DNA from: Candidatus Woesearchaeota archaeon
GTDB lineage: Archaea > Nanobdellota > Nanobdellia > Woesearchaeales > ARS49
Direction: 5' to 3'
Length of the DNA: 64,000 nt
NCBI GenBank assembly: GCA_030750765.1
Contig: JASMHM010000001.1
Location: 334,696-398,695, forward strand
This document shows positions 1 to 64,000 of this stretch, piece after piece. Numbering within the stretch: the first letter of the stretch is position 1; each line of letters opens with the position of its first letter. The notes beneath the pieces were generated by a model, which had not been told where the DNA came from, did not search any database, and saw nothing but the letters and a program-made list of their open reading frames with translations. The position numbers and the translations under genes are program-made.

Positions 1-669
1 CCACAAGAGCAAGTACACCACACAATAGAAGACAAACAACAATCCCAGATTGAATTTGGTGGCTAATGCCAAACCCGACACGACACCCAACCAAACCCAC
101 CACTTTTTGGTATCAAATTTCATGGCAAACGCAAACAACACCGCTCCTGCCGTGAAAAAAAAGCTCGTAGGCGCGTCCAAGCTCACAGTCTTGTGAAACT
201 GGACAAAGTTAGGTAATAGTATCAGAATCAGACTTGCTAATATTCCTGTAGACTGGCTGAAAAAGTACGCACAAAACAAGTACGCCAACACCACGGTGAG
301 GCCCGCAAGTAAGACGCTCGAATACCTTCCAGGATTGTACAATTCTCCTGGAAGCCTATACGGTTTCAAGCCTCCAGCAATGGTGACCTTACGCTCGTAC
401 TCACTCATGCTAAAGATGAAAGGAGCAAAAAACAAGGCGTGCAAGTATTTGCCTACCGCAGGGTGTTCCTTGAACATCACCCACCGTTCATAACTCCCAT
501 TCATCTCCGTAACACCCTCATACGTGTTCACGGCCAACCTTAGATAATTGTGCTCGTCAAACATGCCCCCTGCACCGTTCAGATCGTACAGTCGAGAACC
601 GACCATGAACAAAAATAGCAGAACAGCTAGGATAATATGGATTCGCTTCTTCGAAAGGGTGAGCTTCAC
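1..669 (-). CDS. GT-C fold membrane glycosyltransferase (PMT/ArnT-like), N-terminal part; gene runs off the left edge
   Basis: Minus-strand ORF open from position 1. Translation gives TM1 (KKRIHIILAVLLFLF) then a loop-1 acidic motif MFDEHNYL resembling the DE motif of PMT/ArnT GT-C enzymes, followed by further TM helices. Start assigned to GTG at 669 (alternative ATG 616). The ORF track omits it because it is incomplete. Confidence 0.45.
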   Translation of the reverse strand, partial: MKLTLSKKRIHIILAVLLFLFMVGSRLYDLNGAGGMFDEHNYLRLAVNTYEGVTEMNGSYERWVMFKEHPAVGKYLHALFFAPFIFSMSEYERKVTIAGGLKPYRLPGELYNPGRYSSVLLAGLTVVLAYLFCAYFFSQSTGILASLILILLPNFVQFHKTVSLDAPTSFFFTAGAVLFAFAMKFDTKKWWVWLGVVSGLALATKFNLGLLFVFYCVVYLLLW

Positions 670-720
670 GATAGATACCTGTTCCGTGGGCTTTATAAGG
701 ATTTCCTCACTTCCCCCGTC
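670..720. promoter_or_regulatory. divergent intergenic region with palindromic TATA-like box (ctttataagg, ~692-701) serving both flanking genes
   Basis: The TATA-like element lies 20-30 nt from both the GTG at 669 (minus) and the GTG at 721 (plus), the typical archaeal leaderless spacing. Confidence 0.35.
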
Positions 721-1710
721 GTGATTGTCTCACGTACACCGTTAAGGATAAGCTTCTTTGGAGGAGCTACAGACTTCCCAGGATACTTTGAAGAGCATGG
801 CGGCAAAGTGCTAAGCACCGCCATCTCACATTTTGCATACGTAACCGTACGTAAAGAAAAATTCTACGGCAAGACCATCCTGAACTATATGAAGAAAGAA
901 ACCGTAGAAAAAGTTGACGAAATCCAAAACGAAAGGTTGCGAGAATGCATGAAGTTAATAGATATCAACTTTCCTGTCGAACTATCCTTACAAAGTGACG
1001 TTCCCTCTACCGGCACAGGCCTAGGAGCAAGCTCAGCCTTCCTAGTAGGAAGCCTAAATGCTCTATGGTTTGCCAAACATGGCACATTACTCAGCAAGTA
1101 TGACCTTGCCAGCATGGCGTGTGATCTAGAAATAAACAAATTAGGAGAACCCATAGGCTGGCAAGACCAGTTTGCCTGCGCTTTTGGCGGAACAAACACC
1201 ATAGACTTCAACAAAGAAGGAGCAACCGTAGCACCCGTCAAAACAACCACGGAAAATCTAAAAATGCTCGAATCACAATTACTAGCCTTCTACACCAGCC
1301 GAGGAAGGCAGGCAGGAAACGTGCTTACCGAACAGAAAGAGAAAATAGGTGTGAACCTTTCAGCATTAGGCGAAATGAAGGCACAAGTAGCAAAAGGAGA
1401 ACAACATCTTAGAAACGGAGATATTGATTCCTTTGGTAGTTTGCTCCACGAAGGATGGCTGTTGAAAAAATCGTTAGCTTCTGGAATTTCTGACAAAGAC
1501 ATTGATGATCTGTATAACGACGCAAAAACTGCAGGAGCCACGGGCGGCAAGATCGCTGGAGCAGGCGGAGGCGGCTTCCTACTCCTCCACGTGCCTGTAG
1601 CACACCAAAATAGTGTCAGACAAGCCATGAGAGAAAAAAGTCTTAAAGAACTACCCATCAAGTTCGAAACAGAAGGAACAAAAATATATCACGTTGGAGA
1701 AACGTTCTAA
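721..1710 (+). CDS. GHMP-family sugar kinase (heptose-7-phosphate kinase HddA-like)
   Basis: N-terminal RTPLRISFFGGATD, GHMP motif PSTGTGLGASSAF, C-terminal GGKIAGAGGGGF. The track ORF begins at ATG 637 but that overlaps the divergent gene. GTG 721 gives the canonical N-terminus and sits 20-28 nt after the TATA. Confidence 0.75.
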   Translation: MIVSRTPLRISFFGGATDFPGYFEEHGGKVLSTAISHFAYVTVRKEKFYGKTILNYMKKETVEKVDEIQNERLRECMKLIDINFPVELSLQSDVPSTGTGLGASSAFLVGSLNALWFAKHGTLLSKYDLASMACDLEINKLGEPIGWQDQFACAFGGTNTIDFNKEGATVAPVKTTTENLKMLESQLLAFYTSRGRQAGNVLTEQKEKIGVNLSALGEMKAQVAKGEQHLRNGDIDSFGSLLHEGWLLKKSLASGISDKDIDDLYNDAKTAGATGGKIAGAGGGGFLLLHVPVAHQNSVRQAMREKSLKELPIKFETEGTKIYHVGETF

Positions 1711-2729
1711 GCAGGCATAGCGCCAGGAATTTCCTTAGCATCAACAACACTAGGATTCTTGTACAAGAACTTAATCAGTTCATACTGCTGTTGGTTAGCA
1801 AATACTGCAACATTAATCTTATCTGTTTTTTCGCTGCTAGCAATCAAGGTTTCGATATCACTACTCTCATCCCATTGATCTCCCTGTCCACATCTTACAA
1901 CGCAACCTGCATGTTGTGCAATCACAAATCCAGGAGAGTCGTAGGCTCCTTGCCCAAAGAGAATGTGGAAGTCGTGCGTCCCATCGGCAACCTTACAAGC
2001 CATTAGTGATGCACTTCCTGAACCTGGCTTGACATCACACGCGCCGTACGGTCGGGATTTGGATCCCACGGGGAAGGTGACCTCTCTAAAGAGTCCTTTC
2101 AAACGGTTGTTCACCTCAGGCATCCTTTCTCGGTCCGAAGAAGGCATATACGCACAACCATGCATATCTCCAAGGAAAGAAGTAATCGAAGGCGATAAAG
2201 CGAAACGAACTCGCTGCATAGAAGGCGGCGATCCTGCCGAGGTTGGGGAAGGAACAAGGACTGTTCTCTCTACGAAAGGCGCCCGGTCAAATTCATGGAT
2301 AAAGTGATCAAGGGTACCTGGCTGATACACACTAACAAACGGAACAGACGAATCTTCGGAGTGCACCAGAGCGACAACCGAACTCCAGTACCGACCGCCC
2401 AATTCTGCCACTGCCGTGCCATCCCTCGGATCTACAAGCCAGAAAGGACTGCCAGGTTTGTTTTCCAACTCTTCACCAACAAACCCGAAAGAGGGATTGA
2501 TTTGCCACAACTGTTCCCTTAGATCAGTTTCTATCGCAACATCGATGCTCGAACTGTAATTAGCCTCTGTGTCATGCAGGCCTCCAAACTGGCCCCAATA
2601 CTCTTTCACAACACACAGATGTCGTATCAGTGCCTCTTGGTTGATTTGTTGCATGGTTGTCATTAAACTGATCAAAGCACCGGAGGAATATAAAGGCGAT
2701 CCTCTACCTTTATAAGTAGAGATAGACAA
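1707..2729 (-). CDS. inositol monophosphatase/FBPase-family phosphatase
   Basis: IMPase signatures FVGEE and WLVDPRDGT (DPxDGT metal-binding motif), and a C-terminal WD-containing segment. Confidence 0.55.
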   Translation of the reverse strand: MSISTYKGRGSPLYSSGALISLMTTMQQINQEALIRHLCVVKEYWGQFGGLHDTEANYSSSIDVAIETDLREQLWQINPSFGFVGEELENKPGSPFWLVDPRDGTAVAELGGRYWSSVVALVHSEDSSVPFVSVYQPGTLDHFIHEFDRAPFVERTVLVPSPTSAGSPPSMQRVRFALSPSITSFLGDMHGCAYMPSSDRERMPEVNNRLKGLFREVTFPVGSKSRPYGACDVKPGSGSASLMACKVADGTHDFHILFGQGAYDSPGFVIAQHAGCVVRCGQGDQWDESSDIETLIASSEKTDKINVAVFANQQQYELIKFLYKNPSVVDAKEIPGAMPA

Positions 2730-2737
2730 ATAAACAC

Positions 2738-3934
2738 GTGAAAGCAGTCATTCTTTGTGCAGGAGAGGGGAGTAGAATGGGCCTTGTGGGAGAGCAGATT
2801 CCCAAGCCTTTACTCAAGCTTAATGGCAAATCCATGATCCATAGATGGTTTGATTATTTCAAAAAACACAGCATTAACGAGTTCTACATCAACACGTTTC
2901 ATCTCGCAGAAATGGTAGAGGAAGAGATCGGAGACGGCTCAAAATACGGAGTGAAGGTGCACTGGTACCGACAACCAGGAAAGATGGGCACCGCCAGCAT
3001 CCTCAAAGAGTTCAAGTTAGACGAACAGGACGAACCATTTGTTGTTGTGTTTGGGGACAGTCTAACAACACTTGATCTACAACCCATCCTTGACCATCAC
3101 AAAGAGAAAGGAGCAGACGTCACACTTCTAGGAAGAAAACACCACGAGCCATGGAGAAAAGGAGTTATCACAATTGATGGCGACCAAAGAATAACCCACA
3201 TGGTCGAAAAACCGGATCTAAAAGAGTTAGCGCCAAACCAATACTGCGTTTCTAGCATAGCCATAATCAACCCGGATATGATTAAGCATGTTGACAGCGA
3301 TCAAGAATGGTTAGGCATGGAGTTTTACCCTAAGCTTTTGGAAAGAAAATGCCATCTGACCTTCAAAGAACGCCCAAAGAACGATAACGCAGGCGATGTA
3401 AACAACACAGAAAACTTCTACAAACTAGACGCGTACCTAAGAGAAAAAGAAGGCAGCCCAAACGTGGAGGTAGCCATGATTGATAGAGATGGAACGCTCA
3501 ACGTTCGCTCCCCACAAGGAAGCTATGCCTTAGTTGACTTCCCCTTCAAACTCTTCCCCTTCGCCCTAGACAGCTTAAAAAAACTAAAGGAAGCCAAGAT
3601 CAAAAATTTACTGGTAACAAACCAAGCTTGCATTGGCAAGGGTTACCTCACGCGAGAAACCTTAGACAAGACCCACCAAGAAGCCTTTGGAGAATTGTTC
3701 GATGACTACTACGTGTGCGAACACATACACGGAACATGCACGTGCAGAAAACCCTGGCCAGACATGCTCAAAAAAGCCATCAAAGACCACAACATCGACA
3801 TCCAGAAAGCAGTCTTCATCGGCGACACCGAGTACGACGAAGCTGCTGCACTAGCGGTAGGCGTTAGATTCATCAAGGTGGACGACAAGTTTACGTTCGC
3901 GGACGCAGTTAACCAAATTCTTAGTGAAGATTAA
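2738..3934 (+). CDS. bifunctional sugar-1-phosphate nucleotidyltransferase (N-term) / GmhB-like HAD histidinol-phosphatase-family phosphatase (C-term)
   Basis: N-terminus MKAVILCAGEGSRM is a nucleotidyltransferase G-loop. C-terminal half has DRDGTLN and a Zn-binding CxH...CTCRKP motif typical of D,D-heptose-1,7-bisphosphate phosphatase GmhB. GTG start, TATA 22 nt upstream. Confidence 0.7.
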   Translation: MKAVILCAGEGSRMGLVGEQIPKPLLKLNGKSMIHRWFDYFKKHSINEFYINTFHLAEMVEEEIGDGSKYGVKVHWYRQPGKMGTASILKEFKLDEQDEPFVVVFGDSLTTLDLQPILDHHKEKGADVTLLGRKHHEPWRKGVITIDGDQRITHMVEKPDLKELAPNQYCVSSIAIINPDMIKHVDSDQEWLGMEFYPKLLERKCHLTFKERPKNDNAGDVNNTENFYKLDAYLREKEGSPNVEVAMIDRDGTLNVRSPQGSYALVDFPFKLFPFALDSLKKLKEAKIKNLLVTNQACIGKGYLTRETLDKTHQEAFGELFDDYYVCEHIHGTCTCRKPWPDMLKKAIKDHNIDIQKAVFIGDTEYDEAAALAVGVRFIKVDDKFTFADAVNQILSED

Positions 3935-3974
3935 TAAGCCATGCCCTACCTATTAGGAGATACATGATTTTTGT

Positions 3975-5108
3975 GTGAACGAAGCGTATGCAACCTTGCG
4001 TAGTGACAATAGCGTTCACGTGAGAATGGTCTTTCCTGACAACAAAGTAAAAGCAGACGGACTGCGTTTCAAGGCATGCCCTGACGTTGGCGTCCAAGTA
4101 CACGCAGATTTGCTTGCAAAACAAGGCACAGGCAAGGAAGGAAGAATTGCCTTCCCGCACTCACCCTTCAAACCTGCCAGCGCGGGTGGCGTTATTTTCC
4201 TGGACAAGGGAGATACTGCCCTAGGCAGTCTGAGAAACATCAGACCGAGATCTCACACCGTTTATCAATCATGGAATGGCGGCTTTCCTACCAAGGAAGA
4301 AGGCGTCTACAGCGCAGAAGCGTTGGCAATTACGGGCGAAAGAGAGTTCAACGAAGAGATAGTCCTTGTAACCAAAGACGGTGCATTGATTGTAAACAAG
4401 CACGACACTCGCGGATATGCACAACACCGAGCAAAAATGGCAGGTCTCGAATTTGGAGATCGCATTGTACAAGTAGAACCGCAATATGTAACCGTTGGCG
4501 ACACGCTAACTGTGGAAGACCAATCAGGAAGCCCCATCTACAGAACAAACGATTGGAACGTGGAATGGATGCTAGAACAAACAAGCAGCCTCAACTGCGT
4601 AAAGCTGGTCGTATACGATCTTCCTTCAGACGAAGTATTTCCTCTAGATTTAGAGGGTAAGGAAAGTCCTTACGAAAGATTCAACTTACCCGTTGTCCTA
4701 CTCAAACGAGAACAAGTAGACGGGGAGCGTTTTGGCGCAGTCCTTGAGGATTATGTAGCCTGGAACGCAGATCTCTCATCCGGCAAAGCAGAGTTTAGAC
4801 GCTATCAGATGCCTGAACCATGCGAAGGTCCCGATAGAACTCCAACAAAAGGAATGGTGTACGCACCAGAAGATGGATTGTCAAAAGCAATATGTAGCAT
4901 GGGCTGGAAAACGCGGACAGACAGGGGAACGCTAGACCATTGGCTAGAAGTCGAGCTTTGGAAAGAGGGGAAAATGCTCGAACAGCAGACCTGTGTGCTC
5001 ACCCAAAAAGACGTTCCCTTAGACGCACTTCTTTGCCCAGAAGCGAGCGTAGACACCACGCGAATGCAGGGTTGGGTACCTCGATGGCTCGAAGAGAGCC
5101 CCTACTGA
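3975..5108 (+). CDS. hypothetical protein (377 aa), no recognisable motifs
   Basis: Long ORF in coding-dense context with a GTG start. Embedded in the heptose gene cluster. Confidence 0.5.
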   Translation: MNEAYATLRSDNSVHVRMVFPDNKVKADGLRFKACPDVGVQVHADLLAKQGTGKEGRIAFPHSPFKPASAGGVIFLDKGDTALGSLRNIRPRSHTVYQSWNGGFPTKEEGVYSAEALAITGEREFNEEIVLVTKDGALIVNKHDTRGYAQHRAKMAGLEFGDRIVQVEPQYVTVGDTLTVEDQSGSPIYRTNDWNVEWMLEQTSSLNCVKLVVYDLPSDEVFPLDLEGKESPYERFNLPVVLLKREQVDGERFGAVLEDYVAWNADLSSGKAEFRRYQMPEPCEGPDRTPTKGMVYAPEDGLSKAICSMGWKTRTDRGTLDHWLEVELWKEGKMLEQQTCVLTQKDVPLDALLCPEASVDTTRMQGWVPRWLEESPY

Positions 5109-5147
5109 GTCCATAAACTTTAAAAACCAACCTCTTAGAATTTGCTT

Positions 5148-6146
5148 ATGAAATGCGTTGTTACAGGCGGGGCAGGATTCATCGGAAGTGCTATTGCTAA
5201 GCGATTAGAAAAAGACAATCATGACGTTGTCATCGTGGACGACTTCTCCGCAGGGTATGAAACCAACCTCAAAGGATTTTCCGGAGAGATAATCAAAGCA
5301 TCAGTCGTAGAAGCAGACAAGGTAGCTCCTGCAATTAAAGATGCAAACCTTATCTTCCATCTTGGAGCCATGAACGCCTTACCAGACTGCAGCAACGACA
5401 TGGTCGCAACCATGGAAGTAAATGTTAAGGGAACTGCTTCTTTGCTAGACATGGCAAGAAGAACCGCAGCAAAAGACTGCAGATTCGTCTTCACCTCTTC
5501 ATCCGCAGTGTACGAAGGAAGCGACAAGCTACCCAACACAGAAAGCGATCAACCAAACCCACACTTAGCATACGCAATATCCAAACTCCAAGGAGAATTC
5601 TTATGCAGAAGCTTCCACAAAAGTTTCGGACTACCCTACACTATAATCCGACCCTTCAACGTCTACGGCGAAGGCCAAGATTTTAGGCGCGAACAACCCC
5701 CAGTCATGTGCGCGCTAGCCATACCCTTACTGCAAGGCAAACAAGCAACCATTTATGGAGATGGCACCCAAGCAAGAGACTTTATCCATGTCGAGGACAT
5801 GGCAGAACTATTTGTCGTAGCAGCAACCCACCCAAAAGGAGCAGGACAAGCCTTCAACGGCGGCGTGGGAAAAAGTGTTAACATCAACGACATCTACAAA
5901 ATGATCTGCTCAGAACTCGGCACAGACAAAGAACCCATCTACGCACCAGCCCAAGGCTTGTTTGACAAGTATCCTGCATTGAAAGAAGGCAACTTTGTCT
6001 TCCGAGATGAAGCAGTAACGCACGAAAGCCTCAAAACAACCCAAGCAGACACCACAAAAACAAAAGACCTACTCGGCTGGGAACCCAAGATCAGCATGGA
6101 AGAAGGAGTTAAACGGAGTGTAGAGTACGTCAAACAGAACCTATGA
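5148..6146 (+). CDS. NAD-dependent epimerase/dehydratase (SDR extended family)
   Basis: MKCVVTGGAGFIGS Rossmann motif and a YxxxK-type segment. ATG 5148 preferred over the track's TTG 5142; TATA ~22 nt upstream. Confidence 0.8.
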   Translation: MKCVVTGGAGFIGSAIAKRLEKDNHDVVIVDDFSAGYETNLKGFSGEIIKASVVEADKVAPAIKDANLIFHLGAMNALPDCSNDMVATMEVNVKGTASLLDMARRTAAKDCRFVFTSSSAVYEGSDKLPNTESDQPNPHLAYAISKLQGEFLCRSFHKSFGLPYTIIRPFNVYGEGQDFRREQPPVMCALAIPLLQGKQATIYGDGTQARDFIHVEDMAELFVVAATHPKGAGQAFNGGVGKSVNINDIYKMICSELGTDKEPIYAPAQGLFDKYPALKEGNFVFRDEAVTHESLKTTQADTTKTKDLLGWEPKISMEEGVKRSVEYVKQNL

Positions 6147-6820
6147 TAACACTCGTCATCCCTGCATACAACGAACAAAATAGACTCCCAGACACGGTCA
6201 AGGCGTTTGCCAACTATTTTCCAAAAATAGACATCCTCATCGTGCCTAATGGTTGCACCGACAACACAGAAACCGTGGCACAAGAGCTAGCAACCAAGTA
6301 CAACAACGTAAGAACATGGGCAACCCCTACAGGAGGAAAAGGATTCGCAGTAAGAGAAGGATTCAAACGAGCCAAGCACGATCTGGTAGGCTTTGTGGAT
6401 GCAGACCTAGCAATAACACCCGAAGAGTTCGCCAAACTCCTCCCCTTTGCCAAAGAGAACGACGTCGTCATAAGCTCAAGATGGCTCAAAGACAGCAACG
6501 TAACCCAAAAAGAACCCGCCCAAGTACGCTTTGCCGGAAGGATTTTCAACCTCATGGTGCGAACCTGGTTCGGACTAAAAATATCAGACACCCAATGCGG
6601 AGCAAAAATATTCAAAACCGACTTAATGCGAAAAATCCTACCCAAATGCATTGTTAACAAAATGGCATTTGACGTAGAATTCTTGTACCACGCCAAAAAC
6701 TTCGGCGCAACCATAAAAGAAGTCCCCATCACCTGGAAGCACAACCCAGAAGAGTCCAAAACCGGCGTGTTTAAAACCGGAATAAAAATGATAGGACAAC
6801 TAGCAAGTATACGAAAATGA
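6143..6820 (+). CDS. glycosyltransferase family 2 (dolichyl-phosphate sugar synthase-like)
   Basis: VIPAYNE N-terminus, DxD (VDADL) and QCGAK motifs. Overlaps the upstream gene by 4 nt. Confidence 0.8.
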   Translation: MITLVIPAYNEQNRLPDTVKAFANYFPKIDILIVPNGCTDNTETVAQELATKYNNVRTWATPTGGKGFAVREGFKRAKHDLVGFVDADLAITPEEFAKLLPFAKENDVVISSRWLKDSNVTQKEPAQVRFAGRIFNLMVRTWFGLKISDTQCGAKIFKTDLMRKILPKCIVNKMAFDVEFLYHAKNFGATIKEVPITWKHNPEESKTGVFKTGIKMIGQLASIRK

Positions 6821-7809
6821 AAGCAGCAATAATTGGAGCAGGAAAGATGGGAGAAAAAAAGGCAGAAGCCTGCAAAGCCTGCGGCATAGACCTTGTCTAT
6901 GTAGACTCCATAAACGAAGACATGGTAGCCCAAATCTGCAAAGAACACAATGCCACGTCAAAACCATGGAGAGAATTCATCAACGAAGACATCGACCTAA
7001 TCTTTGTCTGCACCAGCCACGACGCACTCAAAGAAGCAACCGTGGCAGCATTAAATGCAGGCAAGCACGTATGCGTGGAAAAGCCAGCAGGAAGAAACTC
7101 CGCAGAAGTACAAGAAATCATCACCGCACACAATAACGCACTAGAAAAAAAATATGTAGGACTCAAAGTGAGTCTTAACCACCGCTTCCATCCCGCCATC
7201 TGGAAAGCAAAAGAACTAGCAGACAAAGGAGAGTTAGGCGAGCTCATGTTCATGACTGGAGAATACGGTCATGGAGGAAGAGACGGCATGGAAACCGAAT
7301 GGAGATGCGTCAAAAGTAAAGGCGGCGGCGGAGAACTCCTCGACCAAGGCTCACACATTATCGATCTTTACCAATGGTTCATAGGCCACCCAGACAGCGT
7401 CAACGGGTACGCACCCACGTACGCCTACAGAAACGAAAACGAACCTGTAGAGGACAATTGCTTCTTCAGAATGAGAACCGGAAAAAAATGCGGCCACTTC
7501 CATGTCAGCTGGACCATGTGGAAGAATGATTTCCGCCTAAAAATAGTCGGAGACAAGGGACTAGCCGTCATCAACGGACTCGGCAGGCACTACGGCAAAG
7601 AAACACTCACCATCTACAAACGAGGCGCCATGGGAAAGCCCTCAGAATCCTACGAATACCCGCCAGGGGATGACCCAGAACGGGACGAAAGCTTCATCGA
7701 CGAGCTCAAATACTTCCTCGAATGCATCGAAGAAGAAAAACAACCAGAAGGTAACATCAAAGAAGCTTTAGACAGCATGAAAATCGTGGAAAGCATATAT
7801 TCACAATGA
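6817..7809 (+). CDS. Gfo/Idh/MocA-family NAD(P)-dependent oxidoreductase
   Basis: MKAAIIGAGKMG Rossmann N-terminus and an EKP motif (VCVEKPA). Confidence 0.8.
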   Translation: MKAAIIGAGKMGEKKAEACKACGIDLVYVDSINEDMVAQICKEHNATSKPWREFINEDIDLIFVCTSHDALKEATVAALNAGKHVCVEKPAGRNSAEVQEIITAHNNALEKKYVGLKVSLNHRFHPAIWKAKELADKGELGELMFMTGEYGHGGRDGMETEWRCVKSKGGGGELLDQGSHIIDLYQWFIGHPDSVNGYAPTYAYRNENEPVEDNCFFRMRTGKKCGHFHVSWTMWKNDFRLKIVGDKGLAVINGLGRHYGKETLTIYKRGAMGKPSESYEYPPGDDPERDESFIDELKYFLECIEEEKQPEGNIKEALDSMKIVESIYSQ

Positions 7810-9011
7810 AAATAGGAATCCTAGGGGCATGGCATTTGGGAGCAGTGGTAGCCGCCGGACTCTGCGAGCACCACGACGTAAGCGTCCACGACCCTACGGT
7901 GGAGAGCCTCAAAGAAGGCGTTCCCGCAGTAGACGAGCCAGGAGTTGAAGAAAAATTAAAAGCAAACCTAGACAAAAGCCTGCACATCACCAGTGCAGAA
8001 GAGGCCATCAAAGACAAAGACTTTGTCATCATCGCCCATGATTCGCCTGTCAACGAAGACGACAGCGTCGACATAAGCCCCATCCTAGAAAGCGCTGCCC
8101 AGATCAAACAATACAGCAAAGAAACCATCATCGTTTGCATGAGCCAAGTACCAATAGGCACCTGCAAAAAAATAGAACAAGATCTTGGCATGCCAGTAGC
8201 GTACGTTCCTGAAAACCTACGCCTAGGAGAAGCGATGGACTGTTTCCTTAACCCGGACGTTGTTGTTATCGGAGCAGACAAAGACACAGCCAAACGAGTC
8301 AACGAACTCTACGCACCCGTCAAAGGAGAACGAGCATTCATGAGCGTGGAAAGCGCAGAGATGTGGAAGCATAGCATGAACTGCTATCTTGCGAGCATGA
8401 TAACGTTAGCCAACAACCTTGCAGACGTAGCACAAGCATACGGCGCAAACATCACAGACGTGATTGGCGGACTAAAAAAAGACCGAAGAGTCTCAGAAAA
8501 AGCCCCACTCGGACCAGGATTAGGATTCGGAGGAGGCACGCTCGGCAGAGACGTTAGCGTGCTGATAGATTTAGCAAAAGAAAAAAACATCAACGCTCCC
8601 ATGTTTAGCACCATCCTTGATTATAATCACACTCGACCTAACTTTGTGCTAGAAAAACTCAAACAAAAGGGAGCTAGCAAGATAGCAATACTAGGCCTAG
8701 CTTACAAACCAGGCACCAACACTCTCAGAAGAAGCATCGGCGTATGGCTTGCCAAAAAACTAAACGCCGTAGCCTTTGATCCAGCCATACCTACCGCAGA
8801 AGGCATAACCACCGCGTCAAGCGCAGAAGAAGCTTGCCAAGATGCTGACGCAATACTCATCGTGACTGCATGGCCAGAATTCAAGAACATAAAGTGGGAT
8901 GCTTTAAAGGTGAAGGAGAAATACATCTTGGATTGTAGAAACATGATGGACAAACAAGACCAAGAAAAAATAAGACAAGCAGGATTTGTCTACGAAGGAG
9001 TAGGCTTATGA
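7806..9011 (+). CDS. nucleotide-sugar dehydrogenase family protein (UDP-glucose/GDP-mannose DH-like) lacking the canonical catalytic Cys
   Basis: MKIGILGAWHLGAVVAAG N-terminus. The region aligning to the GGxCxxKD catalytic motif reads GFGGGTLGRD (Cys->Thr, Lys->Arg). Confidence 0.7.
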   Translation: MKIGILGAWHLGAVVAAGLCEHHDVSVHDPTVESLKEGVPAVDEPGVEEKLKANLDKSLHITSAEEAIKDKDFVIIAHDSPVNEDDSVDISPILESAAQIKQYSKETIIVCMSQVPIGTCKKIEQDLGMPVAYVPENLRLGEAMDCFLNPDVVVIGADKDTAKRVNELYAPVKGERAFMSVESAEMWKHSMNCYLASMITLANNLADVAQAYGANITDVIGGLKKDRRVSEKAPLGPGLGFGGGTLGRDVSVLIDLAKEKNINAPMFSTILDYNHTRPNFVLEKLKQKGASKIAILGLAYKPGTNTLRRSIGVWLAKKLNAVAFDPAIPTAEGITTASSAEEACQDADAILIVTAWPEFKNIKWDALKVKEKYILDCRNMMDKQDQEKIRQAGFVYEGVGL

Positions 9012-9799
9012 GCTTGCAAGGAAAAACCGCGGTAGTGACCGGAGCCGGCAGAGGCATCGGTAAAGCGGTAGCCAAAGCACTGGCAGCAGCAGGAGCCCAA
9101 GTCATGCTCGCGGCAAGAACCGAAAGTGAACTCAAAGAAACACAATCAGAAATTCCCGGAAGCAAATACGTCGTAACAGACGTTTCCCAACCTGAACAGG
9201 TAAAAAAACTCATCCAAGAAACCAAAGAAATATTCAAAAAGATAGACATACTCGTGACCTGCGCAGGCGTATATGGTCCTAAAGGTTTGTTCCACGAACA
9301 AAACTTACAAGAATGGAAGCAAGCACAAGACATCAATCTTTTAGGAACCGCAAACTGCATCCATGAAGCCCTGCCTGAAGTAGAAAGTATTGTTTGTGTA
9401 GCCGGAGCAGGCGTACCAAATCCCCTTCCAAGAGTGTCCAGCTACTCAGTATCGAAAGCAGCCATCGTCCAACTCGTCACCACCCTGGCTGCAGAATACC
9501 CAAAAGTGAAGATCAACGCCATCGCACCCGGACCGGTAGCCACAAAACTCATGCAAGAGGTGCTAGATGCAGGGCCAGAAGTTGTAGGAAAGGAATTCCA
9601 CGAAAAAAACAGCCTGTGGATGGAAGGAAAGGATCGAGTTGTCCCTCCAGAAGTGGCCGCAGACTTTATAGTAAAACTTTGTCAAGAAAGACCTTGCACA
9701 GGCAAGTATCTGAGCGCAGTATGGGACAAAGAATTGCAGGTCCCAGACGAAATGTTCACCCTGAAGCGAATTGACGGCAAAAATTTCGACAAAAAGTAA
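9008..9799 (+). CDS. short-chain dehydrogenase/reductase (SDR)
   Basis: TGAGRGIGKAVA cofactor motif and a YSVSKAA catalytic YxxxK motif. Confidence 0.8.
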   Translation: MSLQGKTAVVTGAGRGIGKAVAKALAAAGAQVMLAARTESELKETQSEIPGSKYVVTDVSQPEQVKKLIQETKEIFKKIDILVTCAGVYGPKGLFHEQNLQEWKQAQDINLLGTANCIHEALPEVESIVCVAGAGVPNPLPRVSSYSVSKAAIVQLVTTLAAEYPKVKINAIAPGPVATKLMQEVLDAGPEVVGKEFHEKNSLWMEGKDRVVPPEVAADFIVKLCQERPCTGKYLSAVWDKELQVPDEMFTLKRIDGKNFDKK

Positions 9800-9850
9800 T
9801 ATACACTGAGCCATACACAAGCTTTTAAGCCATCATCTGAAAGGCGCAAT

Positions 9851-10900
9851 ATGATTAGGACGAGAACACCGTTCCGCATCACGCTCGGCGGAGGAGGCAC
9901 AGACCTGGCATCCTACTACGAACAGCACGGAGGCATGTGCCTTGCCGCAGCCGTTTCTTTGAATCTAGATATTCTCTTAAAACCCGCATGGGAGCAAGAT
10001 GACATCCTCGCACACTACTCAGAAAGCGAAAGAGTGCAGAGCCTGGAAGAGCTCAAAAATGAAAGATTAAGAGAATGCCTACGATATGCAGGCATCACCA
10101 AAAGAATAGAAGTTGCAAGCTTTGCCAGCGTAGGACCCAAGACAGGATTAGGAAGCAGCTCCAGTTTTGTTGTGGGATTACTCAAATCACTCTACGCCAT
10201 CCAAAATATTCACATTGACAAAGAAGAATTAGCACGAGCAGCATGCGAAGTAGAAGTAAACATACTCAAAAAACCCATGGGCAAACAAGATCAATACGCA
10301 GCAGCCTTTGGCGGCATGCAAATGTTCACCTTCGACCCTAATGGTGACGTGCGAGTAGAGCACATCAGCATGCCACGAACAAAAAGACAAGAATTGGACG
10401 AAAGACTACTACTTTTCTGGACAGGCGTGAGCAGAGACAGCGAAAGCGTGCTCAAAGACCAAGTGGTTCGCTCCGAAGAGATGGACCAAGACATGATGGA
10501 AAACTTACACCGAGTAAAAGAACTAGGCTTTGACAGCAAAGCAGCACTCCACAAAGGAGATCTAGAAAGGTTCGGCCAACTAATGCACACCCACTGGGAA
10601 AACAAGATCAAAAGAAGCCCAAACATGACCACAGAGAGCATCAGCAAATGGTACAACACCGGCATGGCCAACGGCGCAGTGGGCGGCAAGCTCGTGGGTG
10701 CCGGCGGTGGCGGATTCCTAATGTTCCTCGCAGATGACTCAGAAAAATTACGCTTAGCAATGAAGCAAGAAGGATTACAAGAAATCAGTTTCAATTTTGA
10801 CTCCGAAGGTTCAAGGGTGGTAGAAGACGACCGAAACCACAAGGTTGAAGTAGTAGGAATACAAGACGGAGTTAAAATGAAGGAGTTACAATGGCCATAG
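9851..10900 (+). CDS. GHMP-family sugar kinase (second HddA-like copy)
   Basis: MIRTRTPFRITLGGGGTD, GPKTGLGSSSSF and GGKLVGAGGGGF motifs. Confidence 0.8.
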   Translation: MIRTRTPFRITLGGGGTDLASYYEQHGGMCLAAAVSLNLDILLKPAWEQDDILAHYSESERVQSLEELKNERLRECLRYAGITKRIEVASFASVGPKTGLGSSSSFVVGLLKSLYAIQNIHIDKEELARAACEVEVNILKKPMGKQDQYAAAFGGMQMFTFDPNGDVRVEHISMPRTKRQELDERLLLFWTGVSRDSESVLKDQVVRSEEMDQDMMENLHRVKELGFDSKAALHKGDLERFGQLMHTHWENKIKRSPNMTTESISKWYNTGMANGAVGGKLVGAGGGGFLMFLADDSEKLRLAMKQEGLQEISFNFDSEGSRVVEDDRNHKVEVVGIQDGVKMKELQWP

Positions 10901-11604
10901 AAGAAATCAACACAAACATATACCCAACAGAGGAAATCAGCGTGGAGCCACTAGCTCCAATAGAAGAAGCAGAAATAGACACGGACGTCTTTGTACGCAC
11001 CTTCCTAAGCGAAGGACTACAACATCTCGGCAGTTTAATGATGAGCGAAGCCAACAACCGAGGTCTAAGCCTAGCACTAAAAGCACTCGACAGGTGCAGA
11101 CGCGACAAAAAAAGAATATTTCTCATAGGAAACGGCGGCAGCGCAAGCACCGCACAACACCTAACCAGCGACCTAAACAAATGGGCCACAGGAGACGGAC
11201 AAGCACCCGTGAGAGCCATCTGCCTGAATGACAACATGTCCAGCATGACTGCGCTAACCAACGACGACGGCTGGGAAAACGTGTACGAAGCACAACTAAA
11301 AAATCTAGAAGCCGAAGCAGGCGACGTTATCATCGCAATATCCGTCCACGGCGGAAAGGGATCAGACGCTGCCGGCGTGTGGAGTCAGAATCTAACCAAA
11401 GCGATCGCCAATGTCAAAGAACATGGAGGTTATGCCGTAGGCATCACCGGCTTTGATGGTGGCGCAATGGCAGAATTATGCGACGCCCACATCAACGTAC
11501 CCGCAGAAAGCACACCGCATGTAGAAGGTCTGCACCTTGTAGTCACACACTGCATCGTTGACGGTCTTAGAGTGATGGCGATGGGCAACTACCAGGAAAA
11601 GTGA
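10891..11604 (+). CDS. SIS-domain sugar-phosphate isomerase (phosphoheptose isomerase GmhA-like) with acidic N-terminal extension
   Basis: SIS motif IGNGGSASTAQH, about 190 aa of SIS core plus a ~45 aa acidic leader. Confidence 0.65.
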   Translation: MAIEEINTNIYPTEEISVEPLAPIEEAEIDTDVFVRTFLSEGLQHLGSLMMSEANNRGLSLALKALDRCRRDKKRIFLIGNGGSASTAQHLTSDLNKWATGDGQAPVRAICLNDNMSSMTALTNDDGWENVYEAQLKNLEAEAGDVIIAISVHGGKGSDAAGVWSQNLTKAIANVKEHGGYAVGITGFDGGAMAELCDAHINVPAESTPHVEGLHLVVTHCIVDGLRVMAMGNYQEK

Positions 11605-12035
11605 AAATTTCCAGCCCAGAATTTGGTAACATGCAGGATATTCCTGCAAAATTTACCTGTCAAGGGGAAGACATCAACCCCCCTTTGAAAATCGAGGACG
11701 TTCCTGAGCATACTGAAAGCTTGGTTCTCATCATGGACGATCCTGACTCTCCCACAGGAACGTGGGATCATTGGGTGGTGTGGAACATTGCACCTTCAAC
11801 AAAAGAAATTCCAGAACATTCAAAGCCAGGCGTGGAGGGTATGAACACTTGGCCCAAGCTAGGCTATGGCGGACCGTGTCCTGCATCAGGAAAGCACCGC
11901 TACGTCTTCACCCTGTACGCTCTAGACACCACCTTAGATCTTCCGGCTACGTCCACAAAGAAAGACGTTGAAAGCGAGATGGAACACCACATTCTAGAAA
12001 AAACGGAACTTATTGGTTTGTTTGAGAAGAGCTAG
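11601..12035 (+). CDS. PEBP-family protein (YbhB/YbcL-like)
   Basis: DDPDSPTGTWDHW and GKHRYVFTLYALD motifs of phosphatidylethanolamine-binding proteins. GTG start. Confidence 0.7.
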   Translation: MKISSPEFGNMQDIPAKFTCQGEDINPPLKIEDVPEHTESLVLIMDDPDSPTGTWDHWVVWNIAPSTKEIPEHSKPGVEGMNTWPKLGYGGPCPASGKHRYVFTLYALDTTLDLPATSTKKDVESEMEHHILEKTELIGLFEKS

Positions 12036-12558
12036 TGCCAAGACTGGAAGCGATACGACACAAGTGACCTCGGAACTTGCGCATTAGATGAGTTTCTCCA
12101 ATAAACTTCACGTACGTTTGTAAAAAAGATTTCACATCGTCTCGAGAAATTTCGAGTATCTTTGTAGCTTCTCTCTCAGTTTTGTACGTTCTAAACAAAT
12201 GTAGTGCATCCTCCACCAGCCTAAATTCATAGTTCGTATTGTGTAGTCCATTTGTGAACCTTAAAAAATCATAGGCCGAATTATTGAAATCAGGTAAAGG
12301 TAACCCTCCGACCAACTCCTCAGCGTCCTCCAACTCCCCCTCCAAGTCATGATCGTGCTTGTAGGGCACGTCCGGTACCATTCCTTCCAACGAGGTAGGA
12401 ACGCCTATCTGCCTCTCGTACAGAGTGATCATTATTGGAAGCTTGGTAGTGTAAAGATAACCAATATTGTAGACCTGGCCATCGCACTCCAAGATAGTGT
12501 CTGAATGATTTCCTTCGAGAACAAATTGGAAACGCATGGCATGTGCACCGTCGCACAA
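12010..12558 (-). CDS. hypothetical protein (182 aa)
   Basis: ORF co-directional with and upstream of the GT2 gene. Overlaps the convergent PEBP gene by 26 nt. Confidence 0.4.
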   Translation of the reverse strand: MCDGAHAMRFQFVLEGNHSDTILECDGQVYNIGYLYTTKLPIMITLYERQIGVPTSLEGMVPDVPYKHDHDLEGELEDAEELVGGLPLPDFNNSAYDFLRFTNGLHNTNYEFRLVEDALHLFRTYKTEREATKILEISRDDVKSFLQTYVKFIGETHLMRKFRGHLCRIASSLGTSSSQTNQ

Positions 12559-12568
12559 CTCTTAAGGT

Positions 12569-13333
12569 TTAGTCTTTCTTGAAGCCCTGTTTGCGTTCGT
12601 AATACTTCAGATATTTGGCCACTTGGTAGAAGCCACTGCACAAGCTGTAGAAAAGTCCTCCAAAACCGCGTCGCCACAAGCCTCGGAACACGTACCAGTA
12701 TCCAAATTCTATCCAAGGTCTTACCGCAACCTGACCAATAAGACGCGGCATGTTGAGAGGGACGCTATCCGCCATTCTTCTCCCTTCAATGTTAGTATGA
12801 TGGTTAAACCGGTTGATGTAGTCCTCTGCATCAGCGATGCTATCATGGTAGAGCGTGCCTGCTAGTGTTCCTACTTGTCCATCCATATACACCTTCTCAT
12901 GTACTGCGTGCCTGAACTCTCCCTTGCTCTTCCGGTACAGGCGAAGAATAGGAATGGTATGCACATACGTGTTGAGGAAAGTGAAATCCTTACGATTTAT
13001 GTTGAATCCCACAAATTGTTCTTGGTTAATGGCATGACCTATCGCGTCAAACAATGTCTTATCAACATACTCATCCGAATCCAAAGAAAAGACCCAGTCA
13101 TGCTTGGCTTTGGCCACGGCAAGATTCTTGAGCTTTGCTCCAGTCACCGTACGGTTTTTGTCATCAAAGATAAACACCTTTTTCGTGTACTTTTTGGCTA
13201 TCTTGACCGTGCCATCCTTGCTCTGGCTATCCCACACGATGATGTCATCTGAAAGCTTCTTCACAGCTTCCAAACACTTCTTGATAGTGCGCTCTGAGTT
13301 CTTTGTTAAGATAACTATACTTACCGGCATCAT
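12569..13333 (-). CDS. glycosyltransferase family 2
   Basis: SIVILTKNSE N-terminus, DSQSKDGT and a DxD (LDSDE) motif. Confidence 0.8.
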   Translation of the reverse strand: MMPVSIVILTKNSERTIKKCLEAVKKLSDDIIVWDSQSKDGTVKIAKKYTKKVFIFDDKNRTVTGAKLKNLAVAKAKHDWVFSLDSDEYVDKTLFDAIGHAINQEQFVGFNINRKDFTFLNTYVHTIPILRLYRKSKGEFRHAVHEKVYMDGQVGTLAGTLYHDSIADAEDYINRFNHHTNIEGRRMADSVPLNMPRLIGQVAVRPWIEFGYWYVFRGLWRRGFGGLFYSLCSGFYQVAKYLKYYERKQGFKKD

Positions 13334-13412
13334 CCTACCCTTCGCAGACGGTTTTTAAAGCTGTTGGACTCGCTGTCCTCACGTTTATAAGGCTACTTTG
13401 AACAACCTCACC

Positions 13413-14015
13413 ATGCTTGTCCCTAAGCAATATGTGTATAGACGACTGCAATACTGGAACTTGGAACACTTCCGGCGTGGATACGGTCACCGTGCTGCGG
13501 CAGCCGTACAGGAAAAAATGGTGGCTCATTGCGCTGAACACGGCTGGCCAAGAGAGCACGGATCCGCCGAACACTGTGTGAACTATTTCAGCGCGGCATC
13601 CGCAGAAGCCAGAGTACACATGTTCTGGTACAAGGTAGAAAAATGGGAAATATATCGCGCACAACCGGACAAACACCCAATGGAAGTAGAGTACGGAGAG
13701 GCCTTCGTTGATGCCCACGTGCCCGCAATGGAGATGGCAGGAAAAGCAAGAACACACATCAATGAACGGTATCCTGACGATGCAACAGATGACGACCTTG
13801 ACCTCTGCTTCTTAGACGTGTTTGAGGGATGGCGAGGGTGGGCAGACATGCTAGTTACCCAATCTGAAAAATCCATAGCTGCTTTTAGCTTTACGAATGC
13901 GCGAGATGACGACCCCGTAACCCCCGAAGAGTTTGCTCGCATAATAGCACGTAGTGAGAGGATACGATACGGTCTGCCGCTCATGGCGGAAAAGATGTTT
14001 GGTAGGATTCATTGA
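13413..14015 (+). CDS. hypothetical protein (His/Glu-rich, ~200 aa)
   Basis: ATG 13413 lies 22 nt after TATA gtttataagg. The track's TTG 13398 is rejected. Confidence 0.45.
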   Translation: MLVPKQYVYRRLQYWNLEHFRRGYGHRAAAAVQEKMVAHCAEHGWPREHGSAEHCVNYFSAASAEARVHMFWYKVEKWEIYRAQPDKHPMEVEYGEAFVDAHVPAMEMAGKARTHINERYPDDATDDDLDLCFLDVFEGWRGWADMLVTQSEKSIAAFSFTNARDDDPVTPEEFARIIARSERIRYGLPLMAEKMFGRIH

Positions 14016-14050
14016 GCCAACTTTATATAGCGCGTCCTACAAGGAAATGA

Positions 14051-14719
14051 ATGGTCAAATACTACACCAGCGAAGAGATTCTCAAGAAAAAGGATGAGAT
14101 AACCGCTGCGCTGGCCAGAGAGAACTGCATTCGCGGCAAATTCTTCGAGATGATCCAAGCCAGGATCTCTGAGCTCCCAAAAACAGCCTCCATCCTAGAA
14201 CTAGGACCTGGAGCAGGATATGCTCTAGATGCCTTGAACCAAGCCGGATTCTCCAACCTCCACAACGTGGACATCGATGACTACCTGCAATTTAAGGAAT
14301 TCAAGAAACGTTTCAAAAAGTGCGATCTCAACACACAAAAACTGCCGTACAAAGACAACACCTTCGATTGCGTGCTAGCATTAGAAGTATTTGAGCACCT
14401 AGAGAACTTTCCTTTTGCATTGAGAGAATGCGCAAGAGTGCTCAAAAAAGGAGGGCTCTTAGTCTTTTCGCGACCCAACGGCTGGAGCATCTACAACAGA
14501 ATACGCTACCTCAAAGGAGCCAACACTACGGTGGTTACGCCAGGCAACAACCACATCAACGACATGAGCAGGAACCTTTTGATGAAACTTACTGAAAAAT
14601 ACTTCAAATTTGAAAGGATCATCGCAGAACCTGCAGTTGTCCCCTTAATACACATACCGATCAAAGGAAGAGTGTTGTTTTCTGACCATCTATGCTTTGT
14701 TTTCAAGAAAGCTTTTTAA
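14051..14719 (+). CDS. class I SAM-dependent methyltransferase
   Basis: Motif I ILELGPGAGY, post-I acidic residue, and VLKKGGLLVFSRPN. TATA ctttatatag 26 nt upstream. Confidence 0.75.
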   Translation: MVKYYTSEEILKKKDEITAALARENCIRGKFFEMIQARISELPKTASILELGPGAGYALDALNQAGFSNLHNVDIDDYLQFKEFKKRFKKCDLNTQKLPYKDNTFDCVLALEVFEHLENFPFALRECARVLKKGGLLVFSRPNGWSIYNRIRYLKGANTTVVTPGNNHINDMSRNLLMKLTEKYFKFERIIAEPAVVPLIHIPIKGRVLFSDHLCFVFKKAF

Positions 14720-14733
14720 GGGCTTGACAAACG

Positions 14734-16116
14734 ATGCAGGCAATGGATACTATCTTAGTCTTGTGTACTGAAGGCGCAAGCTATCGCAATTTTGTCAACG
14801 CAGGCGTAATTGATGAACTAAAAAAGAAAGCAAAGATAGTGCTCGTCTGTGCAGACTGGATGGAGGAACACCTCAGAAAAAAGTATCCGGATCTTGCTCT
14901 AGAAATCGTATACGAACCCGGAAAAGCAGAGAGCATTGCAGACCATATTCGAATGACCAAGACGATCTACCGCGCTTCTGTCTGGCCAGACATTCAGACA
15001 AGTACCTTCAAGATTATTCGAGGAAGAACCATCAAAGAGCAACCCATCAAGTTCTGGATACGAAGAGGAATGGCCATTGCCTCAAGACCTGCAATAATCC
15101 AGGCAGGTCTGCGAAAGATTGCATGGCTGTGGCCAAAAAAACCAGTCAAAGAATTGTTCCAAAAGTATGACATCACCAAAGTTTTTTCCACCAACGTCCT
15201 CTGTCTTGACCATGTTCCCTACGCCGAATACGCACTCTGGAAGAACATACCTCTTGTTGCTGCGGTGCTGAGTTGGGACAACATGACCAGCAAAGGAACG
15301 CCCATGTACCTACCTAACCGATTACTCATGTGGGGACCAAAACAAAAAAAAGAGTGTATAAATCTGCACAACCTTCCAGAAAATATCTTGAGGGAGTGCG
15401 GAGCAGCACAGTTCGACTGTTACTTCAAGAACGACATACCCACAAAGTCAGAAGTGTTCAGCAAACTCAAGATACCCAAAAACGCCAAAGTGATAACCTA
15501 CGTTGGAGGAATTCCTGCCAACGTCATGGGCATGACTGCAGAAAACGAAAAAGTCATCGTAGACACCATACTCCAAGGAATGGATGATGGAAGCCTTCCA
15601 AGTGAAGCCATTCTTGTTATCCGCCCACACCCTGGCGTCAAGGACTGGGAACAGTACCAGACCTTTGAAAAACATCCAAAAGTAAGAATGAACTATCCTG
15701 CATGGTTCTTGCAGGGCAAAGAACCACCAAAAAGTTGGAATCCCAACTGGGAAGACCACAAATTCATGGGAGCCTTGATGAAGTACAGTAGCGTGGCTAT
15801 AACCCCCGGAGGAAGTGCCACCCTTGATGCAGCCTGCTTTGACAATCCTGCGGTAAACGTGTACTTTGACACGCCACCAAGACCTTATCTCTTTAGCCTG
15901 AAGAGCCACTGTGACTTTGCTCATCTGATATACCTACGAGAGTTCAGAGCCACCCCCTTTGTGGAGAGCACCGACGAACTATTAGAAGAAGTCAAGGACG
16001 GCTTTGAAAAACCAGCCAAATACAAGGAAGGCAGGAAGAAAATGTTGGACTCCATTATAGGAGCGCAAGACGGAAAAAGTGCGGTTCGCACTGCAGAAGA
16101 AGTTCTGGACGCATAG
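14734..16116 (+). CDS. putative TagB/TagF-like glycerophosphotransferase-family or GT-B-like enzyme
   Basis: IRPHPG and YSSVAITPGG...FDNPAVNVYFD segments resemble the PF04464-type catalytic region. This is a weak by-eye call. Confidence 0.4.
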   Translation: MQAMDTILVLCTEGASYRNFVNAGVIDELKKKAKIVLVCADWMEEHLRKKYPDLALEIVYEPGKAESIADHIRMTKTIYRASVWPDIQTSTFKIIRGRTIKEQPIKFWIRRGMAIASRPAIIQAGLRKIAWLWPKKPVKELFQKYDITKVFSTNVLCLDHVPYAEYALWKNIPLVAAVLSWDNMTSKGTPMYLPNRLLMWGPKQKKECINLHNLPENILRECGAAQFDCYFKNDIPTKSEVFSKLKIPKNAKVITYVGGIPANVMGMTAENEKVIVDTILQGMDDGSLPSEAILVIRPHPGVKDWEQYQTFEKHPKVRMNYPAWFLQGKEPPKSWNPNWEDHKFMGALMKYSSVAITPGGSATLDAACFDNPAVNVYFDTPPRPYLFSLKSHCDFAHLIYLREFRATPFVESTDELLEEVKDGFEKPAKYKEGRKKMLDSIIGAQDGKSAVRTAEEVLDA

Positions 16117-16165
16117 ACTCCAAGTTCGGAAACCTTAATAAACGGCTTGCAGGTCCAACTGTAAA

Positions 16166-16897
16166 ATGATGCCAAGATTCTTTATCGACAGCAGCGACAT
16201 CAACGAGATTCGCACTGCCTATGAAACCGGTCTAGCCTTTGGTGTTACTACAAACCCACTAATCATTCTCAAGAACAATCCTGATCTAAGCATGCGCGAT
16301 GCCATACAAAAAATCTTAAGCACAGTACCAAACATCCCAATCAGTGTCCAAGTGACCGAGCAGGACCCAAGAAAGATGGTCCAGCAAGGCAAGGAATACC
16401 ATTCCTGGGGCCCAGAAAGGATCGTTGTCAAAATCCCTATGGGTGTTGTGCATAATGGAACGCCAAGCACGTATGCGATCAAAGAACTAGCAAGAGTGGG
16501 CATCCCTGTCAACGTGACAAGCTGTATGACCCGAGACCAAGCCTACGCCGGCATCGCTGCTGGAGCCCGCTACCTTTCCTTGTTCTGGTGCAGAATAAAA
16601 GATTCTGGCGGCAACCCAGAAGCAGAAACAAGAGCTACCAGAGAGATGATCCAAAAAGGCTTCCACTTCTCAGAACCACAACCCAAAGAAATCATTGTGG
16701 GCAGCTTAAGAGAGCCAGAAAACGTCTTCCAGGCCATGCAAGCAGGAGCACACATCATCACCATACCCTTCCTAAAGAAAGACGGTTCACCCCTGTTTGG
16801 CGCTGTCGTAGATCAGATGATCAACCACGAACGAACCGTAAGCACGAACGAAGAGTTCTTTGAAAAGGCAAAATCCATCCGCCAAGACGCAACTTAA
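16166..16897 (+). CDS. transaldolase/fructose-6-phosphate aldolase family (Fsa/TalC-like)
   Basis: FFIDSSDINEI, GVTTNP and VKIPMG motifs. Size matches the short transaldolase subfamily. Confidence 0.75.
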   Translation: MMPRFFIDSSDINEIRTAYETGLAFGVTTNPLIILKNNPDLSMRDAIQKILSTVPNIPISVQVTEQDPRKMVQQGKEYHSWGPERIVVKIPMGVVHNGTPSTYAIKELARVGIPVNVTSCMTRDQAYAGIAAGARYLSLFWCRIKDSGGNPEAETRATREMIQKGFHFSEPQPKEIIVGSLREPENVFQAMQAGAHIITIPFLKKDGSPLFGAVVDQMINHERTVSTNEEFFEKAKSIRQDAT

Positions 16898-16922
16898 TAA
16901 GTCTTCTCCTACCTACTATCCC

Positions 16923-17711
16923 ATGGCTAAAGTGCCCATAAGTATCTGTCTCGTAGCTCGCAATGAAGAAGAGTACATCGAGCGCTGCTTGAAGAGTGTC
17001 CATGGATGGGCAAACGAAATCATACTAGTAGACGGTCAGAGCACGGACAAAACTGCTAAAATAGCTCGCAAATACGCCAAAGTATTCGTAAAAGAGAACG
17101 ATCCTTCACATCACGTGAACAAACAATGGACCTTTACCAAAGCAAGAAACAAGTGGGTCTTCTCTTTAGATGCAGATGAAGAGTTAAGCCCTGAGTTGAA
17201 GAAAGAAATCGAAGAAATCATCAAGAACGACACACCCCATAACGGTTTTTACGTTCCTAGAGTCAACATACTGCATGGCGAGCCATTAAGATGGGATTGG
17301 CCAGGGAACATGTTACGCTTGTACAGAAAAGGAAAAGAATCCTTCAAGGGAGAACGATTGCACGAGTACATCCACATCGATGGCAGCGTTGGGCAACTAC
17401 AAGGAAAGCTCATCCACTTTGGCTGGTGGAGGGGAATGCACCAATACCTCTTCAAGATGAACAATTATACAACGTTTGACGCACAAAAACGAGTTGAGTT
17501 GGGACAAACCTACACGCCCTGGATGTTAATCAAGGGCTGTGCCAACCAGATCATCTATCTCGTTGCAAAAAAGATAGCCTTCAACAGGTTCCCGTACGGA
17601 CTCTTCTTTGTGGTAACAGACGTGTTCAACGAGTTTTCATTATTCTTCAAGTACCGCGAGTTCAAGAAGGTCAAAGGACAGCATACGAAAGCGGTGAACA
17701 AGTACGTTTAG
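16923..17711 (+). CDS. glycosyltransferase family 2
   Basis: ISICLVARNEE, DGQSTDKT and LDADEE motifs. ATG 16923 lies 22 nt after a TATA-like ttaataag. The track start 16860 overlaps the transaldolase gene. Confidence 0.75.
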   Translation: MAKVPISICLVARNEEEYIERCLKSVHGWANEIILVDGQSTDKTAKIARKYAKVFVKENDPSHHVNKQWTFTKARNKWVFSLDADEELSPELKKEIEEIIKNDTPHNGFYVPRVNILHGEPLRWDWPGNMLRLYRKGKESFKGERLHEYIHIDGSVGQLQGKLIHFGWWRGMHQYLFKMNNYTTFDAQKRVELGQTYTPWMLIKGCANQIIYLVAKKIAFNRFPYGLFFVVTDVFNEFSLFFKYREFKKVKGQHTKAVNKYV

Positions 17712-18124
17712 TATTCTTCTAACAACTCGACCTTGTCCTTTCTGTCAATCATTTCGTAGAAGCGTTTTGCATCGCATAATGGCAGACAAGGAAGTTTTAG
17801 ATTCTTCCAGTCCACCCAGCAAACCGTGTCTAACATGTTCAGTTCTGGCCGCGTGTCGTAGAAATTCACGTCAACCTCAACTCCCTCCACCTCAAAGGTT
17901 GCGTTGTAGGACTCTATCTCGGGGTTCTGTCGTGCCTCAACACCAAACGCTTTAGCAAACGCATCCACCCCTTCCTTGGTTGTGCAAATGTCAACATCCT
18001 TTGGTTGCACATCAATGTTTTGGACTAGAAGATTACATGAGCCGTCAAGACGCCAAAGAGCTGGAGCTTTTTCGGAGAGCTGTCGTAAGACCTCAAGAAG
18101 TGTTGTTTTGTTCATGATGTCCAA
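17708..18124 (-). CDS. minimal nucleotidyltransferase (Pol-beta superfamily) domain protein
   Basis: hG[GS]x9-13DhD signature: RLDGSCNLLVQNIDVQPKDVDI. 138 aa. Confidence 0.55.
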   Translation of the reverse strand: MDIMNKTTLLEVLRQLSEKAPALWRLDGSCNLLVQNIDVQPKDVDICTTKEGVDAFAKAFGVEARQNPEIESYNATFEVEGVEVDVNFYDTRPELNMLDTVCWVDWKNLKLPCLPLCDAKRFYEMIDRKDKVELLEEY

Positions 18125-18579
18125 AACTCAGTAGGCTGTGATGTAATCATCGAGCCAACGGAACTCATGGTTCCATCATATCTGGCGAAGGCACTTTCCG
18201 CCATGGAGCGGCGATCAGCAAGTGACATTCCTAACATTTGATCCTCTTCTTTCTCCCCAGGTGGCTCAGGCCCCATGCCCTTGGTAAGATACACTTCCAA
18301 CGCGTTTGATTGGCGAAGGAAATAGTTCGCGCGAATAGCTGCTTGCCTTGGAGGGGTAAGACTAAACTCACTGGTGCGTGCAACCAACAATCCATGCGCA
18401 ATCTTCCATGCATTAACGTGGACGTTAAATTCATCTACAGGGTTGCCTTCACGTTCAATACTTTTCTGCTGCATCTCGTGCGTAAATTGAACTAGATCCA
18501 AGTATGATTCTTCTTCCTCGTTTAAACCCATTGCGTTTACCAGAGATGGCAGAGTCACTTGAATGCGCAACGGAATCAT
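18112..18579 (-). CDS. hypothetical protein, predicted partner of the downstream nucleotidyltransferase
   Basis: Overlaps the NTase gene by 13 nt (operon). No clear Rx4-6H HEPN motif found. Confidence 0.4.
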   Translation of the reverse strand: MIPLRIQVTLPSLVNAMGLNEEEESYLDLVQFTHEMQQKSIEREGNPVDEFNVHVNAWKIAHGLLVARTSEFSLTPPRQAAIRANYFLRQSNALEVYLTKGMGPEPPGEKEEDQMLGMSLADRRSMAESAFARYDGTMSSVGSMITSQPTEFWTS

Positions 18580-18659
18580 GGTCCCGCAATCTCTTTTCAG
18601 TTTAAAAACCTGTACCCTGGTTCCTGAACCTTTAAAAAGGCGCTCGAAAGGATAAGTTA

Positions 18660-20078
18660 ATGAAATATTGGCAGTATCTTATTCCCGTCATAGCTCTCAT
18701 CCTGATGAGCTTGCCGACGATGTACCCTCAACCAGTGCTACAAACAGACGGCATCGCGTACTACGGTTTTGCCAAGACCTGGTCTGAAACAGGCTCGTTT
18801 GAGGCAGACGTGCCTGAATACTACCGGTTTGCGAGCGTCCAAGAAAGCAAAGTAGGACACTACACACCCTTCGTCACCGTAACATTAGGTATTTTACTCA
18901 AAATGGGCGGAGATGTATTGTGGTTGAATGGAATCTACTGTGGACTCTTGTTTGCGATGGCTGCATGGTTCATCTATTTGCTAAGCAACTACCTAAAAAT
19001 CAATCCTTTACTCGTTTTACCATTAGCGTTATTGAACATCCGACCCTACTTCACCGCATGGGTTGGATCACTAACTGCTTTCGCTGGCTTTGCCTTCAGC
19101 ATCCCTGCGGTCTACTACGCGATTAAGTTTTTTGACAGCAACGATTGGCAAGATGGCTTCTGGGCTCTTGCATTCCTGCTGCTTACCGGACTTTCTTACA
19201 TCCAATTTGTATTATACACGCTTACCTTGTTCGTCATCCTGTTTATAGCAAGACTGATGAAGAATATGGAGATCACCTGGCCAAAAGTGAGAGCAAAAAC
19301 TTTCAAAATCAAATGGAAGAGTGGATGGTTGGTCGTTGTTGGCGCAGCCATCACCGCCGTAATCATCAAAGTCTTCATGTTCGCAGCCTCTGGAAGGAAA
19401 GGCTACATTACTGATTATGTGAACTATCTCATGCAAAATGGTGTTGGATATCCAAGGATATGGGAGCTACCCGTACTAACAGACAACGCGATCGTTGTTG
19501 CTCTGGCCATTGGCGGGTTAGCGTACGCAATCTACAAACAAAGATGGTATCTGGTGGCGCTAGCAGCAGGAACTTTAGGCTGCCTACTGTCCGGACCATT
19601 ACTAGGATTGAGCAACGCCTGGATATTTACCTACGTACTAAGATTCTACACTTTAAACGCAGTCTTCCTAGCATTACTTGCAGGCTACCTGATCCAAAGA
19701 CTATGGAAGTACAAGCTCACCAAGATTGTTTTCGGTGTTGCGGTCGCAGCACAACTTGTCATGTTCATAGCCTTTGCTAGCATGGTACAACCGGCCATCA
19801 CGGCAGAAGAGATGCACGTCTCCAACCTTTTACAGAGCACCAACAAACCCATCACCTTTGTAGAAAACGTGGACTTTGGCAACAACTTTGCAGAGCCAGC
19901 ATGGATCATGGCCTTTGCCCAACCACAAGCCTTTGAAGTAGTCTTCGAAGTACCTGACTACCTCCCTGCAGGATTAGTATTAGTGGAAGACAAGACCGTT
20001 CTAACAAAAGACGAACTCAAACTATTAAGCTTCCGCAAGGTAGTGTACGAAGGCGAGAAGGTGCTGCTTGTAGAATAA
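18660..20078 (+). CDS. polytopic membrane protein, possible GT-C-fold glycosyltransferase/glycan polymerase
   Basis: About 10-12 predicted TM helices. The first loop, TDGIAYYGF, is DE-motif-like. Sits in the glycan cluster. Confidence 0.45.
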   Translation: MKYWQYLIPVIALILMSLPTMYPQPVLQTDGIAYYGFAKTWSETGSFEADVPEYYRFASVQESKVGHYTPFVTVTLGILLKMGGDVLWLNGIYCGLLFAMAAWFIYLLSNYLKINPLLVLPLALLNIRPYFTAWVGSLTAFAGFAFSIPAVYYAIKFFDSNDWQDGFWALAFLLLTGLSYIQFVLYTLTLFVILFIARLMKNMEITWPKVRAKTFKIKWKSGWLVVVGAAITAVIIKVFMFAASGRKGYITDYVNYLMQNGVGYPRIWELPVLTDNAIVVALAIGGLAYAIYKQRWYLVALAAGTLGCLLSGPLLGLSNAWIFTYVLRFYTLNAVFLALLAGYLIQRLWKYKLTKIVFGVAVAAQLVMFIAFASMVQPAITAEEMHVSNLLQSTNKPITFVENVDFGNNFAEPAWIMAFAQPQAFEVVFEVPDYLPAGLVLVEDKTVLTKDELKLLSFRKVVYEGEKVLLVE

Positions 20079-20108
20079 GCTTTTAAGCCCACACCTCAAG
20101 ACAAGATC

Positions 20109-22043
20109 ATGAAAATAGGAGACAAAGAAATTGGCTCACCCGTATTCATCATTGCAGAGATAGGCCTAAACCACGACGGCAGTGTTGACAAAGCAATAGA
20201 ACTTGTTGATGCAGCAAAAAAGGCAGGCGCACACGCAGTAAAGTTTCAAAAGCGAGATCTTGCGTCGTTATACCCGAGCGGCGTCATTGAAGGAAAGGAA
20301 AGCGCCGACCAAAGCGTAGAAACCTTAATCCCTGCGCTTATCAAATGCGAATTGTCAGAGGATGAACTGGACAAGATACGCCAGCACTGCGAAAGCACAG
20401 GAATAATGTTCTTCTTCACACCCTTTGATGAGAAGAGTGCAGACATCCTGGAAGGGAAAGTACCTTGTTACAAGATAGCAAGCGCCGACTGCGGCAATCT
20501 CTCCTTATTAGATTATGTTGCCAAGAAAGGAAAACCCCTCATCCTGAGCACAGGCATGACGCAGTTAGACCACGTCAAGAAAGTTGTTGCCTTCCTGCAA
20601 GAACGCAACGTCGAGTTCATGCTCAATCACTGCATCAGTGGCTATCCGCCCGGCACTGAAAGCTTGAATCTAAACTATTTGAAAGAACTACAAAAACTAG
20701 GCGTACCCATCGGGTACTCTGCGCACGAACTAGAACCAGAATATTCTTTGGTGGCTGTAGCCATGGGTGCTGTGGCCGTAGAAAAACACATCACCTATGA
20801 CCGGAGCGCCCCAGGACCCGACCACAAAGCAAGCCTTACACCCGAAGAGTTCGCAGAAGCCGTCCAACTAATCAAACAAAACATGAGCTATGAAGAAGTC
20901 CTTGAAAAGTATCCACACGTCAAAGAAAGTCTAGGTACAGGAGAACGCGTGCTAACACGAGAGGAAGAACTTTCAAAGATCCCACTACAAAAATCCATAT
21001 ACCTAAAGAAGGATGTTGCTGTAGGCAGCAAGCTCACAAAAGAAGACTTGTGGGTGCGCGGCCCTGGAGGCGGCATGAACCCTATTTGTTATTATGATGT
21101 TGTTGGCAAGACCTTGAAACGAGATGCAAAGCAAGGAGAGGCCCTACGAGAGGCACACTTTGAGGAAAAGAGCGACGATTGGCCCAGAGATTTCAAGCAA
21201 GATTGGGGATTTAAGCTGCGACCTGCAGAAGCCGAAGACTTCAGAGATGAAGACATGCCTCTTTTTGAGTTTCACATGAGCCCTGCAGACATCGTACGAC
21301 CTTTCAAGCCAGACAAAAAGTTCAAACAACGCTTAGTCGTGCACACCGCCGAAATATTACCTGAAGATCTAGGCTTTTCTGGCACCGACACGAGAAGCTA
21401 CGTAGACATGTGCAGCTCTGATGATGAAGTAAGAAAGGCAAGCGTTGAAATGATGAAGCGCACGATCAAAAAAACCAAAGAGATGGCCCCCTATTTTGAG
21501 GGCATACCTAAAGTGGTTATCCATGTGGGCGGCTACTCAACAACCAAAGATTTTGATGAAGAATTACGCGGAAAAATGTTTGCTCTAGGTGTTGACAGCT
21601 TTGCCCAGCTAGACAAGGAAGGAGTTATTCTCTTACCTGAAAACATGCCTCCCTTCCCTACTCACGCAAGTGCACGGTGTTATCAAGCGTTCTTTTCCAA
21701 AGCAGAAGATCTGGTGAAGTTTTGCCAAGCAACCAAACTAAAAGCGTGTTTTGACACCAGTCACGCGCAATTGTACTGCAACGCGTATGGTGGAACGTTG
21801 TTAGACTATGCAAAAAAGGTGCTGCCCTATACCGACCATTTGCACATCGCAGATAGCAGCGGTATTGATGGTGAAGGGTTGCAAATTGGCGAGGGCATGG
21901 TGGACTTCCCACCCATTTTCGAACTTTTCAAAGACAAAACGTTCACCTGGGTTGGAGAGATTACAAACGGTCATAAAGATGACTACGAAGGGTTTAAGGA
22001 AGCGAATAGACAACTAAAAAAGATTGCCAGCACTATTCTGTGA
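20109..22043 (+). CDS. N-acetylneuraminate/nonulosonate synthase (NeuB family, with SAF domain) fused to a C-terminal xylose-isomerase-like TIM-barrel (sugar phosphate isomerase/epimerase) domain
   Basis: N-terminus FIIAEIGLNHDGS...AVKFQKR (NeuB). SAF-like C-terminal segment. Then ~290 aa with HVGGY...FDTSHAQL...HLHIADS...GEG motifs of AP-endonuclease-2/xylose-isomerase-like barrels. Confidence 0.7.
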   Translation: MKIGDKEIGSPVFIIAEIGLNHDGSVDKAIELVDAAKKAGAHAVKFQKRDLASLYPSGVIEGKESADQSVETLIPALIKCELSEDELDKIRQHCESTGIMFFFTPFDEKSADILEGKVPCYKIASADCGNLSLLDYVAKKGKPLILSTGMTQLDHVKKVVAFLQERNVEFMLNHCISGYPPGTESLNLNYLKELQKLGVPIGYSAHELEPEYSLVAVAMGAVAVEKHITYDRSAPGPDHKASLTPEEFAEAVQLIKQNMSYEEVLEKYPHVKESLGTGERVLTREEELSKIPLQKSIYLKKDVAVGSKLTKEDLWVRGPGGGMNPICYYDVVGKTLKRDAKQGEALREAHFEEKSDDWPRDFKQDWGFKLRPAEAEDFRDEDMPLFEFHMSPADIVRPFKPDKKFKQRLVVHTAEILPEDLGFSGTDTRSYVDMCSSDDEVRKASVEMMKRTIKKTKEMAPYFEGIPKVVIHVGGYSTTKDFDEELRGKMFALGVDSFAQLDKEGVILLPENMPPFPTHASARCYQAFFSKAEDLVKFCQATKLKACFDTSHAQLYCNAYGGTLLDYAKKVLPYTDHLHIADSSGIDGEGLQIGEGMVDFPPIFELFKDKTFTWVGEITNGHKDDYEGFKEANRQLKKIASTIL

Positions 22044-22635
22044 TGTGGCTAACATCATTCACGTGTTTGACGCGCACGTGTCTGCCGTCGATGGTCACGA
22101 TGTTTAAGCAACAATTATCCTGTTCGTAGCGATAACGTAGGTTGTGTGGTATGTTCATGAAATGCCCGAGGATCACTGCGTTGAGGCTGCCGTGCGCGAT
22201 GAAAAGTATCTTACCCTTTGCTTCCTTTATGACATTCTCTATGAACGGTATCACACGGTTGTGGACGTCCTCCATGTTCTCACCATCAGGAGGACGAACA
22301 TCCTCCTCTCTTGCCCATCTTTCTTCGAGATCAGGGTGCTGAGCATGGACTTCATTCATGCGCATACCATCCCAGCCTCCCTTGCCTCGCTCTTTTAGTT
22401 CCTCAACCGGGATGATCTCTTGGTTGTGGTGTTTGTTTATTATCTCAGCAGTTGCCCGAGCCCTGCCTAGGGTGCTGGTGAAGATTTTCTCAAACTTCAC
22501 GTCCTTGAGTCGGAGGGCAAGCTGCTCTGCCTCCTTTTTCCCTTTTTCAGTGAGTCCAGAATCAGTCTGTCCTTGGGTTATCCCCGACTTGTTGCCTTCT
22601 GTCTCGCCGTGGCGTGCTAGGTAGAGTTCGATCAT
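22033..22635 (-). CDS. histidine phosphatase family (phosphoglycerate mutase-like) protein
   Basis: LYLARHGETEGN catalytic RHG motif. 200 aa. Confidence 0.75.
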   Translation of the reverse strand: MIELYLARHGETEGNKSGITQGQTDSGLTEKGKKEAEQLALRLKDVKFEKIFTSTLGRARATAEIINKHHNQEIIPVEELKERGKGGWDGMRMNEVHAQHPDLEERWAREEDVRPPDGENMEDVHNRVIPFIENVIKEAKGKILFIAHGSLNAVILGHFMNIPHNLRYRYEQDNCCLNIVTIDGRHVRVKHVNDVSHITE

Positions 22636-23324
22636 AGTAGGACCTCTGCGAATTTTAGGTCGTTAAGCGTGTCGATGTTGAGGCTTTCCTTCTCATCTAA
22701 CACCAGAGGCAGAATAGTGTCGCCAACAATGGAGTTTTTCTCTGTAAGCACGCTTGTACGGATGACGTTCACGGCACCATTATGCCTGTAGACCGTGTCC
22801 ATCCATTCTTTAGGGGCACGACCTGCGTCTTTGCCAGTCATACTTTCAGGCAGGAAGGGTTTGAGGTACTCTCCTTCCTTTTTCCATATTTTGAAGGGAT
22901 GGTCGTGGGTTTCGTGGACGCTCATAACGCTGTCTGTCTCAGGATGTTGGGTGAGCAGGTCTATACCCTTGTCAATGCTTTCTCCTGTGCGTAGAGGATT
23001 GGTTGGCTTGAGTTGGACGACAAGTTCTGGAATGTAACCTTCTTTTTTGAGTTCAGCTAGCGCGTGCTTCAACACCGGTAAGCTCTTTGCCTTGTCAGTT
23101 GCATGCTCTTCTGGCCGCAGGAAGGGCACCTCTGCGCCGTGTTGTTGTGCCACGTCGGCAATCTCCTGACTGTCAGTGCTTACGATGATTCGTGGTTTGT
23201 GTTTGCTGGACTTGGCAGCGTCGAGGGTCCACGCGATGAGTGGCTTGCCTGCTAAGGGAATGATATTTTTCTTAGGGATACGCTTACTTCCCCCTCTTGC
23301 TTGGATAACCACTAAGACGTCCAT
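22632..23324 (-). CDS. acylneuraminate cytidylyltransferase family (CMP-nonulosonate synthetase, NeuA-like)
   Basis: VIQARGGSKRIPKKN N-terminal motif typical of CMP-NeuAc/CMP-Kdo synthetases. Confidence 0.75.
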   Translation of the reverse strand: MDVLVVIQARGGSKRIPKKNIIPLAGKPLIAWTLDAAKSSKHKPRIIVSTDSQEIADVAQQHGAEVPFLRPEEHATDKAKSLPVLKHALAELKKEGYIPELVVQLKPTNPLRTGESIDKGIDLLTQHPETDSVMSVHETHDHPFKIWKKEGEYLKPFLPESMTGKDAGRAPKEWMDTVYRHNGAVNVIRTSVLTEKNSIVGDTILPLVLDEKESLNIDTLNDLKFAEVLL

Positions 23325-23365
23325 GATTTATAAAGCGTCTAGGAATTTATAAAGGTGCGCGATCA

Positions 23366-24448
23366 TTAGTACGGGCTGAAGATCTCATCTACCTTGACCG
23401 TTCTCCCTTCCTTGTTGGAGAGCGAGGCAGCCATGATGACCTTCATGGTTTCATAACCGCTTCTGAGATTGTACTCTAGAGGGGGTAGTTTGCCTTGCTG
23501 GATGCACTCTAAGAACAGTTTTTCTTCGTTGATAAACCATTGGTCTCGTTTTTCTTTCATAGAATGCACTTTTTCGTGTTTTACCTTCCCCTCGTCTACG
23601 CGCATCACGACAACGTCATTGTCACCCTGTCTATCCCACAGTATGGTGCCCTCTGTGCATCGTACTAAGAAGTGGGCGCGGCTTTGATTGCAAAAGAGAT
23701 CTGTGTGTGCGGTCCCATAGACACCATTCTTGAATTTGAGTATGAGCTCGGCGTTGTCATTGCTTGTCGTGGTGATGTCAGTAACCTTTCCGGTCATGCA
23801 CATCACGCTTTCTATACCCCCGCCGATGTGTAGTAACAGGTTGATGCCATGGCTGTCCTCGAGCATGGTGTCTCCTCCCATTTCTTTATGACCAATAAAC
23901 CAAGAGTCTGGAGGATGACCGAGATGCATGAGATTGGCGCTGTGGCTGTTCTCCGAGTGGAATGCCACAGGATCTCCGACCACTTTTTGTTCAATTAATT
24001 CCTTGATCTTCTTGACAGGTTCGCTGTGCCGGTTCATGTAGCCTATCATAGCGACTAACTTTTTCTCTTCGATGAGTTTGAAAAGGTCCTTAAGATTCTT
24101 TTGTTCTCTTTGTGTGCGTAGCTTTTGCTGGGCTGCGTCTTCCTTAGGATGGACTTCTTCGAAGTCTAAGCATAATGGCTTTTCGCAGAGGATGTGCAGG
24201 CCTTTTTTGGCACATTCTAGTGCGCACTCGATGTGGAAGCGTGCGGGTGTGCCTATGACTGCGGCTACGAAGTCTCCTTCCAATGCTTTGTGAAGGTCTT
24301 CATGAACGGGAATGCCTATTTCTTTTATTACTTCGTTGCGAACGTCCTCTTTGGGTTCTACGCCTTCTACCTCACAGCCTTGTGCTAGAAAGTTCTTCAT
24401 GTGACGTTGGCCTATACTTCCACCACCAACGACGAGTATCCTTGTCAT
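23366..24448 (-). CDS. Gfo/Idh/MocA-family oxidoreductase
   Basis: MTRILVVGGGSIGQRH Rossmann motif and EKP motif (LCEKPL). ATG at 24448 preferred over the track's GTG 24460. Confidence 0.75.
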   Translation of the reverse strand: MTRILVVGGGSIGQRHMKNFLAQGCEVEGVEPKEDVRNEVIKEIGIPVHEDLHKALEGDFVAAVIGTPARFHIECALECAKKGLHILCEKPLCLDFEEVHPKEDAAQQKLRTQREQKNLKDLFKLIEEKKLVAMIGYMNRHSEPVKKIKELIEQKVVGDPVAFHSENSHSANLMHLGHPPDSWFIGHKEMGGDTMLEDSHGINLLLHIGGGIESVMCMTGKVTDITTTSNDNAELILKFKNGVYGTAHTDLFCNQSRAHFLVRCTEGTILWDRQGDNDVVVMRVDEGKVKHEKVHSMKEKRDQWFINEEKLFLECIQQGKLPPLEYNLRSGYETMKVIMAASLSNKEGRTVKVDEIFSPY

Positions 24449-24471
24449 GTTTTCTTTCACAAGCGTTTTGC

Positions 24472-25572
24472 TTATAAACTTTCCTCCATCAAGAATCCAT
24501 AGTGTTCTACTGCGGTTAGTGCGTTGGGGAAGATGCGTTTGGGTAGCTTATCCAGCAGGCCCGGAAGTCTATCACCCTCATAGTAGTGCCTTCGTAGGCT
24601 TCTTAGCGAGCGCATGAGCTCCCATCGTACGATATATGGAACTAGACTTTGTAATTCTTCTGCAGAGAGCAGTCGTACGCTGTTGTATCCTGCAAGAAAG
24701 GCCCTTGTTGCTTCTTTGTAGCTGTCCCACACGCCTTGGTGGATGGCGTTGCCCACAAAATGCATGAGAGAGTTGGCCACGTCGTCAGCAAGTGGCGCCA
24801 CGGCAAGGTTGTCAAAGTCCAGCATGGCAACGATCTTTCCTTGTCTTACGAGCGTGTTGTTGGGGTGGAAGTCCATGTGGCAGATGCCTTGTTGGAGTGC
24901 TTTGGGATGTAAGTGTTGTTGGACAAACCGCATGAGCTTGTCAACGTGGGGAATGTTTCGTTTGAAGTATGCGCACACTTCTGGTTTGCTGCACGCGTGG
25001 CCTTCTGCGAGATCTTGTTTTAGCTGCTCCCACACGGGCACAGAATCTTCAAAGGGTTTGTCAAAGGGAATGTGTGTGGGAATCTCTTCATAAAGGTTGG
25101 GTTGGGCTTCTAGAAGGCGTAGGCCTACTTGGTGGAATTGCGCTAGCAATCTTCCTGCGTCCTCTAGCTCTGCCTTGGTTGTTGTGGCATGTTCCCCTAG
25201 TACGAAAGGATGTAAGGAGAAAAAATTCTGGTCCTCCACCGCGACATCTTTGGCCGGTAAGGGTACTGGCAATCCTTGTGACTGAAAATGGGCGGTGAGT
25301 TTTTCGATAAAGGCGTGTGCAGTGTGCGATGCCTGTTTTTCTTTTTCTGTTGTTGCCGGCCTCCACAACAAATGTTTGAGTAGGTACACAGTATCTTTGG
25401 TGTTCACACGGAATATCCTACTTACCGGCGTGGGCTCGTTGTATTGTGAGATGTGCTCGACGTCGTTTACACCAAAATGGGTTTGTAACACTTGGATAAG
25501 TTGCTTTTTCTCAGCTTCATCTATCGACGTGAAAGAGATAGCTTCTGTGGGCATGGCACCGATGGCTTGCAT
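24472..25572 (-). CDS. aminoglycoside-phosphotransferase (APH) family kinase
   Basis: Brenner motif ICHMDFHPNNTLV and downstream LDFDNLAV (DFD) motif. Confidence 0.6.
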   Translation of the reverse strand: MQAIGAMPTEAISFTSIDEAEKKQLIQVLQTHFGVNDVEHISQYNEPTPVSRIFRVNTKDTVYLLKHLLWRPATTEKEKQASHTAHAFIEKLTAHFQSQGLPVPLPAKDVAVEDQNFFSLHPFVLGEHATTTKAELEDAGRLLAQFHQVGLRLLEAQPNLYEEIPTHIPFDKPFEDSVPVWEQLKQDLAEGHACSKPEVCAYFKRNIPHVDKLMRFVQQHLHPKALQQGICHMDFHPNNTLVRQGKIVAMLDFDNLAVAPLADDVANSLMHFVGNAIHQGVWDSYKEATRAFLAGYNSVRLLSAEELQSLVPYIVRWELMRSLRSLRRHYYEGDRLPGLLDKLPKRIFPNALTAVEHYGFLMEESL

Positions 25573-25596
25573 GGTTTAAAAATCAAAAGAGGGCTT

Positions 25597-26550
25597 TTAA
25601 ACTTGCTGGACTGGAAGTTCTCTGATCCAAGTAATCATTTCCTTAAGACCCTCGTCGAAGTCTTTGGTTGGTTCCCAACCTAGAACGTCCTTTGATTTGG
25701 TGTTGTCTGGAACCCTTCTTCGGACGTCGTGCTTGAACTCTTGGACGTTCTTGACTTCTAAGGTTCCTTCTTGACCAGAAAGAGCAAAAATCTTATTTGC
25801 AAGATCAATCATGGTGATCTCGTGATTGCTTCCTATGTTAAAACTCTCGTTGACTGCTTTTTCTGACTCTGCTGCGAGGATGAATCCTCGGGCCATGTCG
25901 CTAACATGAGTGAAGCATCTTGTTTGCTCTCCATCCCCAAGCATTTCCATGGTGCCGCCAGCTAGTATTTTCCTGATAAAGTCAGGAATCACGTTAGCGT
26001 AGCCAACTTCTTGGTGTAAGTAAGAGTTCACACCATAACAGTTGAAAGGTCGGATGATGGTGTAGTTGACCCCAAACTCTTCGGAGTATGCTTTTGCGTA
26101 ATATTCTGTGACGAGTTTGGAAAAGCCGTAGATGTTTTTTGGAGGAGGGATCTCGCCAACATCAGATTCTTTGCTGGGAAATCGATCAGTATCTGCAAAG
26201 ACCATGCTGCTGCTTGCAACAACAACCCTTTTCGTGCCTGCCTTTTTTGCTGCCTCGAAGACTGCAGATAACAATTTTAAACTTCCATCAAGGATGGTGG
26301 CGGGTTTTTGACTCATATAGCCCACCCCTCCTACTTTTGCAGCCAAGTGCAGGCATACATCGATGCCTTCCATGGCCTTGTCCGCGTTTTCTTGTAGGGT
26401 TAGATCTCCGTTCAAGAATTCTACACCTTCAGGCTCTTGTCCGGTCTTGCTGAGGTTATCAGCTACGCGAACCGTATGACCTTTTGCGAGTAATTGTTTG
26501 CATACTTCGCGTCCGATAAATCCTGCTCCTCCGGTAACTAGAATGTTCAT
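25597..26550 (-). CDS. NAD-dependent epimerase/dehydratase
   Basis: MNILVTGGAGFIG N-terminus and a YxxxK (YAKAYSEE) motif. Confidence 0.8.
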   Translation of the reverse strand: MNILVTGGAGFIGREVCKQLLAKGHTVRVADNLSKTGQEPEGVEFLNGDLTLQENADKAMEGIDVCLHLAAKVGGVGYMSQKPATILDGSLKLLSAVFEAAKKAGTKRVVVASSSMVFADTDRFPSKESDVGEIPPPKNIYGFSKLVTEYYAKAYSEEFGVNYTIIRPFNCYGVNSYLHQEVGYANVIPDFIRKILAGGTMEMLGDGEQTRCFTHVSDMARGFILAAESEKAVNESFNIGSNHEITMIDLANKIFALSGQEGTLEVKNVQEFKHDVRRRVPDNTKSKDVLGWEPTKDFDEGLKEMITWIRELPVQQV

Positions 26551-28250
26551 AGCGGCACAAATCTCACATGAGGTAGTTTTTCGATGTCTTCTGAGCTTAC
26601 TCCCCAGCCGTCAAAGAGAAGTAATGGCTTTTCTGTTTTTTGGGCTAGCCGGAAAATGTCCAAGTCAGAATGTGAAGAATGGTTGTTCAAAAACAATACT
26701 GCATGCGCACCATCAAACCCTTCTTCAGGTGTTGTTGGCTTTACTCCAAACTCGTTGAGTTCTGTTGCGTCAACAACCGCATCGTAACCGTGCACGTTGG
26801 TAATTCCCGCAGCTTTTAGATGTGATAGTATGTCTAGCGTTGTGGAAAATCTGGTATCACTAGTTTCTGGTCTTCCTTTGAAGGCAAATCCTAGTAGAAA
26901 CACTTTCATTTGTTCTTTAGGAATGCCGTGTTCCTGACAAAAGGCTAGAACTCTTTCGGAAACGTAGTATGGCATGCTTTCGTTGGTCTTTCTGGTTATC
27001 GGAATTATTTGGGGTGTGAAGCCTGCCTTTTTTGCGCTGTGCATGAATAAGTAAGGATCCTTTCTTAGACAATACCCACCCACGCCTGGACTGGGTTGTG
27101 GCATGTTGCCTCGCGGATATCCTTCGTTTGCTCTTGCAATTATCTTGTTGGCTGATAGGTTCAAGCTGTTGCATGCTAGTGCGAATTCGTTGACAATACC
27201 AAACGTTGCATCTCTATACACGTTGTTTAGCAATTTTGCCATCTCGGCCTCCTCCAAGGAGTCCATGCTAACAATGAAGGGCGTTAACTCTCTAAAGATA
27301 TTGATGGCGATGTCTGTGCTTTGCTTGTTGTATCCGCCAACGATTTGGGGCAGCTCACGCAATTCCTGTAGTGCCTTCCCTTCTAGGGTGCGTTCGGGCA
27401 TGCTTGCAAAGTGGAACATTCCCGCCTTCATGCCTGATGCTTGTTGTAGAGCAGGCAGGACCACGCTTCTGCAGGTTCCTACAGGCACGGTACTTCGTAC
27501 GATGACAACGTCTCCTCTTTTCAGGACGTTGCCCACTGCGTTACTTGCAGCTTTGATATGTTCCAGGTTTGGCTCGTTGTTCGGCTGGACAGGTGTGCCC
27601 ACGCAAATAATGTAGACGTCTGCCTCTTCAGGCATGTTTGACTGGATGGTTAGGGTTCTGTTGAGTGTTCGCTCCAACACTTTTTGCAATCCTGTTTCGT
27701 GGAAGGGAGGATTTCCTTGATTAAGCATGTCTACGATTTCTTGGCTGATGTCTGTTCCTGTCACCTTGAGTCCAACGTCTGCCATGGTTGCGGCTAACGT
27801 TAACCCCACATAGCCCATGCCTACGATACACACATGTCTTGTTTTGGCTTCGCTTGCTCGCCAGATGTCATAAAAGTTCAGTATGTCTGACACTTTCTTT
27901 GGATGTTCGTGATACAGGAGCACTTGTCTGATGTTGAAGCCGGACTGTGGCTCCTTGCCGCGTGATCGTAACTCTTCCTCAATGCCTTTAACCAATTCAG
28001 GATAGCTTAAGGCGTCAGACATCACGATGGGTTCTGCGTTCATGATGTCTTTTATGGGAGAATCGAGCGTGGCCCCGCTTATCAGCCCCTTTCTGATGTC
28101 TCCATCGGTGACTATGCCTTGTAGTTGTTTGTCAGCGTCAACGACCAGGGCTATGCCTGCTTGGGCCCCTTTTCTTGGAGCCTCGTTAATCACGGTCAAT
28201 ACCTCTTTTATCGTGGCTGTGGAGGCCACATGTAGGTCTTCGATATTCAC
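26547..28250 (-). CDS. nucleotide-sugar dehydrogenase (UDP-ManNAc/UDP-GlcNAc 6-DH-like) with N-terminal CBS-domain pair
   Basis: N-terminal ~125 aa show CBS-like repeats (GIVTDGDIRK). Then CIVGMGYVGLTLA Rossmann motif and catalytic GGYCLRKD. Confidence 0.7.
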   Translation of the reverse strand: MNIEDLHVASTATIKEVLTVINEAPRKGAQAGIALVVDADKQLQGIVTDGDIRKGLISGATLDSPIKDIMNAEPIVMSDALSYPELVKGIEEELRSRGKEPQSGFNIRQVLLYHEHPKKVSDILNFYDIWRASEAKTRHVCIVGMGYVGLTLAATMADVGLKVTGTDISQEIVDMLNQGNPPFHETGLQKVLERTLNRTLTIQSNMPEEADVYIICVGTPVQPNNEPNLEHIKAASNAVGNVLKRGDVVIVRSTVPVGTCRSVVLPALQQASGMKAGMFHFASMPERTLEGKALQELRELPQIVGGYNKQSTDIAINIFRELTPFIVSMDSLEEAEMAKLLNNVYRDATFGIVNEFALACNSLNLSANKIIARANEGYPRGNMPQPSPGVGGYCLRKDPYLFMHSAKKAGFTPQIIPITRKTNESMPYYVSERVLAFCQEHGIPKEQMKVFLLGFAFKGRPETSDTRFSTTLDILSHLKAAGITNVHGYDAVVDATELNEFGVKPTTPEEGFDGAHAVLFLNNHSSHSDLDIFRLAQKTEKPLLLFDGWGVSSEDIEKLPHVRFVPL

Positions 28251-28281
28251 GACTAAAGACGCTGTGGAGCGTTTAAAAACA

Positions 28282-29925
28282 TTATGGACCAGGGTTACAG
28301 CGGAAGACCATGCCGGTTTCTACACCCTGAGAATAGAAGCTTGTCTCCTTTGTGCAGGTGTTTACGGCCTCCCATAGGGGTCCTTGCTTGTTTATAGGAG
28401 GGAAGTCCACCCACATGATGGTACCGCCCTTCTTGAACTCTGATTGTAGGTAGCCTGCATTGATGGAAGTATCATTAAAGAAGTCAAGATTTGTCTTTTC
28501 ATACTCATCCAAGTATAACTTTAGCGCCCAGTTCCTAAAAAAGTACAGGTGCTGGTCTGTGGGCGTGGTTTCTTTGACATAGTCAATAGTGTGCTTGGTC
28601 ACTTGGTTGATGTTAGGATGGGTTGTTCCATAAGCAAACTCTTCGATGAGGTAGACGTTCAACACTAAGCTGGTGGCTAACAACAGCGCAAGCGTGGTCT
28701 CCTTATGGGGCAGCACCCAATACGCTATAACCGCGAGTGACGCTATGATAAATGCTAGGGCGATGCTGGAAAAGCTTGCTAAGAAACCAATAGGCCCCGA
28801 GCCGCCATTGAAAGGTATCAAGAACTGCCAGTCCAAAGACATGGCACGTTGTACGTACGCTTCTTTAGGGTAGAAGGGGAGTTGTTCTTGGGTTTGGTTG
28901 GCCCCTACAACCATGACCAGCATTAAGATGGAGAAGAAGGCAAAGCTCTGCCACCATCCTTTAGGCTTTTTGACCGTGACCTTGCTTAACCCGATAAACA
29001 AGAAGGCAGGCATCAGCAGCGTGAAGTATCTATCAAAAGGACTGAAGTTGTCATTCACGAACAAGGTATAGAAAAGGATGAGCAACACCACCCAAACGTA
29101 CCATCTGAAGTGTGCTTTTTCGTATTTTTTTATTCCCATAATGAATAGGGCACCAAAAGGTAGAGCTACCCAAAGCAAAGCGTACAACAGTTGTACAACG
29201 TAGGGCATGATGTGAAATTCTTGGAGCGTTTTCATCGTCATGTTCGCCCCCCTTTCTATCGTGCTGTAGAAATGGTTGCTTTTGGTTGCAAACGAAAGAA
29301 TAGGGAAGATGGCAAAGATGGCGGTGGTGATGAGACCTGCGATAAGACATCGCTTGATGGCCAACTTCCAATCTTTATGATAATACCATTGATCAAGTAA
29401 GAGTAAGGGATAGAAAAGGAAGCATTCGTACCTGCTGAGCATGCCAATGCCGCCTGCGATACCAAAAATGTACAACCATTTCACGTCTTTGGTTTTGTCC
29501 AAGCTAATCATAGCGTACATAGCGAGTAAGAATGCGAACAACATGTTCACACCGTTTAATTCTACTGCTACCGAAGCCCACACGGCATAAACAGAGAAGG
29601 CAAACAATCCAGCAGCCCAGAGCCCTGCCTTCTCATCATACATTCGTTTGCCGATAAGGTACACTAACCAAATGTTGAGCATCCCGAACAGGAGGCTTGC
29701 CAGCCTTGTGGCTAACGTGGCATCAGGGATGAACGTACCAAACAGCTGGTTCATCCATGTTGGCAAGGGAGGCATCTCAAAGTTTTCTATCAAACCTATA
29801 TGGTTAGTAGGCATGGCTCCCGGCACAAACCGGTACTCATCCCCATACACTAAATGCGTAAGTGCAGGCAATCGCACTGCTAGTGCTAACAAGAGGATAA
29901 TCCATAAGACATGCTTTGCTTGCAT
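28282..29925 (-). CDS. GT-C fold membrane glycosyltransferase (ArnT/PMT-like, GT39/GT83-like)
   Basis: TM1 followed by YGDEYRF (DE motif), then more than 10 TM helices. 547 aa. Confidence 0.65.
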   Translation of the reverse strand: MQAKHVLWIILLLALAVRLPALTHLVYGDEYRFVPGAMPTNHIGLIENFEMPPLPTWMNQLFGTFIPDATLATRLASLLFGMLNIWLVYLIGKRMYDEKAGLWAAGLFAFSVYAVWASVAVELNGVNMLFAFLLAMYAMISLDKTKDVKWLYIFGIAGGIGMLSRYECFLFYPLLLLDQWYYHKDWKLAIKRCLIAGLITTAIFAIFPILSFATKSNHFYSTIERGANMTMKTLQEFHIMPYVVQLLYALLWVALPFGALFIMGIKKYEKAHFRWYVWVVLLILFYTLFVNDNFSPFDRYFTLLMPAFLFIGLSKVTVKKPKGWWQSFAFFSILMLVMVVGANQTQEQLPFYPKEAYVQRAMSLDWQFLIPFNGGSGPIGFLASFSSIALAFIIASLAVIAYWVLPHKETTLALLLATSLVLNVYLIEEFAYGTTHPNINQVTKHTIDYVKETTPTDQHLYFFRNWALKLYLDEYEKTNLDFFNDTSINAGYLQSEFKKGGTIMWVDFPPINKQGPLWEAVNTCTKETSFYSQGVETGMVFRCNPGP

Positions 29926-30010
29926 GCATTAAGAGTTAACTGTGCGGTTAAAAGGTTTCTGTAAACCCCCAATCCAATACCTTTTTAAGCGGCCAGCAAG
30001 GTGATAAGGG

Positions 30011-30661
30011 ATGGAGGCGACTAAGAAAGGCTGGGAAAAGCACTGGAAACGCTTGGACACGCCCAGTGCATTCAGCAAATTCGCCCAATTCTTCAGACTC
30101 AACTTCAGAGCTCGTGCAGTCAGACAGGCATTCCGCAAACACTTTCCTGCAACAGGAACGTTTGTGGAAACCGGCAGTGGAAGCTCACAAACAAGCTACA
30201 GAATTCCAAGAGAAGGAAAGACCTTAATCGCGGTTGACTACGCACAAAGACCCCTAGACATCGCCAAGCGCTTTGTGGACAAGACAGTCAAGGCAGACAT
30301 AAGAAAAATGCCCTTCAAGAAGGACAGCATTGATGGTATCTGGAATCTGGGCGTCATGGAACACTTTACAGCGAAGGAAAGAGCAGTCATCTTCAAAGAA
30401 TTTCGCCGAGTGTTGAAGCCCGGAGGCAGGATCGTACTCTTCTGGCCCACACCACACGCTTCTGACAGAATAGTCCTTTCCATGGTAAGTAGCGTGTACC
30501 GCTTCTTTGGTGTTGCGAAGACCTTCTTTCCTGATGAACCAGGAAGAATAACCCCCTGGCAAGCCAGGGCAGAGTTACAGCAGAACAAGTTCAAACCGCA
30601 AGCAGCCTACATGCCCTTTTGGGATTGTTGGACTGAGATGATTGTTGTGGGTGAAAAATGA
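30011..30661 (+). CDS. class I SAM-dependent methyltransferase
   Basis: Motif I VETGSGSS, and VLKPGGRIVLFWP. Confidence 0.65.
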   Translation: MEATKKGWEKHWKRLDTPSAFSKFAQFFRLNFRARAVRQAFRKHFPATGTFVETGSGSSQTSYRIPREGKTLIAVDYAQRPLDIAKRFVDKTVKADIRKMPFKKDSIDGIWNLGVMEHFTAKERAVIFKEFRRVLKPGGRIVLFWPTPHASDRIVLSMVSSVYRFFGVAKTFFPDEPGRITPWQARAELQQNKFKPQAAYMPFWDCWTEMIVVGEK

Positions 30662-31371
30662 AGTTGCGAGACAGGTTTCGTAAGGCACACAACTGGGTAC
30701 CGACTTGCGACAAACTTCTAGACATTGGTGGAGATAAGGGAGATGTTACGAACGAATACTTGCAAAAAGCAAAAGAAGTACACTTGCTAGAGATCAATGC
30801 TGAAGCAGTAAAACATTGCAAGAAACATTTCCCTAAAGTAAAAGCCAAGCAAGGAGAGGCTGAAAAACTTCCGTACTGTAACAACATGTTTGATGTAGTT
30901 GTGATGACCGAAACCTTGGAGCACGTGCAAGATGCGCAGAAAACGATCAGCGAAATCCATAGAGTGTTGAAAAAGGACGGAACCTTGATCATGAGCACAC
31001 CAAACACGGGCTTGTTTGAATTCATGGACGTATTCAACCTCAAATTTCGCTTTCCCTTCCTGTTTAGGATGGTAAAAGGAGAACAGGCTGCGAAGTCCTA
31101 CACGCAAGAGCCAGATTGGCACAGACATTACTCCTTGCAACAATACAAACGATTGCTCAAAGAAGATTTTGGCATACAGAAGGTGCACAGAGGAGGGTTC
31201 TTTGTGTGGCCACTACTCTGGTTTGTCCAAGACGGCATCCTGCACTTCCTTTTCGAAAAAAACCCAACATGGGTAGACGCCATCAAGAACACACTCATGG
31301 AGTTAGACTTTAGTATTGACTACGGATCGTTCGCCTTCAACATCATGATACGAGCGAAAAAGATTTCTTGA
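30658..31371 (+). CDS. class I SAM-dependent methyltransferase
   Basis: LLDIGGDKG, DVVVMTETLEH and VLKKDGTLIMSTPN motifs. Confidence 0.7.
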   Translation: MKLRDRFRKAHNWVPTCDKLLDIGGDKGDVTNEYLQKAKEVHLLEINAEAVKHCKKHFPKVKAKQGEAEKLPYCNNMFDVVVMTETLEHVQDAQKTISEIHRVLKKDGTLIMSTPNTGLFEFMDVFNLKFRFPFLFRMVKGEQAAKSYTQEPDWHRHYSLQQYKRLLKEDFGIQKVHRGGFFVWPLLWFVQDGILHFLFEKNPTWVDAIKNTLMELDFSIDYGSFAFNIMIRAKKIS

Positions 31372-32284
31372 ACAAGGGCAACGTTTTTGCCTTGGTAAAC
31401 CTACTAGCAATCTTTCTTGCCTTACGAGATAATTTGGTTTGGTTGAGAAGTACGAACTCATACGCCACTACAGTGTCTGCCACGGTGTTGACCACTAACC
31501 TTGGAGAGAGTTCTCTTACCGCTTCTTTGTAGCCACACTGCTCTGTTACGATAGGTGTGAAGCCTGCAGCCATTGCCTCTATGATGTTGATCCCTGCAGG
31601 TTCTAGGCGAGCAAGATTAGCGTACACCCCACACTTTTCCAAGATTTTCTCAGGGCGAGGAACCTTTCCTGTAACAATGATTCCTGCCTCTTGACTGATC
31701 CAGGATAACTCACGCGATAAAGTTCCAACCAAGTACAAGTCCAGGTCGTGCTTGCTTTGCAAGGCGGTTGCTAACGCCGCCAATCTGTCCACACCCTTTT
31801 TCATGTTAAGATGCGGCCCTATGAAACAAAGGTTCTTGTTCTTCGCTGGTTTGATCTTTGCGTATGGTGTCGTGTCTACATACGGAGGCACGATGGAACG
31901 GGAAGCCTTCCAAGCCACATGATCGTCCATGAACCCGCTAGTGCTTATGATATTGGTGACTAGCTTGCCCGCCATATCAAACAATCCACGCACTACAAAA
32001 TTCCACTGCGTTCTTTCGATGAAAAAGGGGTCAGAATTGATAGCCACGACCTTAAACTTTCCAAACAAACGCTTCAATAACAAACCCGAGACCATCATCG
32101 GACTCTCAATCAAGTAAACATCCGCCTTTGGCAGGAATAACCCCCTAATAAACACATAAGCATGCATGAGTATGCCTGTGTTCTTTGCCCAACGTGGGGC
32201 AAAGCTAACAAATTGGGCATGCTGGCTCTTTGCCCAAGCCTCATGCACAGGATGAGGATCAAAATACAAGAACACAACCTTCAT
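31343..32284 (-). CDS. glycosyltransferase family 4 (GT-B, group 1)
   Basis: C-terminal EPAGINIIEAMAAGFTPIV (E-x7-E-like region). ATG at 32284 (MKVVFLYF) chosen over the track's TTG at 32302. Confidence 0.7.
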   Translation of the reverse strand: MKVVFLYFDPHPVHEAWAKSQHAQFVSFAPRWAKNTGILMHAYVFIRGLFLPKADVYLIESPMMVSGLLLKRLFGKFKVVAINSDPFFIERTQWNFVVRGLFDMAGKLVTNIISTSGFMDDHVAWKASRSIVPPYVDTTPYAKIKPAKNKNLCFIGPHLNMKKGVDRLAALATALQSKHDLDLYLVGTLSRELSWISQEAGIIVTGKVPRPEKILEKCGVYANLARLEPAGINIIEAMAAGFTPIVTEQCGYKEAVRELSPRLVVNTVADTVVAYEFVLLNQTKLSRKARKIASRFTKAKTLPLFKKSFSLVS

Positions 32285-33741
32285 ACGTTCCTTACATCCC
32301 AAACCTTTAGTGACATCCTCCCAATCCTAAAGGACTGGGCTTCCAGTTAAAAACCTTTTGCTGGAGGGTTCCTGCTTCACAGACTGACTTACCCCGAGAG
32401 GTAGCGGTCCTGTCTCTACAGGCGTGAATTCGGGCAAGCCCTGCCCTACTGCTCTCTTCAATATTTCCAAAGCGGAATTGAAATCTCTATCCATAACAAA
32501 ACCACATTCACACTCGTGCGTTCTCTGTGATAACTCTTTCTTTTCTTTCCTTCCACATGCTGAGCACGTTTGTGTTGTTCCTCTGGGGTCTACTTTGATT
32601 ACTCGAGTGCCCGCACTTTCGGCCTTGTACTCAAGCATTCTAACAAAGCAAGCCCAAGAAGCATCCATAATATTCCTTGCATTAAACGATGAGCGAATCA
32701 TTCCATGTATGTTCAAGGCCTCAACAGCAATAAAAGTATATGTTTTTGCATACCCACGTGAAAGCTTGTGGAGAAAATCATTGCGCTGGTCAACGATTTT
32801 TTCGTGGACTCTCGCAACTCTCCTCTTTTGTTTTTCTCTGTTTCGAGAACCTTTTTTTGTTCTGGAGAGTCGTTTTTGTGCTCTTCTCAATCGCTTCAAA
32901 CTCTTTCCCAAAATTTTTGGACTGTCTTCCCGATGCCCATCGCTGTCAAACACGAAATTGGTTATGCCCAGATCAATACCGACAGCTTTCTCGTCACGAG
33001 CCGGCAGAGGTTTCGTAGTTGATTCTGCGGCAACAAATGCAAACCACCTCCCGCTCGCATGTTTTTTGATGGTGACTTGTTTAATCTTTCCTTCAATCTC
33101 ACGATGCATGATGAAGGGAATTTTGTCAATTTTGGAAAGATGGAGTAAGTCGTAGCGTGTGTTTCGTGGGATGATTTTGAATCCGGATTGGTTGTACGTG
33201 AAGGTTTTGAACCAGGCCTTGCCTTTGAATCTTAGCTTGCCTACCTTCATTCCCTTCCTCTTCAGACCAGACAGCACTCTTAGGTGAGCAAACAAACGAT
33301 AATTCTCATACTGTAAAACTTTTGAATATGCATCACACAATTCAGGATGTTTTCTTTTAATCTCTAAGATAAAATGTTGCAGATCCACCTGTTTAATCTT
33401 CTTTTTGCTAAATCGTTCCAGCAAGGCGTCGTACACAAAACGACACCTGTCAAGCGTCCACAATAATTTCTTCTCTTGAGGGGGTGTTGGGTACAACCGA
33501 AATTTATACGTTCTTATCATACAAACTTTAGCAAGATTTACACCCCTATATGCTTCACGCACGCATGTCCAGTGTCCAGTGACTCCGACGAGAAAAACCG
33601 GAAATCTTCCGGGAAAATAGCCTAAAGAATAGAGTAATCGACCGGTATGCCCTAACACAAACAACGAAGCAAAAGTAGGATTTATAAAAGTACGAATGAC
33701 CCACACCATACCTTTTTAAGGAACCGACGAGGTGTTGATGA
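32285..33741 (-). mobile_element. IS1341-type (solo tnpB) insertion; element ends not defined
   Basis: tnpB without an adjacent tnpA (no HuH motif ORF nearby). Inserted in the divergent intergenic region between the GT4 and methyltransferase genes. Confidence 0.35.
32327..33520 (-). CDS. tnpB: IS200/IS605-family TnpB (OrfB) RNA-guided endonuclease-like protein
   Basis: N-terminus MIRTYKFRLYPT is an OrfB_IS605 hallmark. RuvC-like region, and C-terminal zinc finger CSACG...CECG. The track's N-terminal extension (to 33709) is rejected. Confidence 0.8.
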   Translation of the reverse strand: MIRTYKFRLYPTPPQEKKLLWTLDRCRFVYDALLERFSKKKIKQVDLQHFILEIKRKHPELCDAYSKVLQYENYRLFAHLRVLSGLKRKGMKVGKLRFKGKAWFKTFTYNQSGFKIIPRNTRYDLLHLSKIDKIPFIMHREIEGKIKQVTIKKHASGRWFAFVAAESTTKPLPARDEKAVGIDLGITNFVFDSDGHREDSPKILGKSLKRLRRAQKRLSRTKKGSRNREKQKRRVARVHEKIVDQRNDFLHKLSRGYAKTYTFIAVEALNIHGMIRSSFNARNIMDASWACFVRMLEYKAESAGTRVIKVDPRGTTQTCSACGRKEKKELSQRTHECECGFVMDRDFNSALEILKRAVGQGLPEFTPVETGPLPLGVSQSVKQEPSSKRFLTGSPVL

Positions 33742-34410
33742 ATGAGGATATCGAAAGAGGAGCATTGGGAGCAACAGCAGCAAGAAGAGTTCAAAACAAG
33801 AAAGGAAGGAACCACGCTGGCACAAAGCAAGAAGGCAGCTTACTTTATTGATATTCTCAAGAAGCATCAAGCTAAGAAAGTGTTGGATCTTGGTTGCAAT
33901 GATGGCGGTTTTACCATGCGATTGGAGCAAGAAGGTTTTGAGGCCATAGGTATGGACCTGCCCGATGTCGTCAAACACGCACAACAAAGCTTTCCCAAGG
34001 GTCATTTTGTTGCTGGCAGCGGAGAGAAGAAGTTTCCCTTCAAAGATGGAAGCTTTGATGCCATTATTGCGTCCGAAATCATCGAGCACATCCAGGAAGA
34101 CAAGCAATTCATTGAAGAATGCAAACGCATACTCAAGAAAGGAGGGATGCTGATAATGGCCACCCCAAATCCAGAGTACGCCATCCATGTTTGGCTGCGC
34201 ATGCTAGGTTACAAATGGGACAAAGGTCAGGACATGCACGCCAGAGAGTACACCTGGGAAGAGTTCAAGACCTTGCTCTCCCCCCTTTCGAACGTCACCA
34301 TCAAAGGCATTCCGTTCTCATACATCGATCACAAGAGCAAAGTAGGCTGGATTGAACGCTTTCTTGCAGACAGACAGAAACATACCTTGGTTGCTGTTGG
34401 GGTGCGATAG
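33742..34410 (+). CDS. class I SAM-dependent methyltransferase
   Basis: VLDLGCNDGGFT, DAIIASEIIEH and ILKKGGMLIMATPN motifs. TATA tttataaaag ~55 nt upstream. Confidence 0.75.
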   Translation: MRISKEEHWEQQQQEEFKTRKEGTTLAQSKKAAYFIDILKKHQAKKVLDLGCNDGGFTMRLEQEGFEAIGMDLPDVVKHAQQSFPKGHFVAGSGEKKFPFKDGSFDAIIASEIIEHIQEDKQFIEECKRILKKGGMLIMATPNPEYAIHVWLRMLGYKWDKGQDMHAREYTWEEFKTLLSPLSNVTIKGIPFSYIDHKSKVGWIERFLADRQKHTLVAVGVR

Positions 34411-34440
34411 GTTTAAAAGACAGTCCTCTTTTGTAGTATT

Positions 34441-34650
34441 GTGAGTGGAGTAACTGAATTTATAGATAATCCGACTTATTTTGGTAGAGATACCGACGGC
34501 GTTTCACTGACCGACCATAGCGAGACTTTCGCCCTCAACGAAGAAGGCGATGTGGATTGGGAAAGTATTGTAGAAGACGCCAGTAGAGAAAGCGAGTCGC
34601 GCAGGACTCGAGATGTCAGAGCCGTGTATCAGCGAATCGTCTCGCAATAG
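34441..34650 (+). CDS. small acidic hypothetical protein (69 aa)
   Basis: GTG start 22 nt after the TATA-like tttaaaag. Very acidic (D/E-rich) composition. Ends immediately before the 5S promoter. Confidence 0.3.
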   Translation: MSGVTEFIDNPTYFGRDTDGVSLTDHSETFALNEEGDVDWESIVEDASRESESRRTRDVRAVYQRIVSQ

Positions 34651-34652
34651 GT

Positions 34653-34660
34653 TTATAAAG
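34653..34660 (+). promoter_or_regulatory. TATA box of 5S rRNA promoter
   Basis: tttataaa positioned ~20-27 nt upstream of the 5S 5-prime end. Confidence 0.45.
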
Positions 34661-34678
34661 GACGTTCTTGTAGATTGC

Positions 34679-34795
34679 TTAGACGGCCATAGGGAGTGGG
34701 TCCCACCCGGTCTCATTCGAACCCGGAAGTTAAACCACTTTCCGTACCGGTCTGTACTGCGCTTTAGGTGTGGGAAAACCGGTAAGCTGTCACCC
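34679..34795 (+). rRNA. rrf: 5S ribosomal RNA (archaeal type)
   Basis: GGCCATAGGGAG...CACCCGGTCTCATTCGAACCCGGAAGTTAAAC matches the universally conserved 5S loop C/helix III region (cf. Sulfolobus CACCCGGACTCATTTCGAACCCGGAAGTTAAG). Helix I pairing occurs between the ends. Followed by TTTTTT. Confidence 0.8.
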
Positions 34796-34799
34796 TTTT

Positions 34800-35108
34800 T
34801 TATATTGGATCTAGCAAAGGTGTCTTTGCAGGTGCATACTTTGAAGCTGCAGCCATCAAAACGTTTGTTGCAACGCCTGCGATGAGCACACTCGGATAGT
34901 ACATCACGTTGAGCGCGATACCAGATAGCGCACCAACAGCGTATCCCATTCTTTGGTACCATCGAGAACCACCTCTTGCAGAGCGCATTGCTGCTCCACC
35001 TACGGTGTATCTTCCAGTGAGAATCGTGGTAGCCGTTCCTAAGGCATCTAGCGTTGTAACCAATCCTTTACCTGCTGCCGCAAGTGTGTCGGGTAATCGT
35101 GGGCTCAT
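34800..35108 (-). CDS. small glycine-zipper-like membrane protein (~100 aa)
   Basis: Gly/Ala-rich hydrophobic C-terminal half (GYAVGALSGIAL...AGVATNVLMAAA). ATG ~25 nt from a palindromic TATA (cttataaatt) shared with the divergent pcm gene. Confidence 0.3.
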   Translation of the reverse strand: MSPRLPDTLAAAGKGLVTTLDALGTATTILTGRYTVGGAAMRSARGGSRWYQRMGYAVGALSGIALNVMYYPSVLIAGVATNVLMAAASKYAPAKTPLLDPI

Positions 35109-35159
35109 AGAGAGTAGTAGTGTACTCACCCTTATAAATTTAGTGCTGATTTTCTTGCT

Positions 35160-35843
35160 ATGCAGTTTTTGGGTGATTTCATGAAGCAATGTAGCCTTGT
35201 ACCCAGCAGTCGGACGTTTGAAAGCATGCATGAATTGGTTTCAGTCATGCGTGAAGTTAACGATCTGTTCAAAAAACCAGTATCAGAACCCGTTCTGGAC
35301 GCTGTTGAAAAGGTCGATAGAAAAATATACTCAGGCACCTACGACATGCGGCCTCCTGCCATACCTTGCGGTCAGACCATGACCGCTCCGTACTTGCATG
35401 CTGCGTACGCAGAGGTACTCTCACAGCACTTACCAAAAGCGTGCAAGATCTTAGAGGTGGGAAGCGGTACAGGCACTCAAGCAGCCATCTATGCTAAGGC
35501 AATGCCTGGTGCGATCGTTATAACTTCGGACGTTCATGAAAAACTTGTTGAAGAATCTAACAGACATTTCGGAAGGGAAGGGCTGAGCGCAAGCGCACTG
35601 CATGTTGCTCCTGGAAGCTTGGACAAGGCACGCATGTTTGCTCCCTTTGACGCTATTACGTTCGCGTGCAATATCTCAGAAGACCGAGTGAAGGAATACG
35701 CACCGATGGCAAAGACATGCCTGTTGGCCCCAGTCACTATGCCCGAACAAGGACCACACGTAGCGATGTTAACCTTGATGAACCCCACGGGGACCGTCAT
35801 GATGGAGTTGGGCGGCGCAATGTTTGTTCCCTTTCAAGAATAG
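35160..35843 (+). CDS. pcm: protein-L-isoaspartate O-methyltransferase (PIMT)
   Basis: CGQTMTAPYLHA and ILEVGSGTGTQAA motifs. TATA 20-27 nt upstream. Confidence 0.7.
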   Translation: MQFLGDFMKQCSLVPSSRTFESMHELVSVMREVNDLFKKPVSEPVLDAVEKVDRKIYSGTYDMRPPAIPCGQTMTAPYLHAAYAEVLSQHLPKACKILEVGSGTGTQAAIYAKAMPGAIVITSDVHEKLVEESNRHFGREGLSASALHVAPGSLDKARMFAPFDAITFACNISEDRVKEYAPMAKTCLLAPVTMPEQGPHVAMLTLMNPTGTVMMELGGAMFVPFQE

Positions 35844-36220
35844 CTAAAGTACAACAAGAGAATGTTTGCTAGGTAGATTGCTCCACACACCAAACAATAA
35901 TACTTCACTTTGGTGTGCATAACCCATGCTAGATAGAGGCTTCCTGCTACTGCCAACCAAGCAAGATAACGAACGTACAATGCTTGTTGGGCATGGACCA
36001 GGACAAGCACGAAGATATAGAAAACAACTCCCCACACAGGGTTCTTCACCCCAAACGTTTTGGAGTAAGGACTTGATAGAACTTTACTACAGCGCACCTT
36101 ACTAGAGATGTCACATACCGCCGGCCCTTTGGACGCCTTTCCCTCTACGTAGAAAGCGTACAATGATAATAGCAAGCCTGCGCTGGCAACAATGGTAAGC
36201 GGATCCATACCCAAACTCAC
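35834..36220 (-). CDS. vitamin K epoxide reductase (VKOR) family membrane protein
   Basis: Loop Cys pair CDISSKVRC and active-site CLVCGAIY (CxxC), with four TM segments. Confidence 0.65.
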   Translation of the reverse strand: MSLGMDPLTIVASAGLLLSLYAFYVEGKASKGPAVCDISSKVRCSKVLSSPYSKTFGVKNPVWGVVFYIFVLVLVHAQQALYVRYLAWLAVAGSLYLAWVMHTKVKYYCLVCGAIYLANILLLYFSYS

Positions 36221-37245
36221 TCCTCCAAGTATATAATAATTTCTTTGTTCTTCTCATCCACTTCTTTGAGCAAAGGTTTGGCGTTCTTCACAAACTCCTT
36301 CCAATGCGGTCCTTTGTATTGCTTTTGGACCTCTTTCAACAACCCGTCGACCTTTTGATAGTGTTCATACAAGATTTCTGCCTTGCGATGGTAGTCCTGC
36401 TCTTCCTTTTGCAATTCCTCCACGCGCTTTTCTTGCATCATAACTGCCTTTTCCATTTTTTTCTTGAATTTCTCTGCTTCTGGGTCCACGTCAGACTTTT
36501 TGAGCAACGGTCTCATAATGACATCAATGGCTTCGCTCATCGTGTCGTACGCATTGCCTCCTTCCACTGAAAAGAGCGTGATCAGTCCGTCTTTGACGTG
36601 AGGTTTGCTTTCCTCGAGCACGCCATGCAATGCTTTGAGTATGATCTCAGGATCTGCTTGGAGCGCGTGCGGGCTTACGTCTGCTCTTCTGCACACTTCT
36701 TCTGCATACCGCTTTCCTAGACCTAGTTGTGCTAGGGTTTTGCTGACCGGCTCACCTCCTAACTTGAGCTTTCTGATAGCGTACAGGTTCTCTCGTTCTG
36801 GAGGATCGTACTTCTCTCCTACACCAATGGTTCTTTGTTCAAAAGCTATGGAGAACTGTGCTGCCTTGATGACGTCCTCCACAAGCAAAATGTTTCCTTT
36901 TCCGTAGAGTTCTATGTATAATGCGGCATCTCGAAAGCTTATCTTGAGGATGCGTTCGCTGCCTATCTGCTCAATCTCTTCTATCCTGCGATTGTTCAAT
37001 AGTTTCCGTAATTGCGTACAAAAACCCCCCACTTTTTCTGGTGCCTCTTCTTTGTCCTTAGACAGCCATCCTACGTGGGGTAGGATGTGTAAGTATGCTT
37101 TCTTTCCTTTGCGTAGTTGGAAGAGGAGATGTTGGCGTTCGTACTGGTAGACGTTGTCTATGTACGCTCCGACAAAGGGTTGTAGCTCCTTCGCAAGCTG
37201 TCCTACCTCTATGGCGTTGAGCTGCAAAGTGAGGAGTGCTGTCAT
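36217..37245 (-). CDS. NFACT-N domain protein (RqcH/Tae2/FbpA-like), truncated form
   Basis: N-terminal NFACT-N-like region (QLNAIEVGQLAKEL...), an HhH-like segment, then a Lys/Glu-rich coiled coil. Only 342 aa versus ~600 aa for full-length NFACT proteins. Confidence 0.5.
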   Translation of the reverse strand: MTALLTLQLNAIEVGQLAKELQPFVGAYIDNVYQYERQHLLFQLRKGKKAYLHILPHVGWLSKDKEEAPEKVGGFCTQLRKLLNNRRIEEIEQIGSERILKISFRDAALYIELYGKGNILLVEDVIKAAQFSIAFEQRTIGVGEKYDPPERENLYAIRKLKLGGEPVSKTLAQLGLGKRYAEEVCRRADVSPHALQADPEIILKALHGVLEESKPHVKDGLITLFSVEGGNAYDTMSEAIDVIMRPLLKKSDVDPEAEKFKKKMEKAVMMQEKRVEELQKEEQDYHRKAEILYEHYQKVDGLLKEVQKQYKGPHWKEFVKNAKPLLKEVDEKNKEIIIYLEE

Positions 37246-37275
37246 GCTTGGTAGGAGATGTTGGTCTATAAAAAG

Positions 37276-37638
37276 CTACCAGCTAATCGCTATAACACCG
37301 TTGATGATGAGTGCTATGCCGATCCACTTAGTGATGTTCATTTTCTCTCCTAACAGTTTGGGGCTGAGCATGCACACCCAGACGTTTGCCAGGCTCGTCA
37401 CCGGGTACAACACAGAAACGTCACCGTGTTGTAACGCTAAGATAAAAGGAACCGTGCTTAACCCGTATAAAGCGCAGCCGCCAATCAAATAGTAGTTCTG
37501 GATGAGCTTGAGAGGTTGCAAGGATAGCTCCTTGCTGCCTTTCTTTAAGCAAATAGCACCAAACGTTCCGATAAGTGTTCCTAAAATTACCAATCCTATG
37601 GCGTAGAGGCTAGTCACGTTGACCTCCCTTGCCCACAA
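37276..37638 (-). CDS. SMR/EamA-like 4-TM small membrane transporter subunit
   Basis: 120 aa with four hydrophobic helices. Paired with the adjacent paralog. Confidence 0.55.
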   Translation of the reverse strand: MWAREVNVTSLYAIGLVILGTLIGTFGAICLKKGSKELSLQPLKLIQNYYLIGGCALYGLSTVPFILALQHGDVSVLYPVTSLANVWVCMLSPKLLGEKMNITKWIGIALIINGVIAISW

Positions 37639-37984
37639 AGGCGAGACCGGCGATGATGCTTGCTATGCCGACCCATTTGGTAACCGTTAGTGGCTCTTGG
37701 AAGAGAAAGAAGGCCAAGATATTTACCCAGATGTAACTCGTGGCAATAACCGGGTACAAAAGCGTTAGCTCTCCTCCGGTTAATGCATAGATAAGTATGG
37801 CTGCTCCTAATCCGTACATGGCCAACCCTACCGGGATGTGCCATGACAGTGTGGGTAAGAGGTCTGCTCCTGTTTTCCAGAAGATCTGCGCAGTACTTGT
37901 TACAAAAGTGCACAGAATAACAAGGCCTACTGCTTGGAGTTTACTCGGAGTCCTCATCCTTCGTAAACGCCTCCATGAACGCAC
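37610..37984 (-). CDS. SMR/EamA-like 4-TM small membrane transporter subunit
   Basis: 124 aa with four helices. Overlaps its paralog by 29 nt. Confidence 0.55.
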   Translation of the reverse strand: MRSWRRLRRMRTPSKLQAVGLVILCTFVTSTAQIFWKTGADLLPTLSWHIPVGLAMYGLGAAILIYALTGGELTLLYPVIATSYIWVNILAFFLFQEPLTVTKWVGIASIIAGLAFVGKGGQRD

Positions 37985-39653
37985 CGAATGCAGGTCTGGT
38001 GATTAGTACTCCTGCGCTCACGCCCAGGATGGTGGTGACAGCAAAGCCTTTGAGCATGCCTGCGCCTGCATACCACAAGGGTACCATGGCAACTAAAGTT
38101 GCAAAGTATGCTACAAAGATGATGAAGAATGCGTTTTTGAGGCGTTGCTTCCAGCTGGTTGCGTAGGAATTCTTTCCTCGCAGAACTTCGTCAATAATAA
38201 CAATCTGGTCGTCCACGCCGGTCCCTATAACGGCTATGATTCCTGCTACTGCCGCAAGATCGATGTTCCAGCCGATCAAGCTTGCGATGCCTAGCGTGAT
38301 GAGTATTTCAGATAGTGCGGTGATGATGACAGGTACCGCAATAACTATTCTTCTGTACACAACTCCCAGTACGATGATGACGGCTAGTAAGGATATGAGT
38401 GCCACCATGATTGCGTTCTTTGCAAAGGCAGCCCCCAGTAGTGGACTAATTGTGTCGATGCGCTCGATCCTCATCTTTGCTGGCAAACTTCCGGTAATCA
38501 GGATGGTTTGTAATCTTTTCATGTTTTGCAAGGTGTTGTCCACTGCTGCTTGCATGGTGACTCCTTGTCCACTGCCGCTGATGCTGATGTCAGTAGTGGG
38601 TCTACCACGTAGACCTGCGCTAATCTCTAGACGATCAACCTCTGCGTCGTCTAGGTAGAGTATGATGGGTTCGGAAAGGTATCTGCCGCCGCCATCTCGC
38701 ACCACTTCTTCCAAGTCTCTGGTGGCTGCTGCAAATCCTTTGGCTGCTGCCGCACTTAGACTTGTCTGGAAGGAAAAGCCGCAGGAGAATCCTCCGTCTA
38801 ACTGTCCACATGGTGAGTTGGGATCGATGCCCGAACATTGCGCAGTTCTGCAAACATAGGTGATGTCATCTCCGCCTTTGAAGACGGTGGTGTTGCTTAC
38901 TTTGGCTTCGAACTTTCCTTGTTTGCCTAGTAATTCTTTGACCTCTTCGTCTGTGACGCCAGCCATCTCGATAAGGATTAGCGTCTCTTGCTCTACTCCT
39001 GGAATGGGAAGGCCGCTTGTTACAGGTGCGATGGTGACGTCCGCTAGTCCGTAGACGTTCAATCGTTCTTGTAAGTTATCTATAATAGCAAGCATGATGT
39101 CTTCGTCAACTTCTTCTGCAGGAGCCATCAACACTCGGGTGCCTCCTTGGAGGTCCAACCCTTTACGGATGTTGTTCTTAGGAGCTTCTATCGCTCTAAC
39201 ACCCAAATCCTCTACTCCTAAGTGTTCTGTTCTTGTTTTCTGTACTGTCTTGGGAATGCTGACGTTTGTTCCGTTGCGTTCTTCGGTAACGAATATTGTT
39301 TCTGTTTGGTTGAGGGCAATCTCTGCCACCAACGGCCGTACGCGTAGCGTGTACGTTTGTTTGTTTGTTCGTATGCTCAAGGTCTGGTTGACAGAAAGAT
39401 CCCCTACCTCGGTGTAGTATGCTTCCAGGTCTTTTACAGTGACTCCGTTCACATGCGTTATGAGCTCTTTGGATCTTGGTTGGGTTCCCAGCTTGGGGCT
39501 CTGCATGCCTGCAGCTGCAGCACTGCTGTTCTTGGTGATGGCAGTGATGGCCACTCCTTCTGGGCTGCCGGGCTGGATTATCCAGACACTGCACACTAAG
39601 AAGAATATGAGGACGAGCACTCTTGGCTTCATGATGAGACTCTTAAGATTCAT
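37941..39653 (-). CDS. secD: protein-export membrane protein SecD
   Basis: Large periplasmic-type domain followed by six C-terminal TM helices (RND-like SecD/SecF core). Immediately upstream of secF with an 11 nt overlap. Confidence 0.75.
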   Translation of the reverse strand: MNLKSLIMKPRVLVLIFFLVCSVWIIQPGSPEGVAITAITKNSSAAAAGMQSPKLGTQPRSKELITHVNGVTVKDLEAYYTEVGDLSVNQTLSIRTNKQTYTLRVRPLVAEIALNQTETIFVTEERNGTNVSIPKTVQKTRTEHLGVEDLGVRAIEAPKNNIRKGLDLQGGTRVLMAPAEEVDEDIMLAIIDNLQERLNVYGLADVTIAPVTSGLPIPGVEQETLILIEMAGVTDEEVKELLGKQGKFEAKVSNTTVFKGGDDITYVCRTAQCSGIDPNSPCGQLDGGFSCGFSFQTSLSAAAAKGFAAATRDLEEVVRDGGGRYLSEPIILYLDDAEVDRLEISAGLRGRPTTDISISGSGQGVTMQAAVDNTLQNMKRLQTILITGSLPAKMRIERIDTISPLLGAAFAKNAIMVALISLLAVIIVLGVVYRRIVIAVPVIITALSEILITLGIASLIGWNIDLAAVAGIIAVIGTGVDDQIVIIDEVLRGKNSYATSWKQRLKNAFFIIFVAYFATLVAMVPLWYAGAGMLKGFAVTTILGVSAGVLITRPAFGAFMEAFTKDEDSE

Positions 39654-40518
39654 CTTTATGCTTCCTCTCTAGATACAAACGAAGTATGGTTGCATTCTGC
39701 AACCACGTATAGATAATGTCAAAGATAAGTCCGATGCTGATGACCAGCATGATCTGCTGTATGGTGTCGCTGCTGGAAAAGAAGTATGCCGCAAGCACGG
39801 CAGCTAATGACGTAAGACTCATCGTGAGTCCTGTTCTTGCTGCGTTGCCAATGCGTTCTTTAACCGTACCTTCTTTTCTTTTCAGCACTCTTGTAGTGAG
39901 TAAGATGTCTGTGTCTACTGAGTAACCAATCAACATCAGGAAGGCTGCGATGCCTGCTGTGCTAAGCTGGACTCCTAAAAAGCTGATTACGGCTAGCGTG
40001 CTAATAATGTCGGATGCTGCTGCAAGGATGACAAAGCTTGAGGCAACAACGTTTCTGAATGTGATGAATACCACCAGACTCATACCGATGAAGGCTACAA
40101 GGATCGCGATGAGTGTTTGTTGGTAGAACTTCTCTCCTAAGGTGCTGCCTAAGAATTCTGTGGTGTACGTGCCTTGTGCAGCCGTAACACCTGTAGCACG
40201 TATTTGGTCAAGCATGGAATCTTCTTCTTCTGATACGGACTCGAAAACGATGGCCCTTTGCTTGCCTCGTTCTTCTAGGGCGCGTACGTTAAACTCAGGT
40301 AGCGCGTTAGATAAGGCTTGGATGTCGTATTGCTTGTCTGCAAGCACTGTAATTGTCATGCCCCCCTTCAAAGAGACGCTTTGTTCGGCGAATTCTCCTG
40401 TTCTTGCATAGGTAACGCCAAGATAGAGTATGGATGTGAGTAGTATGACTATGCTGAGCACTAGCAGCTTTTTGTAGTTAGCGTGATAGAAAGTTGCTAT
40501 CATCTCCACACAAAACAA
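39643..40518 (-). CDS. secF: protein-export membrane protein SecF
   Basis: N-terminal TM, a small extracytoplasmic domain, and C-terminal TM helices similar to SecD. Confidence 0.75.
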   Translation of the reverse strand: MFCVEMIATFYHANYKKLLVLSIVILLTSILYLGVTYARTGEFAEQSVSLKGGMTITVLADKQYDIQALSNALPEFNVRALEERGKQRAIVFESVSEEEDSMLDQIRATGVTAAQGTYTTEFLGSTLGEKFYQQTLIAILVAFIGMSLVVFITFRNVVASSFVILAAASDIISTLAVISFLGVQLSTAGIAAFLMLIGYSVDTDILLTTRVLKRKEGTVKERIGNAARTGLTMSLTSLAAVLAAYFFSSSDTIQQIMLVISIGLIFDIIYTWLQNATILRLYLERKHKDES

Positions 40519-40536
40519 GGTAGGGGTTCTTAAAGG

Positions 40537-41514
40537 TTACCGTAGGGACGGATTCTTTTGAAAGGGATACAATACATATTTGTATTCCTTGAAGTTGGGA
40601 AGGAGCTCTGAGCCCAGAAATGCAGGCCCTAACAGTGAACGGAGACCCTGGATGAACTTTTGGAGTTCTTGTTGTTCCTCCACCTCAATGATGAGCTCAT
40701 AATCCCACTTACCCACGGTTTTAATCAGTATGGAAACGTTTTTGCTTTGCTGGCAATACACTTTGAGTTTGCGTTCGTCACTGGCAGTAAGATGGCTCGT
40801 GCTTAACAGAACGTTGAAAATAGATCTACCATAACTAATAGGACTTATCCAGGCAAAAAAACCATTGATGATGCCCAATGCTTGCAGAGCACGAATTCTC
40901 GAAGAGAGTGTGGAAATCGGAATCTTTGTCTTCTTTCCTAGCTCGGTCAGCGGCAGACGCGCATCTTGACTAAGATGGGTAAGAATCTTGTGGTCTATTT
41001 CGTCAAGAGATTCGTGGCTCACCGTTCCTCCAAATCCCGGAAGGGTAGATGCGGGGGTCTTGCCGAGATATGCTCGCGGAAAGTGACTCAATCCCACACG
41101 AGGGATGACTGTTTTTTCAACAATGAAAGCGGCAATCGGGTTTAGTAGGGCAGACATCATCGAATCTAAATGGTGCATATCGTACGCGAGAATGCTAATA
41201 ATAAAGTCATACGTTCCCCCATGTCTACCAAAGTATTGAACGTGATCGTGCTTTTTTACGCGGGCGATAAACTCCGCCTCTTGCTGAGGAGGCATATCCG
41301 CAGTGGTTATGTACAGCCCGTAGTCAGTGAAACCTAGGCGTGCGCAATCAACAAAGGTTAGCAGTGCGTGGATTACTTCCTTCTTCTGCAAGAGGTCCAG
41401 GCGGTACTTTACATTATCACTGCTACAACCTATTTTCTTACCCAACGACTTAAGCGAGGCGCGAGCATCCTGCTCCAACTCAAGAAGTAACTTCCTGTCC
41501 TTGATAGATAACAT
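40537..41514 (-). CDS. tandem-duplicated Lrp/AsnC-family transcriptional regulator
   Basis: Two HTH_AsnC-like N-terminal modules (DRKLLLELEQDARASLKSLGKKIG and DHKILTHLSQDARLPLTELGKKT), each followed by an RAM-like domain. Confidence 0.65.
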   Translation of the reverse strand: MLSIKDRKLLLELEQDARASLKSLGKKIGCSSDNVKYRLDLLQKKEVIHALLTFVDCARLGFTDYGLYITTADMPPQQEAEFIARVKKHDHVQYFGRHGGTYDFIISILAYDMHHLDSMMSALLNPIAAFIVEKTVIPRVGLSHFPRAYLGKTPASTLPGFGGTVSHESLDEIDHKILTHLSQDARLPLTELGKKTKIPISTLSSRIRALQALGIINGFFAWISPISYGRSIFNVLLSTSHLTASDERKLKVYCQQSKNVSILIKTVGKWDYELIIEVEEQQELQKFIQGLRSLLGPAFLGSELLPNFKEYKYVLYPFQKNPSLR

Positions 41515-41606
41515 ATGCGTATAAATGCAGTATTCTTTAATAATATTGCTAAAAAGCGTAACATTCGAGGAAAAGTTACTTTATTACCATTCATCTATAA
41601 GTTCTC

Positions 41607-42662
41607 ATGAGAAAAATACTGCTCTTGTTGTTGATGTTGGGATGCTCCACTGAGCCGGCAATAGAGATTGGTGTAGCCGTGGAATTGTCAGGGTTCGGTT
41701 CTTTCAGTGGCGAACGAATAGTCAGAGGGGCAGAACTTGCCCTGGAAGAGATCAACAACCAAGGCGGCATACACGGCGTACCACTTAAACTGGTGATCGA
41801 AGACACACGCACTAGCCCTTCGGAAGCGGCAAAGGTTTTTCACAAGATAAGTTCGCAAAACATTCCTGTAGTTATAAGCGGATGGACCGCTCAGAGCTCC
41901 GCCACGGCGCCCATCGCAGAATCCACGGAGACGGTATTGATCTCTGCTAGCGGAGGTGGAGAGGGAGGCGGCAGTCTAGGAAGATTTGTCTTCAGAACAT
42001 GGCCAGTGGATGCCCGAGAGGCAGCTGCAGCAGCCAAGTACATGCACAACCATGGAGCCAAGAAGGCAGCGGTTGTATACACCCAGGGTGTTTGGGAAGA
42101 GGGCATTCGCAAGGGCTTTGTTGATGCCTTCCCAGGAACAATCGTGGGCCAGTACACACAGACCGATCGTGTTGACTGGCGGACAGTCATCGCAAGAATC
42201 AAGGAACAGGCTCCTGAAGCCATATACCTGGCCATTGATGGCAATGCGATCCCCTCCTTCCTCAGACAGGCAAAAGAAGTAAACCTTCCCGCTCAGATCA
42301 TTGGAACTAGCTGGACAGACGACCCCGCAATCGTCAAGTCTTCAGGGGACGCACTAGAGGGTGTGATGTTTTCGCAGTACGCAGAGCCTTCAATTGCATT
42401 TGTTGCGTCGTACTCAAAAAAGTATGACATCGAACCCGCAACACCTGCAGATGTAGCCTATGACACGATCCACATACTCGCCAAAGTGATGAGCGACCAT
42501 GGAACAACGGCAGACGCCATCCGAAGTGGCCTGGCAGATGTCGAACACCATGGCGCCTCAGGAATCATTTCGTTTGACAAGCATGGTGACAGAATGAGCA
42601 GACCCATATCCGTCCACCAGTTTGTAAACGGAACACCGGTTAAACTTGCAGAGGACCTATAA
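41607..42662 (+). CDS. ABC transporter substrate-binding lipoprotein (type I periplasmic-binding fold, Liv/branched-chain amino-acid-like)
   Basis: Lipobox LLMLGC. PBP1-like sequence throughout. Confidence 0.7.
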   Translation: MRKILLLLLMLGCSTEPAIEIGVAVELSGFGSFSGERIVRGAELALEEINNQGGIHGVPLKLVIEDTRTSPSEAAKVFHKISSQNIPVVISGWTAQSSATAPIAESTETVLISASGGGEGGGSLGRFVFRTWPVDAREAAAAAKYMHNHGAKKAAVVYTQGVWEEGIRKGFVDAFPGTIVGQYTQTDRVDWRTVIARIKEQAPEAIYLAIDGNAIPSFLRQAKEVNLPAQIIGTSWTDDPAIVKSSGDALEGVMFSQYAEPSIAFVASYSKKYDIEPATPADVAYDTIHILAKVMSDHGTTADAIRSGLADVEHHGASGIISFDKHGDRMSRPISVHQFVNGTPVKLAEDL

Positions 42663-43181
42663 CATACGCAGCAAAGCACTCAGCACATGGCTACCATCAA
42701 AGCCAGGTATAGGTATCATGTTCAGCACGAACAAGAAGCCATTAACCTTCTTGGTAAGGGTCAACAACATGTAGTGCTTGCTTATGTGGGATTGCCCCAC
42801 ACTCTTCTTGAGCATGTGGCTGCTCACAAGGTAGAGAATGCCGTTTGTTGCCGGACCGGCCACTGAAATGACTAAGTTTTGCCAGGGCGCCATACTTCCT
42901 GCGATGCTGGCAAAGCCAGGAACAAAGAATACGAAAGGACTGCCTATGGCACGTAGCGCGATGCCTAGTCCTAGACCAAACATGCTAGCGTGGATGGTTG
43001 CTTGCAAGCCTACGAGGATAGCGACGAACTTGTGGGCTAGCTCATGACACACAATGGCAGGCCCTGTAACCATCATCATGGTCTTGTATGCAGGCCAGGT
43101 ACGTTCTGGTAAGAAGATGTAGCCCGTGGCTAGCACCATGATGATGATATCGATGATCTCAGCGATGGAAATGAGCGCCAT
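42657..43181 (-). CDS. site-2 protease family (M50) intramembrane metalloprotease
   Basis: HELAHKF (HExxH) in a TM helix. Multi-TM, 174 aa. Confidence 0.65.
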   Translation of the reverse strand: MALISIAEIIDIIIMVLATGYIFLPERTWPAYKTMMMVTGPAIVCHELAHKFVAILVGLQATIHASMFGLGLGIALRAIGSPFVFFVPGFASIAGSMAPWQNLVISVAGPATNGILYLVSSHMLKKSVGQSHISKHYMLLTLTKKVNGFLFVLNMIPIPGFDGSHVLSALLRML

Positions 43182-43235
43182 TATAGCATGAAAAGTAGGT
43201 TGTTAATATAGTTTTGTTAGAAATGAGAAAAAAAA

Positions 43236-43261
43236 ATGCTGCCTCTAGAAGGCAGAAAAAA
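43236..43261 (-). terminator. palindromic hairpin (ctgccttctagaggcag) flanked by A/T runs
   Basis: Perfect inverted repeat immediately 3-prime of the micro-ORF stop, followed by T-run on the minus strand. Confidence 0.4.
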
Positions 43262-43366
43262 TTACTTTCGCTTTCTCTTCTTTGAAGCCTTCTTGCGCTT
43301 CTTTCCTTTCTTCTTAGAAGCTTTCTTCTTTCGGGCTTTCTTTCTAGCTTTTTTCTTTTTTGCCAT
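43262..43366 (-). CDS. ultra-lysine-rich micro-protein (34 aa: MAKKKKARKKARKKKASKKKGKKRKKASKKRKRK)
   Basis: ATG preceded by GAGGTG 6 nt upstream. Clean stop followed directly by the hairpin terminator. The 77-aa track ORF in another frame reads through the hairpin. Confidence 0.4.
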   Translation of the reverse strand: MAKKKKARKKARKKKASKKKGKKRKKASKKRKRK

Positions 43367-43422
43367 AAGCACACCTCTTGTGTCGTGAGCAACCGTTTTG
43401 GTATTTAAATCTTGTGCTTGTA

Positions 43423-44301
43423 CTAGCTTAAGAAAAAGTTTTTTACCGAGTTATCAACAAAAGAAATCAATTCGTGCTTGTTTTCATTCGTTACTGGCTT
43501 GTTGAGCTGTGCTCCTGCTGCGAAGGCGTTGCCTCCACCACCCAAAACTTCTGCTAACTTAGCCATGCTTGTGCGATTGTGCTTGGATCGCCGGAAAATA
43601 ACGCTGCCATTGCGATACAGGAGCACGACAAAGTCTGCTCCGGAGTGTTCTAGAGCGTGTTCGCCTGCGTCTGCGCTCTGCAAAAGGTTCCTGCAAACGT
43701 AGAACGCAACGTTTTGGTCAACATAATTCTTGTCTAGCTTGTGCTTTTCCATCTCTTGCAGTGCTTCCTCACGCTTTCGTATGTAATCTTGGCGTGTTCT
43801 TTCCAATTCTTTGGTCCAGAAGACACCTTGGGAGAACAGCGAGACCAATTGTTTGGGATCCATGCCTGATGCGATGACATCTGAAAGCAATTGGCTTCGA
43901 TCGTCAACATTTTTGAATAGTTCTGCGTCTCTCGCGATCTTGGATAGGCTCACGCTCACGGAATCTTGCGGCATGAATCGTTCTTGGACAAGTTCTGCAC
44001 TGCATTGACTTGGTCGATCCAAAACATCGCTCATGGCACTTACTTCCTTTACAACATCATCGAACTTTGTTTTTTGGTGATAGCACCAGTATGCTATCTT
44101 GTTGTTCTTCGCTAGCTCTCTTACCGACTCTTCGCTTTCTGGTACTATGTCGAGTAAGAATAACACACTTTGTCGTACTGGTTCGAGTCCGTTTTGGAGA
44201 ATATGCAGCCGTATATCTTTCTGGCGGAGCCGCGCGTGCCTCATCAGTATGGCCGCGCTTGCCAAGCCGTCTAATCTGCTCGGAGCAAAAGCCACATACA
44301 T
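43423..44301 (-). CDS. degenerate DHH/DHHA1-family protein
   Basis: C-terminal GGGGNAFAAGAQ resembles the DHHA1 GGGHxxAAG motif. N-terminal SRLDGLASAAIL resembles DHH motif II. No intact DHH or DxD catalytic motifs. Confidence 0.45.
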   Translation of the reverse strand: MYVAFAPSRLDGLASAAILMRHARLRQKDIRLHILQNGLEPVRQSVLFLLDIVPESEESVRELAKNNKIAYWCYHQKTKFDDVVKEVSAMSDVLDRPSQCSAELVQERFMPQDSVSVSLSKIARDAELFKNVDDRSQLLSDVIASGMDPKQLVSLFSQGVFWTKELERTRQDYIRKREEALQEMEKHKLDKNYVDQNVAFYVCRNLLQSADAGEHALEHSGADFVVLLYRNGSVIFRRSKHNRTSMAKLAEVLGGGGNAFAAGAQLNKPVTNENKHELISFVDNSVKNFFLS

Positions 44302-44345
44302 TGCGTAGGAGTTAAGGAGGGAGAGTATAATAAATTGAGGGTAAA

Positions 44346-44945
44346 TCAGAGTTTGCTGATGTAAATTCTATATCCTGACTGGCGGCCCACAACACCAACA
44401 TTACCAAAGGCTGCTTCCATGATGGCTTCGTAGCTCTTCCCACCTTTGCTGTGGCGGGCAACGATTTGCAAGTTTCCTTTAGGGTTAAGATGTTCTTTGG
44501 CTTCTTCCAAGAGTTTCTTGCATAACGCTTTTCCTGCTGCTTGCGGCGGGTTGAAAAGGATGACATCGAACTTTCCTAGCTTCCCATAGCCGTCTGCTTG
44601 CTGTGCGGTGACCTCTACCTTGTTTCGCTTTGCGTTTTGTTTAGCAAGACCCACGGCACGATCGTTGATGTCGGTTAAGGTTACTTTCGTTTTGGGAAAC
44701 GCTTTCTTTATTGCTATACCCACAGGACCGTAGCCGCAACCAAGATCGAGAACAGAAGAATCATCATCCATCTCGCACTCGTTCACTAAGAGTGCGCTTC
44801 CAGGATCTACTCGTTTGGGAGAGAAGACGCTGCTTCCAGTAACAAAAGTAAGCTCGTTGCCTCGCAACGTAGAAGCTATGGCACGCTTGTTGATCTTGCT
44901 TACGGGTTTTTTTACAAAATACGTCATTCTATAATGCCATACCAC
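44346..44945 (-). CDS. small-domain class I methyltransferase (RsmC/MJ0882-like)
   Basis: VLDLGCGYGPVG motif I and FNPPQAAG motif IV (NPPx). ~200 aa, like M. jannaschii MJ0882. Confidence 0.65.
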   Translation of the reverse strand: MVWHYRMTYFVKKPVSKINKRAIASTLRGNELTFVTGSSVFSPKRVDPGSALLVNECEMDDDSSVLDLGCGYGPVGIAIKKAFPKTKVTLTDINDRAVGLAKQNAKRNKVEVTAQQADGYGKLGKFDVILFNPPQAAGKALCKKLLEEAKEHLNPKGNLQIVARHSKGGKSYEAIMEAAFGNVGVVGRQSGYRIYISKL

Positions 44946-45511
44946 GCGTACAACAATCGAGAGACTGCCTTACCCAACTCTTCTCCAGGGCCCTGTAGGG
45001 TGACGCACTCAGGCGTCGTGATGGTGATGGCAGGTTCATCCGCCTGTAGGACCTTGATCACGCTCTTTCCTTCTTCACAGCCCATGACCGGCCTTCCTTC
45101 GCAACCTGTTACGTTTGTGATGCATGCGTTGATCACATTCTTGTTCAACACTTGGTACAGATTGAAGTTGAGGTCTGCGCTTGCCACTGCTAGATGCTTC
45201 ATCTCTTCTGGACTTGCGTCTAGAGCGAAAGTGATATAGACCTCTTTACGTGCAGAAAACTCTTCACTAGGTTGGTAGCCAGTTATCTTTATGTCATCAA
45301 CATCTGCAGGATGGTACTTGAAAGCTATGTCATACAGATTAGGACCTTCCTGCCAGTTGGTGTGCCAGAATCCATCAATAAGTATGAACTCCCACAAGCC
45401 ATAGTTGTTTTCGGGTGGTTGTGGTGGCGTTACAACGCTAAACGTGAAGATAGCGATGAGAAAGCACACGAAAGCCACGGCCAGAATGGTTACAACGATT
45501 TGTTTGCTCAT
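44924..45511 (-). CDS. N-terminally membrane-anchored hypothetical protein (paralog A)
   Basis: Signal-anchor MSKQIVVTILAVAFVCFLIAIF. C-terminus ...YAWYGIIE shared with the paralog. Confidence 0.45.
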   Translation of the reverse strand: MSKQIVVTILAVAFVCFLIAIFTFSVVTPPQPPENNYGLWEFILIDGFWHTNWQEGPNLYDIAFKYHPADVDDIKITGYQPSEEFSARKEVYITFALDASPEEMKHLAVASADLNFNLYQVLNKNVINACITNVTGCEGRPVMGCEEGKSVIKVLQADEPAITITTPECVTLQGPGEELGKAVSRLLYAWYGIIE

Positions 45512-46050
45512 TCGATAACTCCCAGCATCGTGTAGAGTAGTGCTTCTGCTTGCGTTGCAAAGCCGTACGCATCAAAGCCGGTTATGGTTAGACAATTATC
45601 GATATAGGTTGAGGTGGCGTTCTCTGCTTGGTCAAACACAACCACCGGAGAGCTTGATGTGGCGTTCGCACACGTAAACAATGGCAGGCTTGAGCCATTA
45701 GTTACCGCTCTGATGATGAATACCGAGTCAGGCAACTTCAGCTCGAAGTCATACTGGAGTTGTGCGAAAGCAGGTGTTAGATCCACATCAGGGTTGTAGC
45801 TTACGGTCAACACCTTCTTGTCCTTGAAGGATGCTGCCTCAGGCGGCAAGCCTGTGAACGCTATGTTGCCTGGATAAAAATTAAACACCGTATTCTGCCC
45901 GTTGACCTTTGTTTGCCAACCCTGTGCTGTTTGGGTGAACTTGTACCCATTATAGGTTTGGACGCTGCCATCTCCAGTAAGCACGACACCCATACCGCCA
46001 GCTACCATGACTATGATGACAAACCACCCCATGACCTTACGCTTGTCCAT
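45508..46050 (-). CDS. N-terminally membrane-anchored hypothetical protein (paralog B)
   Basis: Signal-anchor WFVIIVMVAGGMGVVL. C-terminus ...YTMLGVIE. 4-nt overlap with paralog A. Confidence 0.45.
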   Translation of the reverse strand: MDKRKVMGWFVIIVMVAGGMGVVLTGDGSVQTYNGYKFTQTAQGWQTKVNGQNTVFNFYPGNIAFTGLPPEAASFKDKKVLTVSYNPDVDLTPAFAQLQYDFELKLPDSVFIIRAVTNGSSLPLFTCANATSSSPVVVFDQAENATSTYIDNCLTITGFDAYGFATQAEALLYTMLGVIE

Positions 46051-46100
46051 ACGCTTTTTAGAACGTCATCCTTTTAAAAGGGTTTGGTCTTGGCACATCC

Positions 46101-47285
46101 ATGCAAGTCGGCCTCGTTGGCAAACCCAGTTCGGGAAAATCAACAACGTTCAAAGCGTTGACCCTAGCAGAGGTAGAGACTGCTGCATACCCCTTTACCA
46201 CCATAGAACCCAACAAGGGCTTTGGCCATGTTCGCGTCCCTTGCGCAGAGACTGCCTTTGATACTACCTGCAACCCAAAACATGGCTATTGTGTGAAGGG
46301 AACACGATTTGTGCCAGTAGAGATGCTTGACGTTGCAGGCCTAGTGCCAGGAGCGCATGAAGGTAAGGGGTTGGGGAACAAGTTCTTGGATGATTTGCGG
46401 CAAGCAGATGCGCTAATCCATGTTATTGACGCTTCAGGAAGCACGAACGAAAAAGGAGAGGCGGTAGAAGAAGGCAGCCATGATCCACTTCAAGACGTAA
46501 TCTTCTTAGAGACCGAGATTGACCTTTGGTTCTTGAGCGTTCTCAAGAAAGGCTGGAGTAAACTAAGCCGAGAGGCGCAAGTGTCTGGTACCAAAGTGGA
46601 GGAATCTTTGGCAAAACAATTATCAGGGTTGGACGTGAAGGAAGAACACATCAAGGATGCCATTCGTGCACTTGAGTTAGATCCTGCCAAACCCGCAGAC
46701 TGGTCAGAAGACAAGTTGCTTGCGTTTGCTAAGCATCTCAGACAGCAAACAAAACCCATCGTCATCGCTGCAAACAAAATGGACCTTCCTACGTCAAAAG
46801 AAAACATCAAACGCTTGCAAGAGAAGCACAAGTTGGTAGTTCCGTGTAGTGCTGAGGCAGAGTTGACCTTGAAGTTGGCTGCAAAGCACGAACTCATTGA
46901 CTACATTCCTGGTCAGAAAACCTTTGAAGTGAAAGGAAATTTGAATGACAAACAAAAAGAAGGGTTGGACAAGGTGAAGGTATTGTTAGATGAGTACGGC
47001 AGCACAGGAGTGCAGCAAGCCATCGACACTGCAGTGTTCAAGTTGTTAGAATACATGGCCATCTTTCCTGGAGGCGTGGGAAAGTTGGAGGACAGCGATG
47101 GAAACAGGTTGCCTGACTGCTTTTTGATGAAGCCCGGCACGACTGCACTAGACTTTGCGTTCTATTTGCATACGGACTTTGGCAAGAATTTTATTCGTGC
47201 GGTAGATGTACGCACCAAAAGAACGATTGGTAAAGAACAAGCTCTAAAGCATGAAGATGTTATCGAGATCGTTAGCGGGAAATAG
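46101..47285 (+). CDS. Obg-family GTPase of the DRG type with C-terminal TGS domain
   Basis: G1 [10 protein letters not shown]3 DVAGLV, G4 NKMD. C-terminal TGS-like segment ([23 protein letters not shown]...IVS). Confidence 0.75.
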
Positions 47286-48185
47286 TTAGCGACCTAACTC
47301 TGAAGCTTTCTGCGTGTCTACCACCAAGTTCTTTCCGATGAGGACGTGTTGGATGATGCAGTTCTTTCCTTGTGCCTTTGCCTTGTAGACTGCTTTGTCT
47401 GCTTCTTCAAAAAGATCAGAATAGGTTACTTTTTCGTCCAGCTTGGTGGCTAACCCTATGGAAACCGTGCGTTCGCCGCTTTCGAGGCTTCGGCGTAGCT
47501 TTTCCATCTCCTCGTTGGCTTCCTTTGGCCCCATCATGAGATGTATGGCGAACTCCTCACCGCCATACCTGCCTACCGTGCCCTTTACCGAGCGTAACTT
47601 GTCTGCCACCTTTTGCAAGAGTTGGTCGCCGGCAGTATGCCCCTTAGTGTCATTGTATGTTTTGAAATTGTCAATATCTAGCATGGCTACGCTGACCTCT
47701 CCTTTCATCTTACTGGATACAACACTGGAAAAGTGTTGTCGGTTGTACAGTTTGGTTAGGGAGTCATGTGTTGCCTTTTCTTCCATATTGGTGTGGGCTT
47801 CCATGCCTGCCAGAGCTTTTTGCAGAACTTCCACGCTAAAGGTTAGTTCTTCTATGTACGCTTGGAGTGGCGTTGTTCCGTAGAGGAATACGGCACCAAT
47901 AAAACTTCGATCTTTAACAACAGGCACAGCGATGTAGTATCCTGCTAGTTCTTTGGGTGTGGGCCCTCCTTCGGCCATTTTTTGTTCGCGAAGCTTTTCT
48001 ACCATTTCCTTTTCGAACACTTTGTACTCTTTCTTGTCGTAAAGCTGCGTTCGATCTCCGGAAAGAATTATGGTGACGTTGCTTGCTTGGAAGGTATGCT
48101 GGAAGTGGTCTAATGCTTTTTGGATCACACTTTTTTTGTTGAGTATGCCTAGTAGTGCGACTGCTAGTTCATACCCCTTTCTCAT
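47286..48185 (-). CDS. GGDEF-domain diguanylate cyclase with N-terminal GAF-like sensor domain
   Basis: HDSLTKLYNRQHF, MLDIDNFKTYNDTKGHTAGDQLL, RYGGEEF (A-site, coordinates 47550-47564) and ADKAVYKAKAQGKN motifs. There is no RxxD I-site. Confidence 0.75.
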   Translation of the reverse strand: MRKGYELAVALLGILNKKSVIQKALDHFQHTFQASNVTIILSGDRTQLYDKKEYKVFEKEMVEKLREQKMAEGGPTPKELAGYYIAVPVVKDRSFIGAVFLYGTTPLQAYIEELTFSVEVLQKALAGMEAHTNMEEKATHDSLTKLYNRQHFSSVVSSKMKGEVSVAMLDIDNFKTYNDTKGHTAGDQLLQKVADKLRSVKGTVGRYGGEEFAIHLMMGPKEANEEMEKLRRSLESGERTVSIGLATKLDEKVTYSDLFEEADKAVYKAKAQGKNCIIQHVLIGKNLVVDTQKASELGR

Positions 48186-49251
48186 GCTTCACCCTTTTGA
48201 CTGCCTCTTTGAACTCTTCCCACTTATCCTTTCTTATGGTACCACCAGCCGCCATACGATGACCGCCTGCAACACCTTTTCCCTCGGCAGCTTCTGCTAG
48301 GATTTCATTACCAGGAATGTCTGCTTGCGTTCGCATGCTAATATGCACCTTATCTCCCCTAGTGTCGGCCACGATGAGCATTTTGTCTTTGTGTCGCTTG
48401 GAAAGAAGGCTTGCAACGGTTCCTTTGATGCCAAACTTGGGTTCTATCTCATAGAAAACAATTTCTCCCTCTTTGTCTGCCTTTTCATCGTACTCATCGA
48501 TCACTCTGTTGATCTCTTTGTTGATTATTTCTTCATACTGTGCGAGTTTGCTGTTTAGAACGTCATCAGGACCTTTGGCGTTGTACACGACGTCGTAGCA
48601 TTCTCCCACTTTTGTCTTGTCAAAGGCCTCTGCGCTTGAGATAACGATGGCACAATGCCCTAACACTGTTTCGAACCATTCATTGTTGGGGGCTATCTTC
48701 CATTTTTCGCACACTTTCTTGAGAAAGCCTTCCCATTTCTTTGTGGCAACGTCTCCAATCATGCCTACAGCGCACATCCAGTCTAGATCTTCCATGTCGA
48801 CCAAGACTGCAGCTACGTCGTACACGATCTGTGCGGCAGAATAACCGCTTGCGTCTTCAATATCGTATGCTAGCTGGGGTTTGTAGATGATTGCGTGCTC
48901 TGTGCTGCTTACCGGGTGATGGTCTAAGACCATGACATTTGCGAACTCGCTCATGCTCTTGAGGGTTGCAGCATCTCCATCACAGTTAAGATCGGTGATA
49001 ACAACTTTGGTTACGTTCTTTTGTTTAAGCATCTCCACGGTTGCTGGAAGGATGGTGACCTCGCCGCCTTCTTGGTTGTAGCGAACGTCGACAGGCTTGC
49101 CACGTATGCGTTCGACAAGTTTTGCGGCAAGAACACCACTCGTCACGCCATCCGGATCAGTATGATGGATGACTGCAACAACATCTTCTTTGGTTAAGGT
49201 TTTGAAGAAATCTTCTGTTGCTTTGATAAGTTCTGGATTTCTGACCTTCAT
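48169..49251 (-). CDS. DHH/DHHA1 phosphoesterase (NrnA/RecJ-core-like)
   Basis: HHTDPDGVTSG (motif I/II), LDHH (motif III) and GGHRMAAGG (DHHA1) motifs. TATA cttttaaagc ~22 nt upstream. Confidence 0.75.
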   Translation of the reverse strand: MKVRNPELIKATEDFFKTLTKEDVVAVIHHTDPDGVTSGVLAAKLVERIRGKPVDVRYNQEGGEVTILPATVEMLKQKNVTKVVITDLNCDGDAATLKSMSEFANVMVLDHHPVSSTEHAIIYKPQLAYDIEDASGYSAAQIVYDVAAVLVDMEDLDWMCAVGMIGDVATKKWEGFLKKVCEKWKIAPNNEWFETVLGHCAIVISSAEAFDKTKVGECYDVVYNAKGPDDVLNSKLAQYEEIINKEINRVIDEYDEKADKEGEIVFYEIEPKFGIKGTVASLLSKRHKDKMLIVADTRGDKVHISMRTQADIPGNEILAEAAEGKGVAGGHRMAAGGTIRKDKWEEFKEAVKRVKHEKGV

Positions 49252-49384
49252 GGTTTTTTGTTAGTGTTCTTGCTTTAAAAGGTTGAGGAAAAAAAGGTGA
49301 AGGCGCGTAGGGTTAGAACAGAGCATGTACGCACCTTCTAGGGGTTGTGAGTGAAAATTTATTGAAGCGCAAGGTACAGAGCAC

Positions 49385-49414
49385 TGCTGTCGAATTGCTC
49401 TAACAGCTTTTTTT
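49385..49414 (+). terminator. orphan hairpin (GCTGT...ACAGC) followed by T8
   Basis: Seen in the divergent intergenic region. No upstream CDS on this strand. Confidence 0.25.
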
Positions 49415-49577
49415 TGCCGGATTTCCCAGGCATTGTACTTCTCCCACACAACGCTTGCGCGCGGTGCGCTTCAATCTTCATAATGTACTATACCCCCCTG
49501 TGTTATTCATTAATTGCGTATGTAGAGTACGTACTTATCTCGATATTATTATATACTTTTAACGTGACTTTGGAGGT

Positions 49578-51230
49578 ATGGACCGTATTCCACTGCAAGT
49601 TCAAGAGTTGTTAGAGAACATCCGCAGAGTCTATAAGGTTACAGCGGACCAAACAAAAGCTTTGAAAGTTACTTTGGGTGAAACGGGCACGTTACTTCAA
49701 GCTATCCAAGATCTCAAAGGGGGGCTCTTTAGAAACAAAAAAGCAAAACTAGGTCTCTTGGCGCACCAAAATGCAATCAAATTATTGATGGTCAAAGCCC
49801 AGACACAAATGCAGAGGCTGAGAGTACTTGCTGATGCCAACTATTGGACTCAGCAAGAGGAGCGGCTCAGAACCCTACTCGAGGGAGATTTAGGGGAGGA
49901 GGATGTAAAGACTATCATCCAGATACTGTCCAAACAAAAAATGCTCATCTCTATGTCAGATGAACAACGCACCTTACTTGCCAGACGAATAAAGAAATGC
50001 GCACACTCCATACGGGCGATACTTGGCGGATATCCTCCCGATCTAGACGAAATGTGGGCACACACGAGTTCCCGACTTGCCGTTCTGACAGAAGCGGATT
50101 TCAAGCAGGCCCAAAAACTTGCTCTTGATTGCGTGGTCGATCTGGAGAGTGTTGCAACGAGTGTCAGGAGATTCACGCGTTTTCTTGAAGTTTCGATAAA
50201 CAAAGTAGATTCAGAACAGGCTGCCTCTCGCAAGTTGGTTGACGAATTTGAGTCAGAAATGGCATCAATGCGAGATATTGAGGTCAATGAAAATGACTTG
50301 AAAGAATTCCAGGAACTCGCCTTACGCGACAAGACTGTTTACGAATCAAAAAAACAGGCGGTCCTCAGAATGTTACCGCAGGTTAGGGGAATGAATGGAA
50401 CAATCTCGGAAGACCAATTAATACTGTGCAGAAGTATGGATTTTTTGCCAAAAAACGGTGTCGCACAAACCTCCTTTGCCAAAACAACGAGTGAGTACGG
50501 CGTTATGTGGTGTGGGACTCTCCACTTCTGCTTGAACGGCCCTGTCACCTCACATGGTTTTAGAGACATGCCCGACCAAAAATACGCCTTGCTCATTCCA
50601 CTCCCCCCAATAATGCACTTAGTTGTCAACATCACCCCTTACGATACCTATACGGTGGGACATGTTCCTCTTCCCACAGGAAGTGAGTTGCTCATTCCCT
50701 ACGAAGATTATAATGATCCTGAAAAAAGATCCGTGGCCGAGCGATCAGCAGGCAATGCTGAGGTCCTGTCGAAACATCAAGGAGAGACTAATGAACAGGC
50801 GATGAGACGCCGAGTTGTTGCGCGAGGGTACACACCTCTGAGGCATTCATCCAAGTATTCAAATCTCGAGGAAGATTCTGCTTTGCACAAAGAACAGATT
50901 AGTCCATTTGTCGATATTGGCAAAAAAAGCAAAAGTTGGGGTAAAGACTTCGGAAGACACTTTGACACCATTTGGACGGGCGTTGAACTAGGACTTGAAT
51001 CTGCTTTTGACACTCTGCAAAAAAAACCTTCCCCCGAATGGGCTTCAGAAGCTGGGCAAAGGTATGAACAAATGGATGCTTGCATAACAAGCATGATTGA
51101 GTATCATGAGCAATTCGGCGGAGATTGGGAAAGCTATGAACGGATGATAAAAACCGCAATACGATTTAAAGCAGCACTTAAGAAGCGAATCCAAAAGTTT
51201 GATCCTTCATTTGAAACCGCAGTAGCCTGA
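49578..51230 (+). CDS. hypothetical protein (550 aa), helical N-terminal half, no recognisable motifs
   Basis: Long ORF. ttatatac TATA ~26 nt upstream, GGAGGT directly abutting the ATG. Followed by a strong terminator hairpin. Confidence 0.55.
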   Translation: MDRIPLQVQELLENIRRVYKVTADQTKALKVTLGETGTLLQAIQDLKGGLFRNKKAKLGLLAHQNAIKLLMVKAQTQMQRLRVLADANYWTQQEERLRTLLEGDLGEEDVKTIIQILSKQKMLISMSDEQRTLLARRIKKCAHSIRAILGGYPPDLDEMWAHTSSRLAVLTEADFKQAQKLALDCVVDLESVATSVRRFTRFLEVSINKVDSEQAASRKLVDEFESEMASMRDIEVNENDLKEFQELALRDKTVYESKKQAVLRMLPQVRGMNGTISEDQLILCRSMDFLPKNGVAQTSFAKTTSEYGVMWCGTLHFCLNGPVTSHGFRDMPDQKYALLIPLPPIMHLVVNITPYDTYTVGHVPLPTGSELLIPYEDYNDPEKRSVAERSAGNAEVLSKHQGETNEQAMRRRVVARGYTPLRHSSKYSNLEEDSALHKEQISPFVDIGKKSKSWGKDFGRHFDTIWTGVELGLESAFDTLQKKPSPEWASEAGQRYEQMDACITSMIEYHEQFGGDWESYERMIKTAIRFKAALKKRIQKFDPSFETAVA

Positions 51231-51241
51231 GAATAAAAAGC

Positions 51242-51274
51242 GGCGCGTTTGGGAGTATGCGAACGCGCCTTTCC
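51242..51274 (+). terminator. GC-rich hairpin GGCGCGTT-N12-AACGCGCC followed by TTT
   Basis: Perfect 8-bp stem lying 12 nt after the stop codon of the 550-aa gene. Confidence 0.45.
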
Positions 51275-51492
51275 CTGTCTGACCGGTCAGTGTTGGGATT
51301 ACACTGGTGGTGCACGCGTTTTTTCTTGCGGTTGTTGAGTTTCTCGAACAACGTTCGTCGCTTTCTGCCGGATTGCCCAAGCATGTTTTTGCGTGCGTTG
51401 ACACCCGCCTTACGGGGGTGTCGTGATCGTTGGTTTGGAATCCCAAGCCAACAAATAAAGAATACATAAGCTTTTATATGTGAATATCGCAC

Positions 51493-52326
51493 TTGCAGTA
51501 CGTACTTATGGAAGTCAGAAAACTCGTTAAAGCAGGAAAGCACTCCCACAGCGTAAGCCTACCTAAGGGGTGGCTGACCCATCACGGTCTCAAGACTGGA
51601 GATAGCGTGTATATAATACAGGGAGACAAGGAAGTCACCGTAACACCATTCCCTACTGCACCTACGAACGAGGTCAAAGAGCGCACTATAGAGGTGGGAG
51701 AAAAAAGTTTAGAGTCAGTAAGACGAGAGGTTACCTCTGCGTACATCAACAACTTCACCGATATTCGCTTTAGTAAGGTACAAAACCATGATGATGTTTT
51801 ATCCGTCTTGCAAGACTTTGTTGCTTTGGAGGTTGTGGACCAGCAATCTACAACTATTGCAGTAAAGGACTTGCTAAATCTTTCTGAGATCAACGTGGAC
51901 CAATCCTTACGAAGGATGGACATGATCATTAGAACGTTATTCAAAGAGGCAGAACCAAGAGAGCAAGACTTGAACAAACTATACTTCTTACTTTACCGTT
52001 TGGTGAAGGGAGCCATGAAAGATCAGAAGATGGCTGATGCATTAAACATCAAGCAAGACAACCTTCTCCTTACGTGGTATCTTACCGTGAACCTGGAAGA
52101 TATTGGCGATATTCTTGAAAAAATGCCCAAGAAATCAGGGTTGAAAGATTTGGAGAGCAGCTATCTGGATGCTATGAAGGCATACTTCACCAACAACAAA
52201 GAGTTGGCAGAAGAAGTCATCAGTAATTGGCAATCCCAAAAGCCCAAGAAGGGCGATGCTGAGCAGGTCAAACAACTTGCCACCCACATCAACAACATCG
52301 CAAGAATTGTGTTAGATTTAGAATAG
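51493..52326 (+). CDS. phosphate-uptake-regulator-like protein: SpoVT/AbrB swapped-hairpin N-terminal domain + PhoU-like helical domains
   Basis: MEVRKLVKAGKHSHSVSLPKGWLTHHGLKTGDSVYI resembles AbrB. The C-terminal half consists of paired PhoU-like helical repeats. Confidence 0.7.
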   Translation: MQYVLMEVRKLVKAGKHSHSVSLPKGWLTHHGLKTGDSVYIIQGDKEVTVTPFPTAPTNEVKERTIEVGEKSLESVRREVTSAYINNFTDIRFSKVQNHDDVLSVLQDFVALEVVDQQSTTIAVKDLLNLSEINVDQSLRRMDMIIRTLFKEAEPREQDLNKLYFLLYRLVKGAMKDQKMADALNIKQDNLLLTWYLTVNLEDIGDILEKMPKKSGLKDLESSYLDAMKAYFTNNKELAEEVISNWQSQKPKKGDAEQVKQLATHINNIARIVLDLE

Positions 52327-52423
52327 TTAAAAAGGGTTAGCGAAATTTTATAAGTGCAGAAGGTTTTATGTTTGCATAAGTAACACCAGCGGAACGCACA
52401 ACATCGCACTTATTCCAGGAGAT

Positions 52424-53503
52424 TTGAATGGAATAACAGTCACGGATGCAGTTCTTAGGTTAAGCGACTCTTTGAATCCTTTCCTCAGCAAACCTCTTAG
52501 TCTAGAAATCTATCCTTACCGTATCGAATACTTTGAGGAAAACGATATTCAGGAACTAGGTGCGAAAGAACTGGGCGAGCTGGCCCAACATGATGCCATC
52601 TTCTTAGGAGCGGTGGGAGATCCACGAAGAAAACACGTTAAAGTAGAAACCGGCATTCTTCTGAGTATCCGCCAAACGTTTGACCAATACATTAATCTCA
52701 GACCGGTCGAACTGCCCGCGGGTGTGCCTTCTGTTTTGGCAAACAAAGGCTCTCAGGATATCGATTTTGTCATATGTAGAGAAAATACTGAAGGATTGTA
52801 TGCAGGCAGGGGAAGAATAGTTTCTCCCGGAACTGATTACAAATACGCAGTCCAAGAAATGGTGTGCAGTGACATGGGCGTGCGTCGTCTCGTAGAGTAT
52901 GCCACAAATTTAGCTATTGAGCGACCTGGCGAGTCACGCTTACACATCGTGTTCAAAAATAATGTCCTAAAATACGCAGCACAAATATGGGAACCCATCA
53001 TCGACGAATATCAACAAAGAACTGACGTGGATGTTCAATACATGCACGTTGACGCCTTTGTCGCAGCCATGATCACGCGACCAGAACAATTCCACGTAGT
53101 ATGCACAGAAAACATGTTTGGATATATTTGCACGGACCTGGGAGCAGTGCTCCAAGGTGGCATGAACGTTGCCGTATCCGGAAATCTGAATCCTACCCGG
53201 GAACACCCTTCAATGTTCGAACCCGTTCACGGCACGGCGCCGGACCTAGGGTATGATGATAACGGTCAACGGGACGAATCTCTTGTCCAAAGGATAAAGC
53301 CAGAAGCAGCCATGCTTTCATTTGCCATGATGTTAGAGCATCTTGGAGAATCGCGAGGAGCAGACGCACTGAAACATGCCGCCTTGTCTAACCTTCGCCA
53401 TCCTGACTATCAGGAAATGAAACTTGACGAGTTGACAGAAAGAGCAGGAAAGATTATTCTTACTTACGCTGAAAGCGGCGAAACGTTTCCGGCAAGTCAA
53501 TAA
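52424..53503 (+). CDS. isocitrate/3-isopropylmalate dehydrogenase family (LeuB-like)
   Basis: NLRPV, GDxxGxxV-type N-terminal strand, and NMFGYICTDLGA motifs. The conserved N-terminal segment IALIPGD lies upstream of any canonical start codon. Confidence 0.7.
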   Translation: MNGITVTDAVLRLSDSLNPFLSKPLSLEIYPYRIEYFEENDIQELGAKELGELAQHDAIFLGAVGDPRRKHVKVETGILLSIRQTFDQYINLRPVELPAGVPSVLANKGSQDIDFVICRENTEGLYAGRGRIVSPGTDYKYAVQEMVCSDMGVRRLVEYATNLAIERPGESRLHIVFKNNVLKYAAQIWEPIIDEYQQRTDVDVQYMHVDAFVAAMITRPEQFHVVCTENMFGYICTDLGAVLQGGMNVAVSGNLNPTREHPSMFEPVHGTAPDLGYDDNGQRDESLVQRIKPEAAMLSFAMMLEHLGESRGADALKHAALSNLRHPDYQEMKLDELTERAGKIILTYAESGETFPASQ

Positions 53504-53837
53504 TGTACTTGCCTTCTTCCAACCTGAATACCAATGGTTCGCCTTTAAACAACTGAATAAGGTCGATCTCGTATTTGCCCGGTGTCAATACTCTTATCGT
53601 TTCAAAATCTAGAATGACTGGCGCACCTGGATCTTTGTTGCCCACCATCTCGATGACGTCTTGTTCTATCTGGGTCTTGTCCTCATCGCTCAGCTTGCGC
53701 TCCACCAAAATCTTTGCGCTCTCAAGATTTTTCTTTTTCAGAAAGAAAAATAGCTTAGCGCCGCAAGTACATCCTTTGAGGATCTCCTCAGCCCCGTCGC
53801 CATAAACTTTTGCGCACCGAACACATTGATGTGGCAT
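53460..53837 (-). CDS. zinc-ribbon domain protein
   Basis: N-terminal CVRCAKVYGDG...CTCGAK (CxxC...CxC). Overlaps the convergent LeuB-like gene by 44 nt. Confidence 0.5.
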   Translation of the reverse strand: MPHQCVRCAKVYGDGAEEILKGCTCGAKLFFFLKKKNLESAKILVERKLSDEDKTQIEQDVIEMVGNKDPGAPVILDFETIRVLTPGKYEIDLIQLFKGEPLVFRLEEGKYIIDLPETFRRFQRK

Positions 53838-53925
53838 ACTCGTAGCGAGCGGTCACGACTTATAAGGTTTGTTGTGCTCGTGAACAAAGCAGGTTTATAT
53901 AGGCCACTTAAATGGGTTTTATAGT

Positions 53926-55281
53926 ATGAATAACGACCTAGTAAGCACTATCAACGAGAAATATCGAGGCAAACGATTAAAAGAGACAGCCCTCGCGCAC
54001 GTTAGGGAGGCAGGTATTGATACCAACCGATTTGTCTACTTTACTCCTTCCTTTGATGCAGATGAAGCTTTTGCCTTTGCTATGGGACGAGGCCAAAACG
54101 CCCGATTCGGACAGGCTTCTGAAGCGCGCAAACCACTCCAACTTTACATAGGAGACCAGTTTATGAACCTACTTTCGCGCATGACGCCCACAACGCTGAT
54201 TGATGCAAGCATGCTTGAAAAAGGATGGAAGGCACGCAAGACCAACACAAAGTGCTGGGCAAGAGATACGGACGTGCATGGAGGGCTTGATTTTGTCTTA
54301 AAATCCCCTCCAGATTCTATAACGCCACACAGGCACGAAACCACTATTGACGCAGCGTTCCTTGTCCAAGAAACGCCACTCATCTTAGAATCAGGCAACA
54401 CCAAGCATCGCGCCGAAAGCTTGTTTTCTGAAACGCCCTGGAAAAAACGAACAAGAGCATTGAACTTGGTTTACGAAAGCCGTGGTAAACGCCCGAAAAG
54501 ACTCATGATCTACTCTCGGAGTATGATTGCGAGCCTGCTGGGCGATGAGACAAGTCGAGAACAATTGCTTGCCCGCATGAAGTACAACAAAGGTTTGTAT
54601 TTCTTGCTACACCCTTGGAATCTTACCCAGCTTGATACACACGGTTCTGAGTTGGTCGCGAAATATCAGGATAAGAAGTCCGAAGATTGTATCGTTGAGA
54701 TCTGCCTAAGAGGCGGGGTCAATGAGAGGATGAAAAAATGGCAGAGCCACTTGCAAGACCTCTATGAAGAGTTTCGCACGCAATCTCCGGTATACCTAGC
54801 ACAGTATAACCCCGACCCCATAAGAGACCCGGTAGCGCGAGATGTCTACATAGAAGCTATGTCTCCCTTATTGAGGGCCATCCGGAATCAAAATAGTTGG
54901 GGTGCTTTTGAGTATACTGAATTTCTCATGCCGGTTAAAAGAATTCTGGGATTGATTGAGCAAAAGGTTCGTGAAGAAGATCAAGCGTTTGCGGTTGCTA
55001 GAGTTCTCAGACTCCCGGAATTCATCAGCGCTCTTCCAGTAGATGTTGCTGAAGATGAGCGATTCCCCATGCAACTACCTCACAAAAGGTTGGGTTACTT
55101 AGAAGGACATCTCAATCGATACGACCCTTATGGGAGAAAGTCTTTTGCCAAACACTGGGATGAGTTTGAGGGTTGGGCTAGAATGGCAAACAGACCCAAG
55201 GACATCATGGAGTATGGAACGCGATTGCCAGGATCTTATGACGGCTCAAATCGCGTTAGAGGAAAAAAGGTAGCGCAATAA
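53926..55281 (+). CDS. hypothetical protein (451 aa), Arg-rich, no recognisable motifs
   Basis: Long ORF with ATG start, in an intergenic context consistent with an independent transcript. Confidence 0.5.
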   Translation: MNNDLVSTINEKYRGKRLKETALAHVREAGIDTNRFVYFTPSFDADEAFAFAMGRGQNARFGQASEARKPLQLYIGDQFMNLLSRMTPTTLIDASMLEKGWKARKTNTKCWARDTDVHGGLDFVLKSPPDSITPHRHETTIDAAFLVQETPLILESGNTKHRAESLFSETPWKKRTRALNLVYESRGKRPKRLMIYSRSMIASLLGDETSREQLLARMKYNKGLYFLLHPWNLTQLDTHGSELVAKYQDKKSEDCIVEICLRGGVNERMKKWQSHLQDLYEEFRTQSPVYLAQYNPDPIRDPVARDVYIEAMSPLLRAIRNQNSWGAFEYTEFLMPVKRILGLIEQKVREEDQAFAVARVLRLPEFISALPVDVAEDERFPMQLPHKRLGYLEGHLNRYDPYGRKSFAKHWDEFEGWARMANRPKDIMEYGTRLPGSYDGSNRVRGKKVAQ

Positions 55282-55668
55282 TCACTTTTTCTTCTTTTTC
55301 TTGACATCCTTCGTAAGAAGTTCGATTTTGGAAGGATCGCGTTTGATTTTCTTGACCACATTCGCACTGCCGATGATGGTAATGCCGGTTTGCATGCCCA
55401 GAACTAACCCCATCATGTCGTACTTGAACTTTTGTAGGCCATCCTTGACTCTGTCTCTAGGATCTATGACTGCTAACTCTATCCCTTTGAATTCTTTGTT
55501 GATCTCTTCCATGGTCGCCTTGATGAGCTCTTTCTCCTCATCAGGTCTGAGCCTTCCTTGGAGAAGGATTATTTTGTTGTCTTTAGCAAGATTCAAGAGT
55601 TTTCGGATTCTTCCTAGGCTGGACAGCTTTTCTATCTCATGATAGCCCATTACGTGAAACGTTACCAT
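55282..55668 (-). CDS. conserved small protein co-transcribed with GTPase, poly-Lys C-terminus
   Basis: 128 aa. Starts 2 nt after the GTPase stop. Ends DVKKKKKK. Confidence 0.5.
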   Translation of the reverse strand: MVTFHVMGYHEIEKLSSLGRIRKLLNLAKDNKIILLQGRLRPDEEKELIKATMEEINKEFKGIELAVIDPRDRVKDGLQKFKYDMMGLVLGMQTGITIIGSANVVKKIKRDPSKIELLTKDVKKKKKK

Positions 55669-55669
55669 T

Positions 55670-56293
55670 CTATGCTCCTATTAGATCAAACACTTCTTCA
55701 TAGAAGTTATTAATATTTTTCCCATATTTAGCACTAATTCCCACAATGTTGTATTGCGGGAAGGCTGCCTGGATTTTCTTCATGTTTGCCTTTCGTAGAT
55801 CTACTTTGTTTGCGGCAATGGTTACGGGAATCTCTCGTGCTTGTAAGTTCCCAATAATTGTGATGTTTACTTGGCTGTATGGGTCTGTGGTGGCGTCGAG
55901 AACAACAACTACGGCATCCATGTCGTCCAACCACTTGATGCTGTCAATAACACCTTTTGTGGCTTCTTTTGCTCGTTTCTTGGCCTTCTTCTCTGGCATT
56001 CCTGCCTTAAGGAACTCTTCATAGTCCACTTTAGTTGCGATGCCTGGCGTGTCTACCAGGTTAAATTGTAGTTCTCGCCCGTCTTTGCTCTTGATGGTGA
56101 CGCTTTCCTTCATCTGGATCTCTCGGGTCTCGTGAGCCATCTTGCTCACTTTGCCTAATTCCTCGCCGAGCCAGTCCTTACAAATGCGGTTGGCGAGCGT
56201 TGTCTTGCCAGAATTAGGCGGACCGTAGAGACCTAGCTTAACATCCTGCTTAGCAAACAGCCTTCTAAACCATCGTTTTAGGAACCTTAACAT
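55670..56293 (-). CDS. small GTP-binding protein (archaeal MMR_HSR1-type GTPase)
   Basis: G1 GPPNSGKTT, G3 DTPG, G4 NKVD, G5 SAK. Confidence 0.75.
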   Translation of the reverse strand: MLRFLKRWFRRLFAKQDVKLGLYGPPNSGKTTLANRICKDWLGEELGKVSKMAHETREIQMKESVTIKSKDGRELQFNLVDTPGIATKVDYEEFLKAGMPEKKAKKRAKEATKGVIDSIKWLDDMDAVVVVLDATTDPYSQVNITIIGNLQAREIPVTIAANKVDLRKANMKKIQAAFPQYNIVGISAKYGKNINNFYEEVFDLIGA

Positions 56294-56373
56294 CGTACTC
56301 CCCGTTCACTACCGGAGCGTACTCTCTATTTTTATACTTTTCGGTGTTGTAAAAAATAGAAAAAAAATAGAAA

Positions 56374-56610
56374 TTACTTTTTCTTGCCACCGCGCACCAT
56401 TTTAGCACGGCTAATGTCGCCTTTCTTGTCGACAAAATAGAGGTAGCCAGAATCTTTCTTGATTCCTACCTTAGCAACTTTTTGTGTCTTACCTGCGCTC
56501 TTCTTACGGCCACGGGCCATCTTTGCTCGGCTGACGTCTCCGTTCTTATCTACGAAGTACAGGTAGCCACTTTCTTTCTCAACTCCAACTTTTTCAACTT
56601 TTTCTGCCAT
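56374..56610 (-). CDS. small basic protein with two tandem ~37-aa repeats (KVG-x-K-x-SGYLYFVDK-x-GD-x-SRAKM-x-RG-x-KK)
   Basis: Internal duplication clear at the protein level. ATG (MAEKVEK) preceded by GGGGGAT 7 nt upstream. The track's upstream M is rejected. Confidence 0.55.
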   Translation of the reverse strand: MAEKVEKVGVEKESGYLYFVDKNGDVSRAKMARGRKKSAGKTQKVAKVGIKKDSGYLYFVDKKGDISRAKMVRGGKKK

Positions 56611-56686
56611 TGTTAATCCCCCCAAAACGAGTTTTTCTCGTCGGTGTGTTTGAATGATAACACAAGTTCTTTATAAGTCTTACGTT

Positions 56687-56887
56687 TTATTTTCTTTTAG
56701 ATTTCTTCTTTTTGGATTGTTTTTTTAAGGCCGGCTCTCGCACCCACCAATCTTTTGTAAGTAGGTTTGAGACTTTGGAAAATTTGGTTAACGATTTTTT
56801 GTAGTATTCCTTTGGCTTCTTGACCGGCTCCTCTTCCTTCTCCAACCTTTTGGCTTCCTTGAGCGCTTTCTTCACACGTTTGTTCAT
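56687..56887 (-). CDS. possible small Lys-rich protein (66 aa)
   Basis: The C-terminal half of the 133-aa track ORF is strongly basic (…KKQSKKKKSKRK). The N-terminal half overlaps the herA-like start on the opposite strand and is rejected. Confidence 0.3.
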   Translation of the reverse strand: MNKRVKKALKEAKRLEKEEEPVKKPKEYYKKSLTKFSKVSNLLTKDWWVREPALKKQSKKKKSKRK

Positions 56888-56938
56888 GACCCGTCGAAAA
56901 CAGAGCAGGTTTATAAGAATTGCTCCATTGACGGCCGT

Positions 56939-58351
56939 ATGAAGGGTCTTGTTATCGGAGGAGAGTTCAACAACATTCTTGTTCGAGAGAAGGCCGATGC
57001 AAAGATAGAGCTTGGAGAAATCCTTGTAGTGGATAATCAATTCTTGCAAGTGGTTGATTTGGAGTACGGCTCTCAGCTTTCTCAGCAAGGGTTAGAGCTG
57101 GCAAGCGGTCTTACCCTGGAAGGTCAGGATGTTATCTTGATGGACTCCAACATTAGACACTATGTTCTTGCGCGGATGAAAAATTTGGTGAGCATGGTGG
57201 ACAACAAACCCGTAGCAAGCAAGCAACTTCCCACCTTCTTTTCTGAAGTGAGGACACTCGCCAAAGAAGATGTTTCCTTTCTCACCTTACCCCAGAATCC
57301 TTTGGTGCTGGGAAAGTTACGCTCAGGTTCTACAGTGTTGGACGTTCCTGTTGGTTTGGATGGAGGGCTAGCCCTCTCCCATCATATTCTTGTTTGCGGC
57401 TCCACAGGTAAAGGAAAAAGCAATCTCATGCGAAACTTGTTATGGGAAGCGCAGGACAAAGACTATTGTGGCATGCTTATTTTAGATCCGCACGATGAAT
57501 ACTACGGTCGAACGCATCACGGGTTGAAAGATCATACCTCGAAGCCTGCTTACTATTCTAAGAACGCCCCTCCTGGTGCCTTCACGCTCACCATCAGCAC
57601 CAAGACCTTACAACCTCACCATTTTGATGGCGTGGTGCACTGGAGCGACGCACAGCGACAAGCATTGCAATCCTTCAAGTACGAATACGGAGACGCGTGG
57701 GTTACTGCCGCTTTGCAAGGAAAGGAATTGAAAGCGAAATTTGTGGAGATGACGGTAGGGGTCGTCCAGCGAAGATTGCAGCAGTTGTTAAGCATCGACA
57801 GCCATCTTAACGCAAGGGGCTGTTTTGATTTGCAAGCAGGCAGCACCACGATCAATGACATGGTGCGAGGGATACAAGAAGGAAAGACCGTCATCGTGGA
57901 TACGAGCGAGGTCTCAGGCCCTACTGAGTTGTTGATTGGTAGTATCGTTGCTAGCGCCCTTCTACATGCCAACAAGGCAAAAGGGTTTGATGAGTTGAAA
58001 GAAGCTCCCACAGCTAGCATCGTGCTGGAAGAGGCACCCAGAGTCCTAGGAAAGGACGCACCGCCTAATGTGTTCTCTACCATAGCACGCGAAGGAAGAA
58101 AGTTTAAGGTGGGGTTAATTGCGATAACACAAGTACCGAGCTTGATCCCTCGAGAGATCTTGGCAAACATGAACACGAAAATCATTCTCGGCATGGAGAG
58201 CAAGATTGAGCGTCAGGCAGTGATTGATTCTGCACCTCAAGATTTGAGTACAGACGAGAGAACGATAGCTTCGTTTGACAAGGGAGAGGCTTTAGTGACG
58301 AGTTCGTTCATCCCCTTCCCGTTTCCCATCAAGATTCCAGAATTTACTTGA
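56939..58351 (+). CDS. HerA-like ATPase (HAS-barrel + FtsK/HerA RecA-like P-loop domain; DUF87-type)
   Basis: N-terminal HAS-barrel-like MKGLVIGGEF...GEILVVD. Walker A GSTGKGKSN, DPHDEYY box, Walker B TVIVDTSE. Confidence 0.7.
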   Translation: MKGLVIGGEFNNILVREKADAKIELGEILVVDNQFLQVVDLEYGSQLSQQGLELASGLTLEGQDVILMDSNIRHYVLARMKNLVSMVDNKPVASKQLPTFFSEVRTLAKEDVSFLTLPQNPLVLGKLRSGSTVLDVPVGLDGGLALSHHILVCGSTGKGKSNLMRNLLWEAQDKDYCGMLILDPHDEYYGRTHHGLKDHTSKPAYYSKNAPPGAFTLTISTKTLQPHHFDGVVHWSDAQRQALQSFKYEYGDAWVTAALQGKELKAKFVEMTVGVVQRRLQQLLSIDSHLNARGCFDLQAGSTTINDMVRGIQEGKTVIVDTSEVSGPTELLIGSIVASALLHANKAKGFDELKEAPTASIVLEEAPRVLGKDAPPNVFSTIAREGRKFKVGLIAITQVPSLIPREILANMNTKIILGMESKIERQAVIDSAPQDLSTDERTIASFDKGEALVTSSFIPFPFPIKIPEFT

Positions 58352-60116
58352 TGTAACCGCCCTTCTGAAGATTCCACAACTTCTTGTACAATCCTTTCTG
58401 TTTGATGAGCTGGTTGTGCCTGCCCATCTGGACTATTTTTCCCTTATCCAACACAACAATCTTGTCTGCTTGCATGATGGTAGACAATCTGTGTGCTATG
58501 ATGATCGCGGTTCTTCCTTTCATCAACCTTTGGAGATCCTTTTGGATGTCGCTTTCTGTTTGCGAGTCTAGGGCAGATGTGGCCTCGTCTAGCACCAATA
58601 TCTTCTTGTCTGCCAGGATGGCTCGAGCTATCGAAACGCGCTGCTTTTCGCCTCCAGAAAGACGCACACCCCTCTCTCCAACGATGGTGCGTTCCTTTTG
58701 TGGCAGGGTAGCCACTACTTTGTCTAGTTGCGAAAATTTGAGAGCGCGGGCTACATTTGCAGGGCTGGATCTAGGGCTAGAGAAACGAACGTTGTTGTAT
58801 AAGGTATCATCAAACAGCACGCATTCTTGAGGAACCACGCTAAGTTCCTCTCGAAGACTTTGTTGCTTGAATTCTAAGGTGCTCTTACCATCTATCAACA
58901 CGGCACCGTGGTTCACGTCGTACAACCGGTAGAGTAGCTTGATGAGTGTAGACTTTCCTGAGCCAGAAGGTCCTACAAGCGCGACCTTTTCTCCAGGTTT
59001 GATGGTGAAGTTGAAGTTCTTGAGCAAAGGCTTGCCGTGATAGGCAAACGTCACATCTCTGAACTCAACTCCGCCTTCTCGGATGCGTATGTTCTTTGCT
59101 CCGGAGATGTCCTTCACCTCATTTTCTACCTTGAAATAGCTAAAGATGCTTTGGAAGTCTGCCATAACGTCATAGAAGTTTCTAATTCCGTGAACAAACC
59201 CGAACATATCGTGGACAATGCCGCCAAAGATGGTGTAGATGAACACGACAGTGCCTATCGTGATCTCACCATTGACAAAACTGCGTAGGGAAAAGTAGAG
59301 AAGTGCTATCGTTCCCACCCCTAAGATGAAGAAGTGGCCTGCATCAGAGATACGATGGTAATCCCAGAATAACAGCATTTTTCTGCATGTCACATGGATT
59401 ATTTTTTTGAAGCGCCGCATGACGTTTTGTTCTTTACCAAAATACTTGATGGAATCAATATTGGTGAATAGGTCACTAATCTGTCCTTTTTCGTAATCCT
59501 CTGAAGCGATGGCTGCGATGTTGGCTCTTTGCTGATACCTCTGCAACACCAAGCTATGCGCGACAAAAATCACGAAAACCAACAAAACAATGATTGCGGG
59601 TTCGAGGCTAAAGTACATCAAAGAACTCACGCTCACCGCGATCTGGATGATCATGGGTGCAACGTTGAACCCTAAGAGGTCTGTCATTTTCTCCATCGCC
59701 CTTCCGCCTCGGGTTATTTTGGAGATCAACGTCCCTGTCCTGTGGGAGGTGTGGAAATGGTGGGACAATCCTATGACGTGATTGAAGAGAGATTCCTTAA
59801 GGTCAAAAGTGAGTCTTATGGCAAGTCGGTTGATGCAGGAAACAAAGAACCATTTTCCTATGACCCGCACTACCACCACTGCAGCGAATACTGCTAAGGC
59901 GATGAGCAGCGAGGACATCAGAGCGCTTTTGGTTATTGTCTCTGCCACCCACTCGTTACCGCGGTCAACGATAAGTTTGAAGGCTAGTTTCTCAAATAGA
60001 GCTGCAATCTCGGTGAAAAAAACAGCGAGAAACATTCCAAAGGCAACCCATTTGTGCTTACGCAGGTAGCCCCAGTAAATCTTCAGATTCCTACCAAACT
60101 CGATTTTTTGACTCAT
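58344..60116 (-). CDS. ABC transporter, fused permease/ATP-binding exporter (MsbA/multidrug type)
   Basis: Six N-terminal TM helices. Walker A GPSGSGKST, signature LSGGEKQR, Walker B ILVLDEATSALD. Confidence 0.8.
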   Translation of the reverse strand: MSQKIEFGRNLKIYWGYLRKHKWVAFGMFLAVFFTEIAALFEKLAFKLIVDRGNEWVAETITKSALMSSLLIALAVFAAVVVVRVIGKWFFVSCINRLAIRLTFDLKESLFNHVIGLSHHFHTSHRTGTLISKITRGGRAMEKMTDLLGFNVAPMIIQIAVSVSSLMYFSLEPAIIVLLVFVIFVAHSLVLQRYQQRANIAAIASEDYEKGQISDLFTNIDSIKYFGKEQNVMRRFKKIIHVTCRKMLLFWDYHRISDAGHFFILGVGTIALLYFSLRSFVNGEITIGTVVFIYTIFGGIVHDMFGFVHGIRNFYDVMADFQSIFSYFKVENEVKDISGAKNIRIREGGVEFRDVTFAYHGKPLLKNFNFTIKPGEKVALVGPSGSGKSTLIKLLYRLYDVNHGAVLIDGKSTLEFKQQSLREELSVVPQECVLFDDTLYNNVRFSSPRSSPANVARALKFSQLDKVVATLPQKERTIVGERGVRLSGGEKQRVSIARAILADKKILVLDEATSALDSQTESDIQKDLQRLMKGRTAIIIAHRLSTIMQADKIVVLDKGKIVQMGRHNQLIKQKGLYKKLWNLQKGGYIK

Positions 60117-60326
60117 CGTCCATTACCCTCATATATCTCATTTTTTTGAGAGGAATAGATGCCAGGAACAAGACAAGCAGCACGAAATTTTAAGAAGTAC
60201 CCAGATGATGATATTCTTTCCGAAGACGATGAGTGATGCATTTTGCCACCTTATCGGGTAAGGAGATCCACCTCTTTATAAGCGTTTAGTCCGCAATTTT
60301 ATAAACCGTCCATCACCGGCGGTTAC

Positions 60327-61517
60327 ATGAAATTCGCCCATCTCGCGGACTGTCATCTTGGAGCTTGGCGAGACGAATCCTTGCGTGAGGCGAACGTTGC
60401 CTGCTTTGAAGGAGTGATAGCACAGTGCATCACAGACAAGGTAGATTTTGTTCTAATCAGTGGGGACTTGTTCAACAATCCTTTTCCTCCGTTAGAAATC
60501 ATGAAGCGCGCGGCTAGATGTTTTCGCTCGTTGCAACAAGCTTCCATTCGTGTGTATGTCATTCCAGGAAGCCATGACCTTACCGTAGGGGGAAAGACCA
60601 TGCTTGACGTGTTTGATGACGCAGGGTTAGTGGTGAACGTTGCAAAGGATGGCGAGCTTCGCGTTGCTAAAGATCCTACAGGAGTGAGCATTGCTGGCGT
60701 GATGGGCTTGCGTGGAGGTCTTGACAAGCATACATACGAAACGTTAGATCGCGCAGCCTTAGAAGCCATTCCTTCACCAAAAATCTTCATGTTCCATGCG
60801 TTGTTGGCAGAATTGAAAACCATCAACGTGGAGGGCATGCCCATGTCTTTGCTTCCTAAAGGTTTTGATTACTATGCAGGAGGCCACGTGCACGACAGCC
60901 AGATCAAAGACAACATTGTATACCCTGGTCCCTTGTTTCCCAATAGTATCTCCGAGTTAGAGCAAACCCAGCATGGTTCGTACATGTTGGTGGACGACTT
61001 TGTTGCTAAGAAAGTACAATTACCAAACAACGTGGTAAAGTTGCGTGTTGGGTGTGATGGCTTTCTTCCTGAAGAAGTCAATCAAAAAATGTTGGACTTG
61101 GTTGGTGGCAGCATGCAAGATGCCATCGTGTGTTTACGGTTGGAGGGCGTGATGGATAACCCTTCCAAAGTAAAGTTTCAAGCGTTTGTGGACGCGTGCA
61201 AAGAAGCAGGTGCTCGCGCTGTGCTAAAGAACACGAGTAAGTTGGAGAGCAAGAATCTGGCTGAGTTCAAGATGCCTGACAATGCAGACATTGAAGGGAG
61301 TCTGCTCAAAGAAAAAGCGTCAGACCCTGCTCTTGCACGGAAATGGCTGGATGCGCTTTCTGTTGAGATGATTGAAGGGGAGACCAAAACTGCGTACGAA
61401 GCGAGGGTGTTGGCAGAGTCAAAAAAGTTAGCGAGTGACGGTGTAGATCATTCCAAGGATGCCCGCCCCGATAATCATGGGGAGCAGGGAGATGAAAACC
61501 CATCCGCACACAACTAA
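60327..61517 (+). CDS. Mre11/SbcD-family calcineurin-like metallophosphoesterase nuclease
   Basis: Motifs HLADCHLG (I), ISGDLFN (II), GSHD (III), FMFHALL (IV), GGHVHD (V). TATA ttttataaac 25 nt upstream. Confidence 0.7.
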   Translation: MKFAHLADCHLGAWRDESLREANVACFEGVIAQCITDKVDFVLISGDLFNNPFPPLEIMKRAARCFRSLQQASIRVYVIPGSHDLTVGGKTMLDVFDDAGLVVNVAKDGELRVAKDPTGVSIAGVMGLRGGLDKHTYETLDRAALEAIPSPKIFMFHALLAELKTINVEGMPMSLLPKGFDYYAGGHVHDSQIKDNIVYPGPLFPNSISELEQTQHGSYMLVDDFVAKKVQLPNNVVKLRVGCDGFLPEEVNQKMLDLVGGSMQDAIVCLRLEGVMDNPSKVKFQAFVDACKEAGARAVLKNTSKLESKNLAEFKMPDNADIEGSLLKEKASDPALARKWLDALSVEMIEGETKTAYEARVLAESKKLASDGVDHSKDARPDNHGEQGDENPSAHN

Positions 61518-61546
61518 GAGAACGACCATCGCTATCTTGAACAGAC

Positions 61547-62917
61547 TCATTTGATTTTTTCCTCTAAAAGTTTTCTGACAACGTCGGGCAACGCTTTGCC
61601 TTTTGTTTTTCGCATGATCTGTCCCATGAGGAATTCGAAAGCCTTGGCCTCGCCTTGTTTGAAGTCTTGCAAGGCTTGCGGGTTCTCGGATAATGTTTCA
61701 TCCACCGCCGTCCCGATCTCGCCAGTATCCGATACTGCGGTGAGTCCTTCCTTTTGGACGCGTTCTGCCACATCAAAGGGTTCTTCGGCGAGCTCCCGGA
61801 TAAGTTTTTGTCCCACCCTATCCGTTATTTGTTTGTTTTCTATGAGCTTGAATAAGGGTATGACATGATGTGCACGTAGTGGTGTGTCTTTTAGCTTCTT
61901 TCCTTGGGTGTTGAGGCTTCTCAATAATTCTCTGCGAACCCAGCGAGCGGCTAGCACAGGGCTGACTTGTTTGCTGCTTTCTTCATACAATGCGGCAACG
62001 TCTGGTTCGGCCGCTATGATGCGGGCGTCGATGGCGTCTAGCTTGTGTTCTTTGACAAAGCGTGCTGTCTTCTCTTCTGGCAGCTCTGGTAAGGTTTTTT
62101 GTATGCTTTCTACAAAAGCAGGTTCTATGGGCCGCACGACAAGGTCTGGATCTGTGATATAGCCGTAGTCTTCTTCGCTTTCCTTGAGACGTAGCGATCG
62201 TGTTCTTCCTAGTTCTGCGTTCCAGGCGCGTGTCTCTTTTACTACAGTGTCTGTTTGCTGTCGCTTGACCTCGTACTCGACACAGCGTTCGATCTCTTTG
62301 AAACCGGTCACATTTTTTACTTCTACTCGTTCAAATCCTGAACTTTTGACTGAGACATTCACATCTGCTTTGATGATGCCATCAGAAGCAAAGATGTCTA
62401 AGTACGCGAGTATGCTTTGTAATTTTTTCATGAACTCTCTTGCTTGCTCAGGACTGATCATGTCCGGTTCGGTGACCACTTCAATCAGGGGAATGCCCGA
62501 CCTATTGTAGTCCACAAGACTTAGTCCTTCCTCGTGTACCATGCCTGCAGGGTCTTCCTCCACATGCAATCGTTTTATCCTTACCTTTGTCCCATCAGAC
62601 AACACCACGGTGCCGTTCTCTGCTAGCGGTGTTTCGTATTGTGTTATTTGGTAGTTCTTGCCCATGTCTGGGTAGAAGTATGTTTTTCTGGAGAAAACTA
62701 GTTGGCTTGCGATGGTGGACTGTAGGGCCAGAGCCATTTTGGTGGCGTACTCTATAGCACGTTTGTTCAACGTGGGCCTGCTTCCTGGATGCCCTAGACA
62801 TACCGGACACGTCCGCGTGTTGGGCTGGGCGTTCTCTATCTTGCATCCGCAAAACAACTTTGTGTTGGTGTTTAGCTGGATGTGGACTTCCATGCCGATA
62901 ATCATATCACTCTGCAT
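61547..62917 (-). CDS. gatB: aspartyl/glutamyl-tRNA amidotransferase subunit B
   Basis: N-terminus IIGMEVHIQLNT...KLFCGC and overall GatB/GatE-like sequence. 456 aa. Confidence 0.8.
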   Translation of the reverse strand: MQSDMIIGMEVHIQLNTNTKLFCGCKIENAQPNTRTCPVCLGHPGSRPTLNKRAIEYATKMALALQSTIASQLVFSRKTYFYPDMGKNYQITQYETPLAENGTVVLSDGTKVRIKRLHVEEDPAGMVHEEGLSLVDYNRSGIPLIEVVTEPDMISPEQAREFMKKLQSILAYLDIFASDGIIKADVNVSVKSSGFERVEVKNVTGFKEIERCVEYEVKRQQTDTVVKETRAWNAELGRTRSLRLKESEEDYGYITDPDLVVRPIEPAFVESIQKTLPELPEEKTARFVKEHKLDAIDARIIAAEPDVAALYEESSKQVSPVLAARWVRRELLRSLNTQGKKLKDTPLRAHHVIPLFKLIENKQITDRVGQKLIRELAEEPFDVAERVQKEGLTAVSDTGEIGTAVDETLSENPQALQDFKQGEAKAFEFLMGQIMRKTKGKALPDVVRKLLEEKIK

Positions 62918-64000
62918 GGGTTCTGAATAGTTCCTCCTCTTTGAAATGGTCAGCTATGAACATGATGCCTGCTTTGCCTGCGGGTACAGAAACGTGTGGT
63001 AGTCCTGCTAAGTTAGGCCCTACAGTGAGCACGTCGCACATTAAATGTTGTAGTGGTGTGAGGTTGTGGGCTTCTGTTTGCTTGGGTGGAAGGATGGGCA
63101 TTGTGGGCGAGCTCAGCACGTCGCAAGCTTTGAATGCCTGTTTGTATTCTTGGATTATTTTTGTTCGCACCTTGAGCGCTTTGTTGTAGAAGGCGTCTCG
63201 GTAGCCTGCCATTCTGGCAAAGGTTCCGATGAGGACTCTTCTTTTTGCTTCCTCTCCCATGTGGTGGGTTCGTATTTTGGTGAAGTACTCATCAAAGGAG
63301 GTGTTCATGCTGCCACTTTGGCCGTAGCGCATCCCGCAATATTTTGCTAGGTTGGTGCTTGCCTCGCTGAGGGCGATGGTGAAGTAGGTTGCGATTCCTT
63401 CTTTGAGGGAAGGTAAAGACACTTCCCTTACGGTGGCCCCTTGCTTTTCTAGCTCGGTGAGCTTTTCGTGGACTGAGTTTTTTATGGATTCGTCCACGCC
63501 TTCTGCAAAGGCTTCTTTGATCTTAGCAATGCGCAATCCCTTTATGTTGCCAAGGCTTGCTGCGTAGTCTGGAACCGGTTCTTGGCTGCTGGTCTCGTCT
63601 TTTTTGTCATGACCTGCTATCACTTGGAGTATGGTAGCTGCTTCAGGGAGTGTTTTGGTGAGCGGTCCGATCTTGTCCAGGCTCGTTCCATAATCTAATA
63701 GTCCATACCTGGAGACTCTGCTGTACGTGGGACACAATCCTACCACACCACAGAAAGCTGCTGGCGCTTCTATACTTCCTCCAGTGCTCTCTCCGAGGCT
63801 GGCGTGTGCTCCTGGAATTTTTTTGGTAAAGCCCCCGCCTCCGGAGCTGCTTCCTCCGCAGCATAATTCTGGATCGTCAGGATGTTTGGGGGCTTGAAAG
63901 CCCTTGCCTTGGGTGATGCCTAGGGCACCAAAACCAAACTCGTCTTGGACAGTCTTTCCTATGAAAATGGCACCTGCATCGATCATTCTTTGGACTGCTG
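62907..64000 (-). CDS. gatA: aspartyl/glutamyl-tRNA amidotransferase subunit A (amidase), C-terminal ~360 aa; N-terminus beyond window
   Basis: Amidase signature GGSSSGG...GTD-region. Overlaps gatB by 11 nt. ORF open to the window edge. Confidence 0.75.
   Translation of the reverse strand, partial: AVQRMIDAGAIFIGKTVQDEFGFGALGITQGKGFQAPKHPDDPELCCGGSSSGGGGFTKKIPGAHASLGESTGGSIEAPAAFCGVVGLCPTYSRVSRYGLLDYGTSLDKIGPLTKTLPEAATILQVIAGHDKKDETSSQEPVPDYAASLGNIKGLRIAKIKEAFAEGVDESIKNSVHEKLTELEKQGATVREVSLPSLKEGIATYFTIALSEASTNLAKYCGMRYGQSGSMNTSFDEYFTKIRTHHMGEEAKRRVLIGTFARMAGYRDAFYNKALKVRTKIIQEYKQAFKACDVLSSPTMPILPPKQTEAHNLTPLQHLMCDVLTVGPNLAGLPHVSVPAGKAGIMFIADHFKEEELFRTHAE

Follow-up and report, generated by a model that had tools for sequence, protein, structure and literature searches.

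Does a herA-like ATPase gene that is separated from an mre11-like nuclease gene by an ABC exporter gene, with neither rad50 nor nurA in the surrounding DNA, belong to the archaeal end-resection machinery or to a different kind of system? The pair lies in a 64-kb stretch (hereafter the window, meaning all of the DNA that was analyzed) from Woesearchaeota, the host being a tiny symbiotic archaeon. Around herA are found arvABC, genes for two small proteins, the ABC exporter gene, mre11, and gatCAB. A sequence-only reading of the window had described the two genes as separate, with a stand-alone nuclease, and had pointed to noncanonical HerAs of the defense or conjugation type. We conclude, with a probability of roughly 0.8, that the pair represents canonical end-resection genes, the Woesearchaeal orthologs of herA and mre11, derived from a fragmented operon, with Rad50 predicted to be encoded in this genome as well. 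This reading builds on the families to which the two proteins belong, on catalytic motifs that are intact, on linkage that is conserved, and on gene context as a sign of orthology.

The ATPase gene (56939 to 58351, + strand) encodes a protein of 470 amino acids (aa) that Pfam, NCBIfam, family profile, and fold all place in the FtsK/HerA superfamily of DNA translocases as a HerA ortholog; NCBI labels it merely "ATP-binding protein." The central domain matches DUF87/HerA in Pfam above the cutoff (3.4e-21), and Walker A (GSTGKGKS, 57398 to 57421, +), Walker B (IVLEEAP, 58019 to 58039, +), and the arginine-finger segment (AREGRKF, 58085 to 58105, +) are intact and invariant in 23 HerA orthologs. 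The DPHDEY box, on which the earlier description of a 470-aa HerA-type ATPase had drawn, is likewise intact, and that description was confirmed. Inteins occur in Walker A of homologs. The best NCBIfam model was HerA_Thermprot, matched at full length (residues 63 to 469) with 77 bits against an equivalog cutoff of 800, while helicase_HerA gave 68 bits against 970. Because equivalog scores fall far below their cutoffs, the window's HerA, like its Mre11, is regarded as a divergent family member.

When the HerA family profile was run against the PDB, the top matches were SsoHerA (4d2i, 1.8e-32, 116 bits) and TkHerA (9x1l, 1e-26, 97 bits); defense HerAs were weaker at about 1e-14 (≤57 bits), as was FtsK at 1e-6 (≤30 bits), and no match to VirB4 was returned. 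The AlphaFold2 model reached a pLDDT of 80 to 95 in the core, with 4d2i as the top fold match, and the N-terminal HAS-barrel was represented by predicted beta strands at low model confidence. Profile scores and fold thus side with bona fide archaeal HerA and not with VirB4 or the defense clades. By family, the protein is predicted to form a hexamer and to translocate along double-stranded DNA at the expense of ATP. The window's HerA lacks a C-terminal tail of ~30 aa, ending in SFxGVK, that most Woesearchaeal orthologs carry.

These data bear directly on a reading in which the ATPase would belong with the noncanonical HerAs of Sir2-HerA and DUF4297-HerA systems, or be a VirB4- or Ced-like DNA transfer protein, with the phosphoesterase as its effector. 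Generic HerA models of PADLOC scored 88 bits, and NCBIfam CedD scored 72 bits, near the values of the HerA models themselves. Defense-HerA profile scores, however, were ~18 orders of magnitude weaker than that of SsoHerA, and similarity to VirB4 and TraC (21 and 14 bits in NCBIfam, respectively) was confined to the P-loop (residues 146 to 189), so that a grouping with VirB4 is unsupported by the profiles. No Sir2, DUF4297, or other effector gene adjoins the ATPase gene, and no T4SS genes were found in the 64-kb window. A PADLOC scan of the ATPase, the nuclease, the exporter, and two unknown open reading frames (ORFs) gave generic HerA and ABC matches with no system context. The genomic setting also argues against this reading: synteny with aminoacyl-tRNA synthetase/GatCAB and arvABC is kept in 80 species, a gene set unlike a variable island, and orthologs lie inside nurA-herA-mre11-rad50 clusters. 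With 51 to 59% identity across these 80 species and its housekeeping-gene synteny retained, the locus behaves like a core gene. We consider a role in defense or DNA transfer highly improbable, and the suggestion of a defense- or conjugation-type HerA gives way to the archaeal HerA favored by the profiles.

The nuclease gene (60327 to 61517, + strand) encodes a 396-aa protein identified by Pfam, profile, and fold as an Mre11 ortholog, and it is predicted to act as an Mn2+-dependent end-processing nuclease; its NCBI label is merely "DNA repair exonuclease." As the sequence-only reading had recognized, it is an Mre11/SbcD-type phosphoesterase (Metallophos, 5e-11), and its closest solved relatives are archaeal, the Mre11 proteins of P. 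furiosus and M. jannaschii. Motifs I (ADCHLG, 60345 to 60362), II (GDLFN, 60462 to 60476), III (GSHD, 60567 to 60578), IV (MFHA, 60789 to 60800), and V (GGHVH, 60879 to 60893) are all present on the + strand. All of 30 Mre11 orthologs keep the metal ligands D8, H10, D47, H83, H157, H187, and H189, and the usual metal-binding Asn of motif III is replaced throughout the clade by an invariant Ser. The family profile matched PfMre11 best (1.7e-36), followed by MjMre11 (2e-21) and then SbcD. Among NCBIfam models, Mre11_Pyroc and Mre11_Sulfo were best; the former reached 79 bits against a cutoff of 600, and the sbcd subfamily model reached 61 bits against 78, both cutoffs thus being missed.

The AlphaFold2 model of this protein (pLDDT 86) contains the nuclease domain, the capping domain, and a C-terminal helix-loop-helix, with helices at residues 322 to 371. 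The best Foldseek matches of the model were PfMre11 (3dsd) at 2.8e-20 and, across 402 columns, the complex of MjMre11 with Rad50 (3av0). The helix-loop-helix (61326 to 61439, +), which follows the capping domain, carries an EGE..Y/F-E motif whose EGE is invariant across the 30 orthologs. Mre11 proteins encoded next to rad50 share with the window's Mre11 both GSHD and a C-terminal EGE..D[FY]E helix-loop-helix, and the shared motif suggests that the C-terminal helices of the window's Mre11 may bind Rad50.

The two genes are 1,975 nucleotides (nt) apart, in line with the ~2 kb given earlier, and the MsbA-type exporter reported between them on the other strand was found there (58344 to 60116, − strand). 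It encodes 590 aa with transmembrane and nucleotide-binding domains (ABC_membrane and ABC_tran), reaches 370 bits against MsbA-family models, whose cutoff is 602, and overlaps the 3′ end of herA by 8 nt at its own 3′ end. Apart from the window, just the two closest relatives (L093 and L094) have the exporter gene downstream of herA; 83 other loci lack it there. Relatives with the insertion, P0002 (68% identity) and P0003 (60%), both have a short HerA C terminus. The exporter is a lineage-specific insertion that lies outside the repair module, and the ~2-kb gap is an insertion into an old herA-mre11 pair and does not speak for independent function.

Each repair gene is preceded by a TTTATAA box that ends 23 nt 5′ of its start codon. 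The herA copy (56910 to 56916, +), a putative TATA element that would give rise to a leaderless mRNA, sits inside the 51-bp divergent intergenic region; the mre11 copy (60298 to 60304, +) is a candidate promoter, with a second copy farther upstream (60275 to 60281). TTTATAA is enriched in the window, with 19 occurrences versus 7.5 expected, and the same 23-nt spacing is found at other window genes (692→721 and 2709→2738). Since each ATG has its own box in this shared geometry, herA and mre11 are probably transcribed separately, which agrees with their earlier description as monocistronic.

To place the pair among its relatives, 83 related Woesearchaeota/Nanoarchaeia loci were compared, 71 of which were informative for the position of mre11. 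In 54 of the 71, mre11 is found downstream of herA in the same orientation, directly adjacent in 25, at 0.2 to 1 kb in 13, at 1 to 3 kb in 11, and farther away in 5; in L008, L009, and L096, herA and mre11 overlap by 4 nt. Nearly every one of the 58 ORFs in the gaps is a singleton; their families (lysine/arginine biosynthesis, GGDEF, methylase, HNH, symporter) are unrelated to one another and to repair, and a conserved third gene at the junction was rejected on this account. Several larger ORFs were considered individually. Gap ORFs of ~910 aa (L033, L051, and L059), examined as divergent Rad50 candidates, have no P-loop and no Pfam match and resemble doubled GGDEF/palm domains. L031 encodes a 678-aa HerA paralog, a DUF87/HerA_C ATPase that ends in a winged-helix tail and is not accompanied by a NurA gene, and a 639-aa Pfam-less ORF beside a stand-alone mre11 in L095 was rejected as Rad50, being a secreted protein.

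The reported absence of Rad50 and NurA from the window was upheld: Pfam searches of every gene (the largest ORF being NeuB, 644 aa), tblastn with the Rad50 and NurA of one relative, and a NurA hidden Markov model (HMM) all returned nothing. The window's ORFs without a Pfam match (377, 460, 472, 292, 550, and 451 aa) were also screened as hidden NurA or Rad50, and nothing relevant appeared at E ≤ 1. Rad50 was found within 10 kb of herA in 0 of 83 loci, in none of the 83 relatives do rad50 and nurA adjoin herA/mre11, and NurA was not detected in 96 herA loci (~1.4 Mb of Woesearchaeal herA neighborhoods). More distant relatives differ. In L102, L103, L110, and L119, whose HerA and Mre11 are 37 to 46% and 30 to 35% identical to those of the window, respectively, nurA, herA, mre11, and rad50 stand in a row, with NurA above the Pfam cutoff in L110 and L119, and rad50 adjoins mre11 in many more distant relatives. 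Rad50 is also annotated in Woesearchaeota (P0427, with the zinc-hook Pfam domain, and P0438), and stand-alone rad50 loci occur amid housekeeping genes (L098, L099, and L105). The herA-mre11 neighborhood across Woesearchaeota, the relatives with full clusters, and the annotated Rad50 all count against the claim that the two genes stand alone.

The same observations weigh on an alternative in which Woesearchaeales have lost Rad50 and/or NurA and HerA feeds DNA to Mre11 as the sole nuclease of a minimal two-component machine. Such a machine would fit the retained herA-mre11 linkage with rad50 and nurA never nearby, the natural HerA::Mre11 fusions (six cluster members from independent assemblies), the binding of Mre11 to HerA in Sulfolobus (PMC2288612), the many repair and recombination genes reported missing from DPANN genomes (PMC8407392), and the few Woesearchaeota-labeled proteins among the Rad50 search results. 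The fusion itself, however, sits between a NurA-like gene and a rad50 gene with a CPLC hook (L097), zinc-hook Rad50 is annotated in Woesearchaeota, the stand-alone rad50 loci are what a dispersed system predicts, and the window's Mre11 retains the helix-loop-helix of rad50-adjacent Mre11s with its invariant EGE. We judge this alternative unlikely. The same holds for its strongest form, a self-sufficient HerA-Mre11 motor-nuclease complex with Mre11 at the nuclease position of the HerA hexamer and with NurA and, in some lineages, Rad50 dispensed with; if it were true, the fusions, the linkage, the clade-wide GSHD, and the conserved C-terminal tail of HerA would reflect a rewired minimal resection system in reduced genomes. 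The literature offered no explicit statement on Rad50, NurA, or Mre11 in DPANN and Woesearchaeota in our search and nothing relevant on HerA-Mre11 fusions. One supplement (PMC8421398) lists Mre11 and HerA orthogroups and omits Rad50 and NurA; since it omits SMC as well, it is not exhaustive and was not used as a sign of absence.

Under the preferred reading, a fragmented resection operon, HerA and Mre11 would be parts of the NurA-HerA-Mre11-Rad50 machinery for double-strand-break end resection. A colinear nurA-herA-mre11-rad50 cluster would be the ancestral state, surviving in related DPANN-type lineages, and in Woesearchaeales it would have broken up, leaving herA and mre11 as neighbors, rad50 encoded elsewhere, and nurA unlinked or lost. 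The herA-mre11 junction has repeatedly gained unrelated genes, among them, in the window's sublineage, the antisense MsbA-like exporter gene, an insertion that coincides with loss of the short C-terminal tail of HerA. Each repair gene now has its own candidate TATA box. By analogy to what has been characterized in Sulfolobus, Pyrococcus, and Thermococcus, DNA ends would be recognized and trimmed by Mre11 together with Rad50, and the HerA hexamer would then pump duplex DNA through its pore toward a nuclease, yielding 3′ tails for RadA.

The closest known system is the archaeal HerA-NurA/Mre11-Rad50 machinery, which Sulfolobus, Pyrococcus, and Thermococcus encode in a herA-mre11-rad50-nurA operon (structures 4d2i, 9x1l, 1ii7, and 3av0). 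The window shares with it the HerA architecture with all ATPase motifs, the nuclease, capping, and C-terminal helix-loop-helix regions of Mre11, and herA as a neighbor of mre11. It differs in that rad50 and nurA are unlinked in Woesearchaeales, the pair is split by the exporter gene, Mre11 has GSHD instead of GNHD, and HerA is without the short C-terminal tail. A physical interaction of Mre11 with HerA was shown in Sulfolobus acidocaldarius (Quaiser et al. 2008, PMC2288612); it fits the kept linkage and natural fusions and supports direct cooperation of the two proteins, although that organism is a crenarchaeon with the full four-gene operon. Bacterial SbcCD has the same Mre11/SbcD fold and metal-binding motifs, and NCBI calls many of the Mre11 orthologs "exonuclease SbcCD subunit D"; the match to the SbcD profile, however, is limited to the N-terminal ~85 residues and is far weaker than that to archaeal Mre11, and no sbcC is adjacent. 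Defense HerA systems (Sir2-HerA/Nezha, DUF4297-HerA, and TdpAB) have the HerA fold in common with the window's HerA, which in contrast has no effector partner, lies in core-genome synteny, and is much less similar to them in sequence.

The window itself is of little importance beyond the removal of a false lead, a defense or conjugative HerA, and the specific names gained for two genes with generic NCBI labels. The comparison yielded two by-products of modest use: in a large DPANN order the archaeal resection operon of four genes has come apart with herA and mre11 still linked, and HerA::Mre11 fusions occur naturally next to genes for NurA and Rad50. Such a fusion offers a ready construct for structures of the coupling between the HerA-NurA and Mre11-Rad50 subcomplexes.

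Upstream of herA lie arvC/oapC (53460 to 53837, −; Pfam OapC), arvB/oapB (55282 to 55668, −; Pfam OapB), and the GTPase gene arvA/oapA (55670 to 56293, −; Pfam MMR_HSR1), interrupted in the window's genome by a 451-aa ORF (53926 to 55281, +); the arvABC order (53460..56293 region) is repeated in relatives. A role in vesicle formation has been described for arvABC (PMC10927574). One could suppose that HerA and Mre11, as DNA pump and nuclease, work with arvABC (oapABC) and the two small basic proteins to export DNA, load vesicles, or segregate chromosomes, for instance. In favor of this, some half of the related loci repeat the order arvC-arvB-arvA-(78-aa repeat)-(Lys-rich ORF), divergent from herA-mre11. 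Segregation pumps are, moreover, among the members of the FtsK/HerA superfamily. The spacing between arvA and herA, however, ranges from 0.2 to 7 kb with occasional flips in orientation, and relatives with the full repair operon have no arvABC neighborhood. We regard such a coupling as very unlikely; the arvABC neighborhood is best taken as context, any functional link to herA/mre11 being putative.

The Lys-rich micro-ORF that the sequence-only reading had placed across the herA promoter region does exist and is divergent from herA, with one correction to its extent. A 133-aa version with a TTG start (56687 to 57088), which would overlap herA, is unsupported, and homologs back a 66-aa version with an ATG start (56687 to 56887, −) that ends 51 bp short of herA. 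This protein has no Pfam match. An HMM detected it in 19 of 79 loci, too few for a universal herA partner, and in 14 of those 19 it is directly divergent from herA; homologs with an LLKPEWFV-type motif occupy the same position in L007 to L009, L010, and L012. Between arvA/oapA and herA lies a gene for a 78-aa basic protein (56374 to 56610, −) with no family match in Pfam or NCBIfam, which contains two repeats of GYLYFVDKxGDxSRAKM and has copies 75 to 83% identical in ~40 related loci.

The locus encodes divergent but canonical orthologs of HerA and Mre11, members of the archaeal end-resection machinery. Open reading frame (ORF) listing and family scans bore out the sequence-only reading's gene description: a HerA-type ATPase of 470 aa (56939-58351, plus strand; Pfam DUF87, the HerA central domain, 3.4e-21), an ABC exporter of 590 aa (58344-60116, minus strand; ABC_membrane and ABC_tran, 370 bits on MsbA-family models), and a calcineurin-like phosphoesterase of 396 aa (60327-61517, plus strand), whose top curated matches were archaeal Mre11 models. 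NCBI labels the ATPase "ATP-binding protein" and the nuclease "DNA repair exonuclease." The exporter is convergent with herA, overlapping its 3' end by 8 nt, and 1975 nt separate herA from mre11. The ATPase motifs are intact (Walker A GSTGKGKS, DPHDEY, Walker B IVLEEAP, and AREGRKF), and nuclease motifs I-V are present, with GSHD replacing GNHD.

In single-sequence searches against solved structures, HerA of T. kodakarensis (9x1l) and S. solfataricus (4d2i) ranked on top for the ATPase, as did Mre11 of P. furiosus and M. jannaschii for the nuclease. A profile of 23 ATPase orthologs matched SsoHerA at 1.8e-32 and TkHerA at 1e-26; matches to bacterial defense HerAs (Sir2-HerA, DUF4297-HerA, and TdpA) were far weaker (~1e-14 to 1e-7), FtsK scored ~1e-6, and VirB4 was absent among the matches. 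The nuclease profile (30 orthologs) gave 1.7e-36 for PfMre11, 2e-21 for MjMre11, and ~1e-10 to 1e-12 for SbcD. An AlphaFold2 model of HerA (pLDDT 67) was good in the ATPase core and poor at the N-terminus, with 4d2i as top fold match; that of Mre11 (pLDDT 86) showed three C-terminal helices after the nuclease and capping domains and matched PfMre11 and the complete MjMre11 chain from the Mre11-Rad50 complex. PADLOC returned generic HerA models only. Given these profile, fold, and PADLOC results, the ATPase does not group with VirB4 and a defense-type HerA is unsupported. Both proteins missed the NCBIfam equivalog cut-offs by far and are divergent family members.

The reported local absence of Rad50 and NurA held within the 64-kb window. 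Pfam calls for all genes included neither an SMC_N/AAA_23 Rad50-type protein nor NurA, and a lenient-threshold scan of the Pfam-less ORFs likewise gave none; tblastn of the window with one relative's Rad50 and NurA, and a NurA HMM, also returned nothing. The largest ORF in the window encodes a NeuB-type protein of 644 aa. Surveys of DPANN archaea describe a general paucity of repair genes and make no more specific statement (PMC8407392).

Thousands of ATPase relatives were found at 54-60% identity, the named ones all from Woesearchaeota or Nanoarchaeota. In three long contigs, the Mre11-type gene lies directly 3' of the ATPase gene, with a 4-nt overlap in L008 and L009, and two small ORFs and arvA/arvB/arvC (OapABC) lie upstream on the opposite strand; another relative, L096, has a like arrangement but one small ORF. 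The window's proteins were mapped onto 83 loci, comprising these three contigs and 80 from a scan with one genome per species. mre11 was downstream, adjacent, and on the same strand in 25 of the 83; its distance from herA was 0.2-1 kb in 13, 1-3 kb in 11, and >3 kb in 5, and in 1 it was on the opposite strand. In 9 loci no mre11 appeared within at least 5 kb of herA and in 7 none within 1.5-5 kb; 12 were too short to judge. None of the 83 had a Rad50-like ORF within 10 kb of herA, the sole SMC-type protein among them being a 1164-aa SMC (L087), and NurA was never seen near herA in the Woesearchaeales loci examined.

The herA-mre11 junction is often interrupted, here by the exporter. Nearly all of the 58 gap ORFs were unrelated singletons, including LysX/ArgB-type biosynthesis genes, GGDEF, a DNA methylase, HNH, and a symporter; none was NurA or Rad50. 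Apart from this window, only the two closest relatives (68% and 60% identity) have the exporter at the junction; their HerAs, like that of the window, are short (470-474 aa) and without the ~30-residue tail ending SFxGVK of other orthologs. Because linkage is widespread, the gap genes are varied, and the exporter is confined to these relatives, we conclude that the pair is old and that the junction is a frequent gene-insertion site, of which the exporter is one lineage-specific case; the split in this window is secondary, as relatives show. Homologous proteins of ~910 aa (43-48% identical) lie between herA and mre11 in three relatives (L033, 7642-10398; L051, 15017-17734; L059, 4156-6930), each with two GGDEF/palm-like segments by eye (IDMTACN...GD and IDGFNAFN...QGDEIW); Pfam gave no match for the L033 copy.

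An exhaustive profile search over 1.84 billion representatives yielded 188 relatives at E<=1e-30. Among these, P0253 and P0289 are ~950-aa HerA::Mre11 fusion proteins; the P0289-type fusion was seen in six cluster members, drawn from independent JGI, NCBI, ENA, and Logan assemblies. No mention of a HerA-Mre11 fusion was found in the searchable literature. Such natural fusions, together with the documented interaction of Mre11 with HerA in Sulfolobus (PMC2288612), are compatible with a less ordinary reading, a HerA-Mre11 machine working without NurA, which we consider unlikely. Two others of the 188, P0271 and P0273, are HerAs with an intein inside Walker A; it is large, has a homing-endonuclease region, and is placed right after GKGKS.

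A link to the canonical four-gene system comes from L097, the 80-kb contig that carries the P0289 fusion at 5395-8232. The product of the gene before the fusion (347 aa) matches NurA weakly (E = 0.014), and the gene after it encodes a Rad50 (~105-109 bits on four Rad50 equivalog models), which has KNIRSH...GDVGSGKS at its N-terminus and a CPLC zinc hook. With this Rad50 as query, we recovered P0427, [quoted passage not shown] which has the Rad50 zinc-hook Pfam domain, P0438, "SMC family ATPase [Candidatus Woesearchaeota archaeon]," and Nanobdellota and Pacearchaeota proteins. From the two Woesearchaeota-named proteins, Rad50 is present in the phylum. These Rad50s were aligned and used to scan metagenomes; of the 50 loci recovered, four (L102, L103, L110, and L119) carry nurA-herA-mre11-rad50 in that order on one strand, with 37-46% (HerA) and 30-35% (Mre11) identity to the window proteins. 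The NurAs of L110 and L119 exceeded the Pfam cut-off. In many further loci mre11 lies directly 5' of rad50, and in L098, L099, and L105 rad50 stands alone amid housekeeping genes. Overall, we conclude that the four-gene operon of related lineages is fragmented in Woesearchaeales, where the herA-mre11 linkage alone survives.

Every Mre11 of the wider clade, rad50-adjacent ones included, has GSHD and a C-terminal EGE..D[FY]E helix-loop-helix, which the window's protein keeps. Since this helix-loop-helix is shared with rad50-adjacent Mre11s and structurally aligned to 3av0, it is a putative Rad50-binding element, and its retention argues for a Rad50 partner. The GSHD variant, with Ser for the metal-binding Asn of GNHD, was found at 60567-60578 and in all 68 Mre11-type ORFs examined; it spans the whole DPANN-type clade, with rad50-adjacent Mre11s among its carriers.

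Against an expectation of 7.5, the window contains 19 copies of TTTATAA. Boxes at 56910-56916 and 60298-60304 end exactly 23 nt 5' of the herA and mre11 start codons, respectively, and those at 692-698 and 2709-2715 lie 23 nt 5' of gene starts at 721 and 2738. herA and mre11 thus probably each have their own promoter and a leaderless mRNA, and the earlier claim that they are monocistronic fits this pattern for this genome, as judged from motif positions. This spacing and the enrichment of the motif suggest that transcripts in the organism are mostly leaderless.

The Lys-rich micro-ORF said to overlap the herA promoter region is supported by homologs as a 66-aa gene (56687-56887, minus strand), transcribed divergently from herA across a 51-bp spacer; a 133-aa extension overlapping herA is unsupported. 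Of 79 related loci, no more than 19 had a detectable copy of the gene. Far better conserved is the adjoining 78-aa basic protein (56374-56610, minus strand), composed of two ~35-aa repeats (KVxKVGVxKxxGYLYFVDKxGDxSRAKMxRGxKK). About 40 related Woesearchaeal loci have a copy at 75-83% identity, and in each case it lies close to arvA/oapA and herA. The protein matches no family in Pfam or NCBIfam and could be an uncharacterized nucleic-acid-binding protein. The nearby arvC/oapC-arvB/oapB-arvA/oapA vesicle-formation GTPase operon (53460-56293) is split by a 451-aa plus-strand ORF without family match (53926-55281); arvABC is contiguous in the relatives with gene calls listed (L007-L009 and L096).

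Other window genes encode, by Pfam, glycosylation functions, SecDF, GatCAB, AspRS, ArvABC/OapABC, GGDEF, DHH, and a TnpB. The last, an IS605-family OrfB/TnpB with a Cas12f-like TNB domain (32327-33709, minus strand), lies amid glycosylation and methyltransferase genes. A GGDEF-domain protein (47286-48185, minus strand) adjoins a DHH/DHHA1 phosphoesterase (48169-49251, minus strand), and these are cyclic-dinucleotide-type signaling genes in a DPANN archaeon. The pairing is kept in contigs of two Woesearchaeal relatives, L008 and L096, and the L096 GGDEF protein has PocR/GAF sensor domains.
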